Below are positions 1-64,000 of a stretch of DNA of 64,000 bases, one piece after another (positions within the stretch are counted from its first letter, which is position 1; the number at the start of each line of letters is the position of its first letter). Position numbers and translations under genes: made by a program. The notes beneath the pieces were generated by a model. The model was not told the DNA's origin and did no database searches. It saw only the letters and a list, made by a program, of their open reading frames with translations. Source of the stretch: Patescibacteria group bacterium (GTDB taxonomy: Bacteria; Patescibacteriota; Minisyncoccia; UBA6257; JACRHW01); assembly GCA_028865725.1 (NCBI GenBank), contig JAGWJP010000001.1, positions 55,377 to 119,376 on the forward strand, in the 5' to 3' direction.

Positions 1-1802
1 CTTGCAAATTTCCATATCATGAGTCCGCGTGTCAGTTCCTCCTCCGCTTCCTGCTTATTCAGCCACCGCGGTTCCAGTGTTTTTCCAGCCACAATGACAT
101 TGATTCTGTTTGTAGATGCAAGACATTCCCTCAACGTGACAAGCGTACTTGTCCCATCAGGAGGAAAGAAGATGCGGATAAAACATCCTTGCCGTTCTAG
201 CATATCGCTCACGAATCCGGGGTTCTGATGTGAGAATCCATTATGCTCTTGGCGCCATCCCGATGACGTGAGAATGTAGTTGAAGGAGGGTGCTGCGCCG
301 CGCCATGGTATTTCGCGCGCCACTTTCAAAAATTTTGCATATTGATCCGCCATGCTGCTCACGACCTGAATGAAAGCCTCGTAGGACGCAAACACTGCAT
401 GGCGTCCTGTAAGAATATATCCTTGTGCAAGACCCTGCAACGAATGTTCGCTGAGCATCTCAATGACGCGTCCGTCAGATGCGAGATCCATGTCCCAAGG
501 CTCGATAAGGAGTTCAAATGAACGTGGCGTCGTGCTGAATATCGCGTCGAGTTTGTTCGAATACGTTTCATCCGGAGAAAAGAATCGAAAGTTTTTTTGG
601 TTTGCATTGAGTGCGAAGACTTCGTTGAGATAAAGTCCTGCACGCCGCATACTGCTCGATCCTACAATACCTGGTGGATCGGCTTCTTCATTAAAGTGAT
701 CGATTTCTGGAAGAATAAGGTCTTTGCGTATGGTGCCTGCATAGGCGTGGCGGTTTTGTCCTATACGGAGCGAAGGGGCGGGGAGAATACTTCGGATAGA
801 TTCGGAGAATCCTTTTTCAGAATCAAAAAGATTTTCAAAATGATATGAACGAAGCCATGTGCTTAATGCTTTTAGTTCTTCCGGATCGGTTTTGGCAAGA
901 GGTGCGGTGACCTGGTGCGATAAACAGTTTCCTTCAATTTTTTTTCCATGCAATGTTTTGATTCCCGTCCACCCCTTCGGTGTTTTCATGATAATCATGG
1001 GAAAGCGCGCCTCAGCAGTCATCGTGTGATTGCGTGCGGCATGTTGAATGCGTGTGATTACTTCATAGGCATGATCAAGTGCGGTAAACATTTTTTGGTA
1101 GACATCACGTCCTTCTACTATGATTGGCTCATACCCGTACCCTGAAAAGAGATTTTTGAGGTCTTTGTTCGACATTCTTCCAAAGATTGTAGGACCCGAT
1201 ATCTTATAGCCATTCAAATGAAGAATGGGGAGTACGGCTCCGTTTGATGCGGGGTTTATAAACTTGTGTAAGTGCCATCCAGTGGCAGTGGCGGCTGTTT
1301 CCGCTTCGCCATCACCGACGAGACATACGGTGAGAAGATCTGGATTATCCAAAACTGATCCGTAGGCTGTGCTCAGGGCATAGCCTAATTCTCCTCCTTC
1401 TACGATGACACCCGGCGTTCCTGGATTACTGTGGCTTGGAAATCCATAGGGCCAGCTAAATTGTTTTGCGATATATCCTACCCCCGCTTCAGTAGGAAGC
1501 GCTTGAGGATAATACTTGCCTAATGTTTCTTCGATAAATAGGTTTGCCTGAAGGGCAGGAAAGCCATGACCGGGTCCCAACACGAACAGGGTCGACACGC
1601 TGTGTCGTTTTACAAAGTGTTGCAAGTGTCCATACACAAAATTGATGCCAGGACTTGTGCCCCAGTGTCCTAGGAGACGAGGTTTGATATGTTCAAATTT
1701 GAGCGGTTTTTTCAGAAGGAAGTTGTCGGCAAGATAAATTTGAGCTGCTGCAAGATAATTTGCCGCGCGCACATATTCTTTAATTGATTCAATTGGGTTC
1801 AT
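1..1802 (-). CDS. xfp: Phosphoketolase (xylulose-5-P/fructose-6-P). Partial: the C-terminus is cut by the window start.
   Basis: Reverse-strand translation from ATG at 1802-1800 gives MNPIESIKEYVRAANYLAAAQIYL...GHWGTSPG...GDGEAETAATATGWH...LPILHLNGYKISGPT, which are phosphoketolase hallmarks. Missing from the ORF track because it runs off the window edge without a stop. Confidence 0.75.
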   Translation of the reverse strand, partial: MNPIESIKEYVRAANYLAAAQIYLADNFLLKKPLKFEHIKPRLLGHWGTSPGINFVYGHLQHFVKRHSVSTLFVLGPGHGFPALQANLFIEETLGKYYPQALPTEAGVGYIAKQFSWPYGFPSHSNPGTPGVIVEGGELGYALSTAYGSVLDNPDLLTVCLVGDGEAETAATATGWHLHKFINPASNGAVLPILHLNGYKISGPTIFGRMSNKDLKNLFSGYGYEPIIVEGRDVYQKMFTALDHAYEVITRIQHAARNHTMTAEARFPMIIMKTPKGWTGIKTLHGKKIEGNCLSHQVTAPLAKTDPEELKALSTWLRSYHFENLFDSEKGFSESIRSILPAPSLRIGQNRHAYAGTIRKDLILPEIDHFNEEADPPGIVGSSSMRRAGLYLNEVFALNANQKNFRFFSPDETYSNKLDAIFSTTPRSFELLIEPWDMDLASDGRVIEMLSEHSLQGLAQGYILTGRHAVFASYEAFIQVVSSMADQYAKFLKVAREIPWRGAAPSFNYILTSSGWRQEHNGFSHQNPGFVSDMLERQGCFIRIFFPPDGTSTLVTLRECLASTNRINVIVAGKTLEPRWLNKQEAEEELTRGLMIWKFA

Positions 1803-2122
1803 ACGCAGGGGGGTAAAGTATATCTCTCTTATTTTAGAACATCTTCATCAATAAGTTAAATTTTCTTGTCCGACATTCTTGTGTTTGTGAAAACATCGTT
1901 TTATAAATAACGTACGTCTCTCGTCTATGTTTTTGACATCCGCGGTGTGTTAGTGGTACCTTGAATATATCTTGTTTATACTAATTTGTTGCATCATAAT
2001 GCTAATTTCATTGCTATTATACAGACATATTGTTCCGTTGCCATGTTCCACATTAAAGAATCGTGCGGAAGACGTTGAAGGAAGTGGCGCGGGAGGATTA
2101 GCAGAAGCGTCAGCACACTATT

Positions 2123-3640
2123 ATGGGATTTCCAATCGTGGGTATTTTGGTTTTGGTAGGCGCGGGAGTAGGATACGCTATTCGTGAGTTAAACGCGAAA
2201 ATCTCTACGAACTCTGCAGAAATGAAGGTGCGGAATTTACTGGAATCCGCAAGACAAGAAGCGAAAGAGACATTATTATCCGCAAAAGACAAAGCGGTCA
2301 AGATTCTCGAGGAGGCAAAAGGTGAAGAAAAAGAACGAAAACTTTCCCTTCAACGCATTGAGGAACGTCTTTTGCATCGCGAAGAACTTTTCGAAAAGAA
2401 ATCACAAGAGGTAGAAGAAAAAAACAAAACAGTTGATAGCGAGCTTGATCGTTTGAAAGTAGTCAAGGCTCAACTTGAAAAATCAAGCCAGAAAATCAAT
2501 GGAGAATTGGAGCGTGTGGCGCAGATGACGCGCGAACAGGCGCGCGAAGAGCTTGTGTCCAAAGCGGAGTCTGAACACCGTAATGATTTGACGCGCGCAC
2601 TCATGAAGCTCGAACAGACTAAACAGGAAGAAATCGAAAAAAAGACGAGTGAATTGGTGACGACCGCGATTCAACGCTACGCACGTTCCCATGTAAGTGA
2701 TATTACGACATCTTATCTTCCGCTTCCTGCCGAGGATTTGAAAGGAAAGATCATCGGACGTGAAGGACGAAATATTCGCACATTTGAACGATTGACCGGA
2801 GTAGAGGTCATCATGGATGAGGCGCCTGATGTGATCGTATTTTCTTCGTTTGATCCTGTGCGTCGCGAGGTAGCTCGTCTCGCGATGGAAAAACTTATTA
2901 AGGATGGCAGAATCCAGCCCGCAAAAATAGAAGAGAAGGTGGCGGAGGCAGGACAGGAAATGAATGAACGAATGCGTGAGGCGGGGGAGAATGCGGCATA
3001 TGAGGTAGGCGTGTTGGATTTGCCGCGGGAACTTATTATGCTTCTCGGCAGATTGAATTATCGTACCAGTTTTGGACAAAATGTATTGATGCATTCCGTA
3101 GAAATGGCGCATATTGCAGGCATGCTTGCCGAAGAACTTGGACTCCGCGTCGATATCGCAAAAAAGGGTGCACTGCTTCATGATATTGGAAAGGCGGTAG
3201 ATCATGAGATTCAAGGTACGCATGTAAACATTGGAAAGAAAATCTTACAAAAATACGGTATGCCAGAAGATATTATTCGAGCCATGCACTCACATCACGA
3301 AGAGTATCCGGTCGAGATCCCGGAGGCATATTTGGTGAATGCTGCGGATATTATTTCGGCCGGGCGTCCGGGTGCACGCAGAGAAACGCTCGAGTTTTAT
3401 GTAAAGCGTCTTGAGGATCTTGAAAAAATCGCGCATATGTTCCACGGTGTGGAAAAAGCATATGCAATCCAGGCAGGACGTGAAATTCGCGTGTTTGTCG
3501 TGCCTGAAAAGGTAGATGATTTCGGAGCAATCAGACTCGCACATGATATCGCAAAGCGTATTGAAGCGGATTTGAAGTATCCCGGCGAGATTAAAGTAAA
3601 CGTAATTCGTGAGACACGCGCGGTAGAATACGCCCGATAG
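2123..3640 (+). CDS. rny: Ribonuclease Y (N-terminal TM helix, coiled coil, KH domain, HD domain)
   Basis: 505 aa. KH motif region KGKIIGREGRNIRTFERLTGVEVIMDE. HD region HSVEMAHIAGMLAEELG...LLHDIGK. Confidence 0.9.
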   Translation: MGFPIVGILVLVGAGVGYAIRELNAKISTNSAEMKVRNLLESARQEAKETLLSAKDKAVKILEEAKGEEKERKLSLQRIEERLLHREELFEKKSQEVEEKNKTVDSELDRLKVVKAQLEKSSQKINGELERVAQMTREQAREELVSKAESEHRNDLTRALMKLEQTKQEEIEKKTSELVTTAIQRYARSHVSDITTSYLPLPAEDLKGKIIGREGRNIRTFERLTGVEVIMDEAPDVIVFSSFDPVRREVARLAMEKLIKDGRIQPAKIEEKVAEAGQEMNERMREAGENAAYEVGVLDLPRELIMLLGRLNYRTSFGQNVLMHSVEMAHIAGMLAEELGLRVDIAKKGALLHDIGKAVDHEIQGTHVNIGKKILQKYGMPEDIIRAMHSHHEEYPVEIPEAYLVNAADIISAGRPGARRETLEFYVKRLEDLEKIAHMFHGVEKAYAIQAGREIRVFVVPEKVDDFGAIRLAHDIAKRIEADLKYPGEIKVNVIRETRAVEYAR

Positions 3641-3802
3641 GAATTCAATTGCCGCACCCCGATTTTACGGAAGGAATCTAAATGGTCATGATGTGGGTAA
3701 ACCCCTTGTCTTTTTCTCAGTTTTTTTAGTACCATAAGAAGAGAAGAGGGTATGATGCCCCATGTGGTGAAAGGTCGTCAATTTATAATTCAATCATTTG
3801 TT

Positions 3803-4075
3803 ATGTCAAAAGAAGGATTAGTGGAAGCAGTGCAAAAAGTTGCAGAGATGAGTAAGAGCCAAGCTCAAGAAATTGTGAACACTGTTTTTGAAACAATTAC
3901 CCAGACACTTAAAAACGGAGAGGAGGTTGCGGTCACTGGTTTTGGTACATTTCGTGTATCAAAAAGAGCCGCACGTATGGCTACCAACCCAAAGACAGGT
4001 GAAAAGATAAATGTCCCCGCTAAAATCGTTCCCAAGTTTAAGCCTGGTAAGGGATTAAAGGATGCAGTGGCATAA
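3803..4075 (+). CDS. hup: HU family DNA-binding protein
   Basis: 90 aa from the internal ATG. Sequence MSKEGLVEAV...GFGTFRVSKRAARMATNPKTGEKINVPAKIVPKFKPGK is typical HU. Confidence 0.85.
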   Translation: MSKEGLVEAVQKVAEMSKSQAQEIVNTVFETITQTLKNGEEVAVTGFGTFRVSKRAARMATNPKTGEKINVPAKIVPKFKPGKGLKDAVA

Positions 4076-4107
4076 GAAGGTTTCCTCATAAGGGGACTCT
4101 AAGACAA

Positions 4108-4143
4108 TAAAAACTCCTTGGAATTTTCAAGGAGTTTTTATTG
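4108..4143. terminator. Rho-independent terminator between convergent genes (bidirectional)
   Basis: aaaactccttg-gaattttc-caaggagttttt hairpin followed by a T-run. Confidence 0.7.
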
Positions 4144-4163
4144 TAGGGATGAGTTGGTGTGTA

Positions 4164-4919
4164 TTACGAACCACTTACATGGAGTACGTTTCCAATGGCA
4201 ATAAATTCATCATAGACGTTCTGAAGAAGTCCGTTGATGCGACTTAGGGCGTCAAGGCCATTGGTATAGTCTTCTGTTGTCGAGAGTGTTTCAAACAATA
4301 AACGTGTCTCTGAAGTGGTGGTCTGAATTTCATCCAATTGAGATTTAATTTCTGAGAGGTACGCAGTAACAGCAAGGTGCGCAGGATTAAGAAATAATTG
4401 TGCGGTAGAACTGCTTACTTGATTGAAACGAGTGACTGCGATAGCACGCGCCCGTTCCGCATCGTTTACAAGGAGGATCCCTGTAATTTGTTTTTGCAGA
4501 ATATCTTGTATTTCTTGGCGATGTTGTTTGACGTCAAGCACAACCGCCTTGATTGCGTCAGTGGATGTAGCACTTGCAGTTATTTTTCGTTCTGCAAGAT
4601 ACCACTGTTCGTCATTCCAGATCGCGTCGAGAAATTTATTTTGTGTGCTACTCGCAAGCGTCGCATTAGTCACGCTTTTCCCAAGATTGTCATCCTCACT
4701 TATCAGGTAAGAATATAGATTGTCGAGGATGTTTTTATTGAGTTTTAAAATTTGTAATTTCGATGCATTGTTCTCTTCCGCATTTTTAAGAGCATTTACC
4801 TGTTGTTGTAATGCAGTAAGAGTAATTTGCGATTGCGCCGCGGCGAGGCTTGTCCCATATGAGGAACATAACCAAACTCCGCTTATCACGAGAACATAGA
4901 GTTTTTTAGAGAAGTTCAT
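4164..4919 (-). CDS. Hypothetical secreted protein (signal peptide)
   Basis: ORF with N-terminal MNFSKKLYVLVISGVWLCSSYGTSLAAAQ. Probable start is the internal Met. Sits downstream of the ECF sigma / membrane-protein pair. Confidence 0.5.
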   Translation of the reverse strand: MNFSKKLYVLVISGVWLCSSYGTSLAAAQSQITLTALQQQVNALKNAEENNASKLQILKLNKNILDNLYSYLISEDDNLGKSVTNATLASSTQNKFLDAIWNDEQWYLAERKITASATSTDAIKAVVLDVKQHRQEIQDILQKQITGILLVNDAERARAIAVTRFNQVSSSTAQLFLNPAHLAVTAYLSEIKSQLDEIQTTTSETRLLFETLSTTEDYTNGLDALSRINGLLQNVYDEFIAIGNVLHVSGS

Positions 4920-5340
4920 CGAGAATAGTATTAACAGTTGGTGTGTGCGGGCCACTTGTAGGAGAGGAAGGCGCTGATGACATTTTTGCGAAGGCTAGGT
5001 TTTGGATAGTGCGATCAATTACTTTATTGTTGGAATCTTGTTTTTTTGTCTCCTTAATTTTTGCAGCGAGATTAATGTTGTCAAATTCTTGAATGAGAGC
5101 GTTATGATCAAGGCTCGAGAGTGTTGCAGGGGCTGGCGCTATTACAATGGGGTGGAACAGGAGTAAGGATAATGCGATTATTCCGCTTGTGCCAAGGGCG
5201 AGGCTTACAAGCATGCGAGGAGCGAGAAATGTGACGGGAGGCGTAATGGCGCGGAGTAATTTCTTTTTTGAAAACGCATAATAACCCTTATGAGGACGGA
5301 TGTGGCGCAGTCGTTTAATTGTTCCTACGAGATCATTCAT
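4906..5340 (-). CDS. Membrane protein, putative anti-sigma factor
   Basis: 144 aa with one hydrophobic TM segment. Overlaps the ECF sigma stop by 4 nt. Confidence 0.45.
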   Translation of the reverse strand: MNDLVGTIKRLRHIRPHKGYYAFSKKKLLRAITPPVTFLAPRMLVSLALGTSGIIALSLLLFHPIVIAPAPATLSSLDHNALIQEFDNINLAAKIKETKKQDSNNKVIDRTIQNLAFAKMSSAPSSPTSGPHTPTVNTILDELL

Positions 5341-5906
5341 GATGCATCGAGTTTGTGTTTTAGTTTGGCGATTGCTCTATGGATAAGGACTTTTGTGGCA
5401 CTCTCACTTTTTTGTATGATAGATGCCACTGCTTTATGATCCAAATCTTCTACATAACGGAGAAGGAGCGCATCTTGTTCAATGGGGCCGAGCTCAGCAA
5501 TATATTTTTTTATTCCTTGTAGGGCTATATGTGACTCAAGACGTTCTAATTCGTTCGAGGAAACAAGTTTACTTTGAAATGTTTCAGACAATTCGGAAGT
5601 TGCTTTTCTGGTGCGATAGAAATCGATCACCGTATTTCTCGCAATGCTATAGAGCCAGGAGAGGAAGGGAATTCCGCGTTCTTCATAGTAAGGAATATGA
5701 TCCCATGCCTTAAGAAAGGTCTGATGAACCAGATCCTCCGTATCTTCTTGATTACTTGTTTTAAGGAAGATAAACCGATAAATACTTTCCGCATAAAGCT
5801 CATAAAGGACCCCAAAAGCGTTTGTATTTCCACTTTTTGCCTTTTTCACGAGTGTAGGTACGTCGATTTTTTCTCTCTTAGGTATAAAACGATTGAATAA
5901 GGACAT
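5337..5906 (-). CDS. RNA polymerase sigma-70 family ECF sigma factor
   Basis: Region 2: LVHQTFLKAWDHIPYYEERGIPFLSWLYSIARNTVIDFYRTRK. Region 4 helix-turn-helix near the C-terminus. Confidence 0.8.
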   Translation of the reverse strand: MSLFNRFIPKREKIDVPTLVKKAKSGNTNAFGVLYELYAESIYRFIFLKTSNQEDTEDLVHQTFLKAWDHIPYYEERGIPFLSWLYSIARNTVIDFYRTRKATSELSETFQSKLVSSNELERLESHIALQGIKKYIAELGPIEQDALLLRYVEDLDHKAVASIIQKSESATKVLIHRAIAKLKHKLDAS

Positions 5907-5976
5907 TGGTAACAGCGCGAGCTAAAAGTATACTTTTCTGGTGTTATTGTGTGGAGAACGACCATGTTCTGATATG

Positions 5977-6048
5977 AGCGGGCGATGGGAATCGAACCCA
6001 CGTCTCAACCTTGGAAGGGTCGCATAATAGCCACTATACGACGCCCGC
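5977..6048 (-). tRNA. tRNA-Gly (anticodon TCC)
   Basis: Reverse complement GCGGGCG...CGACC-CTTCCAA-GGTTG...GGGTTCGATTCCCATCGCCCGCT. Cloverleaf fits and the anticodon loop is CT-TCC-AA. Confidence 0.85.
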
Positions 6049-6166
6049 AATGCATGCCAATCAATACTTCCTGTTGTTTTTAGATTACCCTTTGTTTTTT
6101 CATTTGTAAATGTAGGGAAGGATGTTTGATATTTTGTGTATTCTATAAAAATTCGATACAATAGAC

Positions 6167-7012
6167 ATGAAAATATTTTTTATGGCGGAACTCACTATTC
6201 TAAAAGCAAACGGCGAACATGAGCCGTTTTCACTTGAAAAGATTAAACGTACGGCGATGCGTGCACAGGCAGACGAACTTCTCGCATCTCGTGTTGCGCA
6301 TGAAGTAGAGCAAAAGGCGTATGACGGCATCTCTACAAAAGAGATTCTCCATTTAATTCGCAATTCTCTTGCTGCTCATTCTCCTGTTGTGGCATCGCGA
6401 TATGGATTAAAGGAGGCAATCTTAAAATTGGGTCCGACAGGTTTTGATTTTGAAAAATATCTTGTTTATGTGTTTAGGGCGTATGGATATCATGCTGAAT
6501 TGCCCCCCCTCTTGCAGGGAATGTGCGTGACGCATGAGGTAGATCTTTTGATTGAAAAAGACAAACGTAGGGGAATGGTAGAAGCTAAGCTCCACCACGA
6601 TCCTATTTATGTGGGTATTCAGGTCACTATGGCAACGTGGGCGCGGTTCTTGGATCTTGTCGATGCGGGGCAGATTGGCAAGTGTCCTCATTTAGATGAA
6701 GTGTGGATGGTGACCAATGGAAAATTTTCTCATGAATCGCTTCAATTTGGGCACTGTAAAAATATGATTCTTTTGGGGTGGAATCATCCTAAAGAACGCC
6801 CTCTTTCAGCCTGGATTGATGACAAGCATTTGTATCCTATTACGATCCTTTATCACTTGTCCGCTGAGGAACACAGAATGCTTGTTGATGCAAACATTAT
6901 CCTGGTAAGCCAGCTTTTGGAACATAAACCTTATGAATTACAACACATTCTTCATACATCAGAAGAACGTATTACTGAATTGTGTCGCGTTTCGGAAGGG
7001 CTTTTGAAGTAA
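6167..7012 (+). CDS. ATP-cone domain protein fused to a restriction-endonuclease-like (Mrr-like) C-terminal domain
   Basis: N-terminus ILKANGEHEPFSLEKIKRTAMRA resembles an ATP cone. The C-terminal nuclease-fold assignment is inference. Confidence 0.45.
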   Translation: MKIFFMAELTILKANGEHEPFSLEKIKRTAMRAQADELLASRVAHEVEQKAYDGISTKEILHLIRNSLAAHSPVVASRYGLKEAILKLGPTGFDFEKYLVYVFRAYGYHAELPPLLQGMCVTHEVDLLIEKDKRRGMVEAKLHHDPIYVGIQVTMATWARFLDLVDAGQIGKCPHLDEVWMVTNGKFSHESLQFGHCKNMILLGWNHPKERPLSAWIDDKHLYPITILYHLSAEEHRMLVDANIILVSQLLEHKPYELQHILHTSEERITELCRVSEGLLK

Positions 7013-7018
7013 TTATGG

Positions 7019-7089
7019 TCGGGACGCAGGGAATCGAACCCTGATCGCACGCTCCCAAAGCGCGTATACTACCATTATACGACGTCCCG
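7019..7089 (-). tRNA. tRNA-Pro (anticodon TGG)
   Basis: Reverse complement CGGGACG...CGCGC-TTTGGGA-GCGTG...CAGGGTTCGATTCCCTGCGTCCCGA. The anticodon assignment is the less certain part. Confidence 0.7.
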
Positions 7090-7168
7090 ATTGCTGCTGA
7101 AGAGTGTTTTTATTCTACATAGATTTGTTGGATTTATCAAACATGGTATAGTAATTCGAGATTATGCC

Positions 7169-7240
7169 GCCCTCGTAGCTTAATGGATAAAGCAGGACTC
7201 TTCTAAGGTCTTGATGTGGGTTCGATTCCTACCGAGGGCA
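7169..7240 (+). tRNA. tRNA-Arg (anticodon TCT)
   Basis: GCCCTCG...GGACT-CTTCTAA-GGTCT...GGGTTCGATTCCTACCGAGGGCA. The anticodon stem has G-U pairs, so the anticodon call is moderately confident. Confidence 0.7.
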
Positions 7241-7260
7241 CATGGGCGAAATTTTTTCAT

Positions 7261-7827
7261 ATGTTAACACAAAACATGAAACAAATAAAAAAGAAGAAAG
7301 TAGCGAAAAATGTGGTGAAAAAAGTTTCAGCGGCAAAGAAACCAGCTAAAAAAGGAACAGTGAAATTAGTGAAGGAACCACTAAAGACGAAATCGGAAAA
7401 AAGGGCGATGAAGAAACATCAAAAAAGGGAAATCGGGGTCATTAAAAAATTGGCGCTGAAGGGAAAGACTACAAAAAGGCCGGTTTCTAAAAAGGTGAAG
7501 TCGCATCTTGTGGCGAAGAAATCAATCAAAAATCCGCTACCCACAAAAAGAGTTGTGATTGTATCTTCCGTTCATGAAAAAGAGGTGGGCGTTGTGACAC
7601 ACATGTTCGACGCTATCCGCGTAGGTGTCGTGCTTCTTGCAAAAGCAGGCTTACAAAAAGGAGATCATATTCGCATTCGCAGGGGTGATGTGGTGTTTGA
7701 TCAGAGAGTGGAGTCGATGCAAAAAGATCATGTTCATCTTGATGCGGCGAAGAAAGGCGAGGAGATTGGGTTGAAGCTTAAGAAAGTTACCAAAAGCGGA
7801 GCCAAGGTGTACAAAATAGAAAAGTAG
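7261..7827 (+). CDS. Lysine-rich (histone H1-like) protein with a C-terminal translation-factor-like beta-barrel domain
   Basis: The ORF-track start at 7216 overlaps tRNA-Arg, so an internal Met is used. N-terminal KKKK-rich tail. C-terminus VGVVLLAKAGLQKGDHIRI...IGLKLKKV. Confidence 0.45.
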   Translation: MLTQNMKQIKKKKVAKNVVKKVSAAKKPAKKGTVKLVKEPLKTKSEKRAMKKHQKREIGVIKKLALKGKTTKRPVSKKVKSHLVAKKSIKNPLPTKRVVIVSSVHEKEVGVVTHMFDAIRVGVVLLAKAGLQKGDHIRIRRGDVVFDQRVESMQKDHVHLDAAKKGEEIGLKLKKVTKSGAKVYKIEK

Positions 7828-7870
7828 GCTATAATAGATTTCTGGATTCTCACGAAAAAGATGAGATCAT

Positions 7871-7945
7871 GGTGCCCATGGTGTAACGGCAACACTAGAG
7901 TTTGTGGAGCTCTCATTACGGGTTCGAGTCCCGTTGGGCACCCCA
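7871..7945 (+). tRNA. tRNA-His (anticodon GTG) with encoded G-1 and 3' CCA
   Basis: G-GTGCCCA...AGAGT-TTGTGGA-GCTCT...ACGGGTTCGAGTCCCGTTGGGCAC-C-CCA. The extra 5' G pairs with discriminator C. Confidence 0.85.
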
Positions 7946-9532
7946 AGAGAGAATTAATTGAGCGAAAGCCTCATTTCGTTCAGTGTTTGTAAGGTTTTTC
8001 GCCAGTTCTAATCGCTTGAATTCCATTTCTAACGCAGGATATGCTTTTTCTATGGGAACGAACCATTCGTTAGGTATTATCACGACTTTTCCGTTTTTGA
8101 GCCAAAAGTTCTGACCAAGTGCTGAAAAGAGCTCTCGCTTCCTTTCCAAGCTACCTGTAAGGAATTCTTTACGAGCATAACAGGCGAAATAAAAAGTCTT
8201 TTCTGTGAGTTCCAGCCACTTGCTGGCTCTATTTTCAGTTTCGTGTAAGTTTTGTTGGAGCTTCAGTATTTTTGCTTTGAGTCCGTCTCGTTCTTTGATG
8301 AATGTCTCGTCATCAATAAGTTCCCGATATCGCATCTTTGTAAGGTTGTCCAATTCTCGCTGGGTAGCAACAAGGGTCTGGTGTTGTGTCTCGTATATTT
8401 TTGTCCGTTCCTCAATTTCTTTGTCATTATCACGATTTAGTATCTCAAGAGCCCATTTTAGGAATTGAGGAAGAATAGTGTATCGTTCAAGTTCAATATC
8501 AATCATTTCCTCGACTTCTTTAAGTGGAATTCTTATCTTTTGGGTACAGACTGCATTTTTCTTTTGATGACCGCAATGATAGTAGACGTAAGCTTTCAAT
8601 TCCATCGTCTTTTTTACTATCTTTATTTTTTCTGTGGCAGTAATCATCCCACCACAAACACTACATACAATAATTCCTGTGTATGCGAAATCGTGTGCTT
8701 TAGGGCGTGGTCTTCCTTTCCGTCCCAAAAGGATTTGGACACGGTCATACTCTTCAAGGGTAATCATTGCTTCATGATTGCCTTGGTATGTAGTTCCTGA
8801 CCAGACGAAAAGACCCGTATAAAATATATTGGAAAATATGCGATACATTTCAGAGAGCGACATCTCTTTATTTCCAAGTTTGCTCCATTTCGGTGTTCGG
8901 AACCCCCATTCATTATTTGCTATGGCAAGTATTTTTGAGGGAGTGTAATTGCCCGTGAGCATCATGTCCCACATTTTGCGAACCAGATGAAATCGTTCTG
9001 GGTCTTTGTAGATAGTATGTTCAAGTTTATCGTTCAAGTAACCAACAGGAGCACGGGATGGGAGCCATCCACGTTCAGCTTTTCCCACCATTCCTCGTCT
9101 GCTATTTTTGCGGAGGTCTATGATGAATTGATTTGCCATTCCGCTTTCAACATTGAAGAGGAGGACATTGTCGTCGGGGAGATATCTGCGGTCTATGGTT
9201 TGGATACACTGCAAGATACCTTGTTGGAGCATCCAGCTTATTGTTCCGCTGTCTATTGGGTTTCTGGAAAGACGATTAATTTGCCAACATAAGATGCCCT
9301 GGGCTTCTCCATTTTCAATTCGTTTGAGCATTTCTGCAAAGACAGGGCGGCAGTTTGGTTTCTTTGCTGATTTTGCTTCTGTGAGTATTTCTTTAATTGA
9401 AATACCAAGGGTGTTTGCAAGTTCTTTAAGGCGGTTTATTTGGTCGTCGATGGATTGAACCTGCCTATCCTCGCTTTCTGATGATTTGCGAGCGTAGAGA
9501 AAATATGTAATTTTTTGGTCTTGTTGTTTCAT
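7916..9532 (-). CDS. Large serine recombinase (integrase). Its 3' end overlaps the tRNA-His 3' end.
   Basis: N-terminal resolvase domain ...YFLYARKSSESEDRQVQSIDDQ (catalytic Ser). Central recombinase domain and a Cys-rich zinc-ribbon region. Confidence 0.85.
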   Translation of the reverse strand: MKQQDQKITYFLYARKSSESEDRQVQSIDDQINRLKELANTLGISIKEILTEAKSAKKPNCRPVFAEMLKRIENGEAQGILCWQINRLSRNPIDSGTISWMLQQGILQCIQTIDRRYLPDDNVLLFNVESGMANQFIIDLRKNSRRGMVGKAERGWLPSRAPVGYLNDKLEHTIYKDPERFHLVRKMWDMMLTGNYTPSKILAIANNEWGFRTPKWSKLGNKEMSLSEMYRIFSNIFYTGLFVWSGTTYQGNHEAMITLEEYDRVQILLGRKGRPRPKAHDFAYTGIIVCSVCGGMITATEKIKIVKKTMELKAYVYYHCGHQKKNAVCTQKIRIPLKEVEEMIDIELERYTILPQFLKWALEILNRDNDKEIEERTKIYETQHQTLVATQRELDNLTKMRYRELIDDETFIKERDGLKAKILKLQQNLHETENRASKWLELTEKTFYFACYARKEFLTGSLERKRELFSALGQNFWLKNGKVVIIPNEWFVPIEKAYPALEMEFKRLELAKNLTNTERNEAFAQLILSWGAQRDSNP

Positions 9533-9671
9533 AAATGAAATTAAAAGGGACGGTTCTGGTTGACCCAATTACTTGCTCACGAGGAGTAGCCTACTGGCAG
9601 AACCGCCCCTTTTAGGGCAGTAAGCAATAAAAAAACTCGTGATGTACTATATAACTGGGCCAACGTAATGA

Positions 9672-10265
9672 TTATAGCATTTTCTCCATTTGTAGTGAAG
9701 CGAGATAAGGACGTGCCCGCTGGCATAGTCTCGCAAGGCGTCGTGCTTTTTTGGTGGGTCTTCCTGCATAAGTACGACGTTTCATCTTCTTTTCAAGGTC
9801 TTCAGCCTTAAACATAAAGTTCATTGTTGCGAGAAGTGGACTTCTATAGTTTTCATATTGCGAACTATAGGGAAGGCCATAGCAATGTCTGCACCCGAAG
9901 TAATCACCACCTTTATAGAGTACACCTACCCGTTTGCCACAATATACTCCGTTGCGAGATAGGGGGCACATAAACCACCATCGCTTACCACCGAAATGAC
10001 ATTTTGTGCTTACCAGAGGAATTTTGTAGTCCACATCTTTCTTTTCTCCCGTATCTCGGTTTGTTTGCGTGTAGTAAAAACGAATATAGTCGTTATTTTC
10101 TTCGATATGACTGGCAATGCTGATAGAGTTTTTAGAGTCTCCATGTGTCCATGTAATAAGACCTGATTGAGTGGAATTAAAATATCCATGCTTGTGAAGG
10201 AAGGAGACACTTACGCTTCTACACTCATCAGCATAATCCCGCATATACGATTTCCATCTTCCCAT
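9672..10265 (-). CDS. Hypothetical protein with a Cys4 zinc-ribbon-like motif (island cargo)
   Basis: 197 aa. Contains CHFGGKRWWFMCP...CGKRVG...CRHC. Confidence 0.4.
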   Translation of the reverse strand: MGRWKSYMRDYADECRSVSVSFLHKHGYFNSTQSGLITWTHGDSKNSISIASHIEENNDYIRFYYTQTNRDTGEKKDVDYKIPLVSTKCHFGGKRWWFMCPLSRNGVYCGKRVGVLYKGGDYFGCRHCYGLPYSSQYENYRSPLLATMNFMFKAEDLEKKMKRRTYAGRPTKKARRLARLCQRARPYLASLQMEKML

Positions 10266-10342
10266 ATTTTTTCTTCAAAATTTACGAAATCATTAGGGTT
10301 TCTCCTGTTTTAATGGATAACCTTTTCCAAACAAACCCATTG

Positions 10343-10708
10343 TTATTCATTGTTAATATCAACGTCTATTGCGATAGGGGCGGGCGGTTTTTCACCATTG
10401 CGAGCTGATTGGATACGCTGGAGTTCGTGAAGGGCTTTGTAAAGACTTCTTTCAAGCATAGTTTCATAACGGAAAAATAAATCTGCATCGACTTTAAGAC
10501 TTATCTTTCTGTCGAAATCACCGATATAGAATACATCATCCTTTTCAAAAGAGAGGGCACGTTTAAGTCTCCATACGTTTGAACTAATTCTATCAACAAG
10601 GATATATTCTATTTCGCTTGCAGGATTAAGTTCTTGCCTCAATCGTTTTTGCAGTTCAAGCAACGCCTTTTCATCCTCTCCTTTTATGAGCACCTCTTTG
10701 CTCAACAA
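10343..10708 (-). CDS. Hypothetical protein. The frame continues upstream to an ATG at 10816 across one in-frame TGA.
   Basis: ORF starts at TTG in the track. Upstream in-frame reading is MATQKQIEANRENAKL*GIKTEEGKAISRYNAIKHGLL... Confidence 0.35.
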   Translation of the reverse strand: MLSKEVLIKGEDEKALLELQKRLRQELNPASEIEYILVDRISSNVWRLKRALSFEKDDVFYIGDFDRKISLKVDADLFFRYETMLERSLYKALHELQRIQSARNGEKPPAPIAIDVDINNE

Positions 10709-10822
10709 GCCGTGCTTGATAGCATTATAACGGCTTATTGCCTTACCTTCTTCGGTTTTTATACCTCAGAGCTTTGCATTTTCACGATTTGCTTCTATTT
10801 GTTTTTGTGTAGCCATATTTGA

Positions 10823-12742
10823 TTAAAACCCTAATTCATTAGCGTTTATTTCCTTGCTATCGGGCATAATGGGTTCTGAACTCTGGGAACGACCAAATGT
10901 CTCGATAGTATCACCATTTTCTTCACTTTTTGTTTCTTGTTTTTCTTGTTCCGTATATATAGTGGGAACAAGGGAACAAGAATATTGGAATGGGTCTCCC
11001 TTCTTGCCCGAGCCTGTCCTGCCAATCTTTTGAGCTTTCACAAGTTCCTGTAACGCCCTACGTTTATGCGTGGTACGTCCTTCAACGGCATTATCAATAT
11101 CGACTTGTAACATAGGCTCATTAGATGCTTTCAGAAGCTCTAGGATAGCTTCAGAGACCTTCAATACATCATCCTCTTCCTTCGTTCCACCAAAAACCAC
11201 CATTTTGGTGTCTGGGTCAAAAAGCAATATGCTTGGTTCCATGTCTGTGCCATACCGTTGCTGTGTTTCAATAGTCCTTTTACTGTCAGTACGTTTTAGA
11301 ACAATTGCAGTGTCTACAGAACCGAATATCGCTGTAGAGCCGAGTGCGGTATCTGCTCCATCTCCTCCACCTTTTCTGGCGTGGTGAATACCCATCACGT
11401 GTGCCGAATACGTCCTCGCAAGAGAGAGGAGGGGGTCTAAAGCTTTAATCACTTTCGAATAGTCATTTACATCAGAAACACTCGCAAAACGGAACAGAGT
11501 GTCTACAATCACCAGTATAGGTTTTTTCCGCTCTATTTCGCTTTTAAGCCACTCATTTGCACTATCTGGTAGAGAACCTACATAAACTCCCAAATCTTCG
11601 CTTCCTGTGGCTCCCATGAGCTGGAAATGGCTTCTCACTTCGCTACGCTTCTCTTCAAGGGATACATAAAGAACGGCTCCTTGAATAACTTGACGCCCTA
11701 AAAAGGGCTCACCACGTGCAACTGCAAGGGCTGCTTGTCTCGCCAGGGTTGATTTTCCTACTTTTGGCTTTGCTATCACTATTGAGAACCCTCCCGAGGG
11801 AAGTAGGTTCTCAACCACCCAGCTTATTTCTTCTTCTGACTCTTTCAATAAATCATTGAGTGATGTAAAGCCGAATTTGGGAACAACAATCACGGCTGAA
11901 GAAATAGATGCCAGTACTGCTTCACCCCCATGAAGCACACACAAGTCATTAAAATCAGATGGCGTTTCTTCTCCAATTTTTTCTTCTGGTTCAAAAGAGG
12001 GGAAGGCGAGTCTGGCTCCTATAGCCTCGGCAGCTTCTTTTGCTTTTTGAGAGCCGTTTGTATCAGTATCTCCGCAAATGACCACTTCAATATCGGGATA
12101 CTTTCTCCTTATATCCATTGCTGTTGCTTTGAGGTTGCTTGCAGAGAAGGCTATAGCGACCGCATATCCTGTTGTCTCTGCAATGCTCGCCGCTGTGGCA
12201 AAACCTTCCGCTACGCAGAGAATTTTGTCGGGTTCTCTTATGATGGAATAGCACCCCGCCGTCTTTCCACCTTTAAGGAATTTCTTGTTCCCGTTTTCAT
12301 CTACGAATTGAAGTGAGGAAAGAAATCCTTCTGAAGAATAAAGCGGAAGAATAAGGTTGTTGTTCCAGAAGCGGCTATGATAAGCGGATATCTTCTTTTT
12401 TGTGAGATAGGGAAAATTGGCGGGTGGTTGGGATGCTGATTGCCATATCTTCATGGCATCAGTAGATATTTCGTTTTTTGTTTTCCTCATATCCTCCAGA
12501 AGAAGACTACTTGTATCATCCCCAAAATGTTTGGCGAGGGTCATAAGATTTCCCTTTGCGTCACATTTCTTACAGTGAAAGCGACCCGTCTCTTCTTCAA
12601 AGTAGAGATGGGCTTCATTGTTTTTGCTGTCGTCATCGCAATTACTGAAGATACAACGAGTGATGAGCTCCTTTCCGTTTTTACGGAAGGGGATACCTTT
12701 GCGAGTTAGGTATTCTGTAATAGTAATAGTTTGAAAGGTCAT
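10823..12742 (-). CDS. Bifunctional DNA primase / replicative helicase (zinc finger, Toprim, RepA/DnaB-like P-loop ATPase)
   Basis: CHC2-like zinc finger CIFSNCDDDS...FHCKKCDAKG. Toprim ILCVAEGFATAAS...VVICGDTD. Walker A VIAKPKVGKSTLARQAA. Confidence 0.75.
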   Translation of the reverse strand: MTFQTITITEYLTRKGIPFRKNGKELITRCIFSNCDDDSKNNEAHLYFEEETGRFHCKKCDAKGNLMTLAKHFGDDTSSLLLEDMRKTKNEISTDAMKIWQSASQPPANFPYLTKKKISAYHSRFWNNNLILPLYSSEGFLSSLQFVDENGNKKFLKGGKTAGCYSIIREPDKILCVAEGFATAASIAETTGYAVAIAFSASNLKATAMDIRRKYPDIEVVICGDTDTNGSQKAKEAAEAIGARLAFPSFEPEEKIGEETPSDFNDLCVLHGGEAVLASISSAVIVVPKFGFTSLNDLLKESEEEISWVVENLLPSGGFSIVIAKPKVGKSTLARQAALAVARGEPFLGRQVIQGAVLYVSLEEKRSEVRSHFQLMGATGSEDLGVYVGSLPDSANEWLKSEIERKKPILVIVDTLFRFASVSDVNDYSKVIKALDPLLSLARTYSAHVMGIHHARKGGGDGADTALGSTAIFGSVDTAIVLKRTDSKRTIETQQRYGTDMEPSILLFDPDTKMVVFGGTKEEDDVLKVSEAILELLKASNEPMLQVDIDNAVEGRTTHKRRALQELVKAQKIGRTGSGKKGDPFQYSCSLVPTIYTEQEKQETKSEENGDTIETFGRSQSSEPIMPDSKEINANELGF

Positions 12743-12957
12743 AAATCATTGAGACGTTTTATTAATAAGGGGAGCGTTGCTGTTCTATGTTTTTGTATAA
12801 GTTCATATTCTTCTTTAGTCATTGGCTTGTAGATTGCAGACGTCAATTGCAAAAGCTTGATGCCTTTTTCGTAAGCATCTTCTTTTTCTATTTCAGTTCC
12901 AAAGAGCTCTTTATAAAGTGCTTGGAACCTCTCAATGTCTGCATCTGACAAGACCAT
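12739..12957 (-). CDS. Small hypothetical protein, a paralog of the ORF at 20196-20375
   Basis: 72 aa. Shares FxxxYKExFGxxIxxExAxExxxxLLxxxxAIYKPxxKEE with the 20196-20375 ORF. Confidence 0.4.
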   Translation of the reverse strand: MVLSDADIERFQALYKELFGTEIEKEDAYEKGIKLLQLTSAIYKPMTKEEYELIQKHRTATLPLLIKRLNDL

Positions 12958-12961
12958 ATAC

Positions 12962-13255
12962 CTATCTGCTATAGAGTTTATTTTTCAGGGCTTTTATCGC
13001 ATCGAAGAACGACCTTGCTTTCACCTCTAACCTGTCCGCAAAATAATGGTTTGCGACCTCGTTTATTCTGTCTTCACGACGAAAGATGAAAAGAGCCTTG
13101 TTCGGGTTTTCCTTGTTCACCGACAATAATTCAAACCCCATACATAAGAGTGCGGATGATACTCCCAAATCGTATGTGGTAAAGACCACTGACGAGTCAT
13201 CGAGTGGTATGTATTGATAGTCTTCAGACTCATTACTTCCTGTTTTTTTAGTCAT
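12962..13255 (-). CDS. Small hypothetical protein (island cargo)
   Basis: 97-aa ORF, tightly packed with its neighbours. Confidence 0.35.
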   Translation of the reverse strand: MTKKTGSNESEDYQYIPLDDSSVVFTTYDLGVSSALLCMGFELLSVNKENPNKALFIFRREDRINEVANHYFADRLEVKARSFFDAIKALKNKLYSR

Positions 13256-13394
13256 AATTTTTAATATTGGTTAATTGGTTAAGACGACTTTGTCGCTCTG
13301 GCAAAATAAAAAAGCCAAAGCGTACTCTGCTTTGACTTTATCTTTTACCCTTCCGTGTCGGATATGGAGGTGAGAAAGGTGAACTTTTTATTTC

Positions 13395-15632
13395 CTATTT
13401 CTCAAGCCATATCCAGCCTTTTTCTTGTTTGAAAATCGGGAAAAGTTCGCCCTCACCCACTTTCAGTCTAGAGCGAATTTCTCGTAATGTATCATTGATG
13501 TCTTTTGCTTTTCTAAACTGATATTTTTTAATATTAATTAGTGGATTGCAGTGCTTTTTTATCTCATCAACATGAAAATTCATATTTTTGCTTTTGCGGA
13601 GAATTGTTAAAAAAGCACGAGCTTTTCCCTTAAATTGCCACAGAGCAGTTTTATATTCGGCATCGCCACTCTCTGGATAAAAGTTAAGTTTATTTGCAAT
13701 AATTTTTGAATACCTTGCTTTTTTATCGGGTTTGGAGATACCAAGGAATTGGGTGAGTTGGTTTTTTGGAATCTTACCTTCAAAAGTAAGGTAGTCTCCT
13801 TCAGTTACAACTTGTTCTTTTTTTGATTTTGCGTGCGGTGGTAGTTTTAGATAAATCCTACTTAACTCTCCCGTTATTTCTTGCCCTAAATTTATATTCC
13901 ATTTTGTTATGATGTTTCTACTGTTTATTTCGGCTGGAGATGCTTCAAAAAAGTGATAAAGATTTTTTAATAAAAACAGTCCCATTGTCTGGATTTCTGG
14001 AGATTTTGACTGCAATGCATCATAGACCAAGTCTTTCATTGTTTCTTCTTCTCCTCGAATACCTCTCAAATAGATTACAAAATAATAGTAAATCGCCTGT
14101 TCTGTTTCGGCTTTAGATTTTCTTATTTGTCTCTTTACGTCGTCTGATGTAAAACCTAAATCTATTGAGTCCAAAGATTCTCCACTCACCGCTTTATTCC
14201 AACGCACCATATCCCTTGCGTATGCTTTATAGAAAAATGCTAAAGGTCTTAAAAATTTTGCGTTAGGGTCTGCAACTATTCTGCTAAGTTCCATCTGAAA
14301 TCCATTGTGATTTTTTGCAAACGGTGATGCAGATAGGACTTTCAAAAGCCAGAATTTTGTCCATTCAGTAAGCGAGTTGTCGCAATAGATTTTCCAAATT
14401 TTTTCATATTTAGCGTGTATGAATTTTTTATTGGCTTCATAAAAGTTATCGTCAATATCAGAGAGAAAAAATCCTAAATAGCGACATATCAAAAAGGTTA
14501 GAGATGGTTTTTTCGGTATTAACGCAATCAAATCATCAAGTATCTTTGGATTGCCCCATTTTCCTCCAGCCTTGAGGTAATATCGGAGGCAACTTATTTC
14601 CGCCTTCTTTACATCTCCGCCATTTTTAATTTTTCTTAAAATTGTTGGTAATCGTTTGCTTATTTTTGTTATCTTTTGCTTTGATGTTTCGTTAAGTTCT
14701 CCATATGGATTGTAAAACTTTAGCTCTTCAATTTTTTCGGTATTTTTGAGTTTTTCTAATTTTGTTTTCCCATTAAGTTTTAGATTATATTCTCGAAGAA
14801 ATATTACGATTTGAGCAACAATATTATTTATTTTATCGGCACTTTTCGCCATTATCACAGTGTCATCTGCGTAGCGAAAGTATTCAAAGTCATTATTACT
14901 TTTCAAATCATCAAGAAAAGTGTCCAGTGGATAAAGATAGGCATTGGATAAAACGTGAGAAGCGTTTGCACCCTGCGGGATACCACAAAGAGTAGGGGTT
15001 TCAGACCAATTTTTTAGTTGTTGTTCCAGAGTTTTCAGTAGGCGTTCATCTTGTATTTGAAAGCCTTTCTTAAGAATTTTGAGTAGAGTATCAATGTGGA
15101 TATTTTCATAATAGGTTTGTATATCAAACTCTGCTCTCCAGACAAATTTCTTTGCAAAAGCATCTACTTGTTTATCACAGAATTCTGCCCATTGGTTTTT
15201 GTATGGTTTCAGATACTTTTCCTTTCCAAGCACTCTGTTACCTAAACACGAACTGTACATTTTTTTATCTATCGTATTGCCTAAAATTAATGGATTAAGA
15301 AGTGCCTGAAAAACTATTCTGTCCACTACTGAAAAAACACAAATAGGACGAACACCCATATTATCTTTATCGGCATAAATATAATCAGCTTTGTCGGGTT
15401 GATATTTTTCTTGTCGGAGATATTCTTGCAGTGTCTCAAAGAATTCGTCTCCGAGTTGTGTTACAGCACTTATAGCTGGTCTCCATATTGGGTCTAAGGG
15501 TAGAGTGCTCTCATCTGTTTCTTCCTTTAGATATACAAATGCTTTTTTGAGGTTTTCCTTTGAGGAAAAGCTTTCAAACAGGTTCATCAATGTAGGGTAA
15601 TGGTAATTTAATATCGCACCCCAATGTAGCAA
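13395..15632 (-). CDS. Standalone reverse transcriptase with a ~450-aa C-terminal extension (Abi/DRT-like, putative anti-phage)
   Basis: RT motifs GVRPICVFSVVDRIVFQALL, FDIQTYYENI, GIPQGANASHVLSNAYL and YADD (FRYADDTVIM). No adjacent TR/VR repeat was found. Confidence 0.7.
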   Translation of the reverse strand: MLHWGAILNYHYPTLMNLFESFSSKENLKKAFVYLKEETDESTLPLDPIWRPAISAVTQLGDEFFETLQEYLRQEKYQPDKADYIYADKDNMGVRPICVFSVVDRIVFQALLNPLILGNTIDKKMYSSCLGNRVLGKEKYLKPYKNQWAEFCDKQVDAFAKKFVWRAEFDIQTYYENIHIDTLLKILKKGFQIQDERLLKTLEQQLKNWSETPTLCGIPQGANASHVLSNAYLYPLDTFLDDLKSNNDFEYFRYADDTVIMAKSADKINNIVAQIVIFLREYNLKLNGKTKLEKLKNTEKIEELKFYNPYGELNETSKQKITKISKRLPTILRKIKNGGDVKKAEISCLRYYLKAGGKWGNPKILDDLIALIPKKPSLTFLICRYLGFFLSDIDDNFYEANKKFIHAKYEKIWKIYCDNSLTEWTKFWLLKVLSASPFAKNHNGFQMELSRIVADPNAKFLRPLAFFYKAYARDMVRWNKAVSGESLDSIDLGFTSDDVKRQIRKSKAETEQAIYYYFVIYLRGIRGEEETMKDLVYDALQSKSPEIQTMGLFLLKNLYHFFEASPAEINSRNIITKWNINLGQEITGELSRIYLKLPPHAKSKKEQVVTEGDYLTFEGKIPKNQLTQFLGISKPDKKARYSKIIANKLNFYPESGDAEYKTALWQFKGKARAFLTILRKSKNMNFHVDEIKKHCNPLINIKKYQFRKAKDINDTLREIRSRLKVGEGELFPIFKQEKGWIWLEK

Positions 15633-15874
15633 ATTTAAGTCTTGTTCTCAACCCCTTAAAAATCAAGGGTTTCCATTTTTTTGAAATTTGTTTATTATAA
15701 GAACGTCTACCCAAAACGAATACTCCTGAAGAGCTGTCCATTTTCCCCAATTACGGGCAGAAATGGGCAGCTCGAGTTCCATAATTGGGGACTCCTTTGG
15801 GGGTTTTTCGTTATGGGTAGACAGCTCGGGCTGTCCCTTTTTATTTTCAGCTCGAGACATAGTTCTGTCTACCT

Positions 15875-17581
15875 ATGTCTCAAACACAAGAAGAAAAAAA
15901 ATTTCAGGCTCGCATTTCAGAGCTTGAAACCGAAATTAAAAAACTAAAGAAAAGAAAAAAATACGGACTTGTTTGGGAGGAAAAACCAGAACAGGTTGTT
16001 GAATCATGTAAGGAAAAATTACCTGTTTTTTCAGAGAACAAAGATAGAGAAATTAAAGCAGCAAAAAATGAACCCACGAATATTCTTATTGAAGGAGACA
16101 ACTATGATAGTCTCTCTGTTTTGAATTATTCTCACGAAAAGAATATTGACCTAATTTATATAGACCCTCCCTACAATACTGGCAACAAAGATTTTATATA
16201 CAATGACCGTTACATCGATTTAGTAGACACCTACAGGCACAGCAAGTGGCTTTCTTTTATGGAGAAACGGTTAAGGTTGGCAAGAAATTTATTAAAGGAG
16301 ACGGGAGTTGTTTTTATTAGTATCGATGATAATGAGTTTGCACGGTTAAAGTTGTTATGTGATGAAATTTTTGGAGAAAAGAATTTTGTAACTACGATTA
16401 CAATTCAGGTTAATAAGGGTGGGAGGGATTATTTGCCATTGGCTGTAACGCACGAGTATATTCTTTGTTATTTTAAAGGGAATGCTGGACAGTTAAATGA
16501 GCTATCAAAGGAGATTGATTTTGAACTCGAAGACACAGGGGGTAAATATGAATTAAGGGAATTAAGAAATCGTAATCCGAAATTTAGTAAAAAAAATCGA
16601 CCCAATCTTTACTATCCGATTTATGTCAGTCCAATGAGTAAAGATGGAAACGAACAATGCATCGTGTCTTTAGAAAAATCAAAAGATTTTAACGTTGAAG
16701 TCTTTCCTCTTAATAGTAAGGGTGAGGAAGGTTGCTGGCGTTGGGGTCGAGAACTTACGCTAAAAAATTTAGCGAGCAGTACAGATCTATCTAATATAGT
16801 CGGCAGGCAACGTAGAGATGGTGGATGGAATATTTATGAAAAATCTAGAAAGGCTACCACAAAAGCGAAATCAATCTGGGATGAAACTGGCGTAAGGACA
16901 GAACAAGGAACAATTGATTTGCGAGAACTCGGAATGGCGAACCTTTTCGACCACCCAAAGCCAGTTTATCTCATAAAGAAAATGGTCAGATTGGCTACTA
17001 AAGAAGATTCTGTAATTTTAGATTTTATGGCTGGTTCAGGTACTACGGGTCAAGCAGTTTTAGAACTTAATAAAGAAGATGGTGGTACTCGTAAATTTAT
17101 CTTATGTACTAATAACGAAAATAAAATTGCTGAAGAAGTATGCTATTTACGCATTAAAAAAGTAATCGAAGGATACAAGAATCCTAAAAACGAGGAAATT
17201 GCTGGCTTGGGTGGCAACCTCAAATACTATAAAACCGACTTTGTCGACGCAGAACCAACTGACAAAAACAAAAAGATGCTCGTTGATAAATCGACCGAAA
17301 TGCTTTGTCTCAAAGAAGATTGTTTTGATGTAGTCAAAAAAGGTAGCGAATATAAGCTTTTCAAAAATAGTAAGGATAAATATCTCGGTATCATCTACGA
17401 CGATACAGGCATTGAACCATTCAAAAGTGAAATAAAAAAACTGAACAAGAAAGCTACTGTTTATGTTTTTTCACTAGACGAGAGTGCCCGAGAAGAGGAA
17501 TTTGAGAATATTGCGAACCTTGTTGAACCAAAACCAATACCCGCCGCTATTCTTAACGTGTATAAACGCATATTCAAATGA
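15875..17581 (+). CDS. mod: Type III restriction-modification methyltransferase (Mod, beta-class N6A/N4C MTase)
   Basis: Motif IV DLIYIDPPYNTGNKDF comes before motif I ILDFMAGSGTTGQAV. The stop overlaps the res start (ATGA). Confidence 0.85.
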   Translation: MSQTQEEKKFQARISELETEIKKLKKRKKYGLVWEEKPEQVVESCKEKLPVFSENKDREIKAAKNEPTNILIEGDNYDSLSVLNYSHEKNIDLIYIDPPYNTGNKDFIYNDRYIDLVDTYRHSKWLSFMEKRLRLARNLLKETGVVFISIDDNEFARLKLLCDEIFGEKNFVTTITIQVNKGGRDYLPLAVTHEYILCYFKGNAGQLNELSKEIDFELEDTGGKYELRELRNRNPKFSKKNRPNLYYPIYVSPMSKDGNEQCIVSLEKSKDFNVEVFPLNSKGEEGCWRWGRELTLKNLASSTDLSNIVGRQRRDGGWNIYEKSRKATTKAKSIWDETGVRTEQGTIDLRELGMANLFDHPKPVYLIKKMVRLATKEDSVILDFMAGSGTTGQAVLELNKEDGGTRKFILCTNNENKIAEEVCYLRIKKVIEGYKNPKNEEIAGLGGNLKYYKTDFVDAEPTDKNKKMLVDKSTEMLCLKEDCFDVVKKGSEYKLFKNSKDKYLGIIYDDTGIEPFKSEIKKLNKKATVYVFSLDESAREEEFENIANLVEPKPIPAAILNVYKRIFK

Positions 17582-19758
17582 TTACTCTCAAGGATTATCA
17601 AAAACAGGCAGTAGAAAACCTGCATAGGAAAATAGAGAATTCATTACGTTCTCCAGAGAATGAAGTGGTTGTTTTTCAGGCTCCTACTGGTTCTGGAAAG
17701 ACGGTGATGGTATCCGAGCTCCTAAAAGAACTCATAAATAACAGGCAAGATGACAAAAAACTTTCTTTTATTTGGATTTCGGTGAGGATGCTCCATGAAC
17801 AGAGTAAGGAACGCCTAGAAAAATACTATGAGGACGATAGAAGTCTCAAATGTTCCTATTTTGAAGACTTGGAAGACAGAAAAATAGGAGAAAATGAAAT
17901 CCTGTTCGTTAATTGGCATAGCATAAACAAGAAAGACAAAAACACAATAGTTAAAGAAAACGAACAAGAATTTTATCTCGAAAAAGTCCTAGAAAATACC
18001 AGAGAAGATGGGCGAGATATTGTTTTAATTATAGACGAAAGCCACCACACGGCTGGTTCCCAGAAATCGAGGGAACTTATAGAAACCATAAGCCCAAAGG
18101 TGACTCTAGAGGTCTCCGCTACACCGCATTTGGAAGAGAATGCTGCTGAAAAAGAAAAAGTCCACCTTTCGGACGTTAAAGCGGAAGAAATGATTAAGTC
18201 AGAAATATCCGTAAATCCAGAATTTCTTGATATCAAAGTAGGTTCCAAAAGCTCTGATGAAATTGTAATTGAAGAAGCTCTCAAAAAACGGGATGAGCTT
18301 GCGAAGATGTACAAGAAAGAAGGGGTAAACATTAACCCCCTAATGCTTGTACAGCTTCCCGATGCAAAGGCTGGTCTTGCCGACAAAAAAGAGGAGATAT
18401 TAACAATACTTCACAAACAGGGCGTAGAGGACGAGAACATCGCTATTTGGCTATCGGAAGATAAATCTGATACTTTGCCGAACATAGAGAAAAACGATAA
18501 TGATGTGAACGTCCTTATATTCAAACAAGCCATCGCACTTGGATGGGACTGCCCGAGAGCTTCTATCTTGGTTATTTTCAGAGAGTCAAAGAGCTTCACG
18601 TTTACCATCCAAACCATTGGTAGAATAATGCGGATGCCTGAACTGAAATATTATACGAAGGAGCCAGAACTAAATAAAGGGTTTGTATTTACCAACCTAG
18701 CCAATATTGAGGTTACCGAAGATTATGCAAAAGACTATGTAACTCAATATGAAGCAAAACGAGATAAATTATATAAAAACATATCACTACCCTCTATTTA
18801 CTTAAAACGCCAAAGAGAAAGAACCCGTTTATCTGGCGAATTTATTAAATTCTTTCTTAAAATTGCGAAGGAAAAGGATTTAGCAAAAGAAATAAATCCG
18901 AAACCAAAGAAAATAATAAGCCCCATAATTGCTGATGGAAGGATAATAGATATAGATAAATCGGGGGAAATAGAGCACAGGGGTACTCTAGAAATTGGGT
19001 TGAGTGAGAAAGAGCTTGGAAAGAAATTTGATAAATTTATTGCTCAAAATTGCACTCCTTATGCTCCTGCTGATTCTAGCGACAGAATGAAAACAGCTTT
19101 ATATCAGTTCTTTAATCAGGAGTTCAAAATACCGAAATACGAACCCAAGGTTCAACGGATTGTGCTAGGTGAAGAAAACGTGCAGTTATTTGTAAACGTT
19201 ATCAATTTGGCAAAGGAAAAATATAAGAAAGATATAGTTGAAAAGCTTGCCGAGAAACGTGAGCTTATTGAAACAAAGGATTGGGAAGTACCTCTCGTTA
19301 CCAGCTACAACAGCAGGTATCAGATGGAAGAACAACCCTTATCCGTTATGAAACCGTTTTATACGGCAAAACAAAGCGAGCCAGAACGCTTATTTATTGA
19401 ATTTCTCAACAAATCAAAGAACGTAAAGTGGTGGTACAAAAATGGCGAGGCGGAAATCAAGTATTTTGCGGTTTTGCGAGATGACGACCTCGCATTCTAT
19501 CCCGACTTCATTATTCAGCTCAAAGATGGAAGTATCGCTATATTTGATACCAAATCGGGAAGAACGGCAGAAACAAGTGATGCAGCACCCAGAGCCGAAG
19601 CACTACAACGATATATCAAAAAACAAAATAAATCAGGCAAAAATCTATTCGGTGGTATCGCTATTTATGTGAATGGCACATGGCGATACAACGACAAAGA
19701 GAAATATGAGTATAATTCCGATGATTTGTCGGATTGGAAAGTGTTAACTGAATTATGA
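17578..19758 (+). CDS. res: Type III restriction enzyme Res subunit (SF2 helicase plus endonuclease)
   Basis: Walker A FQAPTGSGKTVMVSEL. DEAH-like LIIDESHH. 726 aa. Translationally coupled to mod. Confidence 0.85.
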   Translation: MITLKDYQKQAVENLHRKIENSLRSPENEVVVFQAPTGSGKTVMVSELLKELINNRQDDKKLSFIWISVRMLHEQSKERLEKYYEDDRSLKCSYFEDLEDRKIGENEILFVNWHSINKKDKNTIVKENEQEFYLEKVLENTREDGRDIVLIIDESHHTAGSQKSRELIETISPKVTLEVSATPHLEENAAEKEKVHLSDVKAEEMIKSEISVNPEFLDIKVGSKSSDEIVIEEALKKRDELAKMYKKEGVNINPLMLVQLPDAKAGLADKKEEILTILHKQGVEDENIAIWLSEDKSDTLPNIEKNDNDVNVLIFKQAIALGWDCPRASILVIFRESKSFTFTIQTIGRIMRMPELKYYTKEPELNKGFVFTNLANIEVTEDYAKDYVTQYEAKRDKLYKNISLPSIYLKRQRERTRLSGEFIKFFLKIAKEKDLAKEINPKPKKIISPIIADGRIIDIDKSGEIEHRGTLEIGLSEKELGKKFDKFIAQNCTPYAPADSSDRMKTALYQFFNQEFKIPKYEPKVQRIVLGEENVQLFVNVINLAKEKYKKDIVEKLAEKRELIETKDWEVPLVTSYNSRYQMEEQPLSVMKPFYTAKQSEPERLFIEFLNKSKNVKWWYKNGEAEIKYFAVLRDDDLAFYPDFIIQLKDGSIAIFDTKSGRTAETSDAAPRAEALQRYIKKQNKSGKNLFGGIAIYVNGTWRYNDKEKYEYNSDDLSDWKVLTEL

Positions 19759-20030
19759 ACAAAAAGACACTAAAATATACAATTTCCGAATTTATTTGGA
19801 ACCAATATTTCAAAGAACAATCGGAATTGAAATACTGCATGGATATTCTTGATAAAAAACTTGAATGCCTATCAAAATATGTGGGGAGGAAGCTAACAGA
19901 AAGAGAACAGATGGCTATTTTGGATATTGTAGACGAAAATACCGCCAAAGGTGATGACGGGAATTATCTTGGTTCGCTTTTTCCTTTTGAGTTTGCGTGG
20001 AAGATTTATGAGACAGAAAAAGAATACTAA
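19755..20030 (+). CDS. Hypothetical small protein
   Basis: 91-aa ORF overlapping the res stop (ATGA). Confidence 0.4.
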   Translation: MNKKTLKYTISEFIWNQYFKEQSELKYCMDILDKKLECLSKYVGRKLTEREQMAILDIVDENTAKGDDGNYLGSLFPFEFAWKIYETEKEY

Positions 20031-20194
20031 TGCTTTCTATTGAAAAGTGTCGTGAGATATTAGGCGATGAATATGCTGGGCTTTCTGATGAAAGGCTGGC
20101 TCAAATTAGGGATGAACTATCTGAACTTGCTCGGATAGCTCTCGATGCCTACATTAAGAAACAGAAACAAGGTAAGATTGCTAACAATAGTTAA
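20030..20194 (+). CDS. Hypothetical small protein (54 aa)
   Basis: ATG overlaps the upstream TAA. Reads MLSIEKCREILGDEYAGLSDERLAQIRDEL... Below the ORF-track length cutoff. Confidence 0.3.
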   Translation: MLSIEKCREILGDEYAGLSDERLAQIRDELSELARIALDAYIKKQKQGKIANNS

Positions 20195-20195
20195 A

Positions 20196-20375
20196 ATGAT
20201 TTCTGAAGAGGCATTTGAAGAATACAAAAAGATATATAAAGAAGAATTTGGTGCCGATATTACTGATGAAGAGGCAATGGAACAAGCCACAAGTCTTTTG
20301 ACGATGATGAACGCTATCTACAGACCCGTCAAAAAGGAGTGGCTTGATGATTTGGAAAAACGTGATAATGTATAA
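20196..20375 (+). CDS. Small hypothetical protein, a paralog of the ORF at 12739-12957
   Basis: MISEEAFEEYKKIYKEEFGADITDEEAMEQATSLLTMMNAIYRPVKKEW. Confidence 0.4.
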   Translation: MISEEAFEEYKKIYKEEFGADITDEEAMEQATSLLTMMNAIYRPVKKEWLDDLEKRDNV

Positions 20376-20559
20376 GATATTATTTTCTTTTCTTTGAACC
20401 AGATATATAATCAAGATATGATACATCCTAAAAACACAAATAATAAGAAAACAGCCCACTCGAAGGGGTTTAATTGGGATAAGTTTAATTTGGACAGATT
20501 TTTTAAGGATGCAGAAAGGGTGGGGAAAATAATTAGAAGAAAAGGAGGATATTCTGAAA

Positions 20560-21111
20560 ATGACAGACGAAACATTTTGGAAAGATAAATCGGTTATTCT
20601 TGATACAAATATCCTTTCGCAGTTAGCAAAGGAAAAACGGGCGGATAAGTTCCGTCCCGTTTTTGATTTTTTTAAAAACAATAATATCGACCCACTTTTG
20701 ATTGATGCAACTTATTTTGAACTTTTAGGATTTACGGCAAATAAAAGCGATTTCGATTTTCTTGCTGAATGGGTTAAACAGTTTCCAATATTGCCGACCA
20801 AATCGGAGGATGTTGAATTAGCGTCCCTACTCTCGTCTTATTATAAAAACCTAGACCCCGAACTTAACAAAAAACAGATATCATACTGTGATTGTTTGCA
20901 CGCAGCACAACTGATTAAATTTGGTGGACGGGTATTTATTGTAACTACTGATATACATGATTATCCCATTTCTATTTTTGATATAAAAAGTATTCAAATT
21001 ATTGAAGATAATAAAAAAGCTGTGCTAGTTGGATTTATCACTTTTAATAAAGAGAAACTAGAAAAAGCAAGAATAAATTTTGAGAAATCAATTCAGGAGA
21101 AACGAGGATAG
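20560..21111 (+). CDS. PIN-domain protein (putative nuclease / toxin-like)
   Basis: Acidic residues arranged as in PIN domains: ILDTNIL, FELLG, YCDCLHAA, VTTDIHDY. Confidence 0.55.
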   Translation: MTDETFWKDKSVILDTNILSQLAKEKRADKFRPVFDFFKNNNIDPLLIDATYFELLGFTANKSDFDFLAEWVKQFPILPTKSEDVELASLLSSYYKNLDPELNKKQISYCDCLHAAQLIKFGGRVFIVTTDIHDYPISIFDIKSIQIIEDNKKAVLVGFITFNKEKLEKARINFEKSIQEKRG

Positions 21112-21177
21112 ATACTATTAGGTTTTTTTCAATCAATAAACCAAACCTGACGTTGTTGGTGACAATTATAAAAAGTA

Positions 21178-21206
21178 TTGACTTTTCTTACAAAATACTA
21201 TATAAC
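21178..21206 (+). promoter_or_regulatory. Candidate sigma-70 promoter for the DGR-1 target gene
   Basis: TTGACT, 17 nt, TATAAC. Followed by a ~135-nt leader with a long imperfect stem before the RBS AAAGGAGG. Confidence 0.4.
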
Positions 21207-21343
21207 ATAATTATCCTGTTCTTTAACATGGTAAAATTCAGTATGAGACGAGCGTTTTGGATGCCAAATAGAGGTGGTTTTCAGACCGCTCTTCTCATCC
21301 GAGAGAGCCAGGAGCAATCCTGATTTCATAAAGGAGGTGTGCG

Positions 21344-22129
21344 ATGTCTAACATCGTAAGCCCAAACAAACTGTCAGTACACAAGCAGCACGAGGTGCTT
21401 CTCAAGCTCGAAGCAGCGGGTCTCAACGACACCCTTGCCCAGAAGCTCGTCGACTCCAAAGACAATGACCTTGCTACGAGAGTGGTACGGCTCATCGAAA
21501 ACGGAGGCATCGAGCCGAGCACGAGTCAGAAGATGGCACGTAGCATCATGGGCAAGAACTTCTTTGGTGTGGAAGAGGCAGTGAAGCACTTCGGTGTCAA
21601 TCCCACGAAGGCTCAGCTCGCTCTTCTCGCCGAGATTCCGTTTACCAAAGCGGAGCTCAAAGAAAAGAAGAACTCCCATATCCTCGTCGCCGTCTTCCCG
21701 CTCTCCATCCTCGACATTCGTGGCAAGATGACCACCAAGGTTTTCTACAACCAGGACTGGTACAACAACCAGGACTGGTACAACAACCAGGACTTCGCCA
21801 AGAATCGTGGAGAAGTGGGATGGTATCTCATTCGCAAGACTCCCGTGGAGAATTCGACGAACAAGACGTGGCAAGAGCAGCAGGCTCTTCTCTCCGACAA
21901 GGATGAGACGCCGACTGCTCGGGTCATGGTCTATGCTATCGTCGGTCATTACCTGGCAACGGGTGAGCGACTTTTTGAGAGAATCTATGTACGCTGTTCG
22001 GACCTCGGTTCGGACGGCCGCCGTGTCAGCGTCGGTTACTTCGCTGCTCGTGGGCTGGGCGTCAGCGACTGCTGGGGTGATGACCGTTTCTCCAGCGTCG
22101 GTCTCGCCTCCGCTCGGAAGTCCAACTGA
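21344..22129 (+). CDS. DGR-1 target (variable) protein. Its C-terminal ~40 aa are encoded by the variable repeat.
   Basis: 261 aa. The C-terminus ...GSDGRRVSVGYFAARGLGVSDCWGDDRFSSVGLASAR is homologous to TR1 with adenine-specific differences. Shares NQDWYN and other segments with the DGR-2 targets. Confidence 0.8.
   Translation: MSNIVSPNKLSVHKQHEVLLKLEAAGLNDTLAQKLVDSKDNDLATRVVRLIENGGIEPSTSQKMARSIMGKNFFGVEEAVKHFGVNPTKAQLALLAEIPFTKAELKEKKNSHILVAVFPLSILDIRGKMTTKVFYNQDWYNNQDWYNNQDFAKNRGEVGWYLIRKTPVENSTNKTWQEQQALLSDKDETPTARVMVYAIVGHYLATGERLFERIYVRCSDLGSDGRRVSVGYFAARGLGVSDCWGDDRFSSVGLASARKSN
21749..21794 (+). repeat. Tandem 18-bp repeat (2.5 units) inside the DGR-1 target
   Basis: aaccaggactggtacaac repeated. 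Encodes NQDWYN-NQDWYN-NQD. Confidence 0.8.
22002..22123 (+). repeat. DGR-1 variable repeat (VR1)
   Basis: ~122 bp matching TR1 (22490-22611). Every mismatch is at a TR adenine (e.g. TR AAC to VR CGC/AGC/TAC). GC-rich 3' end atcggtctcgcctccgctcgg is identical (IMH-like). Confidence 0.8.
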
Positions 22130-22489
22130 ACCTAGAACCTTGAAGCCTTGAGCTTCTTCGACCCCTTGAGTTTCCCGCAACGATTTGCGTGAGACTCTTG
22201 GGGTTTTTTCTTTTTGAATTCTTTTTTGATACAATATCCTTGTTCTGCTTTTGAAGGTGAGGCTACGGTTTCATCTCGCAGATGTCTCTTCTTTGAGACT
22301 TCGCCAGAATAGCAGTTGTCTACGGATACCGCTAGCGTGCGAATAAAGATGGAGATTGGACTTCTTGCTCATCTTTGGTGGAGATGGTTTCACAACTTGC
22401 TCCCAAATAAAATACAGAAAGGAGAGGATATAGACTCCCGTGAGTAGTAACCCTCGATTTTCAGTGACAGAGAGGAAGATGGGCAAATT

Positions 22490-22611
22490 TCTCGATTCGG
22501 ACGGCAACCGTGTCAACGTCGGTAACTTCGATGCTAATGGGCTGAACGTCAACAACTACTGGGATGATAACCGTAACTCCAACATCGGTCTCGCCTCCGC
22601 TCGGCACTCTT
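22490..22611 (+). repeat. DGR-1 template repeat (TR1), rich in AAC codons
   Basis: gattcggacggcaaccgtgtcaacgtcggtaacttcgatgctaatgggctgaacgtcaacaactactgggatgataaccgtaactccaacatcggtctcgcctccgctcgg. Followed by the hairpin aacacccc-tttc-ggggtgtt. Confidence 0.8.
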
Positions 22612-22645
22612 TTCTCTATCACAACAACACCCCTTTCGGGGTGTT

Positions 22646-22996
22646 TTAGTAACTTTTTGTTGCTTTAATCCAACCCCCGAGCATTTTTCCAATTTCATCA
22701 ATATGTTCCTGAAGTATGATATATTTTTTAGCATCAATCGCTTTTACCTCTTTTGATAATCGCACCAATACCCGCAAGAGATTTAATTTCACGCTTGTTT
22801 TTTCAAGTATTGGGAGTTTCTCCATTTTTGTACTCTGGCTTGCGGCGAGAAGAAATTCTACAATATCTAACATTATTGTTTCGCACCGTTGCCATAGAAT
22901 ATAACGGTCTTGTTTTGCAACTGTGTTCCGATAGCTATACAGTGTTTTATACAGCTCATACGTTTTCTTAAAAATTGGGATATCGAATTCGTCCAT
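22646..22996 (-). CDS. avd: Avd-like accessory variability determinant of DGR-1 (four-helix-bundle family)
   Basis: 116 aa and helical. Divergent from the RT with a 4-nt gap. Paralog of the C-terminal part of the 61345-61719 ORF (DIPIFKKTY...IGKMLGGWI). Confidence 0.7.
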   Translation of the reverse strand: MDEFDIPIFKKTYELYKTLYSYRNTVAKQDRYILWQRCETIMLDIVEFLLAASQSTKMEKLPILEKTSVKLNLLRVLVRLSKEVKAIDAKKYIILQEHIDEIGKMLGGWIKATKSY

Positions 22997-23000
22997 AATT

Positions 23001-24047
23001 ATGAAAGTTTATAAGAATGTTTTTGAAGAAATAATTTCGTTAGAAAATTTGTTTGCTGCATGGGATACCTTCAAGAGCAACAAACAGAAGAAACGAGACG
23101 TACAAGCATTTGAATGGAATCTTGAACATAACATCTTCGAACTCCATAGAGCTTTGAAGTCAGGGCGTTATCGCCATGGTTCCTACACCTCGTTCTTTAT
23201 TCAAGACCCGAAGCAACGTCATATTCATAAGGCATTGGTACAAGATAGGATATTGCATCACGCTCTCTTTACGGTATTGAATCCAATCTTTGAATCCACG
23301 TTTATTGCTCATTCGTTTTCGTGCCGTGTAAACAAGGGAACTCACAAAGGCATAGAAGTTCTCGAAGGAATGATACGAAAAATAACCCACAATGGGGTTC
23401 ATATGGCGTTTGCTTTGAAATGTGATGTCCAAAAGTTCTTTGGGTCGGTTGACCATCAAACTCTGAAGTCTATCCTTGCTCGAAAAATCAAAGATGTTCA
23501 GGCACTGGACTTGTGTAGCAAGATTATCGACAGTTTTGCCACAAACCCGTTGGGGGGGGGGCGTTATAGGAGGGGTTTGCCGATTGGTAACCTCACCTCG
23601 CAATTGTTTGCCAACATCTATCTGAATGAATTTGACCAGTTTATTAAGCATGATTTGAAAGTGAAAAATTACGTACGGTATACCGATGATTTTGTCATTG
23701 TGCACCAGAGTGAGGAAGAACTCAAGAACCTTTTACCGAAGATACGAGAATTTTTGAGCACGAGATTAAAACTTACCTTGCATCCCCGAAAAGTTATCTT
23801 GAATAAAACATCCCAAGGAGTCGATTTCTTGGGGTATGTACTTTTGCTTCATCACAGAGCGTTGCGTACGAAAACAAGGAGGCGGATAGTGAGAAAATTC
23901 AAATTGCGGATGGGGGAGTATAGAAAGGGAGTTATTACAAGGCAGACCCTTGAACAGTCGTTGCAATCCTATCTCGGTGTTCTTTCTCACGCAGATAATT
24001 ATGTGATTTCCGAAGGATTAAAGAATATGCTTTGGTTTTGGAAATAG
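23001..24047 (+). CDS. DGR-1 reverse transcriptase
   Basis: 348 aa. Motif GLPIGNLTSQLFANIYLNEFD carries the DGR-specific I/LGxxxSQ. Also YTDDFVIV (YxDD). Confidence 0.85.
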   Translation: MKVYKNVFEEIISLENLFAAWDTFKSNKQKKRDVQAFEWNLEHNIFELHRALKSGRYRHGSYTSFFIQDPKQRHIHKALVQDRILHHALFTVLNPIFESTFIAHSFSCRVNKGTHKGIEVLEGMIRKITHNGVHMAFALKCDVQKFFGSVDHQTLKSILARKIKDVQALDLCSKIIDSFATNPLGGGRYRRGLPIGNLTSQLFANIYLNEFDQFIKHDLKVKNYVRYTDDFVIVHQSEEELKNLLPKIREFLSTRLKLTLHPRKVILNKTSQGVDFLGYVLLLHHRALRTKTRRRIVRKFKLRMGEYRKGVITRQTLEQSLQSYLGVLSHADNYVISEGLKNMLWFWK

Positions 24048-24049
24048 AG

Positions 24050-24172
24050 TAATCAATAAACCAAATCCGCCCCCGTGTCCGAAAAGCTAGGAATATACAC
24101 TGTAGCATCATTTCTACGCTCAAAAATAGTTCTAACATCCCACACTACGGCACCCACTTTACAAAATAGCAT
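24050..24172. repeat. ~125 bp intergenic repeat, copy A (family shared with 26882-27008 and the 21127 stub)
   Basis: Begins aatcaataaaccaaatc. About 80% identical to copy B over about 120 nt. Confidence 0.5.
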
Positions 24173-24371
24173 TAAATTCCAACTATTCGTTCTATCTTTC
24201 CAAGAAAATCGCCACAAAGGCGCACCTCATTCGAGTAGGATTATTCAACAATGACCACTCTGCGTATGCGGTAAATGGATCGCAGATTGAAGATGAACAA
24301 GTGGTTCATGTTTCTGCAAATGCGCCAAAACCCATGCAGATGGGAAATGGCCAGATGTAACGCGTGGCGCA

Positions 24372-24866
24372 CTAGCGCACCACAGCCGTTTCGTAGACAA
24401 TCGCGTAGGTTGAACTTGGGGTAAGCTCTGTATCGGCAAGCGTGTTTACCGGATTGCCGTCTTTGTAGATCGTGAGCGCGTGCGATGTGTCAAGGGGATG
24501 TCCTAAGAAATGGGAGCTATCAAACTTTTGCCGCCAGGTTCCGAAAAAGTCTCCCAGCGTATAGATGATGTGGTCATTTGATTGGATTATCACTGCGCCG
24601 GAAGCGTCGTTCGTGGAAATTACGCGGAGGCATTTTCCTGGGTCATGTCCGATAGAAGGAGAGAGGGGAAGCGGGGCACCATTCAGTGTTATGATAATGT
24701 GTACGGTAAAGCGTTGAAGAATGGGCTGAGTGGGATCAACGCAAGGCACCGCAGGAAGCCCGAGGTAATTCGCGCTATTCTGCGCTGCAACAAGAAGCCA
24801 TGATGTAGTTCCGGCAAGCGCAATAACAATGATGATGGAAACAAAAAATGATACGAATGTTCTCAT
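24372..24866 (-). CDS. Hypothetical secreted protein
   Basis: 164 aa with an N-terminal hydrophobic signal/anchor: MRTFVSFFVSIIIVIALAGTTSWLLVAAQ. Confidence 0.5.
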   Translation of the reverse strand: MRTFVSFFVSIIIVIALAGTTSWLLVAAQNSANYLGLPAVPCVDPTQPILQRFTVHIIITLNGAPLPLSPSIGHDPGKCLRVISTNDASGAVIIQSNDHIIYTLGDFFGTWRQKFDSSHFLGHPLDTSHALTIYKDGNPVNTLADTELTPSSTYAIVYETAVVR

Positions 24867-25089
24867 ATGCTTAATTATAGCCTACTTTTAAAGAAAGCAG
24901 ATGTGGTAAGATAAGAAAAGATTATGAAATACGAAGAATCAACGCCTTCTTCGGGGATGAAAATAGAAGATGCTTTAGTGACTATTCGTTCAAAACGTTC
25001 TTCTATACATTTGGGTGATTCTCAGCTCAAGGCCTTAGAAAAATTTGCTATGGTGATACAAAAAAGAGCCAGATCTGATTAATTCAATT

Positions 25090-25791
25090 ATGATTCAAAT
25101 ACTTTTTGCTCTTTTAGCCGGGATGTTGACGATTGCATCACCATGCATATTGCCGCTTTTGCCAATTCTTCTAGGCGTATCTATTGGACAGACCAATAAG
25201 GTGCGGCCATTATTTATTGTCATTGGTTTTGTTATTGTTTTCTCTACTACAGCAATCCTTTTGTCGATCTTGGTAAGAAATTCAGGGTTTAACCCAAATC
25301 TTATAAGGACAATCGGGATTTTTGCATTAGGGGTTTTTGGTGTCTTAATGCTTTGGCCCACTCCCTTTGAACGCTTTATGCTTCGGTTCAATAGTTTTTT
25401 TGTGAGAGTCGGCATGCTTAGCAACCCAACAAAACAGAGTAATATAAGCGGTTTTGTGTTGGGGATGGTTTTGGGAATCATCTGGACGCCTTGTGCAGGC
25501 CCCGTACTCGCCTCGGTGCTCACTCTCGTGGCACTTCAAAAAGAATTATTGGTAGCAGGTATTTTGCTTGTTGCGTATGCTATCGGTGCTGGTGTGCCTA
25601 TGCTTCTTATTGCATACGGCGGTCAGTATCTTAGTAATAAAATCACGGCTGTTGCAAGATATTCCGGATTATTACAACAGATTTTTGGAGCACTTATTAT
25701 AGTGCTTTCTGTTGCTATCTATTTCAACTACGATATGAAAATATACATGCTGCTTTCAACGTATTTTCCAAATCTTAATCCTCGATTTTAA
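25090..25791 (+). CDS. ccdA: Cytochrome c-type biogenesis / thiol-disulfide transporter, CcdA/DsbD family
   Basis: MIQILFALLAGMLTIASPCILPLLP (SPC motif). Multi-TM. A second Cys in ...TPCAGPVL. Confidence 0.8.
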   Translation: MIQILFALLAGMLTIASPCILPLLPILLGVSIGQTNKVRPLFIVIGFVIVFSTTAILLSILVRNSGFNPNLIRTIGIFALGVFGVLMLWPTPFERFMLRFNSFFVRVGMLSNPTKQSNISGFVLGMVLGIIWTPCAGPVLASVLTLVALQKELLVAGILLVAYAIGAGVPMLLIAYGGQYLSNKITAVARYSGLLQQIFGALIIVLSVAIYFNYDMKIYMLLSTYFPNLNPRF

Positions 25792-25794
25792 ATC

Positions 25795-26862
25795 ATGAAA
25801 ACGAAATCACTACTAGTATTAATAGTGATCATTACAATTGTGATCGGTGCCGGTTTTTATGTTGACACGAGATTACGTGGTATTAACCTTATGTTCAATA
25901 CCACCGTGATCCCTAGAAACGGAACTCAGTCCGATAGTTCTTCGACAGCGGAGGCGTCGCTTGCTTCAAAGATAGACCTTAAGAATTACGGCATGGCTCC
26001 CGATTTTGCTGGAATTAGTACATGGCTTAACAGCAGTCCTTTGACTATCGAAGGTTTGCGTGGAAAGGTCGTGCTCATAGATTTCTGGACATATTCTTGC
26101 ATCAACTGTATTCGCACGCTTCCTTATGTGACGAAGTGGTATGACACCTATAAAAATAATGGTTTTGTTGTTGTAGGAGTCCATACTCCAGAGTTTGCAT
26201 TTGAGCAAGACACGAATAATGTGAAAGACGCTATCCAGTATTTCAATATCCATTATCCTGTTGCTCAAGATAATCAGTACAGAACGTGGAATGCATACAG
26301 CAATCAATATTGGCCAGCCGAATATCTAATCGATAAGAATGGAAATATTGTTCACGTGCATTTTGGAGAGGGTGAGTATGACGTTACTGAAAATATAATA
26401 CGTGCATTGTTGGGTTTGAATCCAGCAACCACGACGGCTCCGAGTAATAGTTTGGACCAAGTGCAATCACCTGAAATGTACTTTGGCACTAATAGGCTTA
26501 ATAATCTGACACCTGAGCAAACCCCTTCGTTATCGTCCACAATGTATTCATTTCCTCAGAATCTTTCTTTAAATAATTTTGCTTTGGAAGGAAACTGGCA
26601 ATTTAGTCCGAAGAGTATTGCGTTAGTAAGTGGTCAAGGAAAAATAAAACTCAAATTCCATTCTGGTAAACTCTATATTGTGGCTTCCAGCGCAAATCCG
26701 AATCAACTTTCTGTTGTGATTGATGGAAAAGATCAGCTCCCCGTTGTGGTAAAAGATTCCAAATTATATACGCTCTTCGATTCAAATGATTACTCTGACC
26801 ATATCGTTGAAGTTACGATAGATCAGCCTGGCTTTAATGCATTTACGTTTACATTCGGATAG
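25795..26862 (+). CDS. Thioredoxin-fold thiol-disulfide oxidoreductase (TlpA/ResA/DipZ-like), membrane anchored
   Basis: VVLIDFWTYSCINCIRTLP CxxC motif. N-terminal TM helix. Follows CcdA with a 3-nt gap. Confidence 0.8.
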   Translation: MKTKSLLVLIVIITIVIGAGFYVDTRLRGINLMFNTTVIPRNGTQSDSSSTAEASLASKIDLKNYGMAPDFAGISTWLNSSPLTIEGLRGKVVLIDFWTYSCINCIRTLPYVTKWYDTYKNNGFVVVGVHTPEFAFEQDTNNVKDAIQYFNIHYPVAQDNQYRTWNAYSNQYWPAEYLIDKNGNIVHVHFGEGEYDVTENIIRALLGLNPATTTAPSNSLDQVQSPEMYFGTNRLNNLTPEQTPSLSSTMYSFPQNLSLNNFALEGNWQFSPKSIALVSGQGKIKLKFHSGKLYIVASSANPNQLSVVIDGKDQLPVVVKDSKLYTLFDSNDYSDHIVEVTIDQPGFNAFTFTFG

Positions 26863-26881
26863 GAAATGCAAGGCGCGCTTT

Positions 26882-27008
26882 TGCGAATCAATAAACCAAA
26901 TCTATCGTTGTGTCTGCAAACGTAGGAACATACACTGTAGCGTCGTTTCTCTGCTCAAACACAATTTTAACATCCTCTACGACGGCACCCAAAGATTTGA
27001 CAAATAGC
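26882..27008. repeat. ~125 bp intergenic repeat, copy B
   Basis: aatcaataaaccaaatctatcgttgtgtctgcaaacgtaggaacatacactgtagcgtcgtttct... Aligns with 24050-24172. Confidence 0.5.
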
Positions 27009-27486
27009 ACGTGATGTGCTATGTTGGTTTTATTCCCATAGAGAGTGGAGGCAAAACTAATGGAAGAGGAGCGTTTTCGAAAGGCTCAAACAAATTATAT
27101 TCGTGCACACAGTAGGTTTGTGCGGTTGGATCGGATGAGTAATCCGCCGAAAGAAAAAGTTGACAGGGCTGAGGATGACCTTCGTACGGCAAGCGATGCA
27201 TGGAAGGCTTTGCAAGATGGCGAGGGGAAGAAAGATAACTAAATATTTTTTTGAGAGCCCCTGGTAATGCCCATGGGTTTTTATATACCAACCATCAGTT
27301 TCTCCAACCCAACCGTAACCTCCCGCTAATGATACATTTTGCCGCTTGGAAATATTCAAGCGGTTTTTTGTTCCTACCACAGCGCATCCCGCTATTTAGC
27401 GTACCTCCGAGCACGGCGTTTACATTATGTATAAATTATGTTATTATATCTTTTGTTCGTTGAAATCAGTATAAGGAGGTAGGTCT

Positions 27487-28737
27487 ATGAAGTCTTTTCG
27501 TGTCTTTCCAGTTACTTCGTTGCTTGATTCCGATTTTTACAAGTTTACGATGGGACAGTTTGTGTTTTTGAATTTTCCAAATGTCGAGGTCGAGTTTGAA
27601 CTTATCAATCGATCTCGTGCGCCGCTTGCGTATCATATTCGTGAAGCGGATCTTCGCGCCACGCTTACCGCGCTTCGTACTTTACGCTTGACTCAAAGTG
27701 AACTTTCTTATTTGCGCGGGTTACGCAATGGAGAAGGGCCTCTTTTTCGCGAGGAATATCTTGATTTTCTTTCGGGACTTTCGTTGCCTCGCTATACGCT
27801 TAAGCGTGACGGCGATACCTATCGTTTGTCATGTCGCGGGCCGTGGCCGCTCGTTATGATGTGGGAGATTCCTGCGCTTGCCACAGTGAATGAACTTTAC
27901 TATCGTGGTCTTTGCGAGGGTCGACAGGATGAGTGTATTACCGTGGGAGACAAGCTTCTACGAGAGAAGATCGCTTTGTTGCGTACTGTACCCAATCTTT
28001 CCTTTAGCGATTTTGGGACGCGCCGGCGTTATAGCAGGGCGTGGCAGGGTCATGTTTTGGAGACGCTTGTTCGGGAAATTCCTTCCCAATTGCAAGGGAC
28101 TTCGAATGTGATGTACGCGATGCGGTACGGTCTTCGGCCTATTGGCACTTCTGCACACGAGCTTCCTATGGTGCTTGCAGCACTCGCATTTGCCAAGAAC
28201 ACCCCAGGGGTATCGGATACCGGAGTGCTTGAGAGCGTTCATCAGTATATTTTTGAACACTGGTTTGAGCTCTATGGCGATTCGCTTTCGATTGCGCTGA
28301 CTGATACGTTTGGAAGTGATTTCTTTTTTCGTACTGCTCCGCGTTGGATTGCAGAGCAATGGCGTGGAACCCGCCAGGATTCAGGCAATCCATTCCGGTA
28401 CGGAGAAGAGGCGATCAGATGGTATGAACGCCATGGAATTGATCCTTCAAAAAAGGTAGTGGTATGGAGCGATCAGTTGGATGTAGCTCTTATGATTACT
28501 ATTCTTGAGCAGTTTTATGGGCGTATTGGCGTTGGGTTTGGTATTGGTACGAATCTTACGAACGATTGCGGCGTCAAGGCCATTTCTCTTGTGATGAAGG
28601 CGATGCGTGCGAATGGACATGATACGGTGAAGCTCAGTGATAACCGCGCGAAGGCGACTGGTCCCCAAAACACTGTTGATCGATATTCCGCAGCGGCAGG
28701 GTATGTCTCGACATTGTATGAAGAATGCCGGTCATAG
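27487..28737 (+). CDS. pncB: Nicotinate phosphoribosyltransferase
   Basis: LLDSDFYKFTMGQ N-terminal hallmark. 416 aa. RBS AAGGAGG upstream. Confidence 0.88.
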   Translation: MKSFRVFPVTSLLDSDFYKFTMGQFVFLNFPNVEVEFELINRSRAPLAYHIREADLRATLTALRTLRLTQSELSYLRGLRNGEGPLFREEYLDFLSGLSLPRYTLKRDGDTYRLSCRGPWPLVMMWEIPALATVNELYYRGLCEGRQDECITVGDKLLREKIALLRTVPNLSFSDFGTRRRYSRAWQGHVLETLVREIPSQLQGTSNVMYAMRYGLRPIGTSAHELPMVLAALAFAKNTPGVSDTGVLESVHQYIFEHWFELYGDSLSIALTDTFGSDFFFRTAPRWIAEQWRGTRQDSGNPFRYGEEAIRWYERHGIDPSKKVVVWSDQLDVALMITILEQFYGRIGVGFGIGTNLTNDCGVKAISLVMKAMRANGHDTVKLSDNRAKATGPQNTVDRYSAAAGYVSTLYEECRS

Positions 28738-28753
28738 CGTAGAATTTTTTTAT

Positions 28754-28780
28754 CCCGCCACATGGCGGGTTTTTGTTTTG
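28754..28780 (+). terminator. Rho-independent terminator, copy 1 of an identical pair
   Basis: cccgcc-acat-ggcggg followed by tttttgttttg. Confidence 0.75.
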
Positions 28781-28946
28781 AAAATATGTATTTTCAAAGA
28801 ATAATGCTGATAATTTGCTGACGTGTTTCATGTTTAGCCTATAGAGTCCACCTCTTGACATATTTTTTAGAAAGTTTTAAAATTTTCATGCTTCACAAGA
28901 AGCAATTCTGGTGGGTTACCGCCACAAGGAGGAAATTCTATTGGAT

Positions 28947-29435
28947 ATGGATAGAAAGAATACTATTGTTGACATGCTTATTGGATCGTTGCTCAAAAGT
29001 GAAGAAGATGAAGCTGGGGGAGAAGAAAGACTGACGAGTCGAGGAATGGGCCAGGTTCTTGGGATGGTTGGTGAGTTGCAGGGTGGGCTTGATGAGGTGA
29101 GACGCTATTTTCCTATCGCAAAACTTATCATCGACGGCTTGAAAGGCGATGTGACCACCGTTCTTAAGATGGCGGCTGGTGCGTATCTTGACGTAGCGGA
29201 GGGCATGCCAGAAGAGGCAAAGCGATTTGCAGCGCTTCGGGCGCGGGGAATCCGTAATTTGTATGAGAGTCTTAGCCAGAGTGGTTTTTCTGACGAAGAC
29301 GCGTATGGACTCACACTTGCGGCCCTTGCGAGTGACAGTGCTATCAAAGCACAGCAAAAGGCCAACGGCCTTTCCAAAGCTCTTGATAGATGCAGCAGTA
29401 CTACCGCTGCTCAAGTTCGTGCTGCCAAGAGTTAG
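28947..29435 (+). CDS. Hypothetical protein
   Basis: ORF 28911-29435. Internal ATG at 28947 downstream of AAGGAGG. The start is uncertain. Confidence 0.4.
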   Translation: MDRKNTIVDMLIGSLLKSEEDEAGGEERLTSRGMGQVLGMVGELQGGLDEVRRYFPIAKLIIDGLKGDVTTVLKMAAGAYLDVAEGMPEEAKRFAALRARGIRNLYESLSQSGFSDEDAYGLTLAALASDSAIKAQQKANGLSKALDRCSSTTAAQVRAAKS

Positions 29436-29483
29436 GGAGAGCGAATAAATAAATTTTTTTATCCCGCCACATGGCGGGTTTTT

Positions 29484-29510
29484 GTTTTGATCTAGAGCAG
29501 CTATCCTATT
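29484..29510 (+). terminator. Rho-independent terminator, copy 2, identical to copy 1
   Basis: The same tttatcccgccacatggcgggtttttgttttga string. Confidence 0.75.
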
Positions 29511-29583
29511 CGTATCTTTCCTTGACGAGCCATGAATGTTTTATTATGTTTTATGTAGAGCATCTTGTGTAGGGAGGCCTGAC

Positions 29584-30087
29584 GTGAAAGAAAAGGCGAC
29601 ACGCAAAGTTACTCTTGCGGAACTGGTGCGAGCGCGGCAATTGTTCCTTGAAACTATTATTCCTTGTATTGAATTTTTGGTGCATACCCATGGTGAGGTG
29701 TTGGATCATAAGGTTCGCGATTGTTACACGACTACTACACGTGAGTTAAACAATGTGCGTGGATTCTCATTCTATACGTACGGCTCTTTTACTATGTTTG
29801 GTGGTAGGAACGTCATTGTATACTATCATCCACATGGAAAGAAGGGTGATCTGACGCGTGTTCTCGATGTTGATTATTGGGATATCCAAAAATGTCACGT
29901 TAAGACATTTGATGCTTCTCTTGTATGGCAGCACGCGCTGCAGCAGCTTTGTTTAGACAAAGAACAAGTGCAACATGAATTGCAGAGACGGAAACAGCAG
30001 GAGCAGGAAGTGCGGGGAAAAGAAGCACAGCAATATAGAGATGCGGCACAAGTTGAAGAGGATGCACGACGGTTGAAGCTTATTTGA
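29584..30087 (+). CDS. Hypothetical protein
   Basis: GTG start 6 nt after GGGAGG. 167 aa. Charged, Q-rich C-terminus. Confidence 0.4.
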   Translation: MKEKATRKVTLAELVRARQLFLETIIPCIEFLVHTHGEVLDHKVRDCYTTTTRELNNVRGFSFYTYGSFTMFGGRNVIVYYHPHGKKGDLTRVLDVDYWDIQKCHVKTFDASLVWQHALQQLCLDKEQVQHELQRRKQQEQEVRGKEAQQYRDAAQVEEDARRLKLI

Positions 30088-30215
30088 GAGCAAGAGCATT
30101 TTCGAGATTACATGCGGAATTCCGCATGTTTTTTGTTCCTCACGGAATATTTACATATTTCTTTTGATGTGGTATCATTAATTTCGCTCATTGAAAACAG
30201 AAAGGAGTAAGTCTT

Positions 30216-30944
30216 GTGATCTCAGAAGTCTCCGTAATTTTTCAGGTTACAGCTACGGCGGATCATGCTTTGCGGTATGCGCGCGATCTTGCTTCATTGC
30301 TTCACGTGAACCTCACTGTATTTGTAGATTCATGGCTTGGTACGGATGAAAAAGAGCGCATTGCGCGTGCCGTGGTTGAGCGAGTTGATGGTGAAGGAAT
30401 TGTCTATAAGCCTTTGCGCGCTTTGCGTATGCCGATGGGTTCCAGTGTTTGTAATCTCGTGGTGACCAATACCCCATCTCAATGTGCAGAGTTTTCTTGT
30501 GTCATGCCTCACAATGAAACACAAGTGAGCCGGTCAGAAAAAGGAGAAATTATGATTCCTTTTGGTGACGGCCGTTCTGGCATTCGCGCTGCGTCGCTGG
30601 GGATTCCCCTCGCGAGACAGCTTGGCTATTCAGTATTTTTATGGCATACGACATGGCGCGATGAGCGAGTGTTCTCAGCGGATCCTTATGCTCATATGTG
30701 TGCAGAAGCACGCACGGTATTTTCTATACTTAAGGAGGCATGCGTCCAGGAGAGGGTGCCTTATCGTATCGGTATTGATATGGCAGACAGTATCCCTGGA
30801 GGAATAGTGCGTATAGCATTGCGCGAACATATGTCTCTGATTTGTATGGCGAGAGGTGCGAATACAGGAAAAGGAAGTTACGTTGATTTAGTGAGTGCGC
30901 GTACCCCTACCCCGCTTGTGATTGTGGGAGGTGAAGTGCAGTGA
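30216..30944 (+). CDS. Universal stress protein-like (tandem USP-like domains)
   Basis: IMIPFGDGRSGIRAASLGIPLARQLGYSVFLWHTTW and LVIVGG are USP-like segments. Inference. Confidence 0.45.
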   Translation: MISEVSVIFQVTATADHALRYARDLASLLHVNLTVFVDSWLGTDEKERIARAVVERVDGEGIVYKPLRALRMPMGSSVCNLVVTNTPSQCAEFSCVMPHNETQVSRSEKGEIMIPFGDGRSGIRAASLGIPLARQLGYSVFLWHTTWRDERVFSADPYAHMCAEARTVFSILKEACVQERVPYRIGIDMADSIPGGIVRIALREHMSLICMARGANTGKGSYVDLVSARTPTPLVIVGGEVQ

Positions 30945-32185
30945 TGAAGACTGCTGTTTTTCGCTCTCCTTATTTTGTGATGGTGGTTGTGTTGTTCATG
31001 TATGCCATAAAGGTTGTCGCGAAGCTTAGTATCGGTGCGTACGTACACTCCCCGGTGATTATGGGGGACGGTTATCATAATGTTGCTGATGTACTGGAAG
31101 CGTTGATCGTCGTAGTAGTAATTAGTTATGCGAGAATGTCGTATGGCGATGAGTATCCGTTGGGGAGAAGTAATATCGAAAGCATTTTTAAGTTCGGGGT
31201 TGGTATCGCGCTCTGCTATACCGCATTTCAATTGTGTGTTCGGTGCGGTGTCGAGCTTGTCGCATATGTGCCTTCTTTTGATACCTGGCTCCGTGCGCAT
31301 GTTGCGCTTCCGCATCACGAATTGTTGCGCATGGGTGCTCAATATTTTTGGTATGTGGCTGGCGTTACGGGGCTTAGCGCATTGACTTCATGGGGTGTGG
31401 GGCGCTATCAGATTATTGTCGGCCAGAACGCCGGGTGCGGGAGCCTTAAAACGGATGGCATTGAGACGCTAAATGACGGAAAAATCGAAGGGGTTACTTG
31501 TGTGGGTGTGTTGAGTGAATATTTTTTTCATATTTCATGTATTGAGTATCCTCTTGGGTTATATGTTGCTTATCTTGTATTTCATGCGGGGAAAGAACTG
31601 ATTGGAGAAGCGTGGGGTGCATTGCTCCAGCGTTCTATTGGAAAGGCGCATGAAGTGGCGATCCGCGATATTACCACGCGTACATGTGGGGTGCTTGACC
31701 TTGCCGAGCTGAAGGCATTTTGTGTCGGTGAACGCGTGGTATGCATTATGAAGGTGATTACGCGTTTGTCTCACACAACGAATGTCGATATCAAACATGC
31801 TCTTGCAGATAACGTCGCAGAATATCTTGAGACGCATGGCTTCGATACTCATCAATTTTTTATTCGTTTTGATCATCCCGACGCCCACGAACGTCGCGTA
31901 GCATATGCAGTGTTTCACGGCGTGCGGGGATCATTTGTCGCGGAATCTTTGCACGATGCAACGCATGTGAGAATTTGTGATGAAGAATATGAAGAGATCG
32001 TGCGGTGGGACGATGAAGCGATTTCTGGCATCATCCCAGAGGAGATTCTTGCACTTCTTCTTCGTAAGCGAGTGCGAATACTCTATGTGTATGGTGATGA
32101 ACCTGATAGAGCTATATTTCAGGACGCAGGAATTGAGGTCAAACAAACCATTTCATCGGTTCTCGATGTTTTGGGTATCGCCTAG
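30941..32185 (+). CDS. Cation-diffusion-facilitator-like membrane transporter with an extended C-terminal domain
   Basis: N-terminal TMs with HSPVIMGDGYHNVADVLEA (CDF TM2-like). 414 aa. Overlaps the upstream gene by 4 nt. Confidence 0.45.
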   Translation: MMKTAVFRSPYFVMVVVLFMYAIKVVAKLSIGAYVHSPVIMGDGYHNVADVLEALIVVVVISYARMSYGDEYPLGRSNIESIFKFGVGIALCYTAFQLCVRCGVELVAYVPSFDTWLRAHVALPHHELLRMGAQYFWYVAGVTGLSALTSWGVGRYQIIVGQNAGCGSLKTDGIETLNDGKIEGVTCVGVLSEYFFHISCIEYPLGLYVAYLVFHAGKELIGEAWGALLQRSIGKAHEVAIRDITTRTCGVLDLAELKAFCVGERVVCIMKVITRLSHTTNVDIKHALADNVAEYLETHGFDTHQFFIRFDHPDAHERRVAYAVFHGVRGSFVAESLHDATHVRICDEEYEEIVRWDDEAISGIIPEEILALLLRKRVRILYVYGDEPDRAIFQDAGIEVKQTISSVLDVLGIA

Positions 32186-32365
32186 TGTAATGAGAAAGAA
32201 CCCTGCATACTCCATGCAGGTTTTTTATAACCGCAGCCTCGGATAATATTAGTGGTTTTGCCACCCACCCATAGGATCTTTACAAATAATATTACTTATA
32301 CTAATATCTTCACAGAACCCCCCGCCCTGCCTACTACTTGTGGGGGTTTGACAAGGAGGTCTGTC

Positions 32366-32581
32366 ATGCACGAAAAACATGACGATCAGACAATGAAAAA
32401 GATTCTGATCACGACGTTTTTGATCTTTATGACTGTTCCGGTACTGAGCACTTGTGGTACCATGGTCTCTTCCCCTAGTGATCTAGGGGTATTGGGGGGA
32501 GTATGTTTGTTTCTCGCGACCGTCGTTGCGTGGTACTACTACGTAACGCGGTATCTCCAGAAAGGGAGGTCACAAGGATGA
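32366..32581 (+). CDS. Small putative lipoprotein / membrane protein
   Basis: ATG 6 nt after AAGGAGG. MHEKHDDQTMKKILITTFLIFMTVPVLSTCG (lipobox LSTC). Confidence 0.5.
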   Translation: MHEKHDDQTMKKILITTFLIFMTVPVLSTCGTMVSSPSDLGVLGGVCLFLATVVAWYYYVTRYLQKGRSQG

Positions 32582-33447
32582 ACGGAAAGTTCCACAACCT
32601 TTTTTCCACCGTCGCTCTCTTTTTTGTGATGATTTCCATGAGTGGCTGTGCCGCCACGGTTGATCCTGGCCATGCAGGCATCAAGGTAAATTATTATGGT
32701 TCGAACCGCGGAGTTCAGGATTACCCGATCGTTACGGGTCGTGTATGGTATAACCCGATTTCTGAGAAAGTTTTGAGCTATCCAACGTTTGTGCAGACCG
32801 CTGTGTGGACCTCTAATAGTCACGAAGGAAGCCCTAATAATGAGGAGATCTCCTTTAATTCAAAGGAGGGCCTCATCATTAATGGAGACATTTCTCTTTC
32901 CTATCAGCTCGATCCAAGTAAGGTCCCGGCATTTTATGTGAAGTTTCGCAGCGATGACTTGAATAACTTCACGCATGGATTTTTGCGTAATGTCGCGCGC
33001 GACGCATTCAATGAGGTCGCATCCACGTACGCAGTGGATGATCTCTATGGGCCGAAGAAAGAGGAGTTTTTGCGGGAAGTACGCAAGCGAATTAATGATA
33101 AAGTAAGTCCTTTTGGAGTAGAGATTCAGCAATTCGGTTTTATTGGTGCACCGCGTCTTCCTCAAAGCGTGGTGGATGCGTTGAACATGAAGATTAAGGC
33201 GACACAGGATGCTATTCGTGTTGAAAATGAATTGCGTGAAGCAAGAGCGGAAGCGAATAAGCGCGTAGCGACCGCGGAGGGTGAGGCGCGGGCGAATGAG
33301 ATTCTTACGAAATCAATTACGCCCACCTTGCTTGAATGGCGTCGGCTTGAACTCTTAAAAGAGAAGTGGAACGGTGCGTTGCCCACCGTGATTGGCGGGA
33401 ATGGTGGAATTCCTTTGCTTCAGCTTCCTGTTCAGCACAGTAAGTAA
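32578..33447 (+). CDS. SPFH/band-7 (prohibitin/HflC-like) lipoprotein
   Basis: Start ATG after AGGGAGG. MNGKFHNLFSTVALFFVMISMSGCAAT lipobox. SPFH core with a coiled-coil C-terminus. Confidence 0.7.
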   Translation: MNGKFHNLFSTVALFFVMISMSGCAATVDPGHAGIKVNYYGSNRGVQDYPIVTGRVWYNPISEKVLSYPTFVQTAVWTSNSHEGSPNNEEISFNSKEGLIINGDISLSYQLDPSKVPAFYVKFRSDDLNNFTHGFLRNVARDAFNEVASTYAVDDLYGPKKEEFLREVRKRINDKVSPFGVEIQQFGFIGAPRLPQSVVDALNMKIKATQDAIRVENELREARAEANKRVATAEGEARANEILTKSITPTLLEWRRLELLKEKWNGALPTVIGGNGGIPLLQLPVQHSK

Positions 33448-33467
33448 TATGAGATAAAAGTAATAAA

Positions 33468-33492
33468 GCCCCAGATTATATGGGGTTTTTTC
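33468..33492 (+). terminator. Probable rho-independent terminator
   Basis: gcccca-gattata-tgggg followed by tttttt. Confidence 0.5.
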
Positions 33493-33544
33493 TTTAGTTG
33501 AAATATCTTGAGAGAGTGAGTAGAATGGAGTTACTTTATATTAC

Positions 33545-34348
33545 ATGAAGAATAAAAAACTCGTCACTATTTTATTTTTTGATATCCTCACGCCCGATGA
33601 AGCGCAAAAGATCGAGTTCAGTCGTGAGATTTATAACGGGGGGACATATTCTGAATCTGTGCGGCGTAGGGTAGGATTGGGTCCGGATGAATGGGTATAT
33701 TGTGATGCTCCTAAAGGAGTGTTTCCGAAAGATCTCTCCCAATTCGATGGAGTTATTATTGGTGGATCTACGGGGGATCCCATCCAAGGATCTGAAAAAT
33801 CATGGATGAGAAAGACCTATCCTTTTATTCGAAAACTTATCCGCGCCAAGATTCCGCTCTTGGGGATTTGTGGCGGTCTCCAGTTTACCGTGCGTGCATT
33901 AGGGGGTGATGTCATATTAAATCCGAAGGGCAGGGAACTTGGAACTATACGTGTAGCACTTACAAAATCGGGGAAACAGGATCCGCTCTTTCGCGGGTTA
34001 CCGCACGCTATTTTTGCGCAATCCAGTCACAAATGTATTGCCGGAGATTTGTTGCCAGATTGGGTATTGCTCGGATCTTCTAAACTTTGTATACCCCAGG
34101 CAATCGGTATTCACAACTCGGTGCGCCTTTTGCAATTTCATCCCGAGAAAAAGGCATCGTATCTGAAGAGACTTGTGCGCACGCGTAAGAATACGCTCTT
34201 GAAAGAAGGCTTTGTAAAAAATGAAGCGCAGTTCAAGAAATTTGTCGCATCTATTAAAAACGAAGATCGTATCGGAAAAAAGATTCTTCATAATTTTGTC
34301 ACGCAGTTTGTGATGCCTTACGCACAACAGAAAACAAAAACCCGTTAA
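33545..34348 (+). CDS. Class I glutamine amidotransferase-like protein
   Basis: IPLLGICGGLQF nucleophile-elbow-like motif. 267 aa. Confidence 0.55.
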   Translation: MKNKKLVTILFFDILTPDEAQKIEFSREIYNGGTYSESVRRRVGLGPDEWVYCDAPKGVFPKDLSQFDGVIIGGSTGDPIQGSEKSWMRKTYPFIRKLIRAKIPLLGICGGLQFTVRALGGDVILNPKGRELGTIRVALTKSGKQDPLFRGLPHAIFAQSSHKCIAGDLLPDWVLLGSSKLCIPQAIGIHNSVRLLQFHPEKKASYLKRLVRTRKNTLLKEGFVKNEAQFKKFVASIKNEDRIGKKILHNFVTQFVMPYAQQKTKTR

Positions 34349-34354
34349 AAGTAT

Positions 34355-34492
34355 ATGAGAGATTTCATTAAGCCACGCGAGCAAGAAGAATTAAAAGAAG
34401 TCCTTGATAATCTTACTAAAGAATCCGAGGCTCTTTATGATGCTCTTATTCAAAAAGAGGGAGAAGTAGAAAATAAAGAGCAAGCGAAATAG
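34355..34492 (+). CDS. Possible small acidic protein (45 aa)
   Basis: MRDFIKPREQEELKEVLDNLTKESEALYDALIQKEGEVENKEQAK. Not in the ORF track. Confidence 0.25.
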   Translation: MRDFIKPREQEELKEVLDNLTKESEALYDALIQKEGEVENKEQAK

Positions 34493-34504
34493 TTAAAAAG
34501 AAAT

Positions 34505-36685
34505 ATGAAAGAGTCTCTTGGTTCTATTCAAAAAGAAAAGAAAAATCCCGCGCATGTAATTGATATGTATTGGGAGAAGGCGCGACGTATCGTTGGTGCT
34601 GTTCAGGAGCGCGGAGGAGATGTTTCCGCCGTTCTCAAAAAAGAGATTATGGAGCGTTTGTCGGCCTTATCTTATATTAAAGAATATGCGTCAAGTGTTG
34701 CCGCGCGCGTATCGGGTAACAAAGAGTTCCTTACCGAACGCCAGCGCGACGAGATTCGCATTCATTGCAAAGCGCTTGAAGGTCAACTAGGCATAGAGAG
34801 CAACAACGGGCATATTGCCGAGGCGGCGCTGTGTATTGATTTGCCTTTCTTGGAGTTTGCCCTTCTTCGTGAAGATAACTATCCCGAGGAAGTATTGGGA
34901 ATTCGCGCGTGGGAAGGATGGCTTGAAGCAGAAAAGAAGATTAAGGATACTGCTACGCTTACTCTCGATAATGTGATTGAGCTTCAGAATATCCTTACAC
35001 AGGGAACCTCTTCTAAAACACGGGGAGCGTTAAGGGACACAGGTGTCGTAGGTAGCGATATGACAGAGTTAGGAAAACCCCTGCTTCTTACTGATCAGGA
35101 GCTGCAAATTCTTCGCAAGAATTTTTTTGTACGGTTCGTGCCTACAGGTGATGATCCTCATAAAGGATATATTTTATATCCTACGGTAAAAGATCCCGAG
35201 CTTCTCGCATCATGCCGCGCCAATCTTTCACCCGAAGCAAACGATCGTCTAGGAGCAGACCCCGGCGAACAAATGCTTGTTATGGAATTATTGGACGCAA
35301 GACTTCAGGAGCTTGCCGCAGAGGACTCGCCCAAAGATAACGATGAAGTTATCGTGCGCGCAGCAAAGCTTCAGCGAGATATTGTTTCCCTTCACCCCTT
35401 TTTTGATGGCAACGGAAGGCTTTCCCGGTTGATTATGAATTGGTATCTAAGAAAACACGGTGTTTCTCCGAGTGTTTTGGAATATGCGGAACGTGATCTT
35501 TTCTTTTCTGATGAAGAATGGGTAGAAGAAGTGAAGCGGGGGACAACGCATCATGAAGAATTACAGGGACTGGGAGTGTGGAGCATTGAAGATTGTGAAT
35601 TATATACCCAGATCTATGCGCCTGCGAACCCTGATGCGATTCCCGAAAAAGACAAAATGCGCCACGAGCCGTATCGTGTCGCCCTTGATCGATTTGAGAA
35701 ATGGGAGGGCACGCACGCCGAGGAATTTCAAAAAATGACGACTGATGAAGTGCAGATTTATACGTCTGAAGGACCAAAAACTGTAAAGATAGGAGGACTG
35801 GTGTCAAGGAGGCAGATTGAGATGTTCGGCGATACTCGGCCTGAAGCGCAGAAGTTTATTCGTCGTGAGTTTTATCGAGAGGATGTGACGCTTTTTCGCG
35901 GTTTAGCAGTGACGGGAATAGAGGATCCACAAGATCTTATTTCATTTTTTACAGAACCTATGGCAGGTACTTCTTCGTATCGATCTTTGATTCCTAGCGG
36001 TACGTCTCCTTTTGCATTTTTGCCGGTTTCCAAGAAAGATATTCGCCAGGTTTTTTTAGATTATAACCAGACAATTGCTTCTGATTATACTATTACCACG
36101 GAACATAAGGAAATACCCGATTTTAAAAACAAAGAAAAACAGAAATTAAAATTAGTATCAAAGAATTTTGGTCGATATGAACCTAAAGGAAAGCAGGCGC
36201 TTCAAGACGGAGATTACTTATCTTTTCTTTTAGATAAACACCAGTTGGGTTCGACACCTGGCGTTGTTGTATCTCCCGGGGTAAGTTTCACTCCTAATAT
36301 TGGCAATGCACGGTCTTTTGGTTCTGAGAGGGAGACTCGTATCCTAATACACGCATTATTACCGCGCTCAGGACTTTATTTTTTACCTAAAGCAAAGCAG
36401 GTACCTCTTTTGAAAAAATTTCATCCTGAGCATCCTAGTGAGAATGAAATGATAGTGATCGGAGGAATGGATCCGAATGCGGTGATGAAAGTTGAGGTTG
36501 TTGAACGTAATCAGGTTGGGTCGTATCCTGAATTTACTACCGTAGCTTCTTTGGAGAGAAACGAACGTAATGAAATTGTGTATACGAATCATAAGAGTGG
36601 GGTACAGAACGTGTTTGTGTTCAACGGCGAGGGAACATTAGTGCCTTATGTGTCTGAAGAGACGTCAAATAAACGCGCCGCTTAA
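34505..36685 (+). CDS. Large Fic/DOC-family protein (726 aa)
   Basis: Fic motif SLHPFFDGNGRLSRLIMNWYL (HPFx[DE]GNGR). Confidence 0.75.
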   Translation: MKESLGSIQKEKKNPAHVIDMYWEKARRIVGAVQERGGDVSAVLKKEIMERLSALSYIKEYASSVAARVSGNKEFLTERQRDEIRIHCKALEGQLGIESNNGHIAEAALCIDLPFLEFALLREDNYPEEVLGIRAWEGWLEAEKKIKDTATLTLDNVIELQNILTQGTSSKTRGALRDTGVVGSDMTELGKPLLLTDQELQILRKNFFVRFVPTGDDPHKGYILYPTVKDPELLASCRANLSPEANDRLGADPGEQMLVMELLDARLQELAAEDSPKDNDEVIVRAAKLQRDIVSLHPFFDGNGRLSRLIMNWYLRKHGVSPSVLEYAERDLFFSDEEWVEEVKRGTTHHEELQGLGVWSIEDCELYTQIYAPANPDAIPEKDKMRHEPYRVALDRFEKWEGTHAEEFQKMTTDEVQIYTSEGPKTVKIGGLVSRRQIEMFGDTRPEAQKFIRREFYREDVTLFRGLAVTGIEDPQDLISFFTEPMAGTSSYRSLIPSGTSPFAFLPVSKKDIRQVFLDYNQTIASDYTITTEHKEIPDFKNKEKQKLKLVSKNFGRYEPKGKQALQDGDYLSFLLDKHQLGSTPGVVVSPGVSFTPNIGNARSFGSERETRILIHALLPRSGLYFLPKAKQVPLLKKFHPEHPSENEMIVIGGMDPNAVMKVEVVERNQVGSYPEFTTVASLERNERNEIVYTNHKSGVQNVFVFNGEGTLVPYVSEETSNKRAA

Positions 36686-36900
36686 GTTGACAGATTTTTG
36701 AGAGGAGTATACAATGAATACTATATGCAGCACGAAATTTCATTTACGTATTGGTTTTGCTTTATCCCTCTCTTGGAGAAGCGGCGTTTTGTTGCATAGC
36801 TACATACTAAGTAGTCAGGACAAAAACCTCTTCTCCAGAAGAGGTTTTTTACTTCTTCCGGATTCCAGCACTTTGAAAACAAGAAAAGGAGGAGATTACT

Positions 36901-37662
36901 ATGGACCCAGATTATGAGGCGTTCATTGCAAAGTTTTTGTTCCGCGAGGATCTTGCGCGGCATATAGGCATTGAGCGTGAACATTTTTTAGTAGATCAGT
37001 ATGGCAAGGAAATTCCTCGCGCCAAGGAATTTCTGGAAATGATCAGCGATCCTCGATGGACGTATGAACTTTCTGCGTGCCAAGTTGAGGATAGGACAAT
37101 TCCACGACGTGATATAAACGCAGTCATGTATGAGTGTTTGGAAAATGATAATAACGCGCATCATGTCGCAGAGCGTTTGGGTATTGCTCTCGCGAATCGA
37201 GAGGTTGCGCGTGCGTCTATGCCGCTTGATGTGTATCCCGATCCGCGCTATGAGAATATTGTGCGTACTATTTCGCATGAACGACTTAGCGCGGCATGCC
37301 GTGTAACCGGAACTCATATTCACGTAGGAGTACGAGATATGGAAGATGCGATCGCGACGTATAATGCCCTTGTGCCTCACGGTGAGGAGCTCTGTGCACT
37401 GGGGAACCATTCGGATGGTGAGCGTTTGCGCCTCTATAAAGCGATGGCAACTGATTGGAAACCATCGTGTTATCGCAACGCGGCACATTTTTATGCAGTG
37501 GCATGCGCGCGTGGTTTTGCAGAGGACCCGAGAAATTGTTGGAACTTGATTCGGATCAGCAGACATGGCACCATCGAACTCCGTATGTTCGGGGTCACTG
37601 ATTATGTCGGTGAGGTTGCGATGTGGGTACAGCGTATTCTTTCAATCCTGAAAGGAGGATGA
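36901..37662 (+). CDS. Glutamate-cysteine ligase family 2 (YbdK-like carboxylate-amine ligase), compact form
   Basis: IGIEREHFLVD, GTHIHVGV, RHGTIELRMFG. Confidence 0.6.
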   Translation: MDPDYEAFIAKFLFREDLARHIGIEREHFLVDQYGKEIPRAKEFLEMISDPRWTYELSACQVEDRTIPRRDINAVMYECLENDNNAHHVAERLGIALANREVARASMPLDVYPDPRYENIVRTISHERLSAACRVTGTHIHVGVRDMEDAIATYNALVPHGEELCALGNHSDGERLRLYKAMATDWKPSCYRNAAHFYAVACARGFAEDPRNCWNLIRISRHGTIELRMFGVTDYVGEVAMWVQRILSILKGG

Positions 37663-37669
37663 CACATCT

Positions 37670-38745
37670 ATGAACACACATGAGTCAGAAATGAGAGAGG
37701 CGTTTGTCCAGCGCGCGGAGCAGATTCTTTCTGAGGAAGAGCGGTTTGTAAAGCCGGAAGGTATGCAACGTATGGGGTTCGAATCTGAGCTTGCGTTCGA
37801 TGTGGAGAGCGCGCCGCTCGATGCGATCGAGCCGGTGCGGAATATGGTGATCGACGAGGTGGGCACCTCGGCCGATACCGAACTTGGGGTGGCACAGATC
37901 GAGATCCGTACCCCTCCTATTGATATCTTGAAATGTGGCGGCATGCATGAGCTTGGTAGAGTCTACCAGCAAGAGCTTGAGGCAACTGTCATCGCGGCGC
38001 GGCGTCACGGAGCGCATATTCTTCGTGTAGGCGCACACCCATTTCTTCCTGTGCTTGGTACCCCACGTACTCACAAGCCGAAATATCGACAGGTTCCTGA
38101 TTTCTACAATGCGCATCGACGTTGTGATGTGGAAACACGAATTGGGCTTGGGAATGTTCAGATTGATATTGGGGACGCCGCGGTGGTGTCACTTTTTCAG
38201 TCGTTTCAAGTTAATATTGAAGCACGCTCCTTTTACGACGCGATTCTAAAAATGGATCGTTCTCTTATGATCGCTCCCTACCTTCTGACATTAGGCGGTA
38301 ATGCGCGGTACTTGAATTGTACCGATTCTCACTACACAGACTTACGTATGGTTGCGTGGGAGAAGAGTCATGATACGCGTGCGAATGATATGCGACTTCT
38401 TTCATGGGAACGAACTTGCCGTTGTCCATGGTGCGAGAAAACAGAATCAATGCGATGCTCCATGGAGTACACCGCGATATGTGGTTTCTGTCCGATACGG
38501 GCGCACTAGAACGTATGGATGCGCGAGTGGGTATTTTGCGTGAAATTGATCGCGCGATGCATGGACTTCGTGATCTTGGTCTCCATAACGAATTTTGTGC
38601 TCAGCATATGTATCTGGTTCATCACACGGGTTCTCCCTCGGACAGGTTGTCACAGGCGCTGTCTCAACTTTCTTGTAGTGGCGATGAATGCATTGAAGCA
38701 TCTGTAATGCGGAATGCACTTCGTGAAACAAGTATGCTTATATAG
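37670..38745 (+). pseudogene. Second GCS2-like ligase, interrupted by an apparent frameshift near 38390-38430
   Basis: ORF 37670-38509 reads GFESELAFDV...ELGVAQIEIRT, then ends in an unrelated Cys-rich tail. The conserved C-terminal block SDTGALERMDARVG (compare RHGTIELRMFGV of the upstream paralog) continues in the other frame, 38404-38745. Confidence 0.5.
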
Positions 38746-38758
38746 CACAGAAAAATAC

Positions 38759-38784
38759 AAAGCGGGGACCCTTCGCTTTTTTGT
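38759..38784 (+). terminator. Rho-independent terminator
   Basis: aagcg-gggaccctt-cgctt followed by ttttgtt. Confidence 0.55.
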
Positions 38785-38885
38785 TGAGGCGATCAATTCT
38801 TGCGATGGCACTATGGCCTTTGGCCGATCCATTTTTCTATATTAGGTGACATTAATATGGAGTTGGTACGTTTATTGTAGCAAGC

Positions 38886-38913
38886 TTGACAAATTTTATT
38901 GGTTGGTTATAAT
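38886..38913 (+). promoter_or_regulatory. Sigma-70-like promoter
   Basis: TTGACA, 16 nt, TATAAT. About 50 nt upstream of the RBS and ATG at 38966. Confidence 0.5.
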
Positions 38914-38965
38914 ATGGACACATGATGGGATCCGCAAGATCTCATCAAAAAAAGGAGGGAAAAAG

Positions 38966-39370
38966 ATGTCAATAGTGCCTTTTTTCTTTTTGTCGCTTGC
39001 GGGGTGTTTTTTTATGCTGGCTGGGTATGTGTTTGGTAAGTCTGCTTATCAGCAGAAGCCCGCGCCACAGAAGGTTTTTGGCCTTCGAGAGGCTGAGGAG
39101 GCCGCCGCAAAGCTCGGCGGGATTAATAAGGAAACGGCGAAGGTTATGCGGGTTGTCGCCGCCGTGAATGGCCTTGACAACCAAGTCCTTGCCCACGCGG
39201 CGGACGAAAGAGAATATCATTCTCGACAAATCGCGGAGAGTGAAAAGAGGATCAGTGACAAGAGGCGCCAGATTGCGATCCACGAGGGGATCATCGAGAA
39301 CCACAAGATTCGGGATGAAGATGTTGCTTCTTTGCAAGCCGTGTTTGCTGAAGAAACCGCGGCCGAGTAA
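38966..39370 (+). CDS. Membrane-anchored hypothetical protein
   Basis: RBS AAAGGAGGG. MSIVPFFFLSLAGCFFMLAGYVF TM helix. Coiled-coil C-terminus. Confidence 0.55.
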   Translation: MSIVPFFFLSLAGCFFMLAGYVFGKSAYQQKPAPQKVFGLREAEEAAAKLGGINKETAKVMRVVAAVNGLDNQVLAHAADEREYHSRQIAESEKRISDKRRQIAIHEGIIENHKIRDEDVASLQAVFAEETAAE

Positions 39371-39378
39371 TTTTTGAA

Positions 39379-39405
39379 GACGCCCACATTGTGGGCGTTT
39401 TTTAT
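39379..39405 (+). terminator. Rho-independent terminator
   Basis: acgcccac-att-gtgggcgt followed by tttttt. Confidence 0.75.
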
Positions 39406-39548
39406 TAAGCATGGCGGAAGATTCATCGGGTTATCAATCGATTTCTTCCCGGGAGGATGCCGAATAATAAGTACTTTGCCGTCGGTAGATTTTTTTATTT
39501 GCGTATGCTAGGCTTGTGGTGGGTCTTTTCACAAGGGAGGAAGGCAGT

Positions 39549-40118
39549 GTGAATACGTTGAAACCTAATGATTTTGATCATCCTATTTCGTATATGATTC
39601 AAAAAAAGATTCGTTCCGCTTCCCGTCATGAGGTTGCAACGAGTCTATGCGCATGGCTGGAGAGCTGGCTTGATGTCGGATATATTGACGATGAATATAT
39701 AGAATACGCAGGAATGCACGTCGCCGCAGAGGAAAAAACAGGAATTGATGACGACGTGTTCTCATGGTTCAAAAAAGATCCTACCGAAAAACGCCTATTT
39801 ATCGCCGTGTCGTTTTGCATGGGGTACTGGGGCGCTATGCCGGTTTCAGAGCCGTGCATGGAGATTATTCTTACCGTGTTTGCAACAACGAGACGCGATA
39901 CGATGTTATATCGTGTATTGCTCGGCGCGCTATGTCGCAAAATCACAAACTTATCAGGAACACTGCGGACGCGCGCAGAGGAAGTTCTCCTTGCTGAAGA
40001 GCCATTTATCATGGAACGCATAACGATTGAACAAGAGGACGTATTGCACGAGCAGGGGGCGTATGCCTGTCTAGGAGTCCTTTTTAAGATGTTGCGTGCA
40101 AATAAAGTGATTTCATAA
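39549..40118 (+). CDS. Hypothetical protein
   Basis: GTG start 8 nt after AGGGAGG. 190 aa. Confidence 0.45.
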   Translation: MNTLKPNDFDHPISYMIQKKIRSASRHEVATSLCAWLESWLDVGYIDDEYIEYAGMHVAAEEKTGIDDDVFSWFKKDPTEKRLFIAVSFCMGYWGAMPVSEPCMEIILTVFATTRRDTMLYRVLLGALCRKITNLSGTLRTRAEEVLLAEEPFIMERITIEQEDVLHEQGAYACLGVLFKMLRANKVIS

Positions 40119-40142
40119 TTTATTAGACCTGAGGAGGTTCAT

Positions 40143-40168
40143 AGCCCGGAAAGTTTCCGGGTTTTTCT
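40143..40168 (+). terminator. Rho-independent terminator
   Basis: cccgga-aagttt-ccggg followed by tttttc. Confidence 0.7.
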
Positions 40169-40202
40169 TACTCTTTACTGATTTTAAATTTAGTTATATA
40201 CT

Positions 40203-40547
40203 ATGGTTCCAAAGGTGATACGTGAAATTACTCATAACGACGCTATGACACCCTCTCATCACATCCCTCATCAGCCTATTCCTCAGGAGAAGCATAACGA
40301 TGATTTTATTACTGTACCCACCACATGGGTGAAGGGTCTTGTTGAGTGGGCGAAGAGAATGGAGGAACGCGAGAGGCATGTTCTCGTGGGTGTTCTCTAT
40401 AAATTGGAGCTCAACCATCTTCTTCGTTCTATCTTAGAAGGCGAGGCGCATCTTGCCACACACCATATATCTAAAACACATCAAATCGAGGTATGTGACC
40501 ACTGTGGAAATGTTTCTCTTGTACGGCAGGAACCGAAGGTCGAGTAG
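40203..40547 (+). CDS. Hypothetical protein
   Basis: 114-aa ORF with His-rich segments and a CDHCG motif. Confidence 0.35.
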   Translation: MVPKVIREITHNDAMTPSHHIPHQPIPQEKHNDDFITVPTTWVKGLVEWAKRMEERERHVLVGVLYKLELNHLLRSILEGEAHLATHHISKTHQIEVCDHCGNVSLVRQEPKVE

Positions 40548-40583
40548 AATTATTTATCTGTATAAAAATTGGATTAATATATA

Positions 40584-40616
40584 AAAACCGCAAGAGCCAA
40601 TTTTTGCGGTTTTTAT
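40584..40616. terminator. Bidirectional terminator hairpin
   Basis: aaaaccgcaa-gagccaattt-ttgcggtttt flanked by A/T runs on both strands. Confidence 0.55.
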
Positions 40617-40636
40617 ATATCTCCTCTTTCTTAGCG

Positions 40637-41059
40637 TTATTGAGTGCGAGTAGATGAGGCAGGACGTAGTTGAATTGATTCTGCAGTAAGGCTTCCGTCC
40701 GAGTTTTGTGTTCCGGCCGCGATTACTTGTTTTCCTGACACAAGGTCGGCGCGTGTTCCCGCGACAGATTTCATAATCGGCGTAGAGGGCGATACAAGTA
40801 TAATTTTGGAACTCCCGTCTTGAAGTTTTACCGTGATGCTTGTCGCGTCACTTGCAATAATGTTTCCCGAAACAAAACCACCCCCATTTCCTCCTCGTAG
40901 GGTGCCTCCTCCACTTCGTGGGCCGCTAAAACGCGCATTCATGGCAGCAGACCCTGTGAATTGTGCACGCGTATTTGCATTGTATTTCATGCCTGCATAA
41001 AACGCACCCCCTCCCACCACGATCACCCCCACGAGAATCATAAGAATTTTGTTATTCAT
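40637..41059 (-). CDS. Membrane-anchored Gly-rich hypothetical protein
   Basis: MNNKILMILVGVIVVGGGAFYAG TM helix. GGGTLRGGNGGG segment. Confidence 0.45.
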   Translation of the reverse strand: MNNKILMILVGVIVVGGGAFYAGMKYNANTRAQFTGSAAMNARFSGPRSGGGTLRGGNGGGFVSGNIIASDATSITVKLQDGSSKIILVSPSTPIMKSVAGTRADLVSGKQVIAAGTQNSDGSLTAESIQLRPASSTRTQ

Positions 41060-41086
41060 ACATTTTAAATATTGTTATTTTATTAT

Positions 41087-42310
41087 TTACTCATAACGCA
41101 ATGCTTCGATAGGGTTAAGGCTTGCTGCTCTGCACGCAGGATAGTAACCGAAGATAATTCCAATGAGCGCAGAGACTCCAAATGCGAGGAGTACGGAAAA
41201 GAATGAAACAGACGTCTGAATAATACCCAGGTATGTAATCAAAAACGAGATGAGCCATCCAAGAAAGACGCCAATTGTACCACTTGAGAATGTCAACATG
41301 ACTGCCTCTGCGAGAAATTGAAAGCTTATATCTTTTTTCTTTGCACCGATTGCCTTGCGAAGTCCTATTTCTCGTGTACGTTCGGTCACCGTGGTAAGCA
41401 TCATATTCATAATGCCGATCCCTCCCACAAGAAGAGAAATACCTGCCACGGCTGCAAGAAGAATTGTGAAGGTTTGTGCCACGCTTGATGCGGTCGCGAC
41501 AATATCAGCTTGATTGACCGTACTAAAATCAGCCATAGTGGGATCAGAGATTTTATGACGGTCGAGAAGAAGCGATGTAATATCATCCTGTACTTGTGTC
41601 ATTACCTGTTGATTTTCGGCTTCTACATCGATTGTAGTTACATACGTATCGCCCGCAAAGAAACGTTGCGCGCTTGAAATCGGGATAAAAATCATATTAT
41701 CTTGACTGTTGAATCCTGATCCGCCCTTTGTGGTTGTGATGCCAATTACCTTAAAATCAAGCCCTTTAATACGGATAGTTTGTCCAATAGGATTGGTATC
41801 TGGGCCGAACAGATCATCACGCACCGTAGGGCCGATAACGGCCACTTTTTGAATTCCTTGAATGTTTGCATCAGTGATAAAATAACCATTGTCAATTTGG
41901 ATATTGCGTACGTCGGGATAGTTCGCATTCGTACCGATGACTGACACGTTCGTATTCGTACCCGGTGCGGTAACCTGTTCGCGGATAGAGAGCTCCGGTG
42001 CCACCGCTTTGACGGATGCGACCTGCGACGCAATAGCATCTGCGTCTTCCAGCCGTAGCGTACGCGCAGAACCTCGCCCCGCACTTATTTGGTATCCGGG
42101 TCCTCGCTGCGCTCCGGGTGTCACTATAATAAGGTTTGAGCCAATAGACTGGATGCTTGCTTGAATTGATCTTTGTGCTCCGGCGCCAATTGCAGTCATC
42201 GCGATCACGGAGCTAATACCAATGATAATGCCAAGCATGGTAAGACCCGTACGCGTTTTATTAGAGGTGAGCGCAGTGTATGTTTCTTGGAAAATATCGT
42301 TCGCGGTCAT
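41087..42310 (-). CDS. ABC transporter permease, FtsX/MacB family
   Basis: 407 aa. N-terminal TM, periplasmic domain, C-terminal 3-TM FtsX-like region. Operon with the ATPase. Confidence 0.85.
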   Translation of the reverse strand: MTANDIFQETYTALTSNKTRTGLTMLGIIIGISSVIAMTAIGAGAQRSIQASIQSIGSNLIIVTPGAQRGPGYQISAGRGSARTLRLEDADAIASQVASVKAVAPELSIREQVTAPGTNTNVSVIGTNANYPDVRNIQIDNGYFITDANIQGIQKVAVIGPTVRDDLFGPDTNPIGQTIRIKGLDFKVIGITTTKGGSGFNSQDNMIFIPISSAQRFFAGDTYVTTIDVEAENQQVMTQVQDDITSLLLDRHKISDPTMADFSTVNQADIVATASSVAQTFTILLAAVAGISLLVGGIGIMNMMLTTVTERTREIGLRKAIGAKKKDISFQFLAEAVMLTFSSGTIGVFLGWLISFLITYLGIIQTSVSFFSVLLAFGVSALIGIIFGYYPACRAASLNPIEALRYE

Positions 42311-43032
42311 AGAGAGTATGTTACTTTTTTTGAAATGTTCGGTGTATCGCTTAAAATCAAACCGTCTTTAATGTGGATAATCCGCTTTGCATATTCAGCA
42401 ATATCCGGTTCGTGGGTAATAAGAATAATAGTTCGTCCATGTTGCGTGTTAAGTTCCTGGAACGTCCCAAGTACGATTTCTCCTGTTTTTGAATCAAGAT
42501 TTCCCGTGGGTTCATCGGCCAAGATAAGCGAAGGATTGTTGACAAGCGCTCGCGCAATTGCCACGCGTTGAATTTGTCCCCCTGAAAGTTGATTAGAGAG
42601 ATGGGAAAAATATTCTTCTCCAAGACCCGCAGCCTTTAATGCGGTGTATGCGCGCGATTCCCGTTCTTCAGGGTTTGTCTCCTCATAGACAAGCGGTAGC
42701 ATGACATTGCGGAGCGCGGTTGCGCGCGGGAGGAGATTGAATGCCTGAAAGACAAATCCTATCTTTTCTCTGCGAATATCGGCAAGCTCATTATCATTGA
42801 GTTTCGAGACGTCCTTCCCCTCAAGGAAATAAGAGCCGCTTGTCGGTGTATCGAGCGCTCCCAAAATATGCATAAGTGTTGACTTTCCTGACCCGGAAGG
42901 TCCCATAATGGCGACAAATTCTCCTTCGTGTATATCAAAACTTACGCCGCATAACGCAGTAAATGCCGCATTGCCACTGCCATATGTTTTTGTCACGTTT
43001 TTAATTTCTAGCATGTCCGATATAGGTTTCAT
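42307..43032 (-). CDS. ABC transporter ATP-binding protein (MacB/LolD-like)
   Basis: Walker A GPSGSGKSTLMHILG. Signature LSGGQIQRVAIARAL. Walker B ILADEPTGNLD. Confidence 0.9.
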   Translation of the reverse strand: MKPISDMLEIKNVTKTYGSGNAAFTALCGVSFDIHEGEFVAIMGPSGSGKSTLMHILGALDTPTSGSYFLEGKDVSKLNDNELADIRREKIGFVFQAFNLLPRATALRNVMLPLVYEETNPEERESRAYTALKAAGLGEEYFSHLSNQLSGGQIQRVAIARALVNNPSLILADEPTGNLDSKTGEIVLGTFQELNTQHGRTIILITHEPDIAEYAKRIIHIKDGLILSDTPNISKKVTYSL

Positions 43033-44813
43033 TAACCTCCTATTCTTCCGCGAAATGTTGCTCCGCCTCCGCCACCTCCCGTGACACCACGCGCGCCTCC
43101 TCCGCCAATAAGGCTCGGTGCGGAAGCAGCAGTCGTGGATTTTGTCGCCGTAATTGTTTTTACAATAATTTCATCGTCTTGCTCGAGGCCGCTTAGAATC
43201 TCCGTTGAATTATTGTCTGAAATACCAACTTCTACGGTGCGTCGTTGCGGAATAAGGGTAGTGGCAATTCCTTGCGGATTTTCAATATTACTCACGTTGC
43301 CCAATAATGTTTTATCAATCGTCTCTACATAATGCGTGGTCCCTTGCGTTTTTACCGCACTATTAGGTACGAGGAGCGTGTCTTGGTGGACATCGGTAAT
43401 AATAGCGGCATTTACGCTCATTCCTGGTTTTACTCGTGCGTCTTGCGTATCGAATCCTATTTTAACGTTATAGGTTACGACACCCTGGTTTACCGTTCCT
43501 ATGGTATCTATCTCTGCAACGGTTCCCGCAATACTTAACCCATCAACTGCGTCAAAAGTGAGCGTTGCTTTTTGTCCTACTTTTACTTTCGCCGCATCGA
43601 TCTCATTTAATGAAAGTTCCGCAATTTTTTGCTGGGTGATAAGTGTGGCGATCACGGTCGAAGGAGATGCTGAATCGTATTTCTGTGCATTTACCGTTGC
43701 CAGCACACCATCAAAGGGCGCATAGACAGAATAATCAGCTAATGTACTTTGCGCATCGGCAAGCGCGTTTTCTTTTTGCTGGATCGAAAGTTGTTGCGCG
43801 GCAAGATCAAGCGGATCAGGTCCTTGCTGGAGTTTTGTAAGATTCAACTGCTCCTCTTCAATAGAGCGTTTTGTGTTGGCAAGCGTACTGATATCACTGG
43901 AAAGATTTGAGAGTTGCGAATCGGTTTCACTGATATAGGTTGCAAGCGTATTTTGTTGAGTAATAAGTAGGGAAGGGGGTGTACGCTGGTAGGTGCTCAA
44001 CGTTTCTTTCACAAATCCAAGAAGATCATTTGTACTTTTTACGGTGTCTGAAACGGATTTAGTTGTTGCATAGGTTTCATTGATAATATGTTCAGTGGTG
44101 GTGGCATCAGAAAAACGCGTAGTGGTTTTATAATCGTTAAACGTTTGGTTATATTCGTTTTGTGCCGTTTGAAATTTTGTGAGCACATCATTTTGGTATT
44201 TCGATACATTGGGATCATAATCTTTCACCAAATCACCGTAGGCTGAAGTATTGTCTTGATTTCTACTTACCTCTGTACCGTAAATAATATCTTGAAGACC
44301 TGACATAATAGTAGGGAGCTGTAAGAAGGTATCGGACACATCGCTAAACCCACCGTCATACGTTTTTTGAAGTGTTTCTTGCGATTGTGCGAGACTGTTC
44401 TGCGCCTGAATGATAGTAAGGGGATCGGTAGGTTCTTCAAATTTCTGAAAGGATAGTTTTGCGCTTTCAAGATTGGCCTCCGCATCTCGCACCGATTTTT
44501 CTGCTGTGGTAGTGTCGAGGCGTGCAATAAGAGACCCTGCTTTTACGTAGTGTCCGGGGACCGCGTTGAGATACAAGATTTCACCTGACGCTTCCGGTTG
44601 GAGGTTTACTTGATTTGATGCGGATACTTGCCCGCTCCCACTTATCGAAGATACAATAGTGCCCTTCTGTGTTGCGGCAAATACATAGCGTGTTTCTGTG
44701 TTTGTCGGGTAAAGTGCATTCCATCCCCAGTATCCTGCACCTACAAGTAAGATAAGTACGAGTATGCTTAGTTTTTTATGAGTAGCAATATAAACACTTA
44801 GAGCATGATACAT
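43032..44813 (-). CDS. Periplasmic adaptor (membrane fusion protein, HlyD/MacA-like) with a Gly-rich C-terminus
   Basis: N-terminal TM, long coiled coil, beta-barrel segments. C-terminus GGGGARGVTGGGGGGATFRG. Overlaps the ABC ATPase start. Confidence 0.7.
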   Translation of the reverse strand: MYHALSVYIATHKKLSILVLILLVGAGYWGWNALYPTNTETRYVFAATQKGTIVSSISGSGQVSASNQVNLQPEASGEILYLNAVPGHYVKAGSLIARLDTTTAEKSVRDAEANLESAKLSFQKFEEPTDPLTIIQAQNSLAQSQETLQKTYDGGFSDVSDTFLQLPTIMSGLQDIIYGTEVSRNQDNTSAYGDLVKDYDPNVSKYQNDVLTKFQTAQNEYNQTFNDYKTTTRFSDATTTEHIINETYATTKSVSDTVKSTNDLLGFVKETLSTYQRTPPSLLITQQNTLATYISETDSQLSNLSSDISTLANTKRSIEEEQLNLTKLQQGPDPLDLAAQQLSIQQKENALADAQSTLADYSVYAPFDGVLATVNAQKYDSASPSTVIATLITQQKIAELSLNEIDAAKVKVGQKATLTFDAVDGLSIAGTVAEIDTIGTVNQGVVTYNVKIGFDTQDARVKPGMSVNAAIITDVHQDTLLVPNSAVKTQGTTHYVETIDKTLLGNVSNIENPQGIATTLIPQRRTVEVGISDNNSTEILSGLEQDDEIIVKTITATKSTTAASAPSLIGGGGARGVTGGGGGGATFRGRIGG

Positions 44814-44832
44814 AAGTCATTATATTATGGAA

Positions 44833-45306
44833 TTATTGATTGTGAGGCATGCGCGCCATGGTGCTTGACGCAATGCCGGGTACGATACGCACAAGGCGTG
44901 CGTGCATGACACCTGCTTCGTCGGAGGATCCTATTACGATTACATGATCATTTATGTGAAGATCGGTGGGGGTAATGACATCTCGAAATTTTCGGAGTGC
45001 CGTAGTGCTTGAGAGCCTGATTGTCGTTTCAATATTATCTCTCCCTTCTACTATAAAAGTTGGTAGATTGATTGAGGTGATGGTTCCTACTGCTCCGTTT
45101 GCGCTTGGAAAATATTGCTGTGCGATATTGTAGCGCGGATTATTAAATGCTTGGTAGTATGCTCTTCCCCGCTGATACGCAACGCTTGCTTTGTGATACC
45201 CGATAAAAATGCCAAGTTGAAATACCGCGAGGATTATGATGAATGCACCAATGCCGTATAGGATGCATATAATAACGCGTGAGGAAAATGATGTGCGTGT
45301 ATCCAT
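44833..45306 (-). CDS. Hypothetical membrane protein
   Basis: 157 aa with an N-terminal TM. Confidence 0.4.
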   Translation of the reverse strand: MDTRTSFSSRVIICILYGIGAFIIILAVFQLGIFIGYHKASVAYQRGRAYYQAFNNPRYNIAQQYFPSANGAVGTITSINLPTFIVEGRDNIETTIRLSSTTALRKFRDVITPTDLHINDHVIVIGSSDEAGVMHARLVRIVPGIASSTMARMPHNQ

Positions 45307-45315
45307 AAATTGTGA

Positions 45316-45777
45316 TTATAACGTTTTTATTGACAGCAATGCTCTTCGGACATGTTTTGCAATACGCGCACATGAGAGCACTATGATAAAGGCGACAGAG
45401 GAGAGCGCAATCAGTGGAAGTACGGGGAGCGCTTCTAAAATTGAACTTACAAATTCTTGCCATGAAGCGACAAGGAGTGTGCCGTCAGAAAAGAGAAGAG
45501 ATCCATATTCATAGAATCCCGTTTCTCCAAAGCTTTTTATTGCATAATGAAGAGCGGGAACAAGAGCGGCTCCTGCAAAAATGGCGGGGATGCCAAAGAG
45601 AACGAGTTGTACTCGCGAAAATTTCCTACGTTCCATTGCAACCGCCACGATTACTTTGTGATACAAATTGTGAGGAAGTGGATTCTTGGAGGAATGGGGA
45701 GTATTCATATGGTTTCTAATAATACAACGTGTGTGCGCACTATTTTGGTGCGTGAGCGACGAGCTTTCGTAGTGCAA
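45316..45777 (-). CDS. Membrane protein, putative anti-sigma factor
   Basis: 153 aa. Overlaps the ECF sigma gene end. Hydrophobic helices. Confidence 0.4.
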   Translation of the reverse strand: MHYESSSLTHQNSAHTRCIIRNHMNTPHSSKNPLPHNLYHKVIVAVAMERRKFSRVQLVLFGIPAIFAGAALVPALHYAIKSFGETGFYEYGSLLFSDGTLLVASWQEFVSSILEALPVLPLIALSSVAFIIVLSCARIAKHVRRALLSIKTL

Positions 45778-46333
45778 TAAGAGCTCGATTGTGCTGGCTT
45801 CGTACGGTGTTGGCTGGTTTGTGAAGTATGGTGCCTATTTCTTCAAATGAGAGATGTTCTTCATAGCGCAGAAATACAACTTCTCGATACAGGGTTGGTA
45901 ATTGACCTAACAACATATGCATATGTCGTTTTTCCTCCGCCTGAAGAAGCAGCTCATCAGGCGGTGTTTCTTCGCTTGTCACTCGGTCGGCAATAGTATT
46001 ATTTCCTTCTTCGTCCTCAAATTCGGAGAATGAATAATCGCGTCGTTTGCGCATCCAGTCGATCGTGGTGTTTCGCGCAATAGTGAGCAGCCAAGTAGTG
46101 AATTTTCCTGTTGGTTTGTAGTGTGAAAGTTTTTTCCACATTTTAATAAATGTTTCTTGTGCAATATCTTCTGCGTCTTTTGGGTTTTTATTAAGCTGGA
46201 GTATAAAGTAATACACCTGATTAAGGTGTGTATGAATGAGAATTTCGAGAGCATTATCGTCTCCTTCTTGCGCACGCGCGATGAGATCAAACTCGTTGGT
46301 TTCACTACTGCGATGCCTGTGATCGTGAATCAT
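45740..46333 (-). CDS. RNA polymerase ECF sigma factor (second copy)
   Basis: IAQETFIKMWKKLSHYKPTGKFTTWLLTIARNTTIDWMRKRR. Region 4 NTVRSQHNRALIALRK. Confidence 0.8.
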   Translation of the reverse strand: MIHDHRHRSSETNEFDLIARAQEGDDNALEILIHTHLNQVYYFILQLNKNPKDAEDIAQETFIKMWKKLSHYKPTGKFTTWLLTIARNTTIDWMRKRRDYSFSEFEDEEGNNTIADRVTSEETPPDELLLQAEEKRHMHMLLGQLPTLYREVVFLRYEEHLSFEEIGTILHKPANTVRSQHNRALIALRKLVAHAPK

Positions 46334-46442
46334 GATGTTCAGGAGTGTTCCATACCACCATAATGGTGGCAGGAGGGTAGTTCTCTGTCAACCCCCCCCA
46401 TTTTTTTTGCTTCTATAGATATAAACGTGGGTTTATGGTATT

Positions 46443-46826
46443 TTGTTCCCATACATTAAGTTGGCTTATATGTTCATTCGCACGGGAACATTTCTTTGGA
46501 CGCAACATATTCAACGAAAAATGAGATTTTACGGGCTTTCTGAGTCACGACTTAAGCGTATCGTGCGCCATCCCGCACGCATTGAAGAAGGCATTGCGCC
46601 GCATACTGTCGCCTGTATGCAGCCTGCGGGGTCTTCAAAGAATATGCAAGAAATTTGGGTGATGTATCAAAAAAAATCAGCATCCAAAAATCAACATTCA
46701 AAATTGAGTGGCGAAGCGGTTACCATGATTAGTGCATGGCGCTATCCTGGAGTGAGCCCCAAGCGGAATCCTATTCCGCAAGATATTTTGGATGAAGTGT
46801 TAGAAATGCTTGAACTCTCAGAATAA
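46443..46826 (+). CDS. Hypothetical protein
   Basis: 127-aa ORF. The start is uncertain. Confidence 0.3.
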   Translation: MFPYIKLAYMFIRTGTFLWTQHIQRKMRFYGLSESRLKRIVRHPARIEEGIAPHTVACMQPAGSSKNMQEIWVMYQKKSASKNQHSKLSGEAVTMISAWRYPGVSPKRNPIPQDILDEVLEMLELSE

Positions 46827-46831
46827 CAAAT

Positions 46832-46872
46832 AACACCGCGGTAAGAGAAATCTACGGTGTTATTTGTTATAC
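46832..46872. terminator. Bidirectional terminator-like hairpin between convergent genes
   Basis: acaccg...cggtgt stem followed by tatttgttat. Confidence 0.45.
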
Positions 46873-46880
46873 AGCATTTT

Positions 46881-47945
46881 TTATTTTCTTTCTACCAGTT
46901 TTACTGCAGCAGTGATTTCTTTTCCATTGCGCAAGACTTTGAGCATAAGTTCGTCGCCCACTTCATACCGATCAAGCATGTCCTGGAGGGTAAGATCTCG
47001 CGTTACTTTTTCTTCGTTGCATTCGAGAATGACGTCTTGTTCTTTGATGCCTGCCTTTGATGCCGGGGAGTGAGGGACAATGGCATTATCTCCCGGGTCC
47101 TGCCGTACGACCAGCGCGCCGTAATTAACAGGGAGTTTGAAATGCCGTTGCAATGCATCGTCTAAGATCACGTACTTTATACCAAGGAGCGGTTTGCGTA
47201 TTCTTCCAAACTCCTTGAGATCCGCAAGATCTTTTTTTGCTGCATTGATAGGAAGCGCGAATCCGATATTTTGTGCGCCAAAAATGATAGCGGTATTGAT
47301 GCCCATAACCTCGCCAAAAATGTTCAAGAGAGGTCCACCCGAGTTTCCGGGATTGATCGCAGTATCTGTCTGGATTAAACCGCGCAGTTCTTCTGTTGGT
47401 TTTTCTCCGGGTTCGATTTGTGCGGGGATATGGCGCGCGATGCCCGATACAATTCCGCTTGAAACAGTATTTTTGAACATGCCAAGCGCATTGCCGATAG
47501 CAATAGCTTGCTGACCAAGCGTAATGCGCGCCGAATCGCCGAGGGTAAGTGTGGGGAGGTCATGCGCATCAATTTTCAAGATCGCAACATCATTGATAGG
47601 ATCGCGTGCGAGAATAGTTGCTGCATAGGTCTTGTTGTCGTCGGTGAGTACTGCGTAGGAGGCATTTGGTTCGCTCACCACATGGCGGTTTGTGAGAATA
47701 ATTCCACTTGGATCAACGACAAAACCGGACCCCCCTCCAATTTTTACCATGCCTTTTTCGTCGACATCCTCGGGGGAAATATGGGGCTGTTCTTCCCCCT
47801 GGGGAATGTAGGGATACATTTGGGTATAAATTTCTTTTTCGAGCTCGCGCAAATCTTTCGAGATGACAATGCTTACCACCGCAGGCATTGCGGATTTTAC
47901 TACATTAATAAGAGGTGATTGTTCTTCCATATGTGTCTGCCTCAT
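46881..47945 (-). CDS. htrA: HtrA/DegP-family trypsin-like serine protease with a C-terminal PDZ domain
   Basis: GSGFVVDPSGIILTNRHVV (His). TDTAINPGNSGGPLLN (Ser). PDZ domain at the C-terminus. Confidence 0.85.
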   Translation of the reverse strand: MRQTHMEEQSPLINVVKSAMPAVVSIVISKDLRELEKEIYTQMYPYIPQGEEQPHISPEDVDEKGMVKIGGGSGFVVDPSGIILTNRHVVSEPNASYAVLTDDNKTYAATILARDPINDVAILKIDAHDLPTLTLGDSARITLGQQAIAIGNALGMFKNTVSSGIVSGIARHIPAQIEPGEKPTEELRGLIQTDTAINPGNSGGPLLNIFGEVMGINTAIIFGAQNIGFALPINAAKKDLADLKEFGRIRKPLLGIKYVILDDALQRHFKLPVNYGALVVRQDPGDNAIVPHSPASKAGIKEQDVILECNEEKVTRDLTLQDMLDRYEVGDELMLKVLRNGKEITAAVKLVERK

Positions 47946-48184
47946 GTCGGCTGGCGCATTTCTTTGTCAAAACTTGCGCTCCTCACTCGAAATACTGTTA
48001 GTATTCCTCGTTTCGGTGCTCGGTTTTTCCTCGCACTGCATCCAGCCGGCACAAGGCAGTATCGTTTTTAAGAGTTAATACGCTTTGATTATAGCAGAAA
48101 AGAATCTTATTTGTCATTCTGAATGGAAGGTAAAAATGCTCTCGTTTTGTCATTCTGAGGCGCTCCGAAGAATCTCTGTAGCAT

Positions 48185-48742
48185 CTAGTGACTACCAAAT
48201 ACATCGGGCGGCAGAGTTTCCGGCCACTCTCCAGTTTCTCGTATTATTGCAAGTTTCCACAATAGATCGCCTACACGGCCATTCCCGTCTTCAAAAGGAT
48301 GAATTGTTTCAAAGTCTGTGTAATATTCTAATGGGTTTACTGCGTTGCCAATAAAGGCATCGATTAACCCTTCAAGTGCTCTTTCAATATTTTCGGGATC
48401 AATGCCGCGTGTCATATTGGCAAAACGTACTGGAATCCTTCTGAACCCTTTTTGATTTCTTTTTTCTATTATTTCCGCCCACCGCATGATATACTCTTTC
48501 ATCTCGGAAGGGGTAAGCGCGGCGAGTTTCTCCGTATCAGATCCTAATGTCTTGGCGGAGATGTATGCTTCTGCAAAGCCCAGAATTTGTTCTCTAGAAG
48601 TTGCGTGTTGCAAGATACATTGCTCAATAATCAGTTCCTTATCTTTTTGGGTAAGCCTTTCCGGAAATTTCAAAGAAGCAATATCCAATGGAACTGATTT
48701 TATTTCTTCGTTATTTTTCATGGCTTGGACTGTCGATGCCAC
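48185..48742 (-). CDS. Fic-family protein (short form)
   Basis: FETIHPFEDGNGRVGDLLW Fic motif. Confidence 0.75.
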   Translation of the reverse strand: MASTVQAMKNNEEIKSVPLDIASLKFPERLTQKDKELIIEQCILQHATSREQILGFAEAYISAKTLGSDTEKLAALTPSEMKEYIMRWAEIIEKRNQKGFRRIPVRFANMTRGIDPENIERALEGLIDAFIGNAVNPLEYYTDFETIHPFEDGNGRVGDLLWKLAIIRETGEWPETLPPDVFGSH

Positions 48743-49367
48743 TAATTATAGTGAGTAAATCTAACGTATTGTGTGCAATAGGTGTTTCGGGATCAATGGT
48801 TGAGGGATCATAACCCCACCCGTAATGGGCAAGGATAAAATGGCGAATATTATTTTCGCGTGCCATGGTATAGTCGACATTTCTGTCTCCAATCATAATG
48901 ACTTCATCAACTCCCACATTAAATCTGTTCAAAATATCAGGTACGACGTTTTTCTTGATGAAACGTGTAAGATCAGTTTTGCCGACGACATCATCAAAAA
49001 ACGAGTCTAGTTGATTGAGTTCGAGATTACGACGTATTTCGTTTGCATAATTTGATGATAATACCACGAGCGTATAGTTTTGATGTAGCTCCCGAAGCAC
49101 TTCTTGTATATTCGGATAGGCATTGTATTTTTGAGTTTTAATCTCGTCTACATACATCTCTTCCGCCTGGCGTACCACCTGTTCGTCGGTCACCCCGAGA
49201 TTGGACAAACATTCTTTATAGTTTTTACCATATACTTTTCTAAATTCCTCTAAATCTTCAGGACAGGGGATACCCAATGTCTTGCAAATATTCAAATATA
49301 CGCGATGAATCGCGGGAAAAGAATCTAGAATGACGCCATCATAATCAAAGATAATTAATTTAATCAT
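48711..49367 (-). CDS. HAD-IA family hydrolase (phosphatase)
   Basis: MIKLIIFDYDGVILDS (DxDG). VIMIGDRNVDYTMA (motif IV). Start taken at an internal Met. Confidence 0.7.
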   Translation of the reverse strand: MIKLIIFDYDGVILDSFPAIHRVYLNICKTLGIPCPEDLEEFRKVYGKNYKECLSNLGVTDEQVVRQAEEMYVDEIKTQKYNAYPNIQEVLRELHQNYTLVVLSSNYANEIRRNLELNQLDSFFDDVVGKTDLTRFIKKNVVPDILNRFNVGVDEVIMIGDRNVDYTMARENNIRHFILAHYGWGYDPSTIDPETPIAHNTLDLLTIISGIDSPSHEK

Positions 49368-49397
49368 ACCGTGACCGCGTCTTATGTTTTTTAAGGG

Positions 49398-49471
49398 TGG
49401 GCTCGAGCCGATTCGAACGGCTGACCCCTTCGATGTCAACGAAGTACTCTAACCAACTGAGCTACGAGCCC
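49398..49471 (-). tRNA. tRNA-Val (anticodon GAC)
   Basis: Reverse complement GGGCTCGTAGCTCAGTTGGTTAGAGT-ACTTCG-TTGACAT-CGAAGG...GTTCGAATCGGCTCGAGCCCA. Confidence 0.85.
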
Positions 49472-49533
49472 GTACATAAGTAATCGTGAGGTCATTGTAG
49501 GATAGTTTTTTCTGAAATACAAGGCGTGCCGTA

Positions 49534-50682
49534 TTATTGAGGAATCTGGCTGTGGAGTGCGTGAAGGACGCAGTTCGCGATATAGTGTCCGTTAATAAAC
49601 GCATCTTCCGTGCTTGGTACATCATGATCGTTTGCGAGATAAATATTCGGTTCAGGATGTTCATTAATGTATTCATCGCCGAAGAAAAAAAGTGCGGGCT
49701 GCCACGTGCCCTTAGTGATTACTTCCCAGGTGTCAAAATACTTTCCAATGCGATCGTCTCCGTTGTAAAAATACAGAAATGTGCCATTCGGCTCATGAGA
49801 AATTGCAGCCTCTTCTTCAATGGGGAAGAAATTATACCACGGTACGTCATATTCTTTTTTGATGACACCACGAAGATGATAGTAGTTTACATTAATTTGC
49901 CCTTTGATCTTTTGAGGAGTAATGAGCGTATTCGCGATATCCATAGGGGTGGCGAGGATGAGAATATCACATTCGTATTGAGTTCCGGATTTGGTTTCAA
50001 GAGTAAACGTGTTGTTTGCGTGCCGTGCAAGCGACGTCACGCGATCTATAATGATTTTGTTTTTGAAAGGTTTGGTGAGGATATCAAAATGAAAGATGAA
50101 TGAATAACTTGGAATGATGATAGTCGAAAGCACGCCGAGGAAGATGGTGGTCGGTACTTCGCGCGGATCGGTAAAATATGCCGCCCACAGAAATTGTTCA
50201 AGGTACTCTTTCGTTAATGCTTCGAGGTTCTTTTCCTTGATAAATTCTTTTGCGTTCTGATGATAGTACCGTTTCAAGTAGGGATCTGCTTCGATCAGCT
50301 CTCGATAAGGAGTATGCATGGCGCGCGCGCGTGCTGCTTGTACATGGCGGCGAAATATAAACAGCTCTTTTAAAAGGCGCAGTCCTGCTGGAATGTGGCG
50401 CAGCATACGGAGCGAGAAAGCGCGGTATTGCGTGTGTCCCGAATGAAAATGGGCTTTGGCAAAATGCACCAAGTCTTTTTTGGTGATATACGGCATAATG
50501 TTTGCGCAATCGGCCGTGATATAATATGCGCCGTAATTGGTTTGTCCGTCGGGGGATGTTTTCACACGTCCGCCGATATTTTCGCTCACCAACAAAAAAT
50601 CCTCTCCTTGCTCCGTAAGACGTTTTGCGCACCCGAGCCCGTTGAGGCCTCCTCCTACGATGATGATTTTTGCGCGTGGCAT
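49534..50682 (-). CDS. FAD/NAD(P)-binding oxidoreductase (amine oxidase / desaturase-like)
   Basis: N-terminal Rossmann motif KIIIVGGGLNGLGCAKRL. 382 aa. Confidence 0.6.
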   Translation of the reverse strand: MPRAKIIIVGGGLNGLGCAKRLTEQGEDFLLVSENIGGRVKTSPDGQTNYGAYYITADCANIMPYITKKDLVHFAKAHFHSGHTQYRAFSLRMLRHIPAGLRLLKELFIFRRHVQAARARAMHTPYRELIEADPYLKRYYHQNAKEFIKEKNLEALTKEYLEQFLWAAYFTDPREVPTTIFLGVLSTIIIPSYSFIFHFDILTKPFKNKIIIDRVTSLARHANNTFTLETKSGTQYECDILILATPMDIANTLITPQKIKGQINVNYYHLRGVIKKEYDVPWYNFFPIEEEAAISHEPNGTFLYFYNGDDRIGKYFDTWEVITKGTWQPALFFFGDEYINEHPEPNIYLANDHDVPSTEDAFINGHYIANCVLHALHSQIPQ

Positions 50683-50699
50683 AGTGTGTTACTTGAAGA

Positions 50700-51323
50700 T
50701 TATTCTGGTAGTCCTATTATATAGGTTAACACATTTACGAAGTTTTGTTCTCGATAGGACCACGGCATTGCTTCTTCGGGGCTTATTTCTGCAAGAGTTT
50801 TTTCTCGATCCTGCGGGATAAAAATTGCGTTATAGCCGCCGCCATACGCGTTATGCTCATTCGGTGCGATCCAATCAGGATAATCGCCATAATGTTCTTC
50901 ATGAGCAATATGTCCTTCTATTGTGCGATGAAATACGTTGCATGTGCCTTCCGGTGTCGCATAGGCGACGGCGGAGCGTATAGCCGCATTGCGATTTTTT
51001 ACATCTCGCATTCGGTACAAAATTTCACCTCTTCCATATTGCTTCAAAAATGCTCCTGCGTGAATACCTGGGATTCCACCCAGTGCGTCGACGCGAAAGT
51101 CGGTGTCTTCAGTGATCACAGGTACGCCGATGCGTTTCGCTACCATAATGGCTCCGTTTCGCGCCACATCGGAAACATTGTCGCCTATTTCTTCGTAGGA
51201 TGCATTGTCACCATACGTCTCTTTTCCATTTATGATTTCGATCGGAATATCGTAATGCCCGGCGACAAATCGAATTTGCGCGAGTTTTGAGTGATTGCCG
51301 GTTGCAAATACAATTTGTTTCAT
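50700..51323 (-). CDS. rdgB: Non-canonical purine NTP pyrophosphatase (RdgB/Ham1 family)
   Basis: FATGNHSK and VITEDTDFRVDALGGIPG motifs. Confidence 0.75.
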   Translation of the reverse strand: MKQIVFATGNHSKLAQIRFVAGHYDIPIEIINGKETYGDNASYEEIGDNVSDVARNGAIMVAKRIGVPVITEDTDFRVDALGGIPGIHAGAFLKQYGRGEILYRMRDVKNRNAAIRSAVAYATPEGTCNVFHRTIEGHIAHEEHYGDYPDWIAPNEHNAYGGGYNAIFIPQDREKTLAEISPEEAMPWSYREQNFVNVLTYIIGLPE

Positions 51324-51335
51324 GAGCCGGTACTA

Positions 51336-51563
51336 TTATTTCTTTCCTTCGTTTTTCTTTCCGCGAAGTTGTAGGAGTTCTATCGTTGCCGAAGCGATAA
51401 ACACAATTTGCAGGATGATAAAGATACTATCACGGATGTTTATGCTATAGACGAGGAGGAACACGCCACCGATCATGAATAACACATCTTGTCGTTTTTC
51501 GTTTTTGAGCCAAATCGCAACGGATATTATGAGAAGTCCCAGAATGCCGAATATGATATGCAT
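51336..51563 (-). CDS. Small hydrophobic membrane protein
   Basis: 75-aa ORF, two predicted TM helices. Confidence 0.35.
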   Translation of the reverse strand: MHIIFGILGLLIISVAIWLKNEKRQDVLFMIGGVFLLVYSINIRDSIFIILQIVFIASATIELLQLRGKKNEGKK

Positions 51564-51576
51564 AAGATGAATTTTG

Positions 51577-51595
51577 GTGGACCTACGGGGAAGCG
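51577..51595. repeat. 18-19 bp direct repeat of the tRNA-Ala 3' end (att-like remnant)
   Basis: tggtggacctacggggaa appears here and again at 51703-51720 inside tRNA-Ala. The copies are about 105 bp apart. Structured spacer with gtgcac palindromes and hairpins. Confidence 0.5.
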
Positions 51596-51702
51596 GTCAC
51601 AACTTTTTTGCTTCGCAAAAAGTCGCGACCCCGTCTCGCGTGCACTGATGTGCACATGCTCCGACTTTCGATTCCCTACACAAGCAAAGCGGTTTGCTTG
51701 TT

Positions 51703-51776
51703 GTGGTGGACCTACGGGGAATCGAACCCCGCCTTCCTCCATGCCATGGAGGCGTAATACCGATTTACTATAGGCC
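51703..51776 (-). tRNA. tRNA-Ala (anticodon GGC) with encoded CCA
   Basis: Reverse complement GGGCCTATAG...CCTCC-ATGGCAT-GGAGG...CGGGGTTCGATTCCCCGTAGGTCCACCA. Confidence 0.85.
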
Positions 51777-51788
51777 CGTTGCTCTTCC

Positions 51789-52778
51789 TTATATATACTG
51801 TACTTCTTCTGAGAGTTCAATTCCGAATTTTTTCTGTACGCGATGTTTTAGGCGCTTTACGAGTCTTGCGAGATCATGTGCCGTTCCGTTTCCTTTGTTG
51901 TAGATAAGGTTTCCATGATAGGCCGCGACGGCAATGTCGTGCTCGGCAAGTCCCATCGCGCCCGCTTCTTCGAGGAGGTATCCACTTGCGAGTTTTCCAA
52001 ATGTTATTTTTTCTGGCGGTATTTTTTTCATGAACTCATCGCGTAACGAGGCAGGGGATATCATTTTGATGACAAGATTTTTAAAAAAGCTTCCTGGGCA
52101 GCGCATTCCACGTGGATACTTTTTTTCACGAAGGCGTATCGTATCGCGCGAGATTTTTTTGAGTGCCGCAGGATGCGCATGTGTGTAGGTGAATGTCGCT
52201 GCAAGGATGATCCAATTCTTTTTCTTTTTGAAGATACTTGAGCGGTAGCGAAACATACATGCATCGCGCGTAAGCCACCGCACGGTGCGCCCGTCATATA
52301 TTTGTACGTGATGGAGGCAATCCTTAATTTCTTGGCCATAGGCACCCGCGCATCCATAGATTGCGCCACCTATTGTGCCTGGGATACCTGCCATGCGTTC
52401 CATGCCCGCCAATCCTATTGCGTTTATCCTTTTTATTAATGCGAGGAGGTTGTATCCCGCGCCGACAGTGATGGAATGAGTGCTTTTATCTATCGTACAG
52501 TCCGCAATACGGTTTTGTATCACAAGGCCGTTAAATCCAATGTCCTCCGCAATGATGTTCGATGCTTCCCCGATCACCACATACGGCATGCGATAGGCAC
52601 GCGCGAGGCGAACTGCTTCAAGAAGTTCGTGTTCGTGTTGCGCCATAACTATATAGTGCGCAGGTCCGCCAATATGTATGGACGTTATTTCGCGGAGAGG
52701 ATACTCGATCCGCAGTCTTTTTTTAAAAAGAGTGTGGAGCGCGTTCTCTATAGTGTCGGTACGCGTTTTCATGTACAT
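51789..52778 (-). CDS. murB: UDP-N-acetylenolpyruvoylglucosamine reductase
   Basis: FAD-binding domain ITSIHIGGPAHYIV...VVIGEASN. MurB C-terminal domain GAGYNL...AGMERMAGIPGTIGGAIYGCAGAYG. Confidence 0.85.
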   Translation of the reverse strand: MYMKTRTDTIENALHTLFKKRLRIEYPLREITSIHIGGPAHYIVMAQHEHELLEAVRLARAYRMPYVVIGEASNIIAEDIGFNGLVIQNRIADCTIDKSTHSITVGAGYNLLALIKRINAIGLAGMERMAGIPGTIGGAIYGCAGAYGQEIKDCLHHVQIYDGRTVRWLTRDACMFRYRSSIFKKKKNWIILAATFTYTHAHPAALKKISRDTIRLREKKYPRGMRCPGSFFKNLVIKMISPASLRDEFMKKIPPEKITFGKLASGYLLEEAGAMGLAEHDIAVAAYHGNLIYNKGNGTAHDLARLVKRLKHRVQKKFGIELSEEVQYI

Positions 52779-52832
52779 TGATAAAATACAATGTTTTCGG
52801 TACCATTACAATTGTTCGGGCGAACGGAGAAG

Positions 52833-52904
52833 GCTCCTGTAGTTCAATGGATAGAACATCCCCGTCCTAAGGGGAGGATGCAGGTCCGATTCCTGCTGGG
52901 AGCA
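52833..52904 (+). tRNA. tRNA-Arg (anticodon CCT)
   Basis: GCTCCTGTAGTTCAATGGATAGAACA-TCCCC-GTCCTAA-GGGGA...GCAGGTCCGATTCCTGCTGGGAGCA. Confidence 0.8.
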
Positions 52905-53054
52905 CACACTAGTGAGAGGTGTTTTGCGACCGTGTTTCTCGGTACTCCTGGGCGACCACGAGAGCCGACCCGACTGTACGGAAACACGTTTCACACACAA
53001 CAATAGCGCAGCATTTTGCCGCGCTCTTGTTGTCTCTCTCCACACATGACCCCG

Positions 53055-54395
53055 CTATACCGTTTCTTTCTGCACCAAACTGATCGTTCTGTCTTTGAGC
53101 GTAAGCCTACTTTTCAAGTTTGAAAGCAGCTCTCGCTTCTCTGTGATTGATCCGTCAGTCAAAATGTAGGCGGCATAGGCTTTCACATCAAAGATATCCG
53201 ATTCGTCATTCTTTTCCTTGGCTTTCCCCAACGCAATCCTCCTGAACTTGTTGTAACGGGTTATCTCATCATTGAATTTTTGTTTCACGCCAAGTTCGTT
53301 TAGATCGAGGGTATTCAAGATAGGGATGATTTGTTCAATGATCTCTTCTTCTTTGATGTAGCCGCACGGACAGTTTACATCTCTCCGCTTCGTACATCCG
53401 TAGTACACGTAACGGTGGGTATTCCCATTCTTCTGGTACTTCCATTTCTCGGAGGCGGTAATCCCTGATCCGCATAATCCACACGTTATCAACTTCGTGA
53501 AGGCGAACTCCTTGTCATTCTTCACCTCGCTCCGAACAAGCTGTTCCCGCGCGCGATCGTACAACTCTTTGGTAATGATAGGAGTATGAGTCCCTGTATA
53601 CCAATTCCCTGATCCTTCGGGGAATTCGAAGACGCCGTAATAGAAGGTTTTCTGGAGAATGAGGAAGATGTTTGAGAGCGAGAGATGTTTTCCATTTCCC
53701 GTTTTGAAATCTACATCGTTCCGAAGCCATTGATACAAGCGGCGGCCGCTCCATCCTTCATGCGCCACCTTCTCAAACATTTGTTTGATGATGGGTGCTC
53801 GTACCGGATCGACAATCACTTCACAGGGCTTATCCTTTCGTTTCTCATTCAGATAACCTGTTGGCGCGACAGAGGGACGAAGTCCTTGTTCGCAGCGTGT
53901 GCGCAATCCGCGTTTTACGTTCTCTGACTTATTGTCATTTTCAAGCTTGGCGGTGGAACACAGAATCATCAGCATGAATTTTTCGCTTGGGCTATTGGAG
54001 AATTTCTGTGAAAAAGTTCGGATTTCGATGAGGAGCTTCTGATCCATGAGATCGACAAGGCTTCCAAGATCGCCCGCATTTCTTGAAAGCCTATCTGGCG
54101 CCCAGGTCAGGATTCCATTAAACTTACCTCCGCGTATATCCTTGAGGAGTTCATTGAACACCTCACGCTGTCCTGTCGCCTTAGCAGAATGGCTCTCCTT
54201 TCTAATCTCTGTGATCTCCAAACCATCCCGCTCGGCAATCTTGATCATTTCTTTGATTTGAGAATCGATGGAAAGCACCTGCTGTTCCTCTGATTCCGTT
54301 GATTTTCTTGCGTACAAACAGTAGGCGACCTTTGTTGGCAGCGGTGGATTGGTTGAGGACGCCGTGCCTGCCGCCCCCTTTAGTTGATTGTTCAT
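53055..54395 (-). CDS. Large serine recombinase (second copy), adjacent to tRNA-Arg(CCT)
   Basis: YCLYARKSTESEEQQVLSIDSQ catalytic region, recombinase and zinc-ribbon domains. The ORF-track start at 54503 would read through the conserved post-VR element, so the internal Met at 54395 is preferred. Confidence 0.8.
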   Translation of the reverse strand: MNNQLKGAAGTASSTNPPLPTKVAYCLYARKSTESEEQQVLSIDSQIKEMIKIAERDGLEITEIRKESHSAKATGQREVFNELLKDIRGGKFNGILTWAPDRLSRNAGDLGSLVDLMDQKLLIEIRTFSQKFSNSPSEKFMLMILCSTAKLENDNKSENVKRGLRTRCEQGLRPSVAPTGYLNEKRKDKPCEVIVDPVRAPIIKQMFEKVAHEGWSGRRLYQWLRNDVDFKTGNGKHLSLSNIFLILQKTFYYGVFEFPEGSGNWYTGTHTPIITKELYDRAREQLVRSEVKNDKEFAFTKLITCGLCGSGITASEKWKYQKNGNTHRYVYYGCTKRRDVNCPCGYIKEEEIIEQIIPILNTLDLNELGVKQKFNDEITRYNKFRRIALGKAKEKNDESDIFDVKAYAAYILTDGSITEKRELLSNLKSRLTLKDRTISLVQKETV

Positions 54396-54454
54396 ACACC
54401 CAAAGGAATGACGCAAACCACCCTGAGCGTCAAGGGTGGGTGAAATGTGATTAT

Positions 54455-54518
54455 AAAAAATTTTTCGAACGTCCAAGGAATCAAGAAGAACCAAGACAAT
54501 CAAGCACCCAAGGCGAAA
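54455..54518 (-). repeat. Conserved ~64-nt element immediately 3' of VR-A (copy 1 of 3)
   Basis: gtttcgccttgggtgcttgattgtcttggttcttcttgattccttggacgttcgaaaaatttttt on the gene strand. Copies are near-identical after each VR stop. Confidence 0.7.
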
Positions 54519-55346
54519 CTACCGAGAGGGACAGACGCCCAGAGTGGAGTAAGTGCTGCCGCGGGAAACGCTGCGGACGCTGAGACCGCCCGAATCGAAG
54601 CTGCCAACGAGGACGAAGCCGCCGCCGGACGACTGAACACCGGTCCAGTCCCATTTATCTTCTAAGAGCGATTCTTTATTGGCGCCATAATATAAAAACG
54701 TATCGTACGCAATTTCTACAGGAGTTCTTCGCTTTACTGAAGCAGGATCAATGTTATTCTGTTTAGCCCAGTCTTTGAGAACCTCTTCTTGTTGGTCCCA
54801 GTTTTTTCCTAATGAATCGGGTAATACCGATCTTGCCACAAGACCCCAACCGAGCTTCGGAGTATCTTCGATAGCGAATTTTTCAGCGTCATACCACCCT
54901 TCACCTTTTTTGCTCACGAACATTTTTTGCTTCTTTTTCTTGGGATTGCCTAATGTGTCGCCACTTGAGAACCTCTCACGTATTTGATCGATAGTTAGCG
55001 GTTTTTCGGTTTTCCCTTCGCCAAGTCTTGATACTCTTAAGACAAGCATCATTCCCAATTTCTTTGCCTGTTCTAGTTCTTCTCGCGTAAAGGGTATTGT
55101 CTCTATTTTTTCTGATTCTTCTGGACTAAGTTCAACGCCATACGTGGCTTTAATGGCTTCGGGTCCTAGAAAGTCTTTACCAAATATTTCTTGGGCCTCG
55201 GTAAATTCAATGGATCCTTCTTTGGCCTCTGGTACAAGATTTTCTTTTTTTGCAATATCCAAAGCTTGCGCTACTTTCTTTTGTGTAGAGGTTTTGTATT
55301 TATTCGGCTCGTATTCGTCGTAGATTTTGTAGGCTTCGAAGGGCAT
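54519..55346 (-). CDS. DGR-2 target (variable) protein A. The C-terminal ~40 aa are encoded by VR-A.
   Basis: 275 aa with no signal peptide. Paralog of the genes at 57411 and 60045 (MPFEAYKIYDEYEPNKYKTSTQKKV...). C-terminus ends ...LGVCPSR. Confidence 0.8.
   Translation of the reverse strand: MPFEAYKIYDEYEPNKYKTSTQKKVAQALDIAKKENLVPEAKEGSIEFTEAQEIFGKDFLGPEAIKATYGVELSPEESEKIETIPFTREELEQAKKLGMMLVLRVSRLGEGKTEKPLTIDQIRERFSSGDTLGNPKKKKQKMFVSKKGEGWYDAEKFAIEDTPKLGWGLVARSVLPDSLGKNWDQQEEVLKDWAKQNNIDPASVKRRTPVEIAYDTFLYYGANKESLLEDKWDWTGVQSSGGGFVLVGSFDSGGLSVRSVSRGSTYSTLGVCPSR
54522..54641 (-). repeat. DGR-2 variable repeat A
   Basis: Reverse complement matches TR2 (61178-61297). Differences are almost all at TR adenines. 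One G-to-T difference. Confidence 0.75.
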
Positions 55347-55347
55347 G

Positions 55348-57333
55348 CTATAGGTCTTGTGTATATTTTAGAATAACGTTTTGGACCGCCTGTGGCAATG
55401 TTTTGATGTCAGCAATAACTTCAGCATCGGGTTTGTAGGTTTCTTTAACAGCTCCGCCTGATTCAGTCATACCAAGACCCAACACAATAACTCCTTTGCT
55501 GCGCAATTCACGAAGGATGCCCTGAACCCGAGAGGCATCCTGACTCTCTCCATCAGAAAGTACCACGACCACCTTTCTTCTCGTTTTTTCTCGCAATTCT
55601 TTCTCTTGCTCTTGCGTAATTGATTTCAGGACCGCATCCAAAGAAAGGTAATCAGGAGTGCCTCCTCCTGCTTTATGCATTTTCTTCCAAATACCAACCC
55701 TATCTTTCTCTGACAACTCCGGCGAAAGTTCTTTCAGTTCGGTATCGCCAAAGTCACCAAAGGCCCTTGTCTCTGTTCTTACCTGAAGACCAAGGACTAT
55801 ACCGCTTTCATATTCAGCTTGTTTGATTTCCTTTTGAAAATCAGCGAGCGATTCCAAGAATAGTAGTTTACTCTTCCGGTCCATTTCTAACTTACCGCCT
55901 TCGCTCATAGAACCAGAAAGATCGTTTACGAGAGACATGTCCAACATACCATAACCTTTTTGTTCTTTCTGATGTTTTTCAAGTTCACGAAATGCGTGTG
56001 GCTCTCCGCCCATCCGAGATTCGATGGAAGATTCGACGAGCGTGTCTTCGGATAATTCTTCACCTTCCGTCTCGAGCTGTGGCGAAAACTTCCAACGTTC
56101 TTTGAGGCGTCGAGAAATAATCTGTTTAAATACTTCTCGCAATTCAGCGACGAGCGGAGCAATTTCTGCATATTCCTTACGATACCCAAGAACATCCTCA
56201 GCGTTAACTCCGTGTTCACGAGCCCATTCTTCAAGAATATTCTGTTCTAGCGTTGGTGCTCCGCCTTTCTTGGCGACAATCTCTTCCATCATTTTCTTGA
56301 TCTGTTTCTCTTCTTCGTAGGTGATAGGTTCAGGGTGGCTGTCGTGGTATGTTTTGTATTGTTCTTTAAACTTCTTCTGAGCCGCTTCTTTCGCAGCACG
56401 ATCGCTGGTTTTTTTATCACCCTCGTTACCCGGCTTTTCTTCTTTTCCTTTGCCTTCTTGCGGTGTTTCCCTTTTTCTCTGCCACCATTTTCTTTTTTCC
56501 TGACCCGAACCTTGACCCTGTTGCGGCTTATCGGAAACCGTAGTGTCTGTTGGTGATACTTGCCCCTGATCTTTTTTACCATTCTTCTTTTCTTCCTCTA
56601 GGTCTTTCTCGTAAAGTTCCCGGTAGATAGGTTCAACGATCGTTCGCATAATGCGAAAACGATCTTTGGGATCAATGGTTGGTGTCGTGACAAGATCTAA
56701 AATATCTATTTTTTCAGAACCAAAACTTCGCAAGGTGTCCAACGCAGTTTGTGCATCTAGCCCAAGTTGTACTGCCTCACCGGACACCATCATCTGCCGG
56801 ATAAACCCATAGGTAAATTGGACATGGGAAGCTTTATCGGTGTAATCGGTTTGTGGAAACATCTTTTCTCGATAGAGAGTTTCACGTGTTTCCTTGAGAA
56901 ACGGAAGCTCAGCAACGATACGCCTGTTGCCTAACACGTCCTCAAAAATATTGTATAACAGATGGAGATGTTCTTTTGCACTATAACGCTTAGCCTCTTT
57001 TAAAATGAGCTCCGGATCGCGCAGGAGCTCGCCGTAGTGGGCCATGAGTTCATGTGTCGTGGCAAAGAGGGTTTCCTGAAGATTATACCCGCGTTCGATA
57101 AAGAAGTTGGGATCGTAGATAAGTTTTCGATTTTGAAAATCAAACGCCCAGCCGCCATTGCCCCGTTCTAAGGTAATGTCGCCCTTTAATCCATAGGCGG
57201 ACAAAAGCTCTGTCTCCCGATTCAAAAACTCCTCAACCGCAGGGGCATCAATTTCACGTTCTTTTTTAGGAACCTCCTGTTTTGGTGTATTACGAGGAGG
57301 TTCCATCCGATTTGTAGGGAATGATTCTTGCAT
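55348..57333 (-). CDS. von Willebrand factor A (VWA) domain protein with a long acidic/basic linker
   Basis: MIDAS LVNDLSGSMSEGG. C-terminal VWA fold ...VVVLSDGESQD...GVIVLGLGMTE. 661 aa. Confidence 0.7.
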   Translation of the reverse strand: MQESFPTNRMEPPRNTPKQEVPKKEREIDAPAVEEFLNRETELLSAYGLKGDITLERGNGGWAFDFQNRKLIYDPNFFIERGYNLQETLFATTHELMAHYGELLRDPELILKEAKRYSAKEHLHLLYNIFEDVLGNRRIVAELPFLKETRETLYREKMFPQTDYTDKASHVQFTYGFIRQMMVSGEAVQLGLDAQTALDTLRSFGSEKIDILDLVTTPTIDPKDRFRIMRTIVEPIYRELYEKDLEEEKKNGKKDQGQVSPTDTTVSDKPQQGQGSGQEKRKWWQRKRETPQEGKGKEEKPGNEGDKKTSDRAAKEAAQKKFKEQYKTYHDSHPEPITYEEEKQIKKMMEEIVAKKGGAPTLEQNILEEWAREHGVNAEDVLGYRKEYAEIAPLVAELREVFKQIISRRLKERWKFSPQLETEGEELSEDTLVESSIESRMGGEPHAFRELEKHQKEQKGYGMLDMSLVNDLSGSMSEGGKLEMDRKSKLLFLESLADFQKEIKQAEYESGIVLGLQVRTETRAFGDFGDTELKELSPELSEKDRVGIWKKMHKAGGGTPDYLSLDAVLKSITQEQEKELREKTRRKVVVVLSDGESQDASRVQGILRELRSKGVIVLGLGMTESGGAVKETYKPDAEVIADIKTLPQAVQNVILKYTQDL

Positions 57334-57344
57334 TGAGATAGTTA

Positions 57345-57410
57345 TAAAAAATTTTTTCGAACGTCCAAGGAATCAAAAAGAATCAAGAGATCCAAGCACC
57401 CAAGGGGAAA
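57345..57410 (-). repeat. Conserved post-VR element, copy 2
   Basis: Same sequence family as 54455-54518. Confidence 0.7.
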
Positions 57411-58229
57411 CTACCGAGAGGGACAGACGCCCAGATCGGAGCTCGTGCCGTCGCGGGTATCGCTGTAGACGTTGAGACCGTCCGAATCGAAGCGGCCAAC
57501 GAAGACGAAGCTGCCGCCGGACGACTGAACGGCAGACCAGTCATAAGAACTTTCGAGGAGAGATTCTTTGTTCGCACCATAATACAAAAGAGTATCGTAG
57601 ATGATCTCAACGGGAGTCCTACGTTTTACTGAAGCAGGATCAATATTGTTTTGTTTGGCCCAACTCTTGAGAACCTCTTCTTGCTGATCCCAGTTTTTAC
57701 TGCGTGATTCCTGTAAGACTTCTTTCATAACTAAACTCCACCCGAGTGAAGGCGTAACCTGTGTAGCAAACGATTCATTATTATACCAATCCTGATCGTA
57801 AAATATCTTTGTTTTTTTCTTGGTGGGATTACCCAACTTGTCTCCCGCCTTAAAAACTCCCCGCACATTGTTAATGCTAAAAGGTTTTGCAGTTTTATCC
57901 TTACCGATTCTTGGTATGCGTAAGACGAGCATCATGCCAAGTTGTTTTGCCTGTTCTAATTCTTCTCGAGTAAATGGGATGTTTTCGATACGTCCAAGTT
58001 CATCAGGAGAGAGTTCAATCCCGAACGTTGCTTTGACAGCTTCAGGACCCAAAAAATCCTTACCTAATAGTTCTTGGGCCTCATTGAACTCAATAGTTAC
58101 TTCCTTTGCCTCAGGCACAAGATTTTCTTTCTTGGCAATATCTAAAGCCTGAGCCACCTTCTTTTGCGTGGAAGTTTTGTACTTGTTGGGCTCGTATTCG
58201 TCGTAAATTTTGTAGGCTTCAAAAGGCAT
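57411..58229 (-). CDS. DGR-2 target protein B
   Basis: 272 aa. About 75-80% identical to target A outside the VR. C-terminus ...SFVFVGRFDSDGLNVYSDTRDGTSSDLGVCPSR. Confidence 0.8.
   Translation of the reverse strand: MPFEAYKIYDEYEPNKYKTSTQKKVAQALDIAKKENLVPEAKEVTIEFNEAQELLGKDFLGPEAVKATFGIELSPDELGRIENIPFTREELEQAKQLGMMLVLRIPRIGKDKTAKPFSINNVRGVFKAGDKLGNPTKKKTKIFYDQDWYNNESFATQVTPSLGWSLVMKEVLQESRSKNWDQQEEVLKSWAKQNNIDPASVKRRTPVEIIYDTLLYYGANKESLLESSYDWSAVQSSGGSFVFVGRFDSDGLNVYSDTRDGTSSDLGVCPSR
57414..57533 (-). repeat. DGR-2 variable repeat B
   Basis: Reverse complement aligns to TR2. All 12 or so mismatches fall on TR adenines. Confidence 0.8.
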
Positions 58230-58258
58230 GATTCGATACGCGTATCAACGAATGGTCA

Positions 58259-59938
58259 TTATTCTTTACCCTGCCACTGACGGACTGTTTTAGAAGATAA
58301 TCCTTGGATATCAAATTCTTCTGGATTAGTGTCCTTGAAAAATTTATTCGCCATAAATACTTTAATCATATTTTCACGATCCTTGGCGGCTCGACCGCTG
58401 ATTTCTGCCTTTCTGAAAAATTCTCGGAGCACAACATTTTCTAATGGTTCAGCAAAACCAGAGGCCTTCCAGGCTTTCATGATTTCAATTTGATCTTTTA
58501 AGGTAATAACGAGTTCTTTAAAGGCAAGTTTATCGCTACGCGCTAATGAATCTTCACCACCTTCTCGCATGCTCAAAGTAAAATCTTCCTGAATCTTACG
58601 GCACGCGCCGACAAAACGCTTTAACGCATCGAGTTTTTGTGGTGCTTCTTGTTCGTCCCACGCAATGGCGCCATTTCGATCTGCAAGTACACCCGCAAGA
58701 ATAGTAAGCGTCTCAGGAGCAATATATTCACCTTCTTTGTTCTTTTTGCCGAGATCTAGATAATGAATTTCTTTCGCCCCCGCACCGCCGATAAAACGGC
58801 GAAGCGTGGCAACATCAAGTTCGTAGCGTTGCTTATAGCGTTCTGATTTAAGATTAGCGGTGGCAAAAATAACAAATCCGGGGGCAACCTTGATTGATTC
58901 TCCTGTTGAAGGATGCTTCCATGAACTGCCCACACGTAACTGAAAAATTTCGTTCAAAATGCCTTGAAATTCATGAGGCATAAGGTTCATTTCATCCAAA
59001 ATAACGGGACGCCCTTCCTTCATGCTTTTCACAAGTTCTGAATACAGAAAATCAGTAGCGCCATCTTTGAGGGTAACACGTCCCATGATTTGAGATTCTT
59101 TGATTTGTTCGGAAATGGAGATTGGCGCAACTTCGTAACCCAGAAATCTATGAGAAATGTATTTAGCAAGCTGAGTCTTGCCAGAACCTGTTTCGCCTTG
59201 AAACAAAATAGGCGCGCCGCGCAATAAATCAGGTAAGACGTCTTGAATAAGCTTGGTGCGCGATTCTGTCTCGGCAAAACTATAACGCTCTAAATCTTGT
59301 TGCGTGCGCCGAACCTCTCTCCGGCGTAGCATATCAATTGATGCCGGATCTAATTCAAAAGCAGTTACATTGTTTTGTAGTTCCTCTCTCCGATTTGTGA
59401 GATCGGTAAGCTTGGTGCGTTCAATCGGGCCCGGTGCGCGTCCTATTTTTTCATAGAGCACGCGAAGTTTTTGTTCACTATTCGTGACAGCGCTAAGTTC
59501 TTTTTGGAGATGTTCATAGGTTAGAACGTTGGCTAACGTATCCTTCATGCCTTCAAAGCGCTCTTTATACGTCTCCATTACTTTGGAGTTACTGCCCAGT
59601 TCTTGAATACGCGCATCATATTCAGCAAGAACATTCTCGGAAAATTCTGCCATTTCAGGATCAATTTTAAGTGCGTCAAATTGAGCCGCAACCGCATCAT
59701 CGCCTTGAGCCTTCAATTCTTCTCGTTCGGTTTTTGTAAGACCGCCCCACGATTCACGGACGTGCTTTGATGCTTCGACTCTTGCGGCGGAGAGGTCCAT
59801 AAGCTCTTGGACTCGTGTTTCAAGTTGCTCAGGAGAAAGTTTTTGCTTCTCTTTTGTACTATCAACACCTTTTTCCTCAATAACGCGCTCCGGAGTGGTA
59901 GGTAGATTAGGCATTGATGGAAATTGTTCTTTGGGCAT
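58259..59938 (-). CDS. MoxR-like AAA+ ATPase (AAA_5 / dynein-related subfamily)
   Basis: Walker A LFQGETGSGKTQLAKY. Walker B VILDEMNLMPHEFQGILNEIFQ. ...FVIFATANL. 559 aa with a coiled-coil N-terminus. Confidence 0.8.
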   Translation of the reverse strand: MPKEQFPSMPNLPTTPERVIEEKGVDSTKEKQKLSPEQLETRVQELMDLSAARVEASKHVRESWGGLTKTEREELKAQGDDAVAAQFDALKIDPEMAEFSENVLAEYDARIQELGSNSKVMETYKERFEGMKDTLANVLTYEHLQKELSAVTNSEQKLRVLYEKIGRAPGPIERTKLTDLTNRREELQNNVTAFELDPASIDMLRRREVRRTQQDLERYSFAETESRTKLIQDVLPDLLRGAPILFQGETGSGKTQLAKYISHRFLGYEVAPISISEQIKESQIMGRVTLKDGATDFLYSELVKSMKEGRPVILDEMNLMPHEFQGILNEIFQLRVGSSWKHPSTGESIKVAPGFVIFATANLKSERYKQRYELDVATLRRFIGGAGAKEIHYLDLGKKNKEGEYIAPETLTILAGVLADRNGAIAWDEQEAPQKLDALKRFVGACRKIQEDFTLSMREGGEDSLARSDKLAFKELVITLKDQIEIMKAWKASGFAEPLENVVLREFFRKAEISGRAAKDRENMIKVFMANKFFKDTNPEEFDIQGLSSKTVRQWQGKE

Positions 59939-59980
59939 ATTGTAAGTGTTATACGGTTATGAATTGATTGTACCAGTTTC

Positions 59981-60044
59981 AAAAATTTTTTCGAACGTCC
60001 AAGGAATCAAGAAGAACCAAGACAATCAAGCACCCAAGGGGAAA
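59981..60044 (-). repeat. Conserved post-VR element, copy 3
   Basis: Same sequence family as 54455-54518. Confidence 0.7.
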
Positions 60045-60857
60045 CTACCGAGAGGGACAGACGCCCAGACTGGAGCTCGTGCCGTCGCGGGTATCGTCGC
60101 TGACGTCGAGACCGCCCGAATCGAAGCTGCCAACGTCGACGAAGCTGCCGTCGGACGACTGAACGGCAGACCAATCCCAGGTAGATTCTAATAATGATTC
60201 TTTGTTTGCACCATAATAGAGGAGAGTGTCATAGATGATTTCTACGGGGGTTCTGCGTTTAATAGTATTCGGATCTATATTATTGTCTTTTGCCCACTTT
60301 TTAAGAACCTCCTCTTGTTGATCCCAATTTTTATCCAATGATTCCTGGAGCACGTCTTTTGTTACCAGGCTCCATTTGAGTTGCGGTGTCGGTTTTGTTG
60401 CAAATTCTTGGTCGTTATACCAATCCTGTGATTTCCAAAACAAATTCGTTTTCTTCTTTGCGGGATCTCCCAATGCATCATCGGACCCGAATTGTTCTCG
60501 CAATTGTTTGATGGTAAGCAGGTTTCCATCCTTATCATGCGATACCCGCAACACAAGCATCATCTTAAGATGTTTTGCTTGTTCAAGCTCTTCTCGAGTA
60601 AACGGGATGTTTTCAATCTCCTGCAATTCTTCAGGGGTAAGTTCGACGCCATATGTCGTTTTAACCGATTCGGGTCCCAGAAAATCTTTGCCGAATAGTT
60701 CTCTGGCTTCATTGAATTCGATGTTTGTTTCTTTAGCTTCAGGTATGAGATTCTCTTTTTTGGCAATGTCTAAAGCCTGCTCAACCTTTTTCTGAGTAGA
60801 AGTCTTGTATTTATTCGGTTCGTATTCGTCGTAAATTTTGTAAGCTTCAAAAGGCAT
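60045..60857 (-). CDS. DGR-2 target protein C
   Basis: 270-aa paralog. C-terminus ...GSFVDVGSFDSGGLDVSDDTRDGTSSSLGVCPSR. Confidence 0.8.
   Translation of the reverse strand: MPFEAYKIYDEYEPNKYKTSTQKKVEQALDIAKKENLIPEAKETNIEFNEARELFGKDFLGPESVKTTYGVELTPEELQEIENIPFTREELEQAKHLKMMLVLRVSHDKDGNLLTIKQLREQFGSDDALGDPAKKKTNLFWKSQDWYNDQEFATKPTPQLKWSLVTKDVLQESLDKNWDQQEEVLKKWAKDNNIDPNTIKRRTPVEIIYDTLLYYGANKESLLESTWDWSAVQSSDGSFVDVGSFDSGGLDVSDDTRDGTSSSLGVCPSR
60048..60167 (-). repeat. DGR-2 variable repeat C
   Basis: Reverse complement versus TR2: all differences are A to G or A to other at TR adenines. Confidence 0.8.
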
Positions 60858-61177
60858 AGCTATTTCTTTAACTATACAGAATATGAAACATTTTTGCCAA
60901 CTTTCGCAATCATAAAACGTATGCCATACTAATGGCGAGCTTTGTTACTAGAGATTAGGCTGCATAGGTTTAATCTTACGGATCTCCTTTTTGCATATTC
61001 CGCCGGAGTTTCTGTGGCATATCGGTTATAGAAAGCGCGCGGTGGCAAAACGTAAGAACAACGAAACTACGTGTTTTGTTTCAATGTGGATGCCTTGTGC
61101 ACGGGCTGCCACTACGTAAAATTCAGGAGATATTTCCTTGTTGAAATTATCCGGTGATGGGGAAGGAACAAAACACA

Positions 61178-61297
61178 CAGGTTCAGTCGTCCGACGGCAA
61201 CTTCGTCAACGTTGGCAACTTCGATTCGGACGGTCTCAACGTCAACAACGATACCCGCGACAACACGAACTCCAATCTGGGCGTCTGTCCCTCTCGG
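61178..61297 (+). repeat. DGR-2 template repeat (TR2), AAC-rich
   Basis: gttcagtcgtccgacggcaacttcgtcaacgttggcaacttcgattcggacggtctcaacgtcaacaacgatacccgcgacaacacgaactccaatctgggcgtctgtccctctcgg. In-frame translation is ...NFVNVGNFDSDGLNVNNDTRDNTNSNLGVCPSR. Confidence 0.8.
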
Positions 61298-61314
61298 TAG
61301 TTTTGTTAATCTGG

Positions 61315-61345
61315 ATGAAGAGGCCTTCTTAGAAGGCCTCTTCAT
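61315..61345. terminator. Perfect 14-bp stem-loop between TR2 and the Avd 3' end
   Basis: atgaagaggccttc-tta-gaaggcctcttcat. Confidence 0.5.
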
Positions 61346-61719
61346 TACTCTCGCGTTGATCGGATCCATCCGCCAAGCATTTTGCCAATTTCCTGGATAT
61401 GGTTTTGGCAAACAACGTATCGCTTATCGCTCAGCGCATCAACGTCGTTTGTTAATCGGATAAAAACTTTTAACATATCAAGCTTGCCGCTTGCAGATTC
61501 TAGTATGGGTAATTTGCGATCTTTTGTGATTTGGGCGGCCAACATAATATCCTTCAAGATTTGTAAAATATATTCTTCGCAATATTGGCCTAACGTATAG
61601 CGATCTTTCTTTGGGAAATCGAGCTCGAAAATGTAGAACTCTTTGAAAAAATCATACGTTTTTTTGAAGATAGGGATATCTAAGCTAAATTTTCCATCAT
61701 AGCCATGAGAGTTTTCCAT
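61345..61719 (-). CDS. avd: Avd-like accessory variability determinant of DGR-2. The start is uncertain.
   Basis: The C-terminal ~120 aa of ORF 61345-61932 align with the Avd of DGR-1 (DIPIFKKTYDFF...IGKMLGGWI). Met at 61719 overlaps the divergent RT start by 15 nt. An alternative start upstream cannot be excluded. Confidence 0.6.
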   Translation of the reverse strand: MENSHGYDGKFSLDIPIFKKTYDFFKEFYIFELDFPKKDRYTLGQYCEEYILQILKDIMLAAQITKDRKLPILESASGKLDMLKVFIRLTNDVDALSDKRYVVCQNHIQEIGKMLGGWIRSTRE

Positions 61720-62757
61720 AATATTTTTGATCAAATTATTAATATAGAGAATTTGGTTACTTCGTGGAGAGAATTTCGGATTGGCAAAAAACATCGCCGC
61801 GATACACTTATTTTTGAATATCGGTTGGAGGATAATCTCTGGTATCTTCGGAGGGTGCTTGAGGATAGAACGTACAAGCATTCCGGATACTTCTCTTTCT
61901 TTGTACAAGACCCGAAGGTCCGGCATATCCATAAAGCATCGGTTCGGGATCGAGTGTTACACCACGCGATTGTGAAACATCTTAACCCAATTTTCGAACC
62001 AACATTTATTTATGATTCCTATTCTTGCAGAATTAATAAAGGCACTCATCGAGGAATCAAAGCTTTTACTAAACATGCTCGGCAAGTCAGCAAAAACTGG
62101 ACAAGCACATGCTGGGTACTGAAATGCGACATCAGAAAATTTTTTGCCACCATCGATCACAATGTTTTGCTCGATATACTCTTTAGACATATTGCCGATC
62201 CTGACACGCGATGGTTACTACGCGAGGTTGTTTCAAGTTTTCGTTCGGAGTTTACGGTTGATCCGGAAAACCCCAAAGGAGTGCCTATCGGCAATCTTAC
62301 CTCGCAACTTTTTGCCAACGTGTACCTGAACGAGCTCGACCAATTTGTAAAGCATCAGTTGAAAGAAAAACACTACATTCGTTATGCCGATGATTTTGTG
62401 ATACTACACCCCCAAAGAGATCACTGTTTAGATATTGTGAAACGTATCACTACATTCCTTAAAGAATTTCTCAAGCTTGAATTGCATCCCAATAAAGTTA
62501 CTGTTAGAAAATTTAGCCAAGGCGTAGATTTTTTGGGTTACGTTTCTTTTCCTCATTTTGTGATACCGAGAAATAAAACCAGGAACAGAGTATTCAATAA
62601 AATACATGACAATATTTTGCTCTATAAACGTGGCCAATGGACGCTCGAGTCACTAAATCAAAGCATTCATTCATATCTTGGAATTTTATCTCACAGTAAT
62701 TCATTTGATCTCCAACAGGAGCTTGAAAATCAGATATTTTTTTGGCTGACAGAATAA
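61705..62757 (+). CDS. DGR-2 reverse transcriptase
   Basis: 350 aa. GVPIGNLTSQLFANVYLNELD (I/LGxxxSQ). YIRYADDFVIL. About 55% identical to the RT at 23001-24047. Confidence 0.85.
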   Translation: MRVFHNIFDQIINIENLVTSWREFRIGKKHRRDTLIFEYRLEDNLWYLRRVLEDRTYKHSGYFSFFVQDPKVRHIHKASVRDRVLHHAIVKHLNPIFEPTFIYDSYSCRINKGTHRGIKAFTKHARQVSKNWTSTCWVLKCDIRKFFATIDHNVLLDILFRHIADPDTRWLLREVVSSFRSEFTVDPENPKGVPIGNLTSQLFANVYLNELDQFVKHQLKEKHYIRYADDFVILHPQRDHCLDIVKRITTFLKEFLKLELHPNKVTVRKFSQGVDFLGYVSFPHFVIPRNKTRNRVFNKIHDNILLYKRGQWTLESLNQSIHSYLGILSHSNSFDLQQELENQIFFWLTE

Positions 62758-62819
62758 GCAATCATCTCTACATTATCCTTCGGATTTCCTGGTACATTGT
62801 TGACTAATACGCATGTAGC

Positions 62820-63932
62820 CTATAGCTCCGGAAAGATTGCTCTCACCTTCGCTTCGTGTTCCTCAATGGTTTTCTGATCTGGCTCAACGGTAGCGATATC
62901 AATCGTCACATCCTCCTCGAACGGCATCGTCTCTTTCTCATGAAAGAGGCGGTTCTTTGTGGTATTCGATTCCTCGTCTATGTTTGTCGCAGTTCGGATC
63001 GCCTTGTTGAGCTGCTCCATGTTTTCCCGCAAGGCAGCGAGTCTCTCGGAGACATGCTCCGCCATATCTGTCTCGTAGATGGGGGAAAGCTTTTTGAACA
63101 CAGTCTCGAAACCAAGGAGAATGGCATAGCCATTGATGAGCAGTTGTCGCCGTTCGGCAAATATTTTCGCTATTTCCTCATCTTTGAATCTGAGAAACAA
63201 TGTCCCGTTTTTTCTGAATTCTTCAAACAATGTCTGTGCATAGAGAAGGTTTGAGAGCATCGTCACACTCATACCATATCGACTGAAGGCGCCTGGTTCT
63301 CGGTTTCCTGCAAGGCTGCAAATCAAGAGCTCTTGGTCGAGATGCTCGTCCGTGTGATCGGGGTCATTTTCAGCGTACACGAGGCCAAGGTTCGGGTCGT
63401 AAGTGTCGACCCGCTTTTTGAAATCCTTGACGAATGCATATGCTCCGCCAAAGGCATAGAGACTTGTTCCGGTGATCACTGTATTGTTAAAGGTTTCGAA
63501 TGCTCTTTTTTCATCAAGTTCGCCTTTGAGGCTCGGCTCGATATTCAGGTTTTCGAAAATCATGGCAGCCGAGGCGAACTCACTATCGTAGAGACCCTTG
63601 CTCCAAAGTTTCTCTTTTCTGGTTTCTTCCTCAGTACGCTCCCTCAAGGCAAGCTCTCCAGAGGCGACATGCTTGCGTAACGTTTTTCTTGCTTTCACCT
63701 TGCTTTGGAACCACCGTTTCAAAAGTTCAGCATCATCGCTTGCCGCAAGCGGTGTGTATTCTTCGATGAGCCCATCGTCAAGCCAGCGTCGGCATGCCTC
63801 GCGAAGCATGGCCTTGATGGTCATAGTATGCTCTTTGGCATAGTGCTGCATCGCCTTCGTCACGGCATCGTGGATGTCATCGTCCTCCTCACGCGCTTCT
63901 TGATCCTTGGCTAGCGGATCGCCCGTAATCAC
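62820..63932 (-). CDS. Hypothetical acidic protein
   Basis: 370-aa ORF (GTG start). No recognisable motif. Confidence 0.4.
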   Translation of the reverse strand: MITGDPLAKDQEAREEDDDIHDAVTKAMQHYAKEHTMTIKAMLREACRRWLDDGLIEEYTPLAASDDAELLKRWFQSKVKARKTLRKHVASGELALRERTEEETRKEKLWSKGLYDSEFASAAMIFENLNIEPSLKGELDEKRAFETFNNTVITGTSLYAFGGAYAFVKDFKKRVDTYDPNLGLVYAENDPDHTDEHLDQELLICSLAGNREPGAFSRYGMSVTMLSNLLYAQTLFEEFRKNGTLFLRFKDEEIAKIFAERRQLLINGYAILLGFETVFKKLSPIYETDMAEHVSERLAALRENMEQLNKAIRTATNIDEESNTTKNRLFHEKETMPFEEDVTIDIATVEPDQKTIEEHEAKVRAIFPEL

Positions 63933-64000
63933 GACCCCATGGCTTTTGAGAAAATACCGGGCTACCTCAAGGAGGGGTATGCAGGCGAAATAGTGGAAGA

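What the first reader, a model, noticed from the sequence alone, without database searches (positions are those of the whole stretch)
13395..15632. 745-aa standalone reverse transcriptase inside the tRNA-His island, next to a Type III R-M system
The protein has RT motifs 1-7 with YADD, then about 450 aa of helical extension. This is the Abi/DRT defence-RT architecture.

No template/variable-repeat pair flanks it.

It sits between a replication module (primase-helicase) and mod/res on a mobile island. That looks like a defence cluster.

The C-terminal domain has no motif I can recognise. Which defence class it belongs to is open.
Basis: partly seen in the sequence, partly recalled or inferred. 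Interest (0 to 1): 0.65.

Follow-up and report, generated by a model that had tools for sequence, protein, structure and literature searches.

The report
Abi-type reverse transcriptase with DNA-binding tail
A real 730-residue Abi/DRT-type reverse transcriptase in an uncultured Patescibacteria genome carries an unexpected OmpR-like DNA-binding tail and fills a swappable slot of an integrative mobile element, so it is probably an anti-phage DNA-synthesising enzyme tied to that element.

Summary
The ORF is real. It most likely starts at the ATG at 15587 (730 aa, an exact match to a Patescibacteria MAG protein). It has an intact RT domain (YADD, aa 239-242), a helical alphaRep-like domain (aa ~300-545) and, newly recognised, an OmpR/PhoB-type winged helix (aa ~634-730).

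Profiles and predicted fold place it among Class 1 UG/Abi RTs (AbiK, Abi-P2, AbiA, DRT4). It is nearest UG19 but not a core member: 168 bits against 341-607 for true UG19, and no HEPN-like tail.

It is not loose defence-island cargo. In about 40 related loci it holds a fixed slot: variable cargo (often R-M), then RT, DUF5659, primase-helicase and a serine recombinase. In sister elements the slot holds non-RT proteins with the same winged helix. A 14-nt repeat motif (TTCACNTTTCTCRC) follows the stop codon in every locus with this tail, and only there.

The RT-mod gap does hold a covarying structured RNA. It is on the mod strand and pairs with the mod start site, so I read it as a mod leader, not an RT template.

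Best reading (inferred, untested): a protein-primed, untemplated ssDNA polymerase acting in defence or exclusion, tethered or autoregulated through its DNA-binding tail.

The parts
13395..15587 (-). RT gene, 730 aa from the ATG at 15587 (stop 13395-13397). An upstream in-frame TTG at 15632 would give 745 aa.
   Evidence: A 100% full-length match to the 730-aa P0001.
14769..15359 (-). RT (fingers/palm) domain, aa 77-273. The catalytic YADD is at nt 14862-14873 (aa 239-242), and the motif A Asp is D155.
   Evidence: Pfam RVT_1 at 2.4e-15. Invariant D155, Y239 and D241 in A1.
13953..14690 (-). Helical repeat (alphaRep-like) domain, aa ~300-545. This is the Class 1 UG/Abi hallmark that takes the place of the thumb.
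   Evidence: The AF2 model shows helices 300-542 at pLDDT mostly 80-97. The UG19 profile aligns through it. AbiA, DRT4, Abi-P2 and AbiK align over 376-430 residues, and Foldseek's top hit is Abi-P2.
13398..13688 (-). C-terminal OmpR/PhoB-type winged-helix DNA-binding domain, aa ~634-730 ('type A' CTD). The module is interchangeable and also ends many non-RT proteins.
   Evidence: Domain model at pLDDT 87.6. All top-50 Foldseek PDB hits are OmpR-family DNA-binding domains such as CovR, ToxR, VicR, OmpR and PhoP. The same domain ends non-RT proteins.
13370..13383 (-). TTCACCTTTCTCAC: two TCAC repeats 9 bp apart, starting 12 nt after the RT stop codon. Candidate binding site of the winged helix.
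   Evidence: The pattern TTCACNTTTCTCRC occurs once in each of the 7 fetched loci that contain the end of a type A CTD gene, always just after its stop codon, and in none of the other 94 loci. It occurs once in the island. Within-window repeat test p=0.017.
13301..13339 (-). Intrinsic terminator of the RT gene: an 11-bp stem followed by a U-run.
   Evidence: It is conserved in 7 loci, with one compensatory pair.
15623..15651 (-). Promoter-like site for the RT (TTGAGA-17-TACATT, TG-extended). The last ~30 nt before the ATG are the only conserved part of the upstream region.
   Evidence: This is a consensus match only.
15692..15848 (+). Conserved six-helix structured RNA ending in a terminator-like hairpin. 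It is transcribed towards mod, and its helix-1 3' arm can pair with the 8 nt preceding the mod ATG (15865-15872). Read as a mod leader, not an RT partner.
12962..13255 (-). DUF5659 gene, the invariable downstream neighbour of the slot gene.
   Evidence: Pfam DUF5659 at 7.9e-11. Synteny.
10823..12742 (-). Toprim + AAA_25 primase-helicase (element replication module).
7916..9568 (-). Large serine recombinase. Its 3' end overlaps the 3' end of tRNA-His (7872-7945, +), which marks one end of the element.
15875..19758 (+). Type III R-M (mod 15875-17581, res 17578-19758). Variable cargo next to the slot.

Best explanation
**What it is.** The gene encodes a Class 1 UG/Abi-type reverse-transcriptase-like DNA polymerase. 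Its RT + alphaRep core is UG19-like, but it forms a separate, Patescibacteria-restricted group.

**How it most likely works (inferred).** By analogy with the characterised single-gene Class 1 enzymes (AbiK, Abi-P2, AbiA, DRT4), I infer that it makes single-stranded DNA without a nucleic-acid template. Synthesis would be primed from one of its own tyrosines. Y129 is a speculative candidate: it is nearly invariant and lies in a flexible loop. The DNA product would become toxic or act as a decoy when a phage or rival element interferes, giving abortive infection or exclusion.

**What is particular here (shown).**
- The polymerase is fused to an OmpR/PhoB-type winged helix.
- The gene occupies a fixed, modular slot at the head of the backbone of a small integrative element (slot gene, DUF5659, small ORF, primase-helicase, two ORFs, serine recombinase at tRNA-His).
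- A CTD-specific repeat motif lies directly after the stop codon.

**Role of the tail (inferred).** The winged helix binds that motif. It would either tether the enzyme to its own element or autoregulate the RT and the downstream backbone operon.
For: **Class assignment.**
- All 23 family members hit PADLOC UG19 best, followed by UG21, UG23, UG22, UG9 and UG20. All of these are Class 1 groups (classes as in PMC9226505).
- The predicted structure (pTM 0.75) has an RT domain followed by a helical domain.
- Foldseek's top hit is Abi-P2 over 524 columns, with AbiK over ~600 columns.
- The catalytic residues are intact and invariant.

**No template RNA found.**
- Rfam finds nothing.
- The upstream region is not conserved among close relatives.
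- The downstream gap folds only into a terminator.
- The structured RNA in the mod gap is on the opposite strand and is coupled to the mod start codon.

**Mechanism of relatives (literature).**
- AbiK and Abi-P2 carry out protein-primed, untemplated synthesis (PMC9508834).
- DRT4 makes random ssDNA from Tyr125, stabilised by a phage ssDNA-binding protein (PMC12783706).

**Winged helix and its site:**

**Arms-race-like modularity.**
- RT identity is uncoupled from backbone identity. In L033 the recombinase is 75% identical but the RT only 36%.
- At least 4 unrelated CTD types sit on RT cores that are 55-75% identical.
- R-M systems are frequent neighbours.
Against: - There is no experimental evidence for any member of this family, and UG19 itself has never been validated.
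- The slot is also filled by non-RT proteins carrying the same winged helix. The conserved job of the slot may therefore be regulatory or replicative rather than defensive.
- The cargo next to the slot is not always defence-related. It includes peptidases, a ZIP transporter and a transglutaminase-like protein.
- No effector domain is present, such as the HEPN of AbiA or UG19.
- Direct-repeat enrichment after the stop codon is weak when tested per locus (mean 4.27 against 3.82 in shuffles). The case for the site rests on conservation across loci.
- The structured RNA in the mod gap, present in 5 RT loci, cannot be fully excluded as a partner.
- The relative domain arrangement in the AF2 model is uncertain, and residues 587-730 are low-confidence in the full-length model.
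Confidence: 0.55

Rival explanations
1. The slot protein is the element's own regulator or replication initiator. Its winged helix would bind iteron-like repeats next to the primase-helicase operon. The RT domain would then serve the element's life cycle rather than host defence, for example through protein-primed DNA synthesis at an origin, or by sensing a signal to induce the element.
For: - The slot, its orientation and its distance to DUF5659 and the primase-helicase are conserved in about 40 loci.
- The same winged helix sits on non-RT proteins in the same slot.
- The repeats following the stop codon are specific to CTD type: TCAC, TGAAY, GTGAGTC, TAAATCCTTT, TTCTTTAAA.
- OmpR-type domains are classical transcription-factor modules.
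Against: - An essential initiator or regulator would not be expected to tolerate wholesale replacement of a 620-aa enzymatic N-terminus by unrelated 100-400-aa domains.
- RT identity is uncoupled from backbone identity.
- Every characterised relative of the RT core is a defence enzyme.
- There is only one repeat cluster per element, with two repeats in the window, which is few for an origin.
Confidence: 0.17
2. The RT works together with the adjacent Type III R-M as one composite defence system, with the RT and mod/res functionally coupled.
For: - A divergent N6_N4 methyltransferase lies directly upstream of the RT in about 19 loci. Res accompanies it in 8 of these.
- HpaII-type R-M occupies that position in L005.
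- A shared intergenic region holds back-to-back promoters and a conserved RNA.
Against: - About 11 RT loci with enough upstream flank have no methyltransferase there.
- The methyltransferases belong to different types and are only 28-67% identical.
- A Mod/Res pair also sits next to non-RT slot genes (L096).
- R-M is therefore common cargo of the element family, not a partner of the RT.
Confidence: 0.1
3. The RT is RNA-templated, in the manner of Class 2 DRTs or retrons. It would use a nearby ncRNA, for example the structured RNA at 15692-15848 or the 3' UTR.
For: - A strongly covarying RNA lies within 250 nt of the RT start in 5 loci whose RTs are only 36-71% identical to each other.
- The RNA is more conserved than either flanking protein.
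Against: - The RNA is read from the opposite strand. Its G-U pairs and its terminator are on the + strand.
- In 4 of 4 loci it is followed by a mod ORF whose start region covaries with helix 1.
- It is absent at E<=1 from about 45 other loci, including the closest RT relatives L011, L012 and L013.
- The conserved 3' element tracks the CTD type and persists where the RT is replaced.
- The alphaRep architecture is that of the untemplated class.
Confidence: 0.07
4. It is a group II intron maturase, a retron RT or a DGR RT that has been misread.
Against: - Those matches cover only ~250-290 residues.
- There is no intron or msr/msd RNA and no thumb/X or endonuclease domain.
- The DGR has its own 348-aa RT, bAvd and TR/VR pair.
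- Full-length profiles and folds go to UG/Abi.
Confidence: 0.02

Closest known systems
UG19 (Class 1 UG/Abi RT; Mestre et al. 2022, PMC9226505)
   Same: It is the best-scoring profile for all 23 family members, and the alignment runs through both the RT and helical domains. Overall size is similar (~700 aa). In that paper UG19 is predicted, not shown, to be defensive.
   Different: The window protein scores 168 bits with a 30-bit margin over UG21. Bona fide UG19 proteins score 341-607 bits with margins of 200-380 bits. Identity is only ~28%, over the RT domain. UG19 carries a HEPN-like C-terminal domain or a separate HEPN-like gene (Rx4-6H-like tails, by my reading). This protein ends in an OmpR-like winged helix and has no HEPN neighbour.
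AbiK / Abi-P2 (protein-primed, template-independent Abi polymerases; PMC9508834)
   Same: Single-gene RT plus helical domain, with no thumb. They are the best full-length Foldseek matches. Abi-P2 is likewise carried by a mobile element (P2-like prophages; from my own knowledge).
   Different: Sequence identity is 10-16%. The priming Tyr loop (aa 21-57 in AbiK) has no tyrosine at the equivalent position here. They have no DNA-binding C-terminal domain. The oligomeric state of this protein is unknown.
DRT4 / UG15 (PMC12783706)
   Different: Identity is ~15%. The Y129 equivalence was not tested by alignment. DRT4 has no winged helix, is not tied to an element slot, and is a proteobacterial system.
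AbiA (RT + alphaRep + HEPN; PMC11077055)
   Different: The extra module in AbiA is a HEPN nuclease. Here it is a DNA-binding winged helix.
UG32 (Class 1 RT fused to an HTH; PMC9226505)
   Same: It is a precedent for a Class 1 RT fused to a DNA-binding domain. It is also a significant PADLOC hit (1.5e-29).
   Different: It is a weaker profile match than UG19, UG21 or UG23. The type and position of the HTH in UG32 were not compared here.

Membership tests
Class 1 UG/Abi reverse transcriptases | RT domain with intact catalytic motifs (motif A Asp, YxDD) | tested here: met
   RVT_1 at 2.4e-15. YADD at aa 239-242, with D155, Y239 and D241 invariant in 23 homologues.
Class 1 UG/Abi reverse transcriptases | C-terminal alpha-helical repeat (alphaRep) domain in place of a thumb | tested here: met
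   The AF2 model has helices at aa 300-542. Only AbiA, DRT4, Abi-P2 and AbiK align over 376-430 residues. Foldseek's top hit is Abi-P2.
Class 1 UG/Abi reverse transcriptases | Closest sequence profiles are Class 1 groups | tested here: met
   UG19, UG21, UG23, UG22, UG9_large, UG20 and UG32 are the top hits for all 23 members.
Class 1 UG/Abi reverse transcriptases | Protein-primed, template-independent DNA synthesis; anti-phage phenotype | not testable with these tools
   Inferred only, from AbiK, Abi-P2, DRT4 and AbiA.
UG19 | Strong, specific match to the UG19 profile | tested here: inconclusive
   UG19 is the best hit, but at 168 bits with a 30-bit margin. True UG19 proteins score 341-607 bits.
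UG19 | HEPN-like domain fused at the C-terminus (UG19-large) or encoded by a co-located gene (UG19-small) | tested here: not met
   The C-terminus is an OmpR-type winged helix. The neighbours are DUF5659 and a 72-aa ORF with no HEPN hit.
OmpR/PhoB winged-helix DNA-binding domains (for aa 634-730) | Fold: N-terminal beta-sheet, three helices, C-terminal beta-hairpin wing | tested here: met
   Domain model at pLDDT 87.6. All top-50 Foldseek PDB hits are OmpR-family DNA-binding domains, TM 0.6-0.77.
OmpR/PhoB winged-helix DNA-binding domains (for aa 634-730) | Match to the Trans_reg_C sequence profile | tested here: not met
   No Pfam hit at E<=1. No significant PDB sequence hit. Membership is at the level of fold only.
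OmpR/PhoB winged-helix DNA-binding domains (for aa 634-730) | Binds tandem direct repeats | not testable with these tools
   The candidate site TTCACNTTTCTCRC is present in 7 of 7 fetched type A loci that include the gene end, plus the window, and in 0 of 94 others. Binding itself is untested.
Group II intron RT/maturase | Intron RNA (domains I-VI) around the ORF; X/thumb and D/En domains | tested here: not met
   No Rfam intron hit at E<=10 in 12000-17000. The C-terminal part is alphaRep plus a winged helix.
Retron | Co-oriented msr/msd ncRNA next to a ~300-400-aa RT | tested here: not met
   No Rfam hit. The only structured RNA is on the opposite strand and is coupled to mod. The protein is 730 aa.
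Diversity-generating retroelement | TR/VR pair with adenine-specific mismatches, Avd, ~350-aa RT | tested here: not met
   These features exist in the window, but they belong to a separate RT at 23001-24047.
Class 2 ncRNA-dependent DRTs (DRT2, DRT9, DRT10) | Conserved co-oriented ncRNA adjacent to an RT without alphaRep | tested here: not met
   The upstream region is not conserved. The 3' gap folds only into a terminator. An alphaRep domain is present. Drt9 and UG17 are weaker profile hits.

The most novel reading that the evidence does not exclude
The RT is not primarily a host-defence gene. It would be one of several interchangeable N-terminal 'heads' mounted on a site-specific winged-helix 'foot', and this foot would dock the slot protein onto its own integrative element. 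On this reading, a mobile element uses a DNA-tethered, protein-primed polymerase for its own life cycle. The polymerase might prime or trigger element replication, or convert a phage-infection signal into element induction, much as satellite elements exploit helper phages. This would be a new biological role for Abi-type RTs and a new modular regulator class in Patescibacteria.
Probability: 0.15. Interest if true: 0.85.

Novelty: new variant of a known kind. Interest (0 to 1): 0.56.

Why it matters
Patescibacteria (CPR) have tiny genomes and few recognised defence systems. Class 1 UG/Abi RTs have so far been studied only in cultivable Proteobacteria and Firmicutes.

This locus matters for three reasons:
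- It extends the Class 1 RTs into CPR with a distinct, UG19-like group.
- It shows a fusion, not seen in the Class 1 descriptions I read apart from UG32's HTH, of an Abi-type polymerase to an OmpR-type DNA-binding domain, with a recognisable cognate DNA motif.
- It reveals a head-swapping slot in a widespread family of small integrative elements (serine recombinase, primase-helicase, DUF5659).

The slot gives a natural experiment for asking what Abi-type DNA synthesis is for. The same 'foot' and the same element carry either an RT or unrelated heads.

The covarying leader RNA found in front of Type III mod genes is also a candidate new cis-regulatory RNA class for R-M establishment.

Tried and rejected
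- **Conserved ncRNA upstream of the RT, on the RT strand.** Aligning 13 upstream regions shows conservation only in the last ~30 nt before the ATG. Rejected.
- **ncRNA in the RT-DUF5659 gap.** Only an intrinsic terminator is supported. The conserved unpaired motif tracks the CTD type, not the RT.
- **Rfam at a permissive threshold over 12000-17000.** Only noise.
- **Statistical test for direct repeats after the stop codon, per locus.** Significant in some loci (window p=0.017; L023, L094, L098, L007) but not overall (mean 4.27 against 3.82). I therefore rely on conservation across loci.
- **att-type direct repeats for the island.** None found. This is expected for a serine recombinase. The far boundary (~21.1-21.3 kb) is inferred only from the G+C shift and gene content.
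- **Sequence-level identification of the C-terminal domain.** Failed in Pfam and in a PDB profile search. Only the fold search worked.
- **Word-indexed homologue search with the CTD alone.** Found just one protein.
- **Relatives in other collections.** None in IMG/VR. Only RT-domain-level hits in sequenced phages and plasmids.
- **Supplementary tables of the UG/Abi paper.** Not held.
- **Priming tyrosine.** I could not align Y129 with DRT4 Tyr125 because no DRT4 sequence or coordinates were available. Y129 remains a guess.
Full report
**1. The observation**

The window has an ORF at 13395..15632 on the minus strand, 745 aa from a TTG start. The ATG at 15587 is the more likely start. It gives a 730-aa protein that is 100% identical over its full length to a deposited hypothetical protein of a 'Patescibacteria group bacterium' MAG (P0001, on a 463-kb contig).

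Pfam RVT_1 matches aa 77-273 at E 2.4e-15. The YADD box is at aa 239-242. D155, Y239 and D241 are invariant across 23 homologues.

- tRNA-His at 7872-7945;
- a large serine recombinase at 7916-9568, whose stop overlaps the tRNA 3' end;
- a Toprim+AAA_25 primase-helicase at 10823-12742;
- a DUF5659 protein at 12962-13255;
- divergently upstream, Type III mod (15875-17581; PADLOC MTase_III 4.6e-90) and res (17578-19758).

G+C is 34-38% across 13-21 kb, against 42-48% outside.

**2. What kind of RT it is**

*Sequence profiles.* Against PADLOC the protein hits RT_UG19 best, at 1.2e-49. The alignment covers aa 4-703 against profile positions 3-556 of 562. UG21, UG23, UG22, UG9_large and UG20 follow. 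All 23 aligned family members behave the same way. According to Mestre et al. 2022 these are all Class 1 UG/Abi groups, defined by a C-terminal alpha-helical repeat (alphaRep) domain (PMC9226505).

*Not a core UG19 member.* Proteins from the representative library that are true UG19 score 341-607 bits on that profile, with 200-380-bit margins over UG21. The window protein scores 168 bits with a 30-bit margin, and shares only ~28% identity with them, over the RT domain. UG19 is also characterised by a HEPN-like C-terminal domain or an adjacent HEPN-like gene. The true UG19 sequences end in Rx4-6H-like tails (by my reading). The window protein does not. I therefore file it as a Class 1 UG/Abi RT with a UG19-like core, in a separate clade.

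*Distribution.* All close homologues come from Patescibacteria MAGs (Minisyncoccia, Moranbacteria, Saccharibacteria, WWE3) or unbinned metagenomes. There are none in IMG/VR. Sequenced phages and plasmids give only RT-domain-level hits.

**3. The C-terminus**

The homologue alignment shows a conserved core, aa 1 to ~620, followed by unrelated C-terminal modules.

An exhaustive representative search showed that aa ~620-730 of the window protein is an independent domain. It also ends many short non-RT proteins of 130-550 aa, at up to 79% identity.

Modelled from a 52-sequence alignment, the domain is confident (pLDDT 87.6). Its topology is a beta-sheet, three helices and a beta-hairpin wing. All top-50 Foldseek PDB matches are OmpR/PhoB-family DNA-binding domains, including CovR, ToxR, VicR, OmpR, PhoP and CadC (TM 0.6-0.77). 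Sequence profiles did not detect this.

**4. Genomic context: a conserved, modular slot**

*Synteny.* I compared the island proteins by tblastn against 10 genome loci and 43 metagenome loci that encode RT relatives. The order RT, DUF5659, 72-aa ORF, primase-helicase, 121-aa ORF, 197-aa ORF, serine recombinase appears in essentially every locus with enough flank. It holds down to 31-37% RT identity.

*R-M is cargo.* A divergent N6_N4 methyltransferase lies directly upstream of the RT in about 19 loci, with Res in 8 of them. About 11 loci have other genes there instead: HpaII R-M plus NYN, peptidases, a ZIP transporter, a transglutaminase-like protein. R-M is therefore frequent but variable cargo.

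*RT and backbone are uncoupled.* In L033 the recombinase is 75% and the 121-aa ORF 72% identical to the window's, but the RT is only 36% identical. In L002 the RT is 71% and the recombinase 61% identical.

*The slot also holds non-RT proteins.* Non-RT proteins with the same winged helix sit in exactly the same slot, immediately upstream of DUF5659 and the primase-helicase. Where the contig extends far enough (L093) a serine recombinase follows. An unbiased sample seeded from DUF5659 gave at least 504 clusters, against 39 for the RT, although the sensitivities of the two searches differ. That sample returned three further distinct elements, each seen as two places (L096/L097, L098/L099, L100/L101). 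Their slot genes are non-RT proteins that end, by eye, in OmpR-like tails. One of these tails is 47% identical to the CTD of the RTs in L014 and L027.

*CTDs are swapped too.* RT cores that are 55-75% identical to each other carry at least four unrelated CTD types.

The RT is thus one of several interchangeable heads on a DNA-binding foot, at a fixed position of an integrative element family.

**5. A cognate DNA motif**

Directly after the stop codon of the slot gene lies a short motif that depends on the CTD type. For the window's type it is TTCACCTTTCTCAC (13370-13383, minus strand), with TCAC repeated at a 9-bp spacing.

The pattern TTCACNTTTCTCRC occurs once in each of the seven fetched loci that contain the end of a type A CTD gene: L002, L011, L012, L091, L093, L094 and L095. 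Four of these encode non-RT heads. In every case it lies just after the stop codon. It occurs in none of the other 94 loci. In the window, the looser pattern TCACNNNNNTCAC occurs only twice, once here and once outside the island.

Other CTD types have other motifs at this place:
- TGAAY repeats (L014, L027, L100);
- GTGAGTC twice, 11 bp apart (L098);
- TAAATCCTTT twice;
- TTCTTTAAA twice;
- AAATTAGCCC repeats (L028);
- a CTGAAAAATCAG palindrome in the 31-37% clade.

A per-locus repeat test is significant only in some loci and not overall. The evidence is the association across loci, not repeat statistics.

The motif region is unpaired in the consensus fold. The only conserved RNA structure in this gap is an 11-bp intrinsic terminator. 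I infer, without a test, that the winged helix binds this motif.

**6. The gap between the RT and mod**

- The 287-nt gap folds far better than shuffles: z -6.7 on the + strand and -5.2 on the - strand.
- BLAST found copies in L045 and L029. A covariance model then found copies in L032 (106 bits) and L002 (33 bits), neither of which was in the seed. All copies lie at the same place and in the same orientation.
- On the five sequences, 92% of cells pair, against at most 50% for slid controls. Of 39 pairs, 22 show compensatory changes (the alignment is model-fitted, which favours the structure).
- The RNA (15692-15848) is read from the + strand. Its G-U pairs and a hairpin-plus-U-run terminator are on that strand.
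- In all four loci with downstream sequence, a methyltransferase ORF starts 27-45 nt after the U-run.
- The 8 nt before the mod ATG copy the 5' arm of helix 1 and covary with it: GTCTACCT|ATG in the window, GTCCACCT|ATG in L045, GTTCAACT|ATG in L032, GTACATCT|ATG in L002.

The 3' arm of helix 1 can therefore pair alternatively with the mod translation start. I read this as a cis-regulatory leader of mod.

The RNA is absent at E<=1 from about 45 other loci. These include the closest RT relatives and several RT loci with mod/res. I conclude that it is not an msr/msd-like partner of the RT, although this cannot be fully excluded.

**7. Mechanism**

*Shown.*
- An intact polymerase active site.
- Class 1 architecture.
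- An OmpR-like DNA-binding domain.
- A conserved slot.
- A CTD-linked DNA motif.
- The RT's own terminator, plus a promoter-like site that is only a consensus match.
- No detectable template RNA.

*Inferred from characterised relatives.* The enzyme would carry out protein-primed, template-independent ssDNA synthesis. This is established for AbiK (Tyr44) and Abi-P2 (Tyr61) (PMC9508834), for AbiA, and for DRT4 (Tyr125). In DRT4 the ssDNA is degraded by host exonuclease until a phage ssDNA-binding protein protects it (PMC12783706; overview in PMC13213688). [quoted passage not shown]

*Speculative.* Y129, which is nearly invariant and lies in a low-confidence loop before motif A, may be the priming residue.

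The winged helix would tether the enzyme to its own element or autoregulate the locus. I put 0.55 on this overall reading.

*Main rival (0.17).* The conserved role of the slot is regulation or replication initiation for the element, and the RT head serves the element rather than host defence.

*Other rivals.* Coupling to the R-M (0.10), RNA-templated synthesis (0.07), and an intron, retron or DGR identity (0.02).

**8. Novelty and verdict**

The kind of system, an Abi/DRT-type RT, is known. What is new is threefold:
- a Patescibacteria-restricted, UG19-like group;
- its fusion to an OmpR-type winged helix with a recognisable cognate motif;
- its place as one interchangeable head in a slot of a widespread integrative element family.

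I rate it a new variant of a known kind, with interest about 0.56. No function has been tested for any member, so all functional statements remain inferences.

Noticed in passing
window 15692-15848 (+), with 15865-15877: A conserved six-helix RNA with a terminator-like 3' hairpin lies just upstream of the Type III mod gene. The 8 nt before the mod ATG repeat the 5' arm of helix 1 and covary with it in four loci. This suggests a translational or attenuation switch for mod. There is no Rfam family for it.
   Followed up: yes
window 21344-24047: A complete diversity-generating retroelement sits beside the island. Its parts are a target ORF at 21344-22129 with VR at 22004-22122, a TR at 22491-22609 whose mismatches fall at TR adenines, bAvd at 22646-22996 (-), and a 348-aa RT at 23001-24047 (+). 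Homologues of this RT also lie near the element in L043 (62% identity) and L005 (45%).
   Followed up: partly
L091, L093, L094, L095, L096, L098, L100 (slot gene upstream of DUF5659): In sister elements the RT slot is occupied by 159-501-aa proteins with no Pfam domain. Those in L091, L093, L094 and L095 carry the same type A winged helix, and L100 shares its tail with the RTs of L014/L027. The tails of L096 and L098 look OmpR-like by eye only. Their N-terminal 'heads' are uncharacterised.
   Followed up: partly
L003, L005, L008, L031-L034, L037, L042-L044, between the RT and DUF5659: In the 31-37% RT clade the post-stop motif is a palindrome, CTGAAAAATCAG, at the tip of the first terminator hairpin. 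An inverted copy (GCTGATTTTTCAGC) lies just upstream of a conserved CATATAGGGTGAGGG promoter-like box. This looks like a two-operator layout.
   Followed up: partly
window 20145-20375 and 20560-21111 (+): A 76-aa ORF, weakly similar to the element's 72-aa ORF, is followed by a PIN-domain protein (PF01850, 1.9e-5). This may be a VapBC-like toxin-antitoxin pair at the cargo end of the island.
   Followed up: no
window 7872-7945 / 7916-9568: The serine recombinase ORF ends inside the 3' part of tRNA-His. This suggests that the element integrated into the tRNA gene and supplies its 3' end. No long att direct repeats were found.
   Followed up: partly
window 21747-21800: Three tandem 18-nt units (ACAACCAGGACTGGTACA, the third diverged) lie inside the DGR target ORF.
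   Followed up: no
window 6167-7012 (+): A 281-aa protein combines an ATP-cone with an Mrr_cat restriction-endonuclease-like domain. It lies in the tRNA cluster just outside the island.
   Followed up: no

What the first reader, a model, noticed from the sequence alone, without database searches (positions are those of the whole stretch)
21344..24047. Second, single-target DGR (DGR-1)
The target C-terminus (22002-22123) matches TR1 (22490-22611) with differences only at TR adenines. An Avd-like gene and an LGxxxSQ reverse transcriptase lie immediately downstream.

The RT and Avd proteins are paralogs of those in DGR-2, at about 55% identity. The target shares N-terminal segments with the DGR-2 targets, including NQDWYN.

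Two DGRs of one family in a single 64 kb stretch suggests duplication and divergence of the whole cassette.
Basis: partly seen in the sequence, partly recalled or inferred. Interest (0 to 1): 0.7.

Follow-up and report, generated by a model that had tools for sequence, protein, structure and literature searches.

The report
Patescibacterial DGR with switchable reverse transcriptase
This is a real, complete, ordinary-for-its-lineage diversity-generating retroelement from a Patescibacteria (CPR) genome. Comparing it with about 160 relatives also shows a large structured RNA in front of the template and slippery repeat tracts inside the reverse-transcriptase gene that probably turn the mutator on and off.

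Summary
VR (22004-22117) and TR (22491-22604) match over 114 nt. All 19 differences sit at TR adenines (P~1e-15), and all 27 TR adenines are at codon positions 1 or 2.

The parts are a 261-aa target with a predicted C-type-lectin-fold C-terminus, an Avd gene on the minus strand, and a DGR-type RT (IGNLTSQ, YTDD; best solved relative is Bordetella phage bRT). This is the TR-(avd)-RT "B3" layout already reported for 90% of CPR DGRs, so it is a new member of a known kind.

RT1 and RT2 are 48% identical and fall in separate clades. Each has relatives of 83-84% identity in other genomes, so a recent in-genome duplication is not supported.

Two features are shared across the family and were not found in Rfam or in the papers searched:
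- A ~240-nt covariation-supported RNA leader lies directly 5' of TR (57 pairs, 43 compensatory). DGR-2 has it too.
- Simple-sequence repeats concentrate in the RT genes: 42 of 46 long tracts in 936 kb (p~8e-31). They fall at two hot spots. RT1 carries an in-frame G10 at one of them, and six orthologues are frame-shifted there.

This pattern suggests phase-variable RT expression, which is not shown here.

The parts
21131..21145 (+). Left copy of the exact 15-mer AATCAATAAACCAAA that brackets the cassette. The other copies start at 24051 and 26886.
   Evidence: three exact copies, all on the + strand; absent from the 79 related loci held at that call.
21178..21206 (+). Promoter-like site of the target gene: TTGACT (21178-21183), 17-nt spacer, TATAAC (21201-21206).
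   Evidence: Read from the sequence; it was not listed by the consensus promoter scan. Homology with the closest relative L002 begins exactly at 21178. Function is inferred.
21243..21322 (+). Structured 5' UTR of the target mRNA: a long hairpin at 21243-21298 and a small hairpin CAGGA-GCAA-TCCTG at 21309-21322. The Shine-Dalgarno sequence follows at 21332-21338.
   Evidence: 21 pairs, 13 with compensatory changes, in 21 loci. The small hairpin is read from the alignment only. No Rfam match.
21344..22129 (+). Target (variable protein) gene, 261 aa. It has a helical N-terminal part and a C-terminal C-type-lectin / FGE-sulfatase-like fold. It also carries an 18-nt tandem duplication (21749-21766 and 21767-21784) encoding NQDWYN twice.
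22004..22117 (+). Variable repeat (VR), ending 12 nt before the stop codon. Its last 20 nt (22098-22117, TCGGTCTCGCCTCCGCTCGG) are A-free, GC-rich and identical to the TR end (22585-22604). This is the IMH-like boundary element.
22161..22215 (+). GC-rich hairpin followed by a T-run, 44 nt downstream of VR. It is the intrinsic terminator of the target gene and may correspond to the inverted repeat found after IMH in other DGRs.
   Evidence: dG -19.4 kcal/mol for the folded 141-nt stretch 22095-22235, z -2.8. The position is conserved in relatives.
22230..22235 (+). -10-like box TACAAT, conserved in position just after the target terminator. It is the inferred promoter of the leader-TR RNA.
   Evidence: conserved TATA(A/T)A-like column. 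No transcript data.
22246..22486 (+). Structured leader RNA directly 5' of TR. Helices: H1 22255-22276; H2 22300-22343; long-range H3 22365-22376 with 22475-22486; H4 22380-22403; H5 22417-22462 with an inner hairpin 22434-22445.
   Evidence: 57 pairs, 43 with compensatory changes, 96.8% of cells paired against 40-52% for slid controls, 0/500 shuffles. Covariance model R1 finds it next to TR in 43 loci and in DGR-2. nhmmer of the 5' half. No Rfam match.
22491..22604 (+). Template repeat (TR): 27 adenines, all at codon positions 1 or 2, and 9 AAC codons.
22627..22644 (+). Conserved hairpin (ACACCCC-TTTC-GGGGTGT) between TR and the avd stop codon. It is a candidate Avd-binding stem-loop and/or a two-way terminator.
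   Evidence: 9 pairs, 6 compensatory, 92% paired against 37-56% for slid controls, 0/500 shuffles. Compare the Avd-binding stem-loops just 3' of TR in 207 of 278 DGRs (bioRxiv 10.1101/2023.10.23.563531).
22646..22996 (-). avd accessory gene (116 aa), inverted relative to TR and RT.
   Evidence: Pfam bAvd 1.7e-17. NCBIfam NF033474 DivGenRetAVD scores 85.5 bits against a cutoff of 80. 51% identical to Avd2.
23001..24047 (+). DGR reverse transcriptase (348 aa): IGNLTSQ at 23583-23603, YTDD at 23679-23690.
   Evidence: RVT_1 2.7e-20. Best solved relative is 8ub7, the bRT of the Bordetella phage DGR, E 4.5e-44 against 2.5e-23 for a group II intron RT. Motif coordinates.
23552..23561 (+). G10 homopolymer inside RT (codons 185-187, GGG), in frame. 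It lies in a loop that is an insertion relative to bRT, 8 codons before motif 4. It is a candidate slipped-strand ON/OFF switch.
   Evidence: Only one other G/C run of 8 or more exists in the 64 kb. Orthologous RTs carry G(n) or (GA)n tracts at the same residue, and six of them are frame-shifted there.
24051..24065 (+). Right copy of the 15-mer repeat, 3 nt after the RT stop codon. Homology with L002 ends at 24054.

Best explanation
DGR-1 is a complete, probably functional diversity-generating retroelement of the Patescibacteria (CPR) type. It has the known TR-(avd)-RT ("B3") layout and forms a discrete 2.9-kb module (21178-24054).

**Proposed mechanism.**
1. An RNA of about 410 nt is transcribed from a -10-like box at 22230. 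It contains a ~240-nt structured leader, the 114-nt TR and a 3' hairpin (inferred).
2. RT1 together with Avd1 reverse-transcribes TR and misincorporates opposite adenines (inferred from the family).
3. The cDNA replaces VR at the 3' end of the target gene. The A-free GC-rich 20-mer shared by VR and TR sets the 3' limit (inferred).
4. This recodes up to 18 codons (those holding TR adenines) on the predicted C-type-lectin-fold surface of a 261-aa protein whose ligand is unknown.

**What is shown:** the anatomy, the A-only mismatch pattern, the protein family assignments, the covariation of the RNA helices, and the conservation of the whole arrangement in about 40 other genomes.

**Proposed switch.** The G10 tract inside RT1 is in frame here. 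It lies at a family-wide hot spot for simple repeats, so I propose that tract-length slippage switches RT, and hence mutagenesis, on and off. That step is inferred from comparative data only.
For: **TR/VR.** 19 of 19 mismatches at TR adenines and 87 of 87 other positions identical, P 1e-15. All adenines at codon positions 1 or 2.

**Proteins.**
- RT: IGNLTSQ and YTDD motifs; nearest solved structure is the DGR bRT.
- Avd scores above the NCBIfam DGR-Avd cutoff.
- Target C-terminal fold matches FGE/EgtB, TvpA, Mtd and TaqVP.

**Conservation.** The same cassette with A-specific mismatches is present in 38 other loci. The architecture is described as B3, 90% of CPR DGRs, in PMC5758913. A CPR-restricted RT clade is described in PMC8144416.

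**RNA.** Leader: 57 pairs, 43 compensatory; found beside TR in 43 loci and in DGR-2. 3' hairpin.

**Simple repeats.** 42 of 46 long tracts in 935,629 nt lie in RT +/-40 nt, which is 14.6% of the sequence (p 8e-31). They form two hot spots. Six frame-shifted alleles at the RT1 hot spot keep both halves as open frames.
Against: - There are no reads or transcripts, so ongoing homing, RNA ends and tract-length heterogeneity are untested.
- The closest relative L002 also has G10 but is frame-shifted by a 1-nt difference just after the tract. The tract itself therefore has not been seen to vary between these two.
- Homopolymers are error-prone in assemblies.
- An upstream/downstream duplex like the cPRT Stop of the Bordetella phage was not supported by covariation. 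How cDNA is primed here is unknown.
- The hairpin after VR looks like an ordinary terminator.
Confidence: 0.9

Rival explanations
1. The repeats inside the RT genes are neutral low-complexity insertions in a tolerant loop, or assembly errors, or sites of transcriptional or ribosomal slippage. They are not a DNA-level phase switch. Frame-shifted copies are simply dead DGRs.
For: - The RT1 tract lies in a segment that is an insertion relative to bRT, so length changes may be tolerated.
- Several alleles are in frame and encode (ER)n loops.
- No within-population length data exist.
- G-runs are error-prone in sequencing.
Against: - 42 of 46 long tracts fall in 14.6% of the sequence, at only two positions of the gene. 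They come from more than 40 independent contigs of different projects and use two repeat chemistries, G(n) and (GA)n.
- Frame-shifted alleles keep both halves open for 175-336 codons, unlike decayed pseudogenes.
- Dinucleotide tracts are not typical sites of transcriptional slippage (own knowledge).
Confidence: 0.3
2. DGR-1 and DGR-2 arose by duplication of one cassette within this genome, followed by divergence.
For: Both have the same modular core and homologous leader RNA. The targets share 31-34% identity. Both lie within 40 kb.
Against: - RT1 and RT2 are 47-48% identical, yet each has relatives of 83-84% identity elsewhere.
- They fall in separate clades of a neighbour-joining tree. The tree has no bootstrap support.
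- The two target types co-occur under a single RT in other genomes (L004, L007, L016, L018, L024, L049, L056).
- Each DGR here lies beside its own serine recombinase and tRNA gene.
Confidence: 0.1
3. DGR-1 is an inactive relic. The VR differences were fixed long ago and the element no longer homes.
For: No population data exist. Surveys class part of all DGRs as inactive (PMC8144416).
Against: - All ORFs are intact and catalytic YTDD is present.
- There are zero non-A differences in 87 positions, so there has been no drift since the last homing event.
- The RT is in frame across the G10 tract.
- All RNA helices are intact.
Confidence: 0.12
4. The conserved ~240 nt upstream of TR is not part of the DGR RNA. 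It is instead a separate small RNA, a 3' UTR of the target gene, or a small protein gene.
For: RNA ends are not mapped. It follows the target gene in most loci.
Against: - It stays attached to TR and co-oriented with it when the core is inverted relative to its targets (L014 and DGR-2; in L047 leader and TR lie together but RT and avd are on the other strand). It is absent from the 36 loci that lack a nearby TR and RT.
- Helix H3 ends 4 nt before TR.
- No conserved ORF on either strand.
- A terminator separates it from the target gene.
Confidence: 0.08

Closest known systems
CPR/Patescibacteria DGRs of architecture B3, TR-(avd)-RT (Wu et al. 2018, PMC5758913); RT clade 2 of Roux et al. 2021 (PMC8144416)
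   Same: - Gene order and inverted avd.
- Small target protein without a recognisable Pfam or transmembrane domain.
- Chromosomal, aquatic Patescibacteria host.
- A-specific TR/VR differences.
   Different: Nothing in the anatomy differs, so DGR-1 is a member. The structured 5' leader, the back-to-back avd/RT start codons and the repeats in the RT gene are not mentioned in those surveys. Paul et al. 2017 could not be read.
Bordetella phage BPP-1 DGR (mtd-avd-TR-brt) and its bRT-Avd-RNA complex (PDB 8ub7 series; bioRxiv 10.1101/2023.10.23.563531)
   Same: - RT is the closest solved relative (E 4.5e-44).
- Avd is present.
- AAC-rich TR, VR at the C-terminus of a C-type-lectin-fold protein, GC-rich IMH-like end, and a stem-loop just 3' of TR.
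   Different: - In BPP-1 all genes are on one strand, and the essential RNA elements lie mainly in the 140-nt spacer 3' of TR, with only about 20 nt needed 5'.
- Here only about 45 nt with one hairpin separate TR from the antisense avd, and a ~240-nt five-helix domain lies 5' of TR.
- A cPRT-Stop-like duplex between upstream and downstream sequence was not supported.
- The host is cellular, not a phage tail-fibre system.
Treponema denticola TvpA and Thermus TaqVP variable proteins
   Different: No lipoprotein or FGE-sulfatase Pfam signature was found. The N-terminal helical domain has no match, and sequence identity is 12-19%.
Contingency loci driven by simple-sequence repeats (for example Neisseria and Campylobacter poly-G genes, phase-variable type III mod genes)
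   Same: Poly-G or dinucleotide tracts lie inside an ORF at a fixed position. Tract length differs among orthologues and sets the reading frame. Both halves of frame-shifted alleles stay intact.
   Different: The gene being switched is itself a targeted mutator, the DGR RT. The host is an uncultured Patescibacterium. Switching within a population has not been observed.
Rfam RT-1 to RT-19 motifs (Weinberg et al. 2017, PMC5737381); RT-10 lies between TR and brt in BPP-1
   Same: Structured RNAs next to RT genes, proposed to act in DGRs or retrons.
   Different: None matches 21100-24400 even at E<=1. The leader here lies 5' of TR, not between TR and RT.

Membership tests
Diversity-generating retroelement (DGR) | Template/variable repeat pair whose differences are confined to template adenines | tested here: met
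   114 nt, 19 of 19 mismatches at TR adenines, P 1.1e-15.
Diversity-generating retroelement (DGR) | RT of the DGR clade with the (I/L/V)GxxxSQ motif 4 and a catalytic YxDD | tested here: met
   IGNLTSQ at residues 195-201 and YTDD at 227-230. Best PDB match is the DGR bRT 8ub7, E 4.5e-44. It scores below the cutoffs for group II intron RT, Drt and retron RT in NCBIfam.
Diversity-generating retroelement (DGR) | VR at the 3' end of a target ORF, within a variation-tolerant C-type-lectin or Ig fold | tested here: met
Diversity-generating retroelement (DGR) | Accessory variability determinant (Avd) | tested here: met
   NF033474 scores 85.5 bits against a cutoff of 80. Pfam bAvd 1.7e-17.
Diversity-generating retroelement (DGR) | IMH at the VR end, distinguishable from IMH* at the TR end | tested here: inconclusive
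   A GC-rich, A-free 20-mer is identical in VR and TR, and the sequences diverge immediately after it. The first base after it (C in TR against A in VR here) is among the recurrent differences seen in relatives, read from the alignments.
Diversity-generating retroelement (DGR) | GC-rich inverted repeat downstream of IMH | tested here: inconclusive
   A hairpin lies at 22161-22204, 44 nt after VR, followed by a T-run, so it looks like a terminator. This feature is present in only 34% of DGRs according to PMC5758913.
Diversity-generating retroelement (DGR) | Ongoing mutagenic retrohoming (VR heterogeneity in a population, cDNA production) | not testable with these tools
   No reads are available. 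The target's exact sequence is not in the protein collection, so the two assemblies carrying RT1 could not be compared.
CPR DGR architecture B3 (Wu et al. 2018) | Core order TR-(avd)-RT with avd on the opposite strand | tested here: met
   The same order is found in the 38 related loci used for the alignments. Definition read.
Phase-variable contingency locus driven by simple-sequence repeats | Long homopolymer or dinucleotide tract inside the ORF, or in its 5' end | tested here: met
   G10 at 23552-23561, in frame. Enrichment of such tracts in RT genes of the family, p 8e-31.
Phase-variable contingency locus driven by simple-sequence repeats | Tract length differs among alleles and sets the reading frame ON or OFF | tested here: inconclusive
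   This was seen among orthologues from different genomes: 6 OFF and 9 ON at this site, and most alleles out of frame at the 5' site. It was not seen between alleles of one lineage. L002 and the window both have G10.
Phase-variable contingency locus driven by simple-sequence repeats | Reversible length heterogeneity within one population | not testable with these tools
   Needs raw reads of the source metagenome.
Any Rfam RNA family (including RT-1 to RT-19) | Covariance-model match at or near the gathering score | tested here: not met
   Only tRNAs pass in the window. At E<=1 in 21100-24400 there is one chance microRNA hit.

The most novel reading that the evidence does not exclude
Patescibacterial DGRs carry a built-in stochastic switch. 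Poly-G or (GA)n tracts sit at two fixed positions of the RT gene, and RT1's G10 at 23552-23561 is one of them. Slipped-strand mispairing at these tracts would turn the reverse transcriptase, and so targeted hypermutation, on and off.

In addition, these elements use a ~240-nt structured RNA domain 5' of TR, absent from Rfam. This contrasts with the long 3' spacer of the Bordetella phage paradigm.
Probability: 0.5. Interest if true: 0.7.

Novelty: new member of a known kind. Interest (0 to 1): 0.5.

Why it matters
As a DGR the element is routine. CPR genomes are known to be rich in DGRs, and this layout is their standard one.

Its value lies in what the comparison with about 160 relatives exposed. 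How DGR mutagenesis is regulated is poorly understood (my own knowledge). The papers searched here describe the cDNA mechanism in one phage element and do not mention repeat tracts in RT genes.

A repeat-driven on/off switch in the RT would explain how small-genome symbionts limit the cost of hypermutation. It is directly testable with existing metagenomic reads.

The covariation-defined leader gives a concrete RNA to test in reconstitution. It also gives a model for annotating TRs in CPR genomes, where the RT is currently named a "group II intron RT domain protein".

Tried and rejected
- **Stop-duplex analogue.** I tested for a duplex between the purine-rich stretch 5' of TR and the pyrimidine-rich stretch 3' of TR, as an analogue of the cPRT Stop. 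Matched pairs were only slightly more stable than mismatched ones (perm p 0.02, with some mis-anchored rows). The fixed-register pair count equalled the shuffles (61.6% against 62.0%). Rejected: the purine stretch instead pairs with 22365-22376 (helix H3).
- **Rfam.** Searches at gathering score and at E<=1 found nothing relevant.
- **15-mer elements.** The ~106-nt repeats at 24051 and 26886 showed no fold better than shuffles on either strand.
- **Integration sites.** I looked for att-like repeats of the flanking tRNA genes and found none.
- **Target 5' UTR.** RNAalifold on all 36 target 5' UTRs gave no pairs because the alignment was poor. A motif-bearing subset gave the hairpin.
- **Inaccessible sources.** Paul et al. 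2017 (PMC5436926) is not held. An exact look-up of the target protein failed, so VRs of the two assemblies carrying RT1 could not be compared.
- **Promoter scan.** The consensus promoter/terminator scan found no more sites than in shuffles and missed the sites I read by eye.
Full report
**Source and context.** The window is part of contig JAGWUQ010000002.1 (203,618 bp) of assembly GCA_028868355.1. NCBI names the organism a Patescibacteria group bacterium and calls RT1 a [quoted passage not shown]. The DGR is therefore not annotated as such.

**Observation.**
- The repeat core is VR 22004-22117 against TR 22491-22604, 114 nt.
- There are 19 differences, all at TR adenines: 13 to G, 3 to C and 3 to T. 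The other 87 positions are identical.
- With 27 adenines in the TR, the chance that all 19 differences fall on adenines is 1.1e-15.
- All 27 adenines occupy codon positions 1 or 2, and AAC occurs nine times.
- Beyond 22117/22604 the two sequences simply diverge.
- TR1 has no other partner in the window apart from a 60-nt, 80% match to TR2.

**Proteins.**
- The target (21344-22129, 261 aa) has no Pfam or NCBIfam match. It has more than 1100 homologues at E<=1e-3, typically about 65% identical and almost all from Patescibacteria MAGs. Variability is confined to the positions templated by TR adenines.
- Avd (22646-22996) is on the minus strand. It passes the NCBIfam DGR-Avd model (85.5 bits, cutoff 80) and Pfam bAvd.
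- RT (23001-24047) has IGNLTSQ and YTDD. Its best solved relative is the Bordetella phage bRT (8ub7, E 4.5e-44), far ahead of group II intron RTs.

**Comparison with known elements.** A scan of one genome per species returned 79 loci encoding the target family.
- 38 of them have the same cassette: target, about 360 nt, TR of 108-132 nt, about 40-75 nt, inverted avd, then RT. All show A-specific TR/VR differences.
- Wu et al. 2018 call this core TR-(avd)-RT "architecture B3" and state that it accounts for 90% of CPR DGRs (PMC5758913).
- Roux et al. 2021 describe a CPR-restricted RT clade whose targets lack recognisable domains (PMC8144416).
- DGR-1 is therefore a standard member of a known kind.

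**RT1 versus RT2.** They are 48% identical, and the Avds 51%.
- RT1 is 84% identical to the RT of L002 and 61-63% to at least ten others.
- RT2 has relatives at 83%, 82% and 73%, and more than 100 listed proteins are closer to it than RT1 is.
- A neighbour-joining tree without bootstrap support puts the two in separate clades.
- A recent duplication in this genome is not supported.
- In other genomes both target types sit under one RT (L004, L007, L016 and others).

**Cassette limits.** The closest relative L002 (84% nucleotide identity) is homologous to the window from 21178 to 24054 only. That span runs from the -35 box of the target promoter to just past the RT stop codon. In this genome the module is bracketed by exact 15-mers (AATCAATAAACCAAA) at 21131 and 24051. 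A third copy lies at 26886. The 15-mer is absent from the 79 related loci held at that call.

**RNA.** Three elements were examined.
- *3' hairpin.* A hairpin at 22627-22644 lies between TR and the avd stop codon. It is conserved with covariation: 9 pairs, 6 compensatory, 92% paired against 37-56% for slid controls. It fits the "Avd-binding stem-loop just downstream of TR" reported for 207 of 278 DGRs (bioRxiv 10.1101/2023.10.23.563531). It could also be a two-way terminator.
- *5' leader.* The whole stretch between the target's terminator (22161-22215) and TR is conserved. It folds into five helical elements with 57 pairs, 43 of which have compensatory changes. 96.8% of cells are paired against 40-52% for slid controls, and 0/500 shuffles reach this. 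One 12-bp long-range helix (22365-22376 with 22475-22486) ends 4 nt before TR.
- *Distribution of the leader.* A covariance model of the core finds it beside TR in 43 loci. These include loci not used to build the model, an inverted cassette, and DGR-2 (61068-61176, 55 bits). nhmmer finds the 5' half in DGR-2 as well.
- *Alternatives checked.* No conserved ORF explains the conservation, and Rfam has no match. [quoted passage not shown]

**Head-to-head genes.** avd and RT start codons are 0-18 nt apart (most often 2-5) in nearly all of these loci; the window has CATAATTATG. Their 5' ends must therefore overlap in antisense, or RT is translated from read-through of the TR RNA. This is inference only.

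**Repeats in the RT gene.** RT1 contains a G10 run (23552-23561, codons 185-187), in frame. It lies in a segment that is an insertion relative to bRT, eight codons before motif 4.
- The window has only one other G/C run of 8 or more.
- At the same residue, other family members carry G10 (L002), G7, or (GA)n of 7-25 units.
- Six of them (L002, L008, L016, L020, L044, L045) are frame-shifted across or just after the tract, while both halves remain open reading frames of normal length.
- Nine including the window are in frame, some encoding (ER)n loops.
- A further scan of metagenome contigs revealed a second hot spot. Poly-G of 8-11 lies at the 5' end of RT in about 27 loci, usually out of frame with a conserved upstream start.
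- Over all 159 related loci (935,629 nt), 42 of 46 long tracts lie in RT +/-40 nt, which is 14.6% of the sequence (binomial p 8e-31).
- This is the signature of contingency loci. No paper in the searchable library links DGR RTs with such repeats.
- Switching within a population has not been shown, and homopolymer assembly errors remain a caveat for individual alleles.

**Verdict.** The finding is correct and the element is an ordinary CPR-type DGR, probably active: it has intact genes and no non-A drift between TR and VR. The duplication idea is not supported. The leader RNA and the repeat tracts are features of the whole family that deserve follow-up.

Noticed in passing
window 21131-21145, 24051-24065, 26886-26900 (and 24051-24156 ~ 26886-26991): Three exact, same-strand copies of AATCAATAAACCAAA lie about 2.9 kb apart, each just after the stop codon of a + strand gene. 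The last two extend to ~106 nt at 78% identity. They bracket the DGR-1 module and the next block (a 164-aa ORF, a DsbD-like gene and a thioredoxin-like gene). They are absent from the 79 related loci held and show no special fold. They may be recombination or insertion scars.
   Followed up: partly
window 21243-21322: The target mRNA has a conserved structured 5' UTR: a 21-pair hairpin with 13 compensatory pairs in 21 loci, then a small hairpin with a GCAA loop here. It is not in Rfam and may be a cis-regulator of the variable protein.
   Followed up: partly
window 7872-21111: DGR-1 sits at the end of a low-GC (34-38%) island. The island holds tRNA-His overlapped by a large serine recombinase (7916-9568, minus), a Toprim/AAA_25 protein (10823-12742), a 745-aa RT best matching defence-type RT_UG19 (13395-15632, minus; padloc 1e-49), a type III restriction-modification pair (15875-19758) and a PIN-domain protein (20560-21111).
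   Followed up: partly
window 15894-15901: An A8 run lies 19 nt into the type III methyltransferase gene. Type III mod genes are classic phase-variable genes (own knowledge). The tract is short and was not examined further.
   Followed up: no
window 52833-62757: In DGR-2 the three targets (minus strand) are interleaved with a VWA-domain protein (55348-57333) and a MoxR-like AAA_5 ATPase (58259-59938). The array is flanked by a second large serine recombinase (53055-54503) next to tRNA-Arg. avd2 probably starts at 61719 and overlaps the RT2 start (61705) head-to-head.
   Followed up: partly
window 21749-21784: An exact 18-nt tandem duplication (AACCAGGACTGGTACAAC twice) adds a second NQDWYN to the target. 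The 27 homologues aligned have one copy.
   Followed up: yes
window VR1 22004-22117; VR2s at 60042-60164, 57408-57530, 54516-54638: Substitutions at template adenines are strongly biased towards G: 13/19 in DGR-1 and 11/11, 8/12 and 10/17 in the DGR-2 VRs. Some related loci show the same bias and others do not. The cause could be the polymerase or selection.
   Followed up: partly
window 22994-23003; loci L002-L080: avd and RT start codons lie back to back (window palindrome CATAATTATG). The gap is 0-18 nt in nearly all of about 40 loci, which leaves no intergenic promoter or ribosome-binding site. On the opposite strand, just upstream of the avd start, the conserved first RT codons (ATGAAAATTTATAAA) read as a TATAAA box.
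   Followed up: partly
loci L005, L006, L013, L015, L019, L022, L023, L025 and others: About 35 of 79 genomes encode the target family with no RT, Avd, TR or leader within 4 kb. These are either remote targets or non-diversified homologues.
   Followed up: no
L017 1794-3204: A second, distant RT (34% identity) and Avd (28%) lie just upstream of the target in L017. Neighbouring DGRs of different lineages therefore also occur in other Patescibacteria.
   Followed up: no
L002, L018, L022, L035, L039, L071; L064: Several MAGs carrying this Patescibacteria-type cassette are labelled "uncultured Gammaproteobacteria", and one is labelled Methanothrix. These are probably binning or classification errors in the records.
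   Followed up: no

What the first reader, a model, noticed from the sequence alone, without database searches (positions are those of the whole stretch)
52833..54395. Second serine recombinase beside tRNA-Arg(CCT): the DGR-2 / MoxR-VWA locus may itself be mobile
The recombinase lies 150 nt from tRNA-Arg. It directly precedes target A.

Its annotated N-terminus would be translated from the conserved post-VR element. I therefore moved the start to Met37.

If this is an integrase, the DGR plus MoxR/VWA system could move between genomes.
Basis: inference. Interest (0 to 1): 0.5.

Follow-up and report, generated by a model that had tools for sequence, protein, structure and literature searches.

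The report
Serine-integrase island carrying a DGR
The recombinase beside tRNA-Arg is the integrase of a 15.5-kb island that was inserted at the end of that tRNA gene and carries the whole DGR/MoxR/VWA system, and it belongs to a widespread Patescibacteria family of serine integrases that, unusually, insert at tRNA gene ends.

Summary
Observation confirmed, interpretation supported and extended. ORF 53055-54395 (-) is a large serine recombinase (Resolvase+Recombinase+Zn-ribbon). Its real start is Met37, and its stop lies 149 nt from the 3' end of tRNA-Arg(CCT).

A related genome (L012) has tRNA-Arg(CCT) and tRNA-Ser(CGA) 4 nt apart, with syntenic genes on both sides. Here they are 15.5 kb apart. 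The insert runs from window 52906 to extrapolated 68411 and holds the LSR, three DGR targets, VWA, MoxR, TR/Avd/RT, a 610-aa ORF, two methyltransferases and XRE/ImmA.

The LSR-proximal ~100 nt and a ~160-nt LSR-distal element are conserved in islands with unrelated cargo. Similarity stops exactly at a shared core, GTGCCCC, which is the last bases of the tRNA.

In 28 of 43 distinct loci with a ≥69%-identical LSR, a convergent tRNA (Arg, Val, Lys or Leu) lies 114-180 nt past the stop codon.

The DGR/MoxR/VWA cassette recurs inside a second complete island at tRNA-Val. Its closest relative (about 78% nucleotide identity) sits beside a different LSR at tRNA-Gln, in the opposite orientation.

tRNA targeting by serine integrases is barely documented. 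No excision or activity was shown. How the island moves between cells is unknown.

The parts
52833..52905 (+). tRNA-Arg(CCT). Its 3' end is the chromosomal (B) arm of the left junction. The core GCAC is at 52902-52905.
   Evidence: ARAGORN; Rfam. The empty-site relative L012 has the same tRNA 4 nt from tRNA-Ser. Junction comparison.
52906..53054 (.). LSR-proximal island end. About 90 nt form a conserved arm (P') with three GCGACC-type repeats (52906-~52996). A terminator-like hairpin follows at ~52997-53033.
   Evidence: Conserved next to different tRNAs in 33 distinct LSR loci (alignments). nhmmer near-end profile hit at window 53038-52882, E 2.5e-29. No Rfam family matches it.
53055..54395 (-). 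Large serine recombinase (integrase), 446 aa. Catalytic motif YARKST: R30/S32 counted from Met37.
   Evidence: Pfam; PHROG integrase; PDB SPbeta SprA. 8000 homologues scored (the search's candidate cap, all with E <= 1e-10); the 120 listed are 62-87% identical, from Patescibacteria. Invariant start and motif.
54396..54518 (-). Intergenic stretch. The conserved post-VR element of target A occupies ~54444-54518; a unique 48 nt with a hairpin precedes the LSR start.
   Evidence: Repeat family D1; alignment of the three post-VR regions.
54519..55346 (-). DGR target A (VR 54514-54638). Island cargo.
   Evidence: TR/VR alignment: 17 of 19 mismatches fall at TR adenines. No Pfam domain.
55348..57333 (-). 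VWA-domain protein. Cargo.
   Evidence: Pfam VWA 7e-07. 85% identical homologue in the L104 cassette.
57411..58229 (-). DGR target B (VR 57408-57530). Cargo.
   Evidence: 12 of 12 mismatches at TR adenines.
58259..59938 (-). MoxR-like AAA_5 ATPase. Cargo.
   Evidence: Pfam AAA_5 6e-20. The 95 homologues found all score E <= 1e-82 (46-92% identity), and most lie on short contigs.
60045..60857 (-). DGR target C (VR 60042-60164). Cargo.
   Evidence: 11 of 11 mismatches at TR adenines.
61181..61305 (+). DGR template repeat (TR).
   Evidence: Local alignment to the three VRs.
61345..61719 (-). Avd accessory protein (124-aa call on record).
   Evidence: Pfam bAvd 5e-18; gene call.
61705..62757 (+). 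DGR reverse transcriptase.
   Evidence: Pfam RVT_1 1e-26.
62820..64000 (-). 3' part of a 610-aa ORF of unknown function (its N-terminal part lies beyond the window end). The island continues beyond the window to extrapolated 68411 (L001 16707). That stretch holds 70-aa and 130-aa ORFs, an N6/N4 methyltransferase, a ParB_N-methyltransferase, XRE plus ImmA/IrrE peptidase, and then the 160-nt LSR-distal end element (L001 16549-16707). A 24-nt host spacer and tRNA-Ser(CGA) (L001 16732-16822) follow.
   Evidence: Gene table; Pfam; tRNA; sequence. Far-end profile hit at L001 16707-16549, E 1.5e-39.

Best explanation
The recombinase is the integrase of a 15.5-kb integrative island, spanning window 52906 to extrapolated 68411. 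The island is inserted at the 3' end of tRNA-Arg(CCT), between that gene and tRNA-Ser(CGA). The DGR-2/MoxR/VWA system is cargo of this island.

Inferred mechanism:
- The circular element carries an attP made of the LSR-proximal arm (P') joined to the LSR-distal arm (P).
- The LSR pairs attP with an attB whose left half is the acceptor/T-arm end of a tRNA gene.
- It exchanges strands within the last bases of the gene (GCAC, up to GGGGCAC). The tRNA stays intact, and only 4-10 nt are duplicated.
- The P arm mimics the tRNA end. Consensus P is GTGCCCC-N5-GG-N2-T-N-GAAC; the tRNA reverse complement is GTGCCCC-N5-GGAATCGAACC. This would explain how near-identical integrases use Arg, Val, Lys and Leu tRNA genes.
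- The XRE/ImmA pair at the distal end probably controls expression or excision.

The island has no capsid or conjugation genes, so movement between cells must rely on something else (transformation, a helper element or a phage).

Shown here: the insertion, its boundaries, the conserved ends, the tRNA association, and recurrence of the cargo in other islands.

Inferred: the crossover position, the half-site recognition, the regulation, and present-day activity.
For: Domain architecture and the invariant catalytic motif.

Empty site with synteny on both flanks.

Far-end element:
- It was found with the window's own far end as query in L052, L024, L003/5/37 and L006.
- A profile hits 18 loci; in 17 of the 18 the hit lies upstream of the LSR, and all are on the LSR's strand, with E down to 1e-39 (L101).
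- Similarity between islands stops exactly at GTGCCC.

The near-end arm is conserved next to different tRNAs.

tRNA association: 28 of 43 distinct loci have a convergent tRNA 114-180 nt after the stop, against a tRNA density of 1 per 11.8 kb.

L007 and L008 share an identical 7.4-kb island but differ to the left of the far end.

P'-P junctions lie in L024 and L071, and tandem elements in L008.

The P arm and the tRNA end are 14/22 identical in the window, and the consensus positions are shared.

DGR/MoxR/VWA as cargo:
- It lies inside a second complete 20.3-kb island at tRNA-Val.
- It lies next to the LSR at tRNA-Arg(GCG/TCT) in L023/25/27/28.
- The closest cassette (77-79% nt identity) sits beside a 59%-identical LSR at tRNA-Gln, in inverted orientation.
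Against: - No excised circle, no empty site in the same population and no biochemical activity were observed.
- The empty-site genome is a distant relative (MurB 56% identical), so the insertion could be old and the island now fixed.
- GC content does not differ from the flanks.
- The core repeat in the window is only GCAC exact (6/7 with GGnGCAC), which on its own would be chance.
- The repeated GGTCGC motifs at the two ends are direct, not inverted. The P and P' arms are offset by about 6 bp. A simple symmetric LSR attP does not predict either feature.
- 9 of the 43 loci have no tRNA called after the LSR.
- No recombination directionality factor was identified.
Confidence: 0.8

Rival explanations
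1. The island is a degraded prophage or phage satellite. The LSR is a phage integrase, and transfer is by packaging into a helper phage capsid.
For: - The LSR matches PHROG integrase phrog_95.
- The ParB-methyltransferase (phrog_498, 8e-100) and the XRE/ImmA-type module are typical of temperate phages and satellites.
- One IMG/VR contig encodes a 58%-identical LSR.
Against: - No capsid, terminase, portal or tail gene lies in the 15.5 kb.
- The 610-, 70- and 130-aa ORFs have no PHROG hit.
- The IMG/VR contig carries type I restriction-modification-like genes and no structural genes.
- Islands of the family range from about 3 to 20 kb, with cargo such as helicases, a 1605-aa beta-helix protein and methyltransferases.
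Confidence: 0.12
2. Only the recombinase gene with its ~150-nt tail is mobile (an IS-like unit that lands beside tRNA genes). The DGR/MoxR/VWA locus is resident chromosome that happens to lie next to it.
For: - The LSR plus spacer is the only part common to all loci, and it is far more conserved (83-87% aa identity) than the neighbouring cargo.
- The sequence just upstream of the LSR start in the window is DGR-derived, not a recognisable element end.
Against: - In L012 the whole 15.5 kb is absent, not just 1.5 kb.
- The conserved distal end lies 15.5 kb away, exactly where synteny resumes.
- The same distal element bounds islands of about 3 to 20 kb elsewhere.
- L007 and L008 share LSR plus cargo up to that element and diverge beyond it.
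Confidence: 0.04
3. The recombinase works on the DGR locus itself, for example by inverting or shuffling the three paralogous target genes, rather than integrating an element.
For: - The DGR cassette is inverted relative to the LSR between the window and L104/L023-type loci.
- The three targets carry about 300-nt repeats that could serve as recombination substrates.
Against: - Most family members sit beside cargo with no DGR at all.
- The conserved sequences associated with the LSR are the island ends, not sites inside the DGR.
- The architecture is that of integrases, not of small invertases.
- The target repeats are direct, so recombination between them would delete rather than invert.
Confidence: 0.04

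Closest known systems
Phage and ICE large serine integrases (phiC31, Bxb1, A118/LI, SPbeta SprA, TnpX, CcrAB)
   Same: - Resolvase catalytic domain, recombinase domain and zinc-ribbon domain.
- The integrase gene sits at one end of the element.
- Very short identity between the two junctions.
- Best solved relative is SPbeta SprA (E 1.5e-13 over residues 29-383).
   Different: - The characterised members target protein-coding or intergenic sites, each with one specific attB.
- This clade sits at the 3' ends of many different tRNA genes.
- It has long conserved arms (about 90 and 160 nt) with repeated GGTCGC motifs, instead of about 50-bp minimal sites.
- Only distantly related in sequence.
tRNA-gene genomic islands with tyrosine integrases (Islander/TIGER class)
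   Same: - The integrase gene lies next to an intact tRNA gene.
- The island is inserted at the 3' part of the gene.
- The gene is preserved.
- Tandem arrays occur.
- Cargo of accessory and defence-type genes.
   Different: - The integrase is a serine, not a tyrosine, recombinase.
- The displaced tRNA fragment is only 4-10 nt, instead of tens of nt.
[quoted passage not shown] Only 14 of 297 S-Int elements were mapped to t(m)RNA genes, with 'experimental proof required' (PMC7192596).
DGRs on mobile elements (Bordetella phage BPP-1; Legionella genomic-island DGRs) and MoxR-vWA conflict systems with DGR-diversified components (PMC7159879)
   Same: - A complete DGR (RT, Avd, TR, adenine-mutated VRs) is carried as cargo of a mobile element.
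- It is associated with a MoxR/vWA pair.
   Different: - The host is Patescibacteria, whose DGR clade was described as almost entirely cellular-encoded (PMC8144416).
- The carrier is an LSR island without phage or conjugation genes.
- There are three small paralogous targets with no recognised domain.

Membership tests
Large serine recombinase / serine integrase | N-terminal resolvase-type catalytic domain with the serine nucleophile motif | tested here: met
   Pfam Resolvase 4e-21, residues 27-171. YARKSTESEE is invariant in 7 aligned homologues.
Large serine recombinase / serine integrase | C-terminal recombinase domain plus zinc-ribbon domain (a protein of >400 aa, not an invertase of ~190 aa) | tested here: met
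   Pfam Recombinase 3e-11 and Zn_ribbon_recom 7e-10. Full-length match to PHROG integrase phrog_95, 4e-65.
Large serine recombinase / serine integrase | Coiled-coil motif inserted in the zinc-ribbon domain, which controls directionality | not tested
   No structure prediction or coiled-coil analysis was run.
Large serine recombinase / serine integrase | The element is bounded by attL/attR that share only a short core, and an unoccupied attB exists elsewhere | tested here: met
   Empty site in L012. Core GCAC/GTGCCCC at both junctions, with conserved arms that end there.
Large serine recombinase / serine integrase | Catalyses attP x attB recombination | not testable with these tools
   Needs biochemistry or reads spanning the circle and empty-site junctions.
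Islander-type tRNA genomic island | Tyrosine integrase | tested here: not met
   The only recombinase in the island is a serine recombinase.
Islander-type tRNA genomic island | A displaced tRNA fragment of tens of nt as a direct repeat at the distal end | tested here: not met
   No repeat of the tRNA or spacer longer than 11 nt in the window. At the distal end only GGnGCAC matches.
Diversity-generating retroelement (the cargo) | RT plus accessory protein plus TR/VR pairs whose differences fall at TR adenines | tested here: met
   RVT_1 and bAvd. 17/19, 12/12 and 11/11 mismatches at TR adenines for VR A, B and C.
Prophage | Virion structural and packaging genes | tested here: not met
   No such Pfam or PHROG hit among the island ORFs. 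Three ORFs remain unassigned.
ICE / integrative mobilisable element | Relaxase, oriT or type IV secretion genes | tested here: inconclusive
   No Pfam hit to such genes. The 610-aa, 130-aa and 70-aa ORFs have no assignable function.
Small serine invertase/resolvase | A protein of ~180-200 aa with a C-terminal HTH, acting on inverted or res sites flanking a short segment | tested here: not met
   446 aa with RD and ZD domains. The secondary PHROG 'DNA invertase' hit covers only the catalytic domain.

The most novel reading that the evidence does not exclude
This Patescibacteria LSR clade may be a general 'tRNA-end' integrase. It would read the universal T-arm/acceptor skeleton of tRNA genes, and its attP would carry a mimic of that skeleton. 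One enzyme lineage could then colonise many tRNA genes (Arg, Val, Lys, Leu; Ser, Gln and Trp in the sister clade). It would serve as the main vehicle that spreads and reshuffles DGR/MoxR-vWA, methyltransferase and restriction cargo among ultra-small bacteria. That would be the first well-supported family of serine integrases specialised on tRNA genes, and a candidate tool with a near-universal landing site.
Probability: 0.35. Interest if true: 0.75.

Novelty: new variant of a known kind. Interest (0 to 1): 0.62.

Why it matters
- **DGRs in Patescibacteria.** The DGR clade of Patescibacteria has been treated as chromosomal. Here a complete, adenine-mutating DGR with its MoxR/vWA partners is shown to be cargo of a bounded integrative island. 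The same cassette recurs in islands with different integrases, different tRNA sites and different orientation. That gives a concrete route for the spread of DGRs in these reduced genomes.
- **Serine integrases and tRNA genes.** tRNA genes are the classic targets of tyrosine integrases. Use of a tRNA gene by a serine integrase has been called unreported and in need of proof. This family offers dozens of natural junctions, predicted attP/attB sequences and a testable recognition model (a tRNA-end mimic in attP).
- **Annotation.** The conserved end elements allow such islands to be delimited in fragmentary metagenome assemblies. This matters because most contigs carrying the homologous MoxR gene are short, and several break off within the cassette.

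Tried and rejected
- **Repeat search.** I looked for a long direct repeat of the tRNA-Arg 3' end or spacer inside the window. Nothing longer than 11 nt turned up, and the real distal end lies beyond the window.
- **Rfam.** A scan of 52700-54700 at E<=1 found only the tRNA. The conserved spacer is not a known RNA family.
- **Base composition.** The profile along L001 shows no step at either island boundary.
- **Viral collection.** One contig carries a 58%-identical LSR, but it has restriction-modification-like genes and no virion genes. It does not support a phage origin.
- **Exact-protein look-ups.** Look-ups of the 370-aa partial ORF and of the 482-aa long form of the LSR found nothing, because the recorded calls differ.
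- **LSR-1 island.** I tried to use L012 to delimit it, but synteny is lost beyond window ~46470. The far-end profile of this family does not match anywhere in the first 64 kb.
- **Crossover in the 6-nt spacer.** The centre of the imperfect P'/P inverted repeat is a 6-nt spacer just outside the tRNA. I considered it as the crossover site and rejected it for the window, because the near (TAGTGT) and far (CAACCA) spacers share no dinucleotide at any aligned position.
- **First TR/VR alignment.** It used the wrong TR strand and was redone.
Full report
**1. What is at the coordinates**

ARAGORN and Rfam place tRNA-Arg(CCT) at 52833-52905 on the + strand. On the - strand an ORF runs from 54503 (TTG) or 54395 (Met37) to the stop at 53055.

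The 446-aa product has the three Pfam domains of a large serine recombinase (LSR): Resolvase, Recombinase and Zn_ribbon_recom. It matches the PHROG integrase family phrog_95 over its full length. Its best solved relative is the SPbeta serine integrase.

The 36 codons upstream of Met37 overlap the post-VR repeat that follows all three DGR targets. Homologues start at the equivalent Met. The motif YARKSTESEE, which contains the presumed catalytic serine, is invariant. The gene call on record is already 446 aa.

The window's other LSR (7916-9568, -) is 36% identical. The observation therefore holds in every detail.

**2. Where the window comes from and what lies beyond it**

The RT protein locates the window on JAGWUQ010000002.1 (GCA_028868355.1, a Patescibacteria MAG). 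Locus L001 covers window 51705-72757.

Past the RT come:
- a 610-aa ORF, then 70-aa and 130-aa ORFs without assignable function;
- an N6/N4 methyltransferase and a ParB_N-methyltransferase;
- an XRE repressor-like protein with an ImmA/IrrE peptidase;
- tRNA-Ser(CGA) at L001 16732-16822, which is extrapolated window 68436-68526.

**3. Empty site**

A scan of species-representative genomes with the neighbouring MurB found L012, a Parcubacteria group MAG with MurB 56% identical.

In L012, tRNA-Ser(CGA) and tRNA-Arg(CCT) are 4 nt apart. MurB, tRNA-Ala(GGC) and tRNA-Val(GAC) follow in the same order as in the window. On the other side lie homologues of the 166-aa and AAA_28 genes that follow tRNA-Ser here.

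So the 15.5 kb between the two tRNA genes is an insertion relative to that relative. It contains the LSR, the three targets, VWA, MoxR, TR, Avd, RT and the methyltransferase/XRE-ImmA block.

**4. The integrase family and its tRNA association**

The LSR search scored 8000 homologues, which is the search's candidate cap. The 120 best listed are 62-87% identical, almost all about 446 aa, and come from Yanofsky-, Kerfeld-, Moranii-, Nealsonbacteria and other Patescibacteria.

In every context I first inspected, the LSR stop faces the 3' end of a tRNA gene 125-150 nt away, but the tRNA differs: Val-GAC, Leu-CAA, Arg-CCG, Lys-TTT.

Across 80 further metagenome loci the pattern holds:
- Of 43 distinct loci with an LSR at least 69% identical, 28 have a convergent tRNA 114-180 nt after the stop.
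- Those 28 comprise 18 Arg of five anticodons, 5 Val, 4 Lys and 1 Leu.
- Six more have a convergent tRNA at 735-1187 nt, and nine have none called.
- tRNA density in these loci is 1 per 11.8 kb.

In the one 735-nt case whose sequence was examined (L052), extra sequence lies between the LSR and the conserved arm, and the arm still abuts the tRNA. The sister clade, at 60-65% identity, uses Ser, Gln and Trp genes or none.

**5. Island ends**

*LSR-proximal end.* The spacer consists of a terminator-like hairpin followed by about 90 nt that are conserved between loci with different tRNAs. It ends ...ACCTCGCAC(AGTGTT) directly against the tRNA.

*LSR-distal end.* I used the window's own distal region as a query. 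A conserved element of about 160 nt appeared upstream of the LSR, in the same orientation, in L052, L024, L003/5/37 and L006. A profile built from these finds it in 18 loci, including L101, with E from 1e-39 to 1e-3. In 17 of them it lies upstream of the LSR, always on the LSR's strand. L053 is the exception: its hit lies about 2.7 kb downstream of the LSR stop, at the contig end.

Read in the LSR's sense, the distal element begins GTGCCCC(T)nC(R)CGGTCT... Similarity between islands stops exactly there. The near junction is ...P'|GTGCCCCC-tRNA(rc).

The shared core is 7 nt in L024, L006 and L008. In the window it is GTGCTCC against GTGCCCC, with GCAC exact at 52902-52905 and extrapolated 68408-68411. 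This places the island at 52906-68411.

Further support:
- L007 and L008 share an identical 7.4-kb island and diverge to the left of the distal element.
- In L024 and L071 the distal element is directly preceded by a copy of the proximal arm, giving a P'-P, attP-like junction. In L008 it is preceded by another LSR with its spacer, that is, tandem elements.

**6. Recognition model (inference)**

The first 23 nt of nine distinct distal arms give the consensus GTGCCCct.CacGGTCT.g.Acc. The reverse complements of 29 target tRNA ends give GTGCcCcCg.gAGGAATCGAACC.

The two share GTGCCC, GG at positions 13-14, T17 and the (G)AAC(C) of the T-loop. In the window, 14 of 22 positions are identical, including TCGGAC at 17-22.

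The proximal arm carries an inverted GTGCG.GGTTC-type copy displaced by about 6 bp.

I therefore propose that the enzyme reads the acceptor/T-arm skeleton of tRNA genes, that the element carries a mimic of it, and that strand exchange occurs within the terminal GCAC. The 6-nt spacer cannot be the crossover site in the window, because the near and far spacers share no dinucleotide at any aligned position.

Two features are not explained by a simple symmetric attP: the direct (not inverted) GGTCGC repeats at both ends, and the 6-bp offset.

**7. The DGR as cargo**

DGR-2 is complete. TR lies at 61181-61305, and the three VRs differ from it at TR adenines in 17/19, 12/12 and 11/11 mismatches.

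The same kind of cassette appears in other islands:
- It lies inside a second fully bounded island of 20.3 kb at tRNA-Val(GAC). That island has an 86%-identical LSR and additional IS elements.
- It lies directly beside 83%-identical LSRs at tRNA-Arg(GCG) and Arg(TCT), on contigs that break inside MoxR.
- The closest relative of this cassette is in L104: RT 82%, Avd 86%, MoxR 86%, VWA 85% amino-acid identity, and 77-79% nucleotide identity over 7.3 kb. It sits next to a different LSR (59% identical) at tRNA-Gln(TTG), inverted relative to the LSR, with only two targets on the contig, which ends just after the second target.

The cassette is thus a module that moves among islands of this kind. 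Other recurrent cargo includes ParB-methyltransferase pairs, helicases, restriction-modification-like genes and a 1605-aa beta-helix protein.

**8. What was not shown**

- No excision product, empty site in the same population or enzymatic activity was observed.
- The comparator genome is distant.
- Base composition is uninformative.
- No directionality factor and no transfer machinery were identified.
- A phage or satellite origin remains possible but lacks structural genes.

**9. Relation to the literature**

- The TIGER study mapped 14 of 297 S-Int elements to t(m)RNA genes. It called this previously unreported and in need of experimental proof (PMC7192596).
- My full-text searches found no description of tRNA-targeting LSR islands in Patescibacteria.
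- Patescibacterial DGRs (clade 2) are described as almost entirely cellular-encoded (PMC8144416).
- MoxR-vWA systems with DGR-diversified components are known from multicellular bacteria (PMC7159879).

The mechanism class (LSR-mediated integration of an island with cargo) is known. The systematic tRNA-end targeting, the long conserved arms, the tRNA-mimic arm and the DGR cargo in Patescibacteria make this a new variant.

**10. Verdict**

Confidence in the island/integrase explanation is 0.8. Interest is 0.62.

Noticed in passing
window 7872-24047: The first LSR (7916-9568, -) overlaps the 3' end of tRNA-His(GTG) (7872-7945) by 30 nt, which is the same convergent geometry. Following it are a Toprim+AAA_25 primase-helicase, a 745-aa RT, a methyltransferase, a ResIII helicase and the DGR-1 RT (23001-24047). 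In L012 tRNA-Val to tRNA-His spans 6.5 kb; here it spans 41 kb. This is probably a second, much larger island with different end sequences: the far-end profile of the LSR-2 family has no hit there.
   Followed up: partly
window 7242-7871: tRNA-Arg(TCT) and tRNA-His are 25 nt apart in L012 but 630 nt apart here. The extra stretch holds only an ORF (7216-7827, GTG start, overlapping the tRNA) with no Pfam hit, and no Rfam family at gathering score.
   Followed up: partly
window 54519-62757 versus L104 1940-9256: The DGR/MoxR/VWA cassette is inverted relative to the LSR between the window (target A next to the LSR) and L104/L023-type loci (RT next to the LSR). L104 shows two targets instead of three, but its contig ends just after the second target, so a third cannot be excluded. 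How the inversion arose is unknown.
   Followed up: no
L024 2799-3077; L071 2499-2716: A copy of the LSR-proximal arm is fused directly to the LSR-distal element (a P'-P, attP-like junction), with no complete second LSR upstream. In L024 this copy includes the last codons of an LSR. It may be a remnant of a tandem insertion, or an assembly joining circular and integrated forms.
   Followed up: partly
L006 11464-11651: Two tandem copies of tRNA-Arg(CCG) sit next to the LSR of a small island of about 3 kb in a Kerfeldbacteria genome. The core identity between the junctions there extends to about 10 nt and includes the encoded CCA.
   Followed up: no
L102 and L103, 7185-16707: A MoxR-target-VWA-target-target block (MoxR 67% identical) is preceded by a MerR/HTH_17 protein. 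No LSR or tRNA lies within 10 kb. Two contigs with the identical MoxR have different left flanks, which suggests another way this cassette moves.
   Followed up: no
L001 16967-17728 (extrapolated window 68671-69432): A 92-aa ORF and a dUTPase gene lie just beyond tRNA-Ser, outside the island boundary. They are absent from the corresponding place in L012, where the next syntenic gene follows about 50 nt after the tRNA.
   Followed up: no
L007 3976-4015: The flank to the left of the distal element reads GTGTCCCTACATGGTCTTGAACCGCACTCAGCGTT. It looks like the first 22 nt of a distal arm fused to the last 13 nt of a proximal arm, possibly a scar of a deleted element.
   Followed up: no
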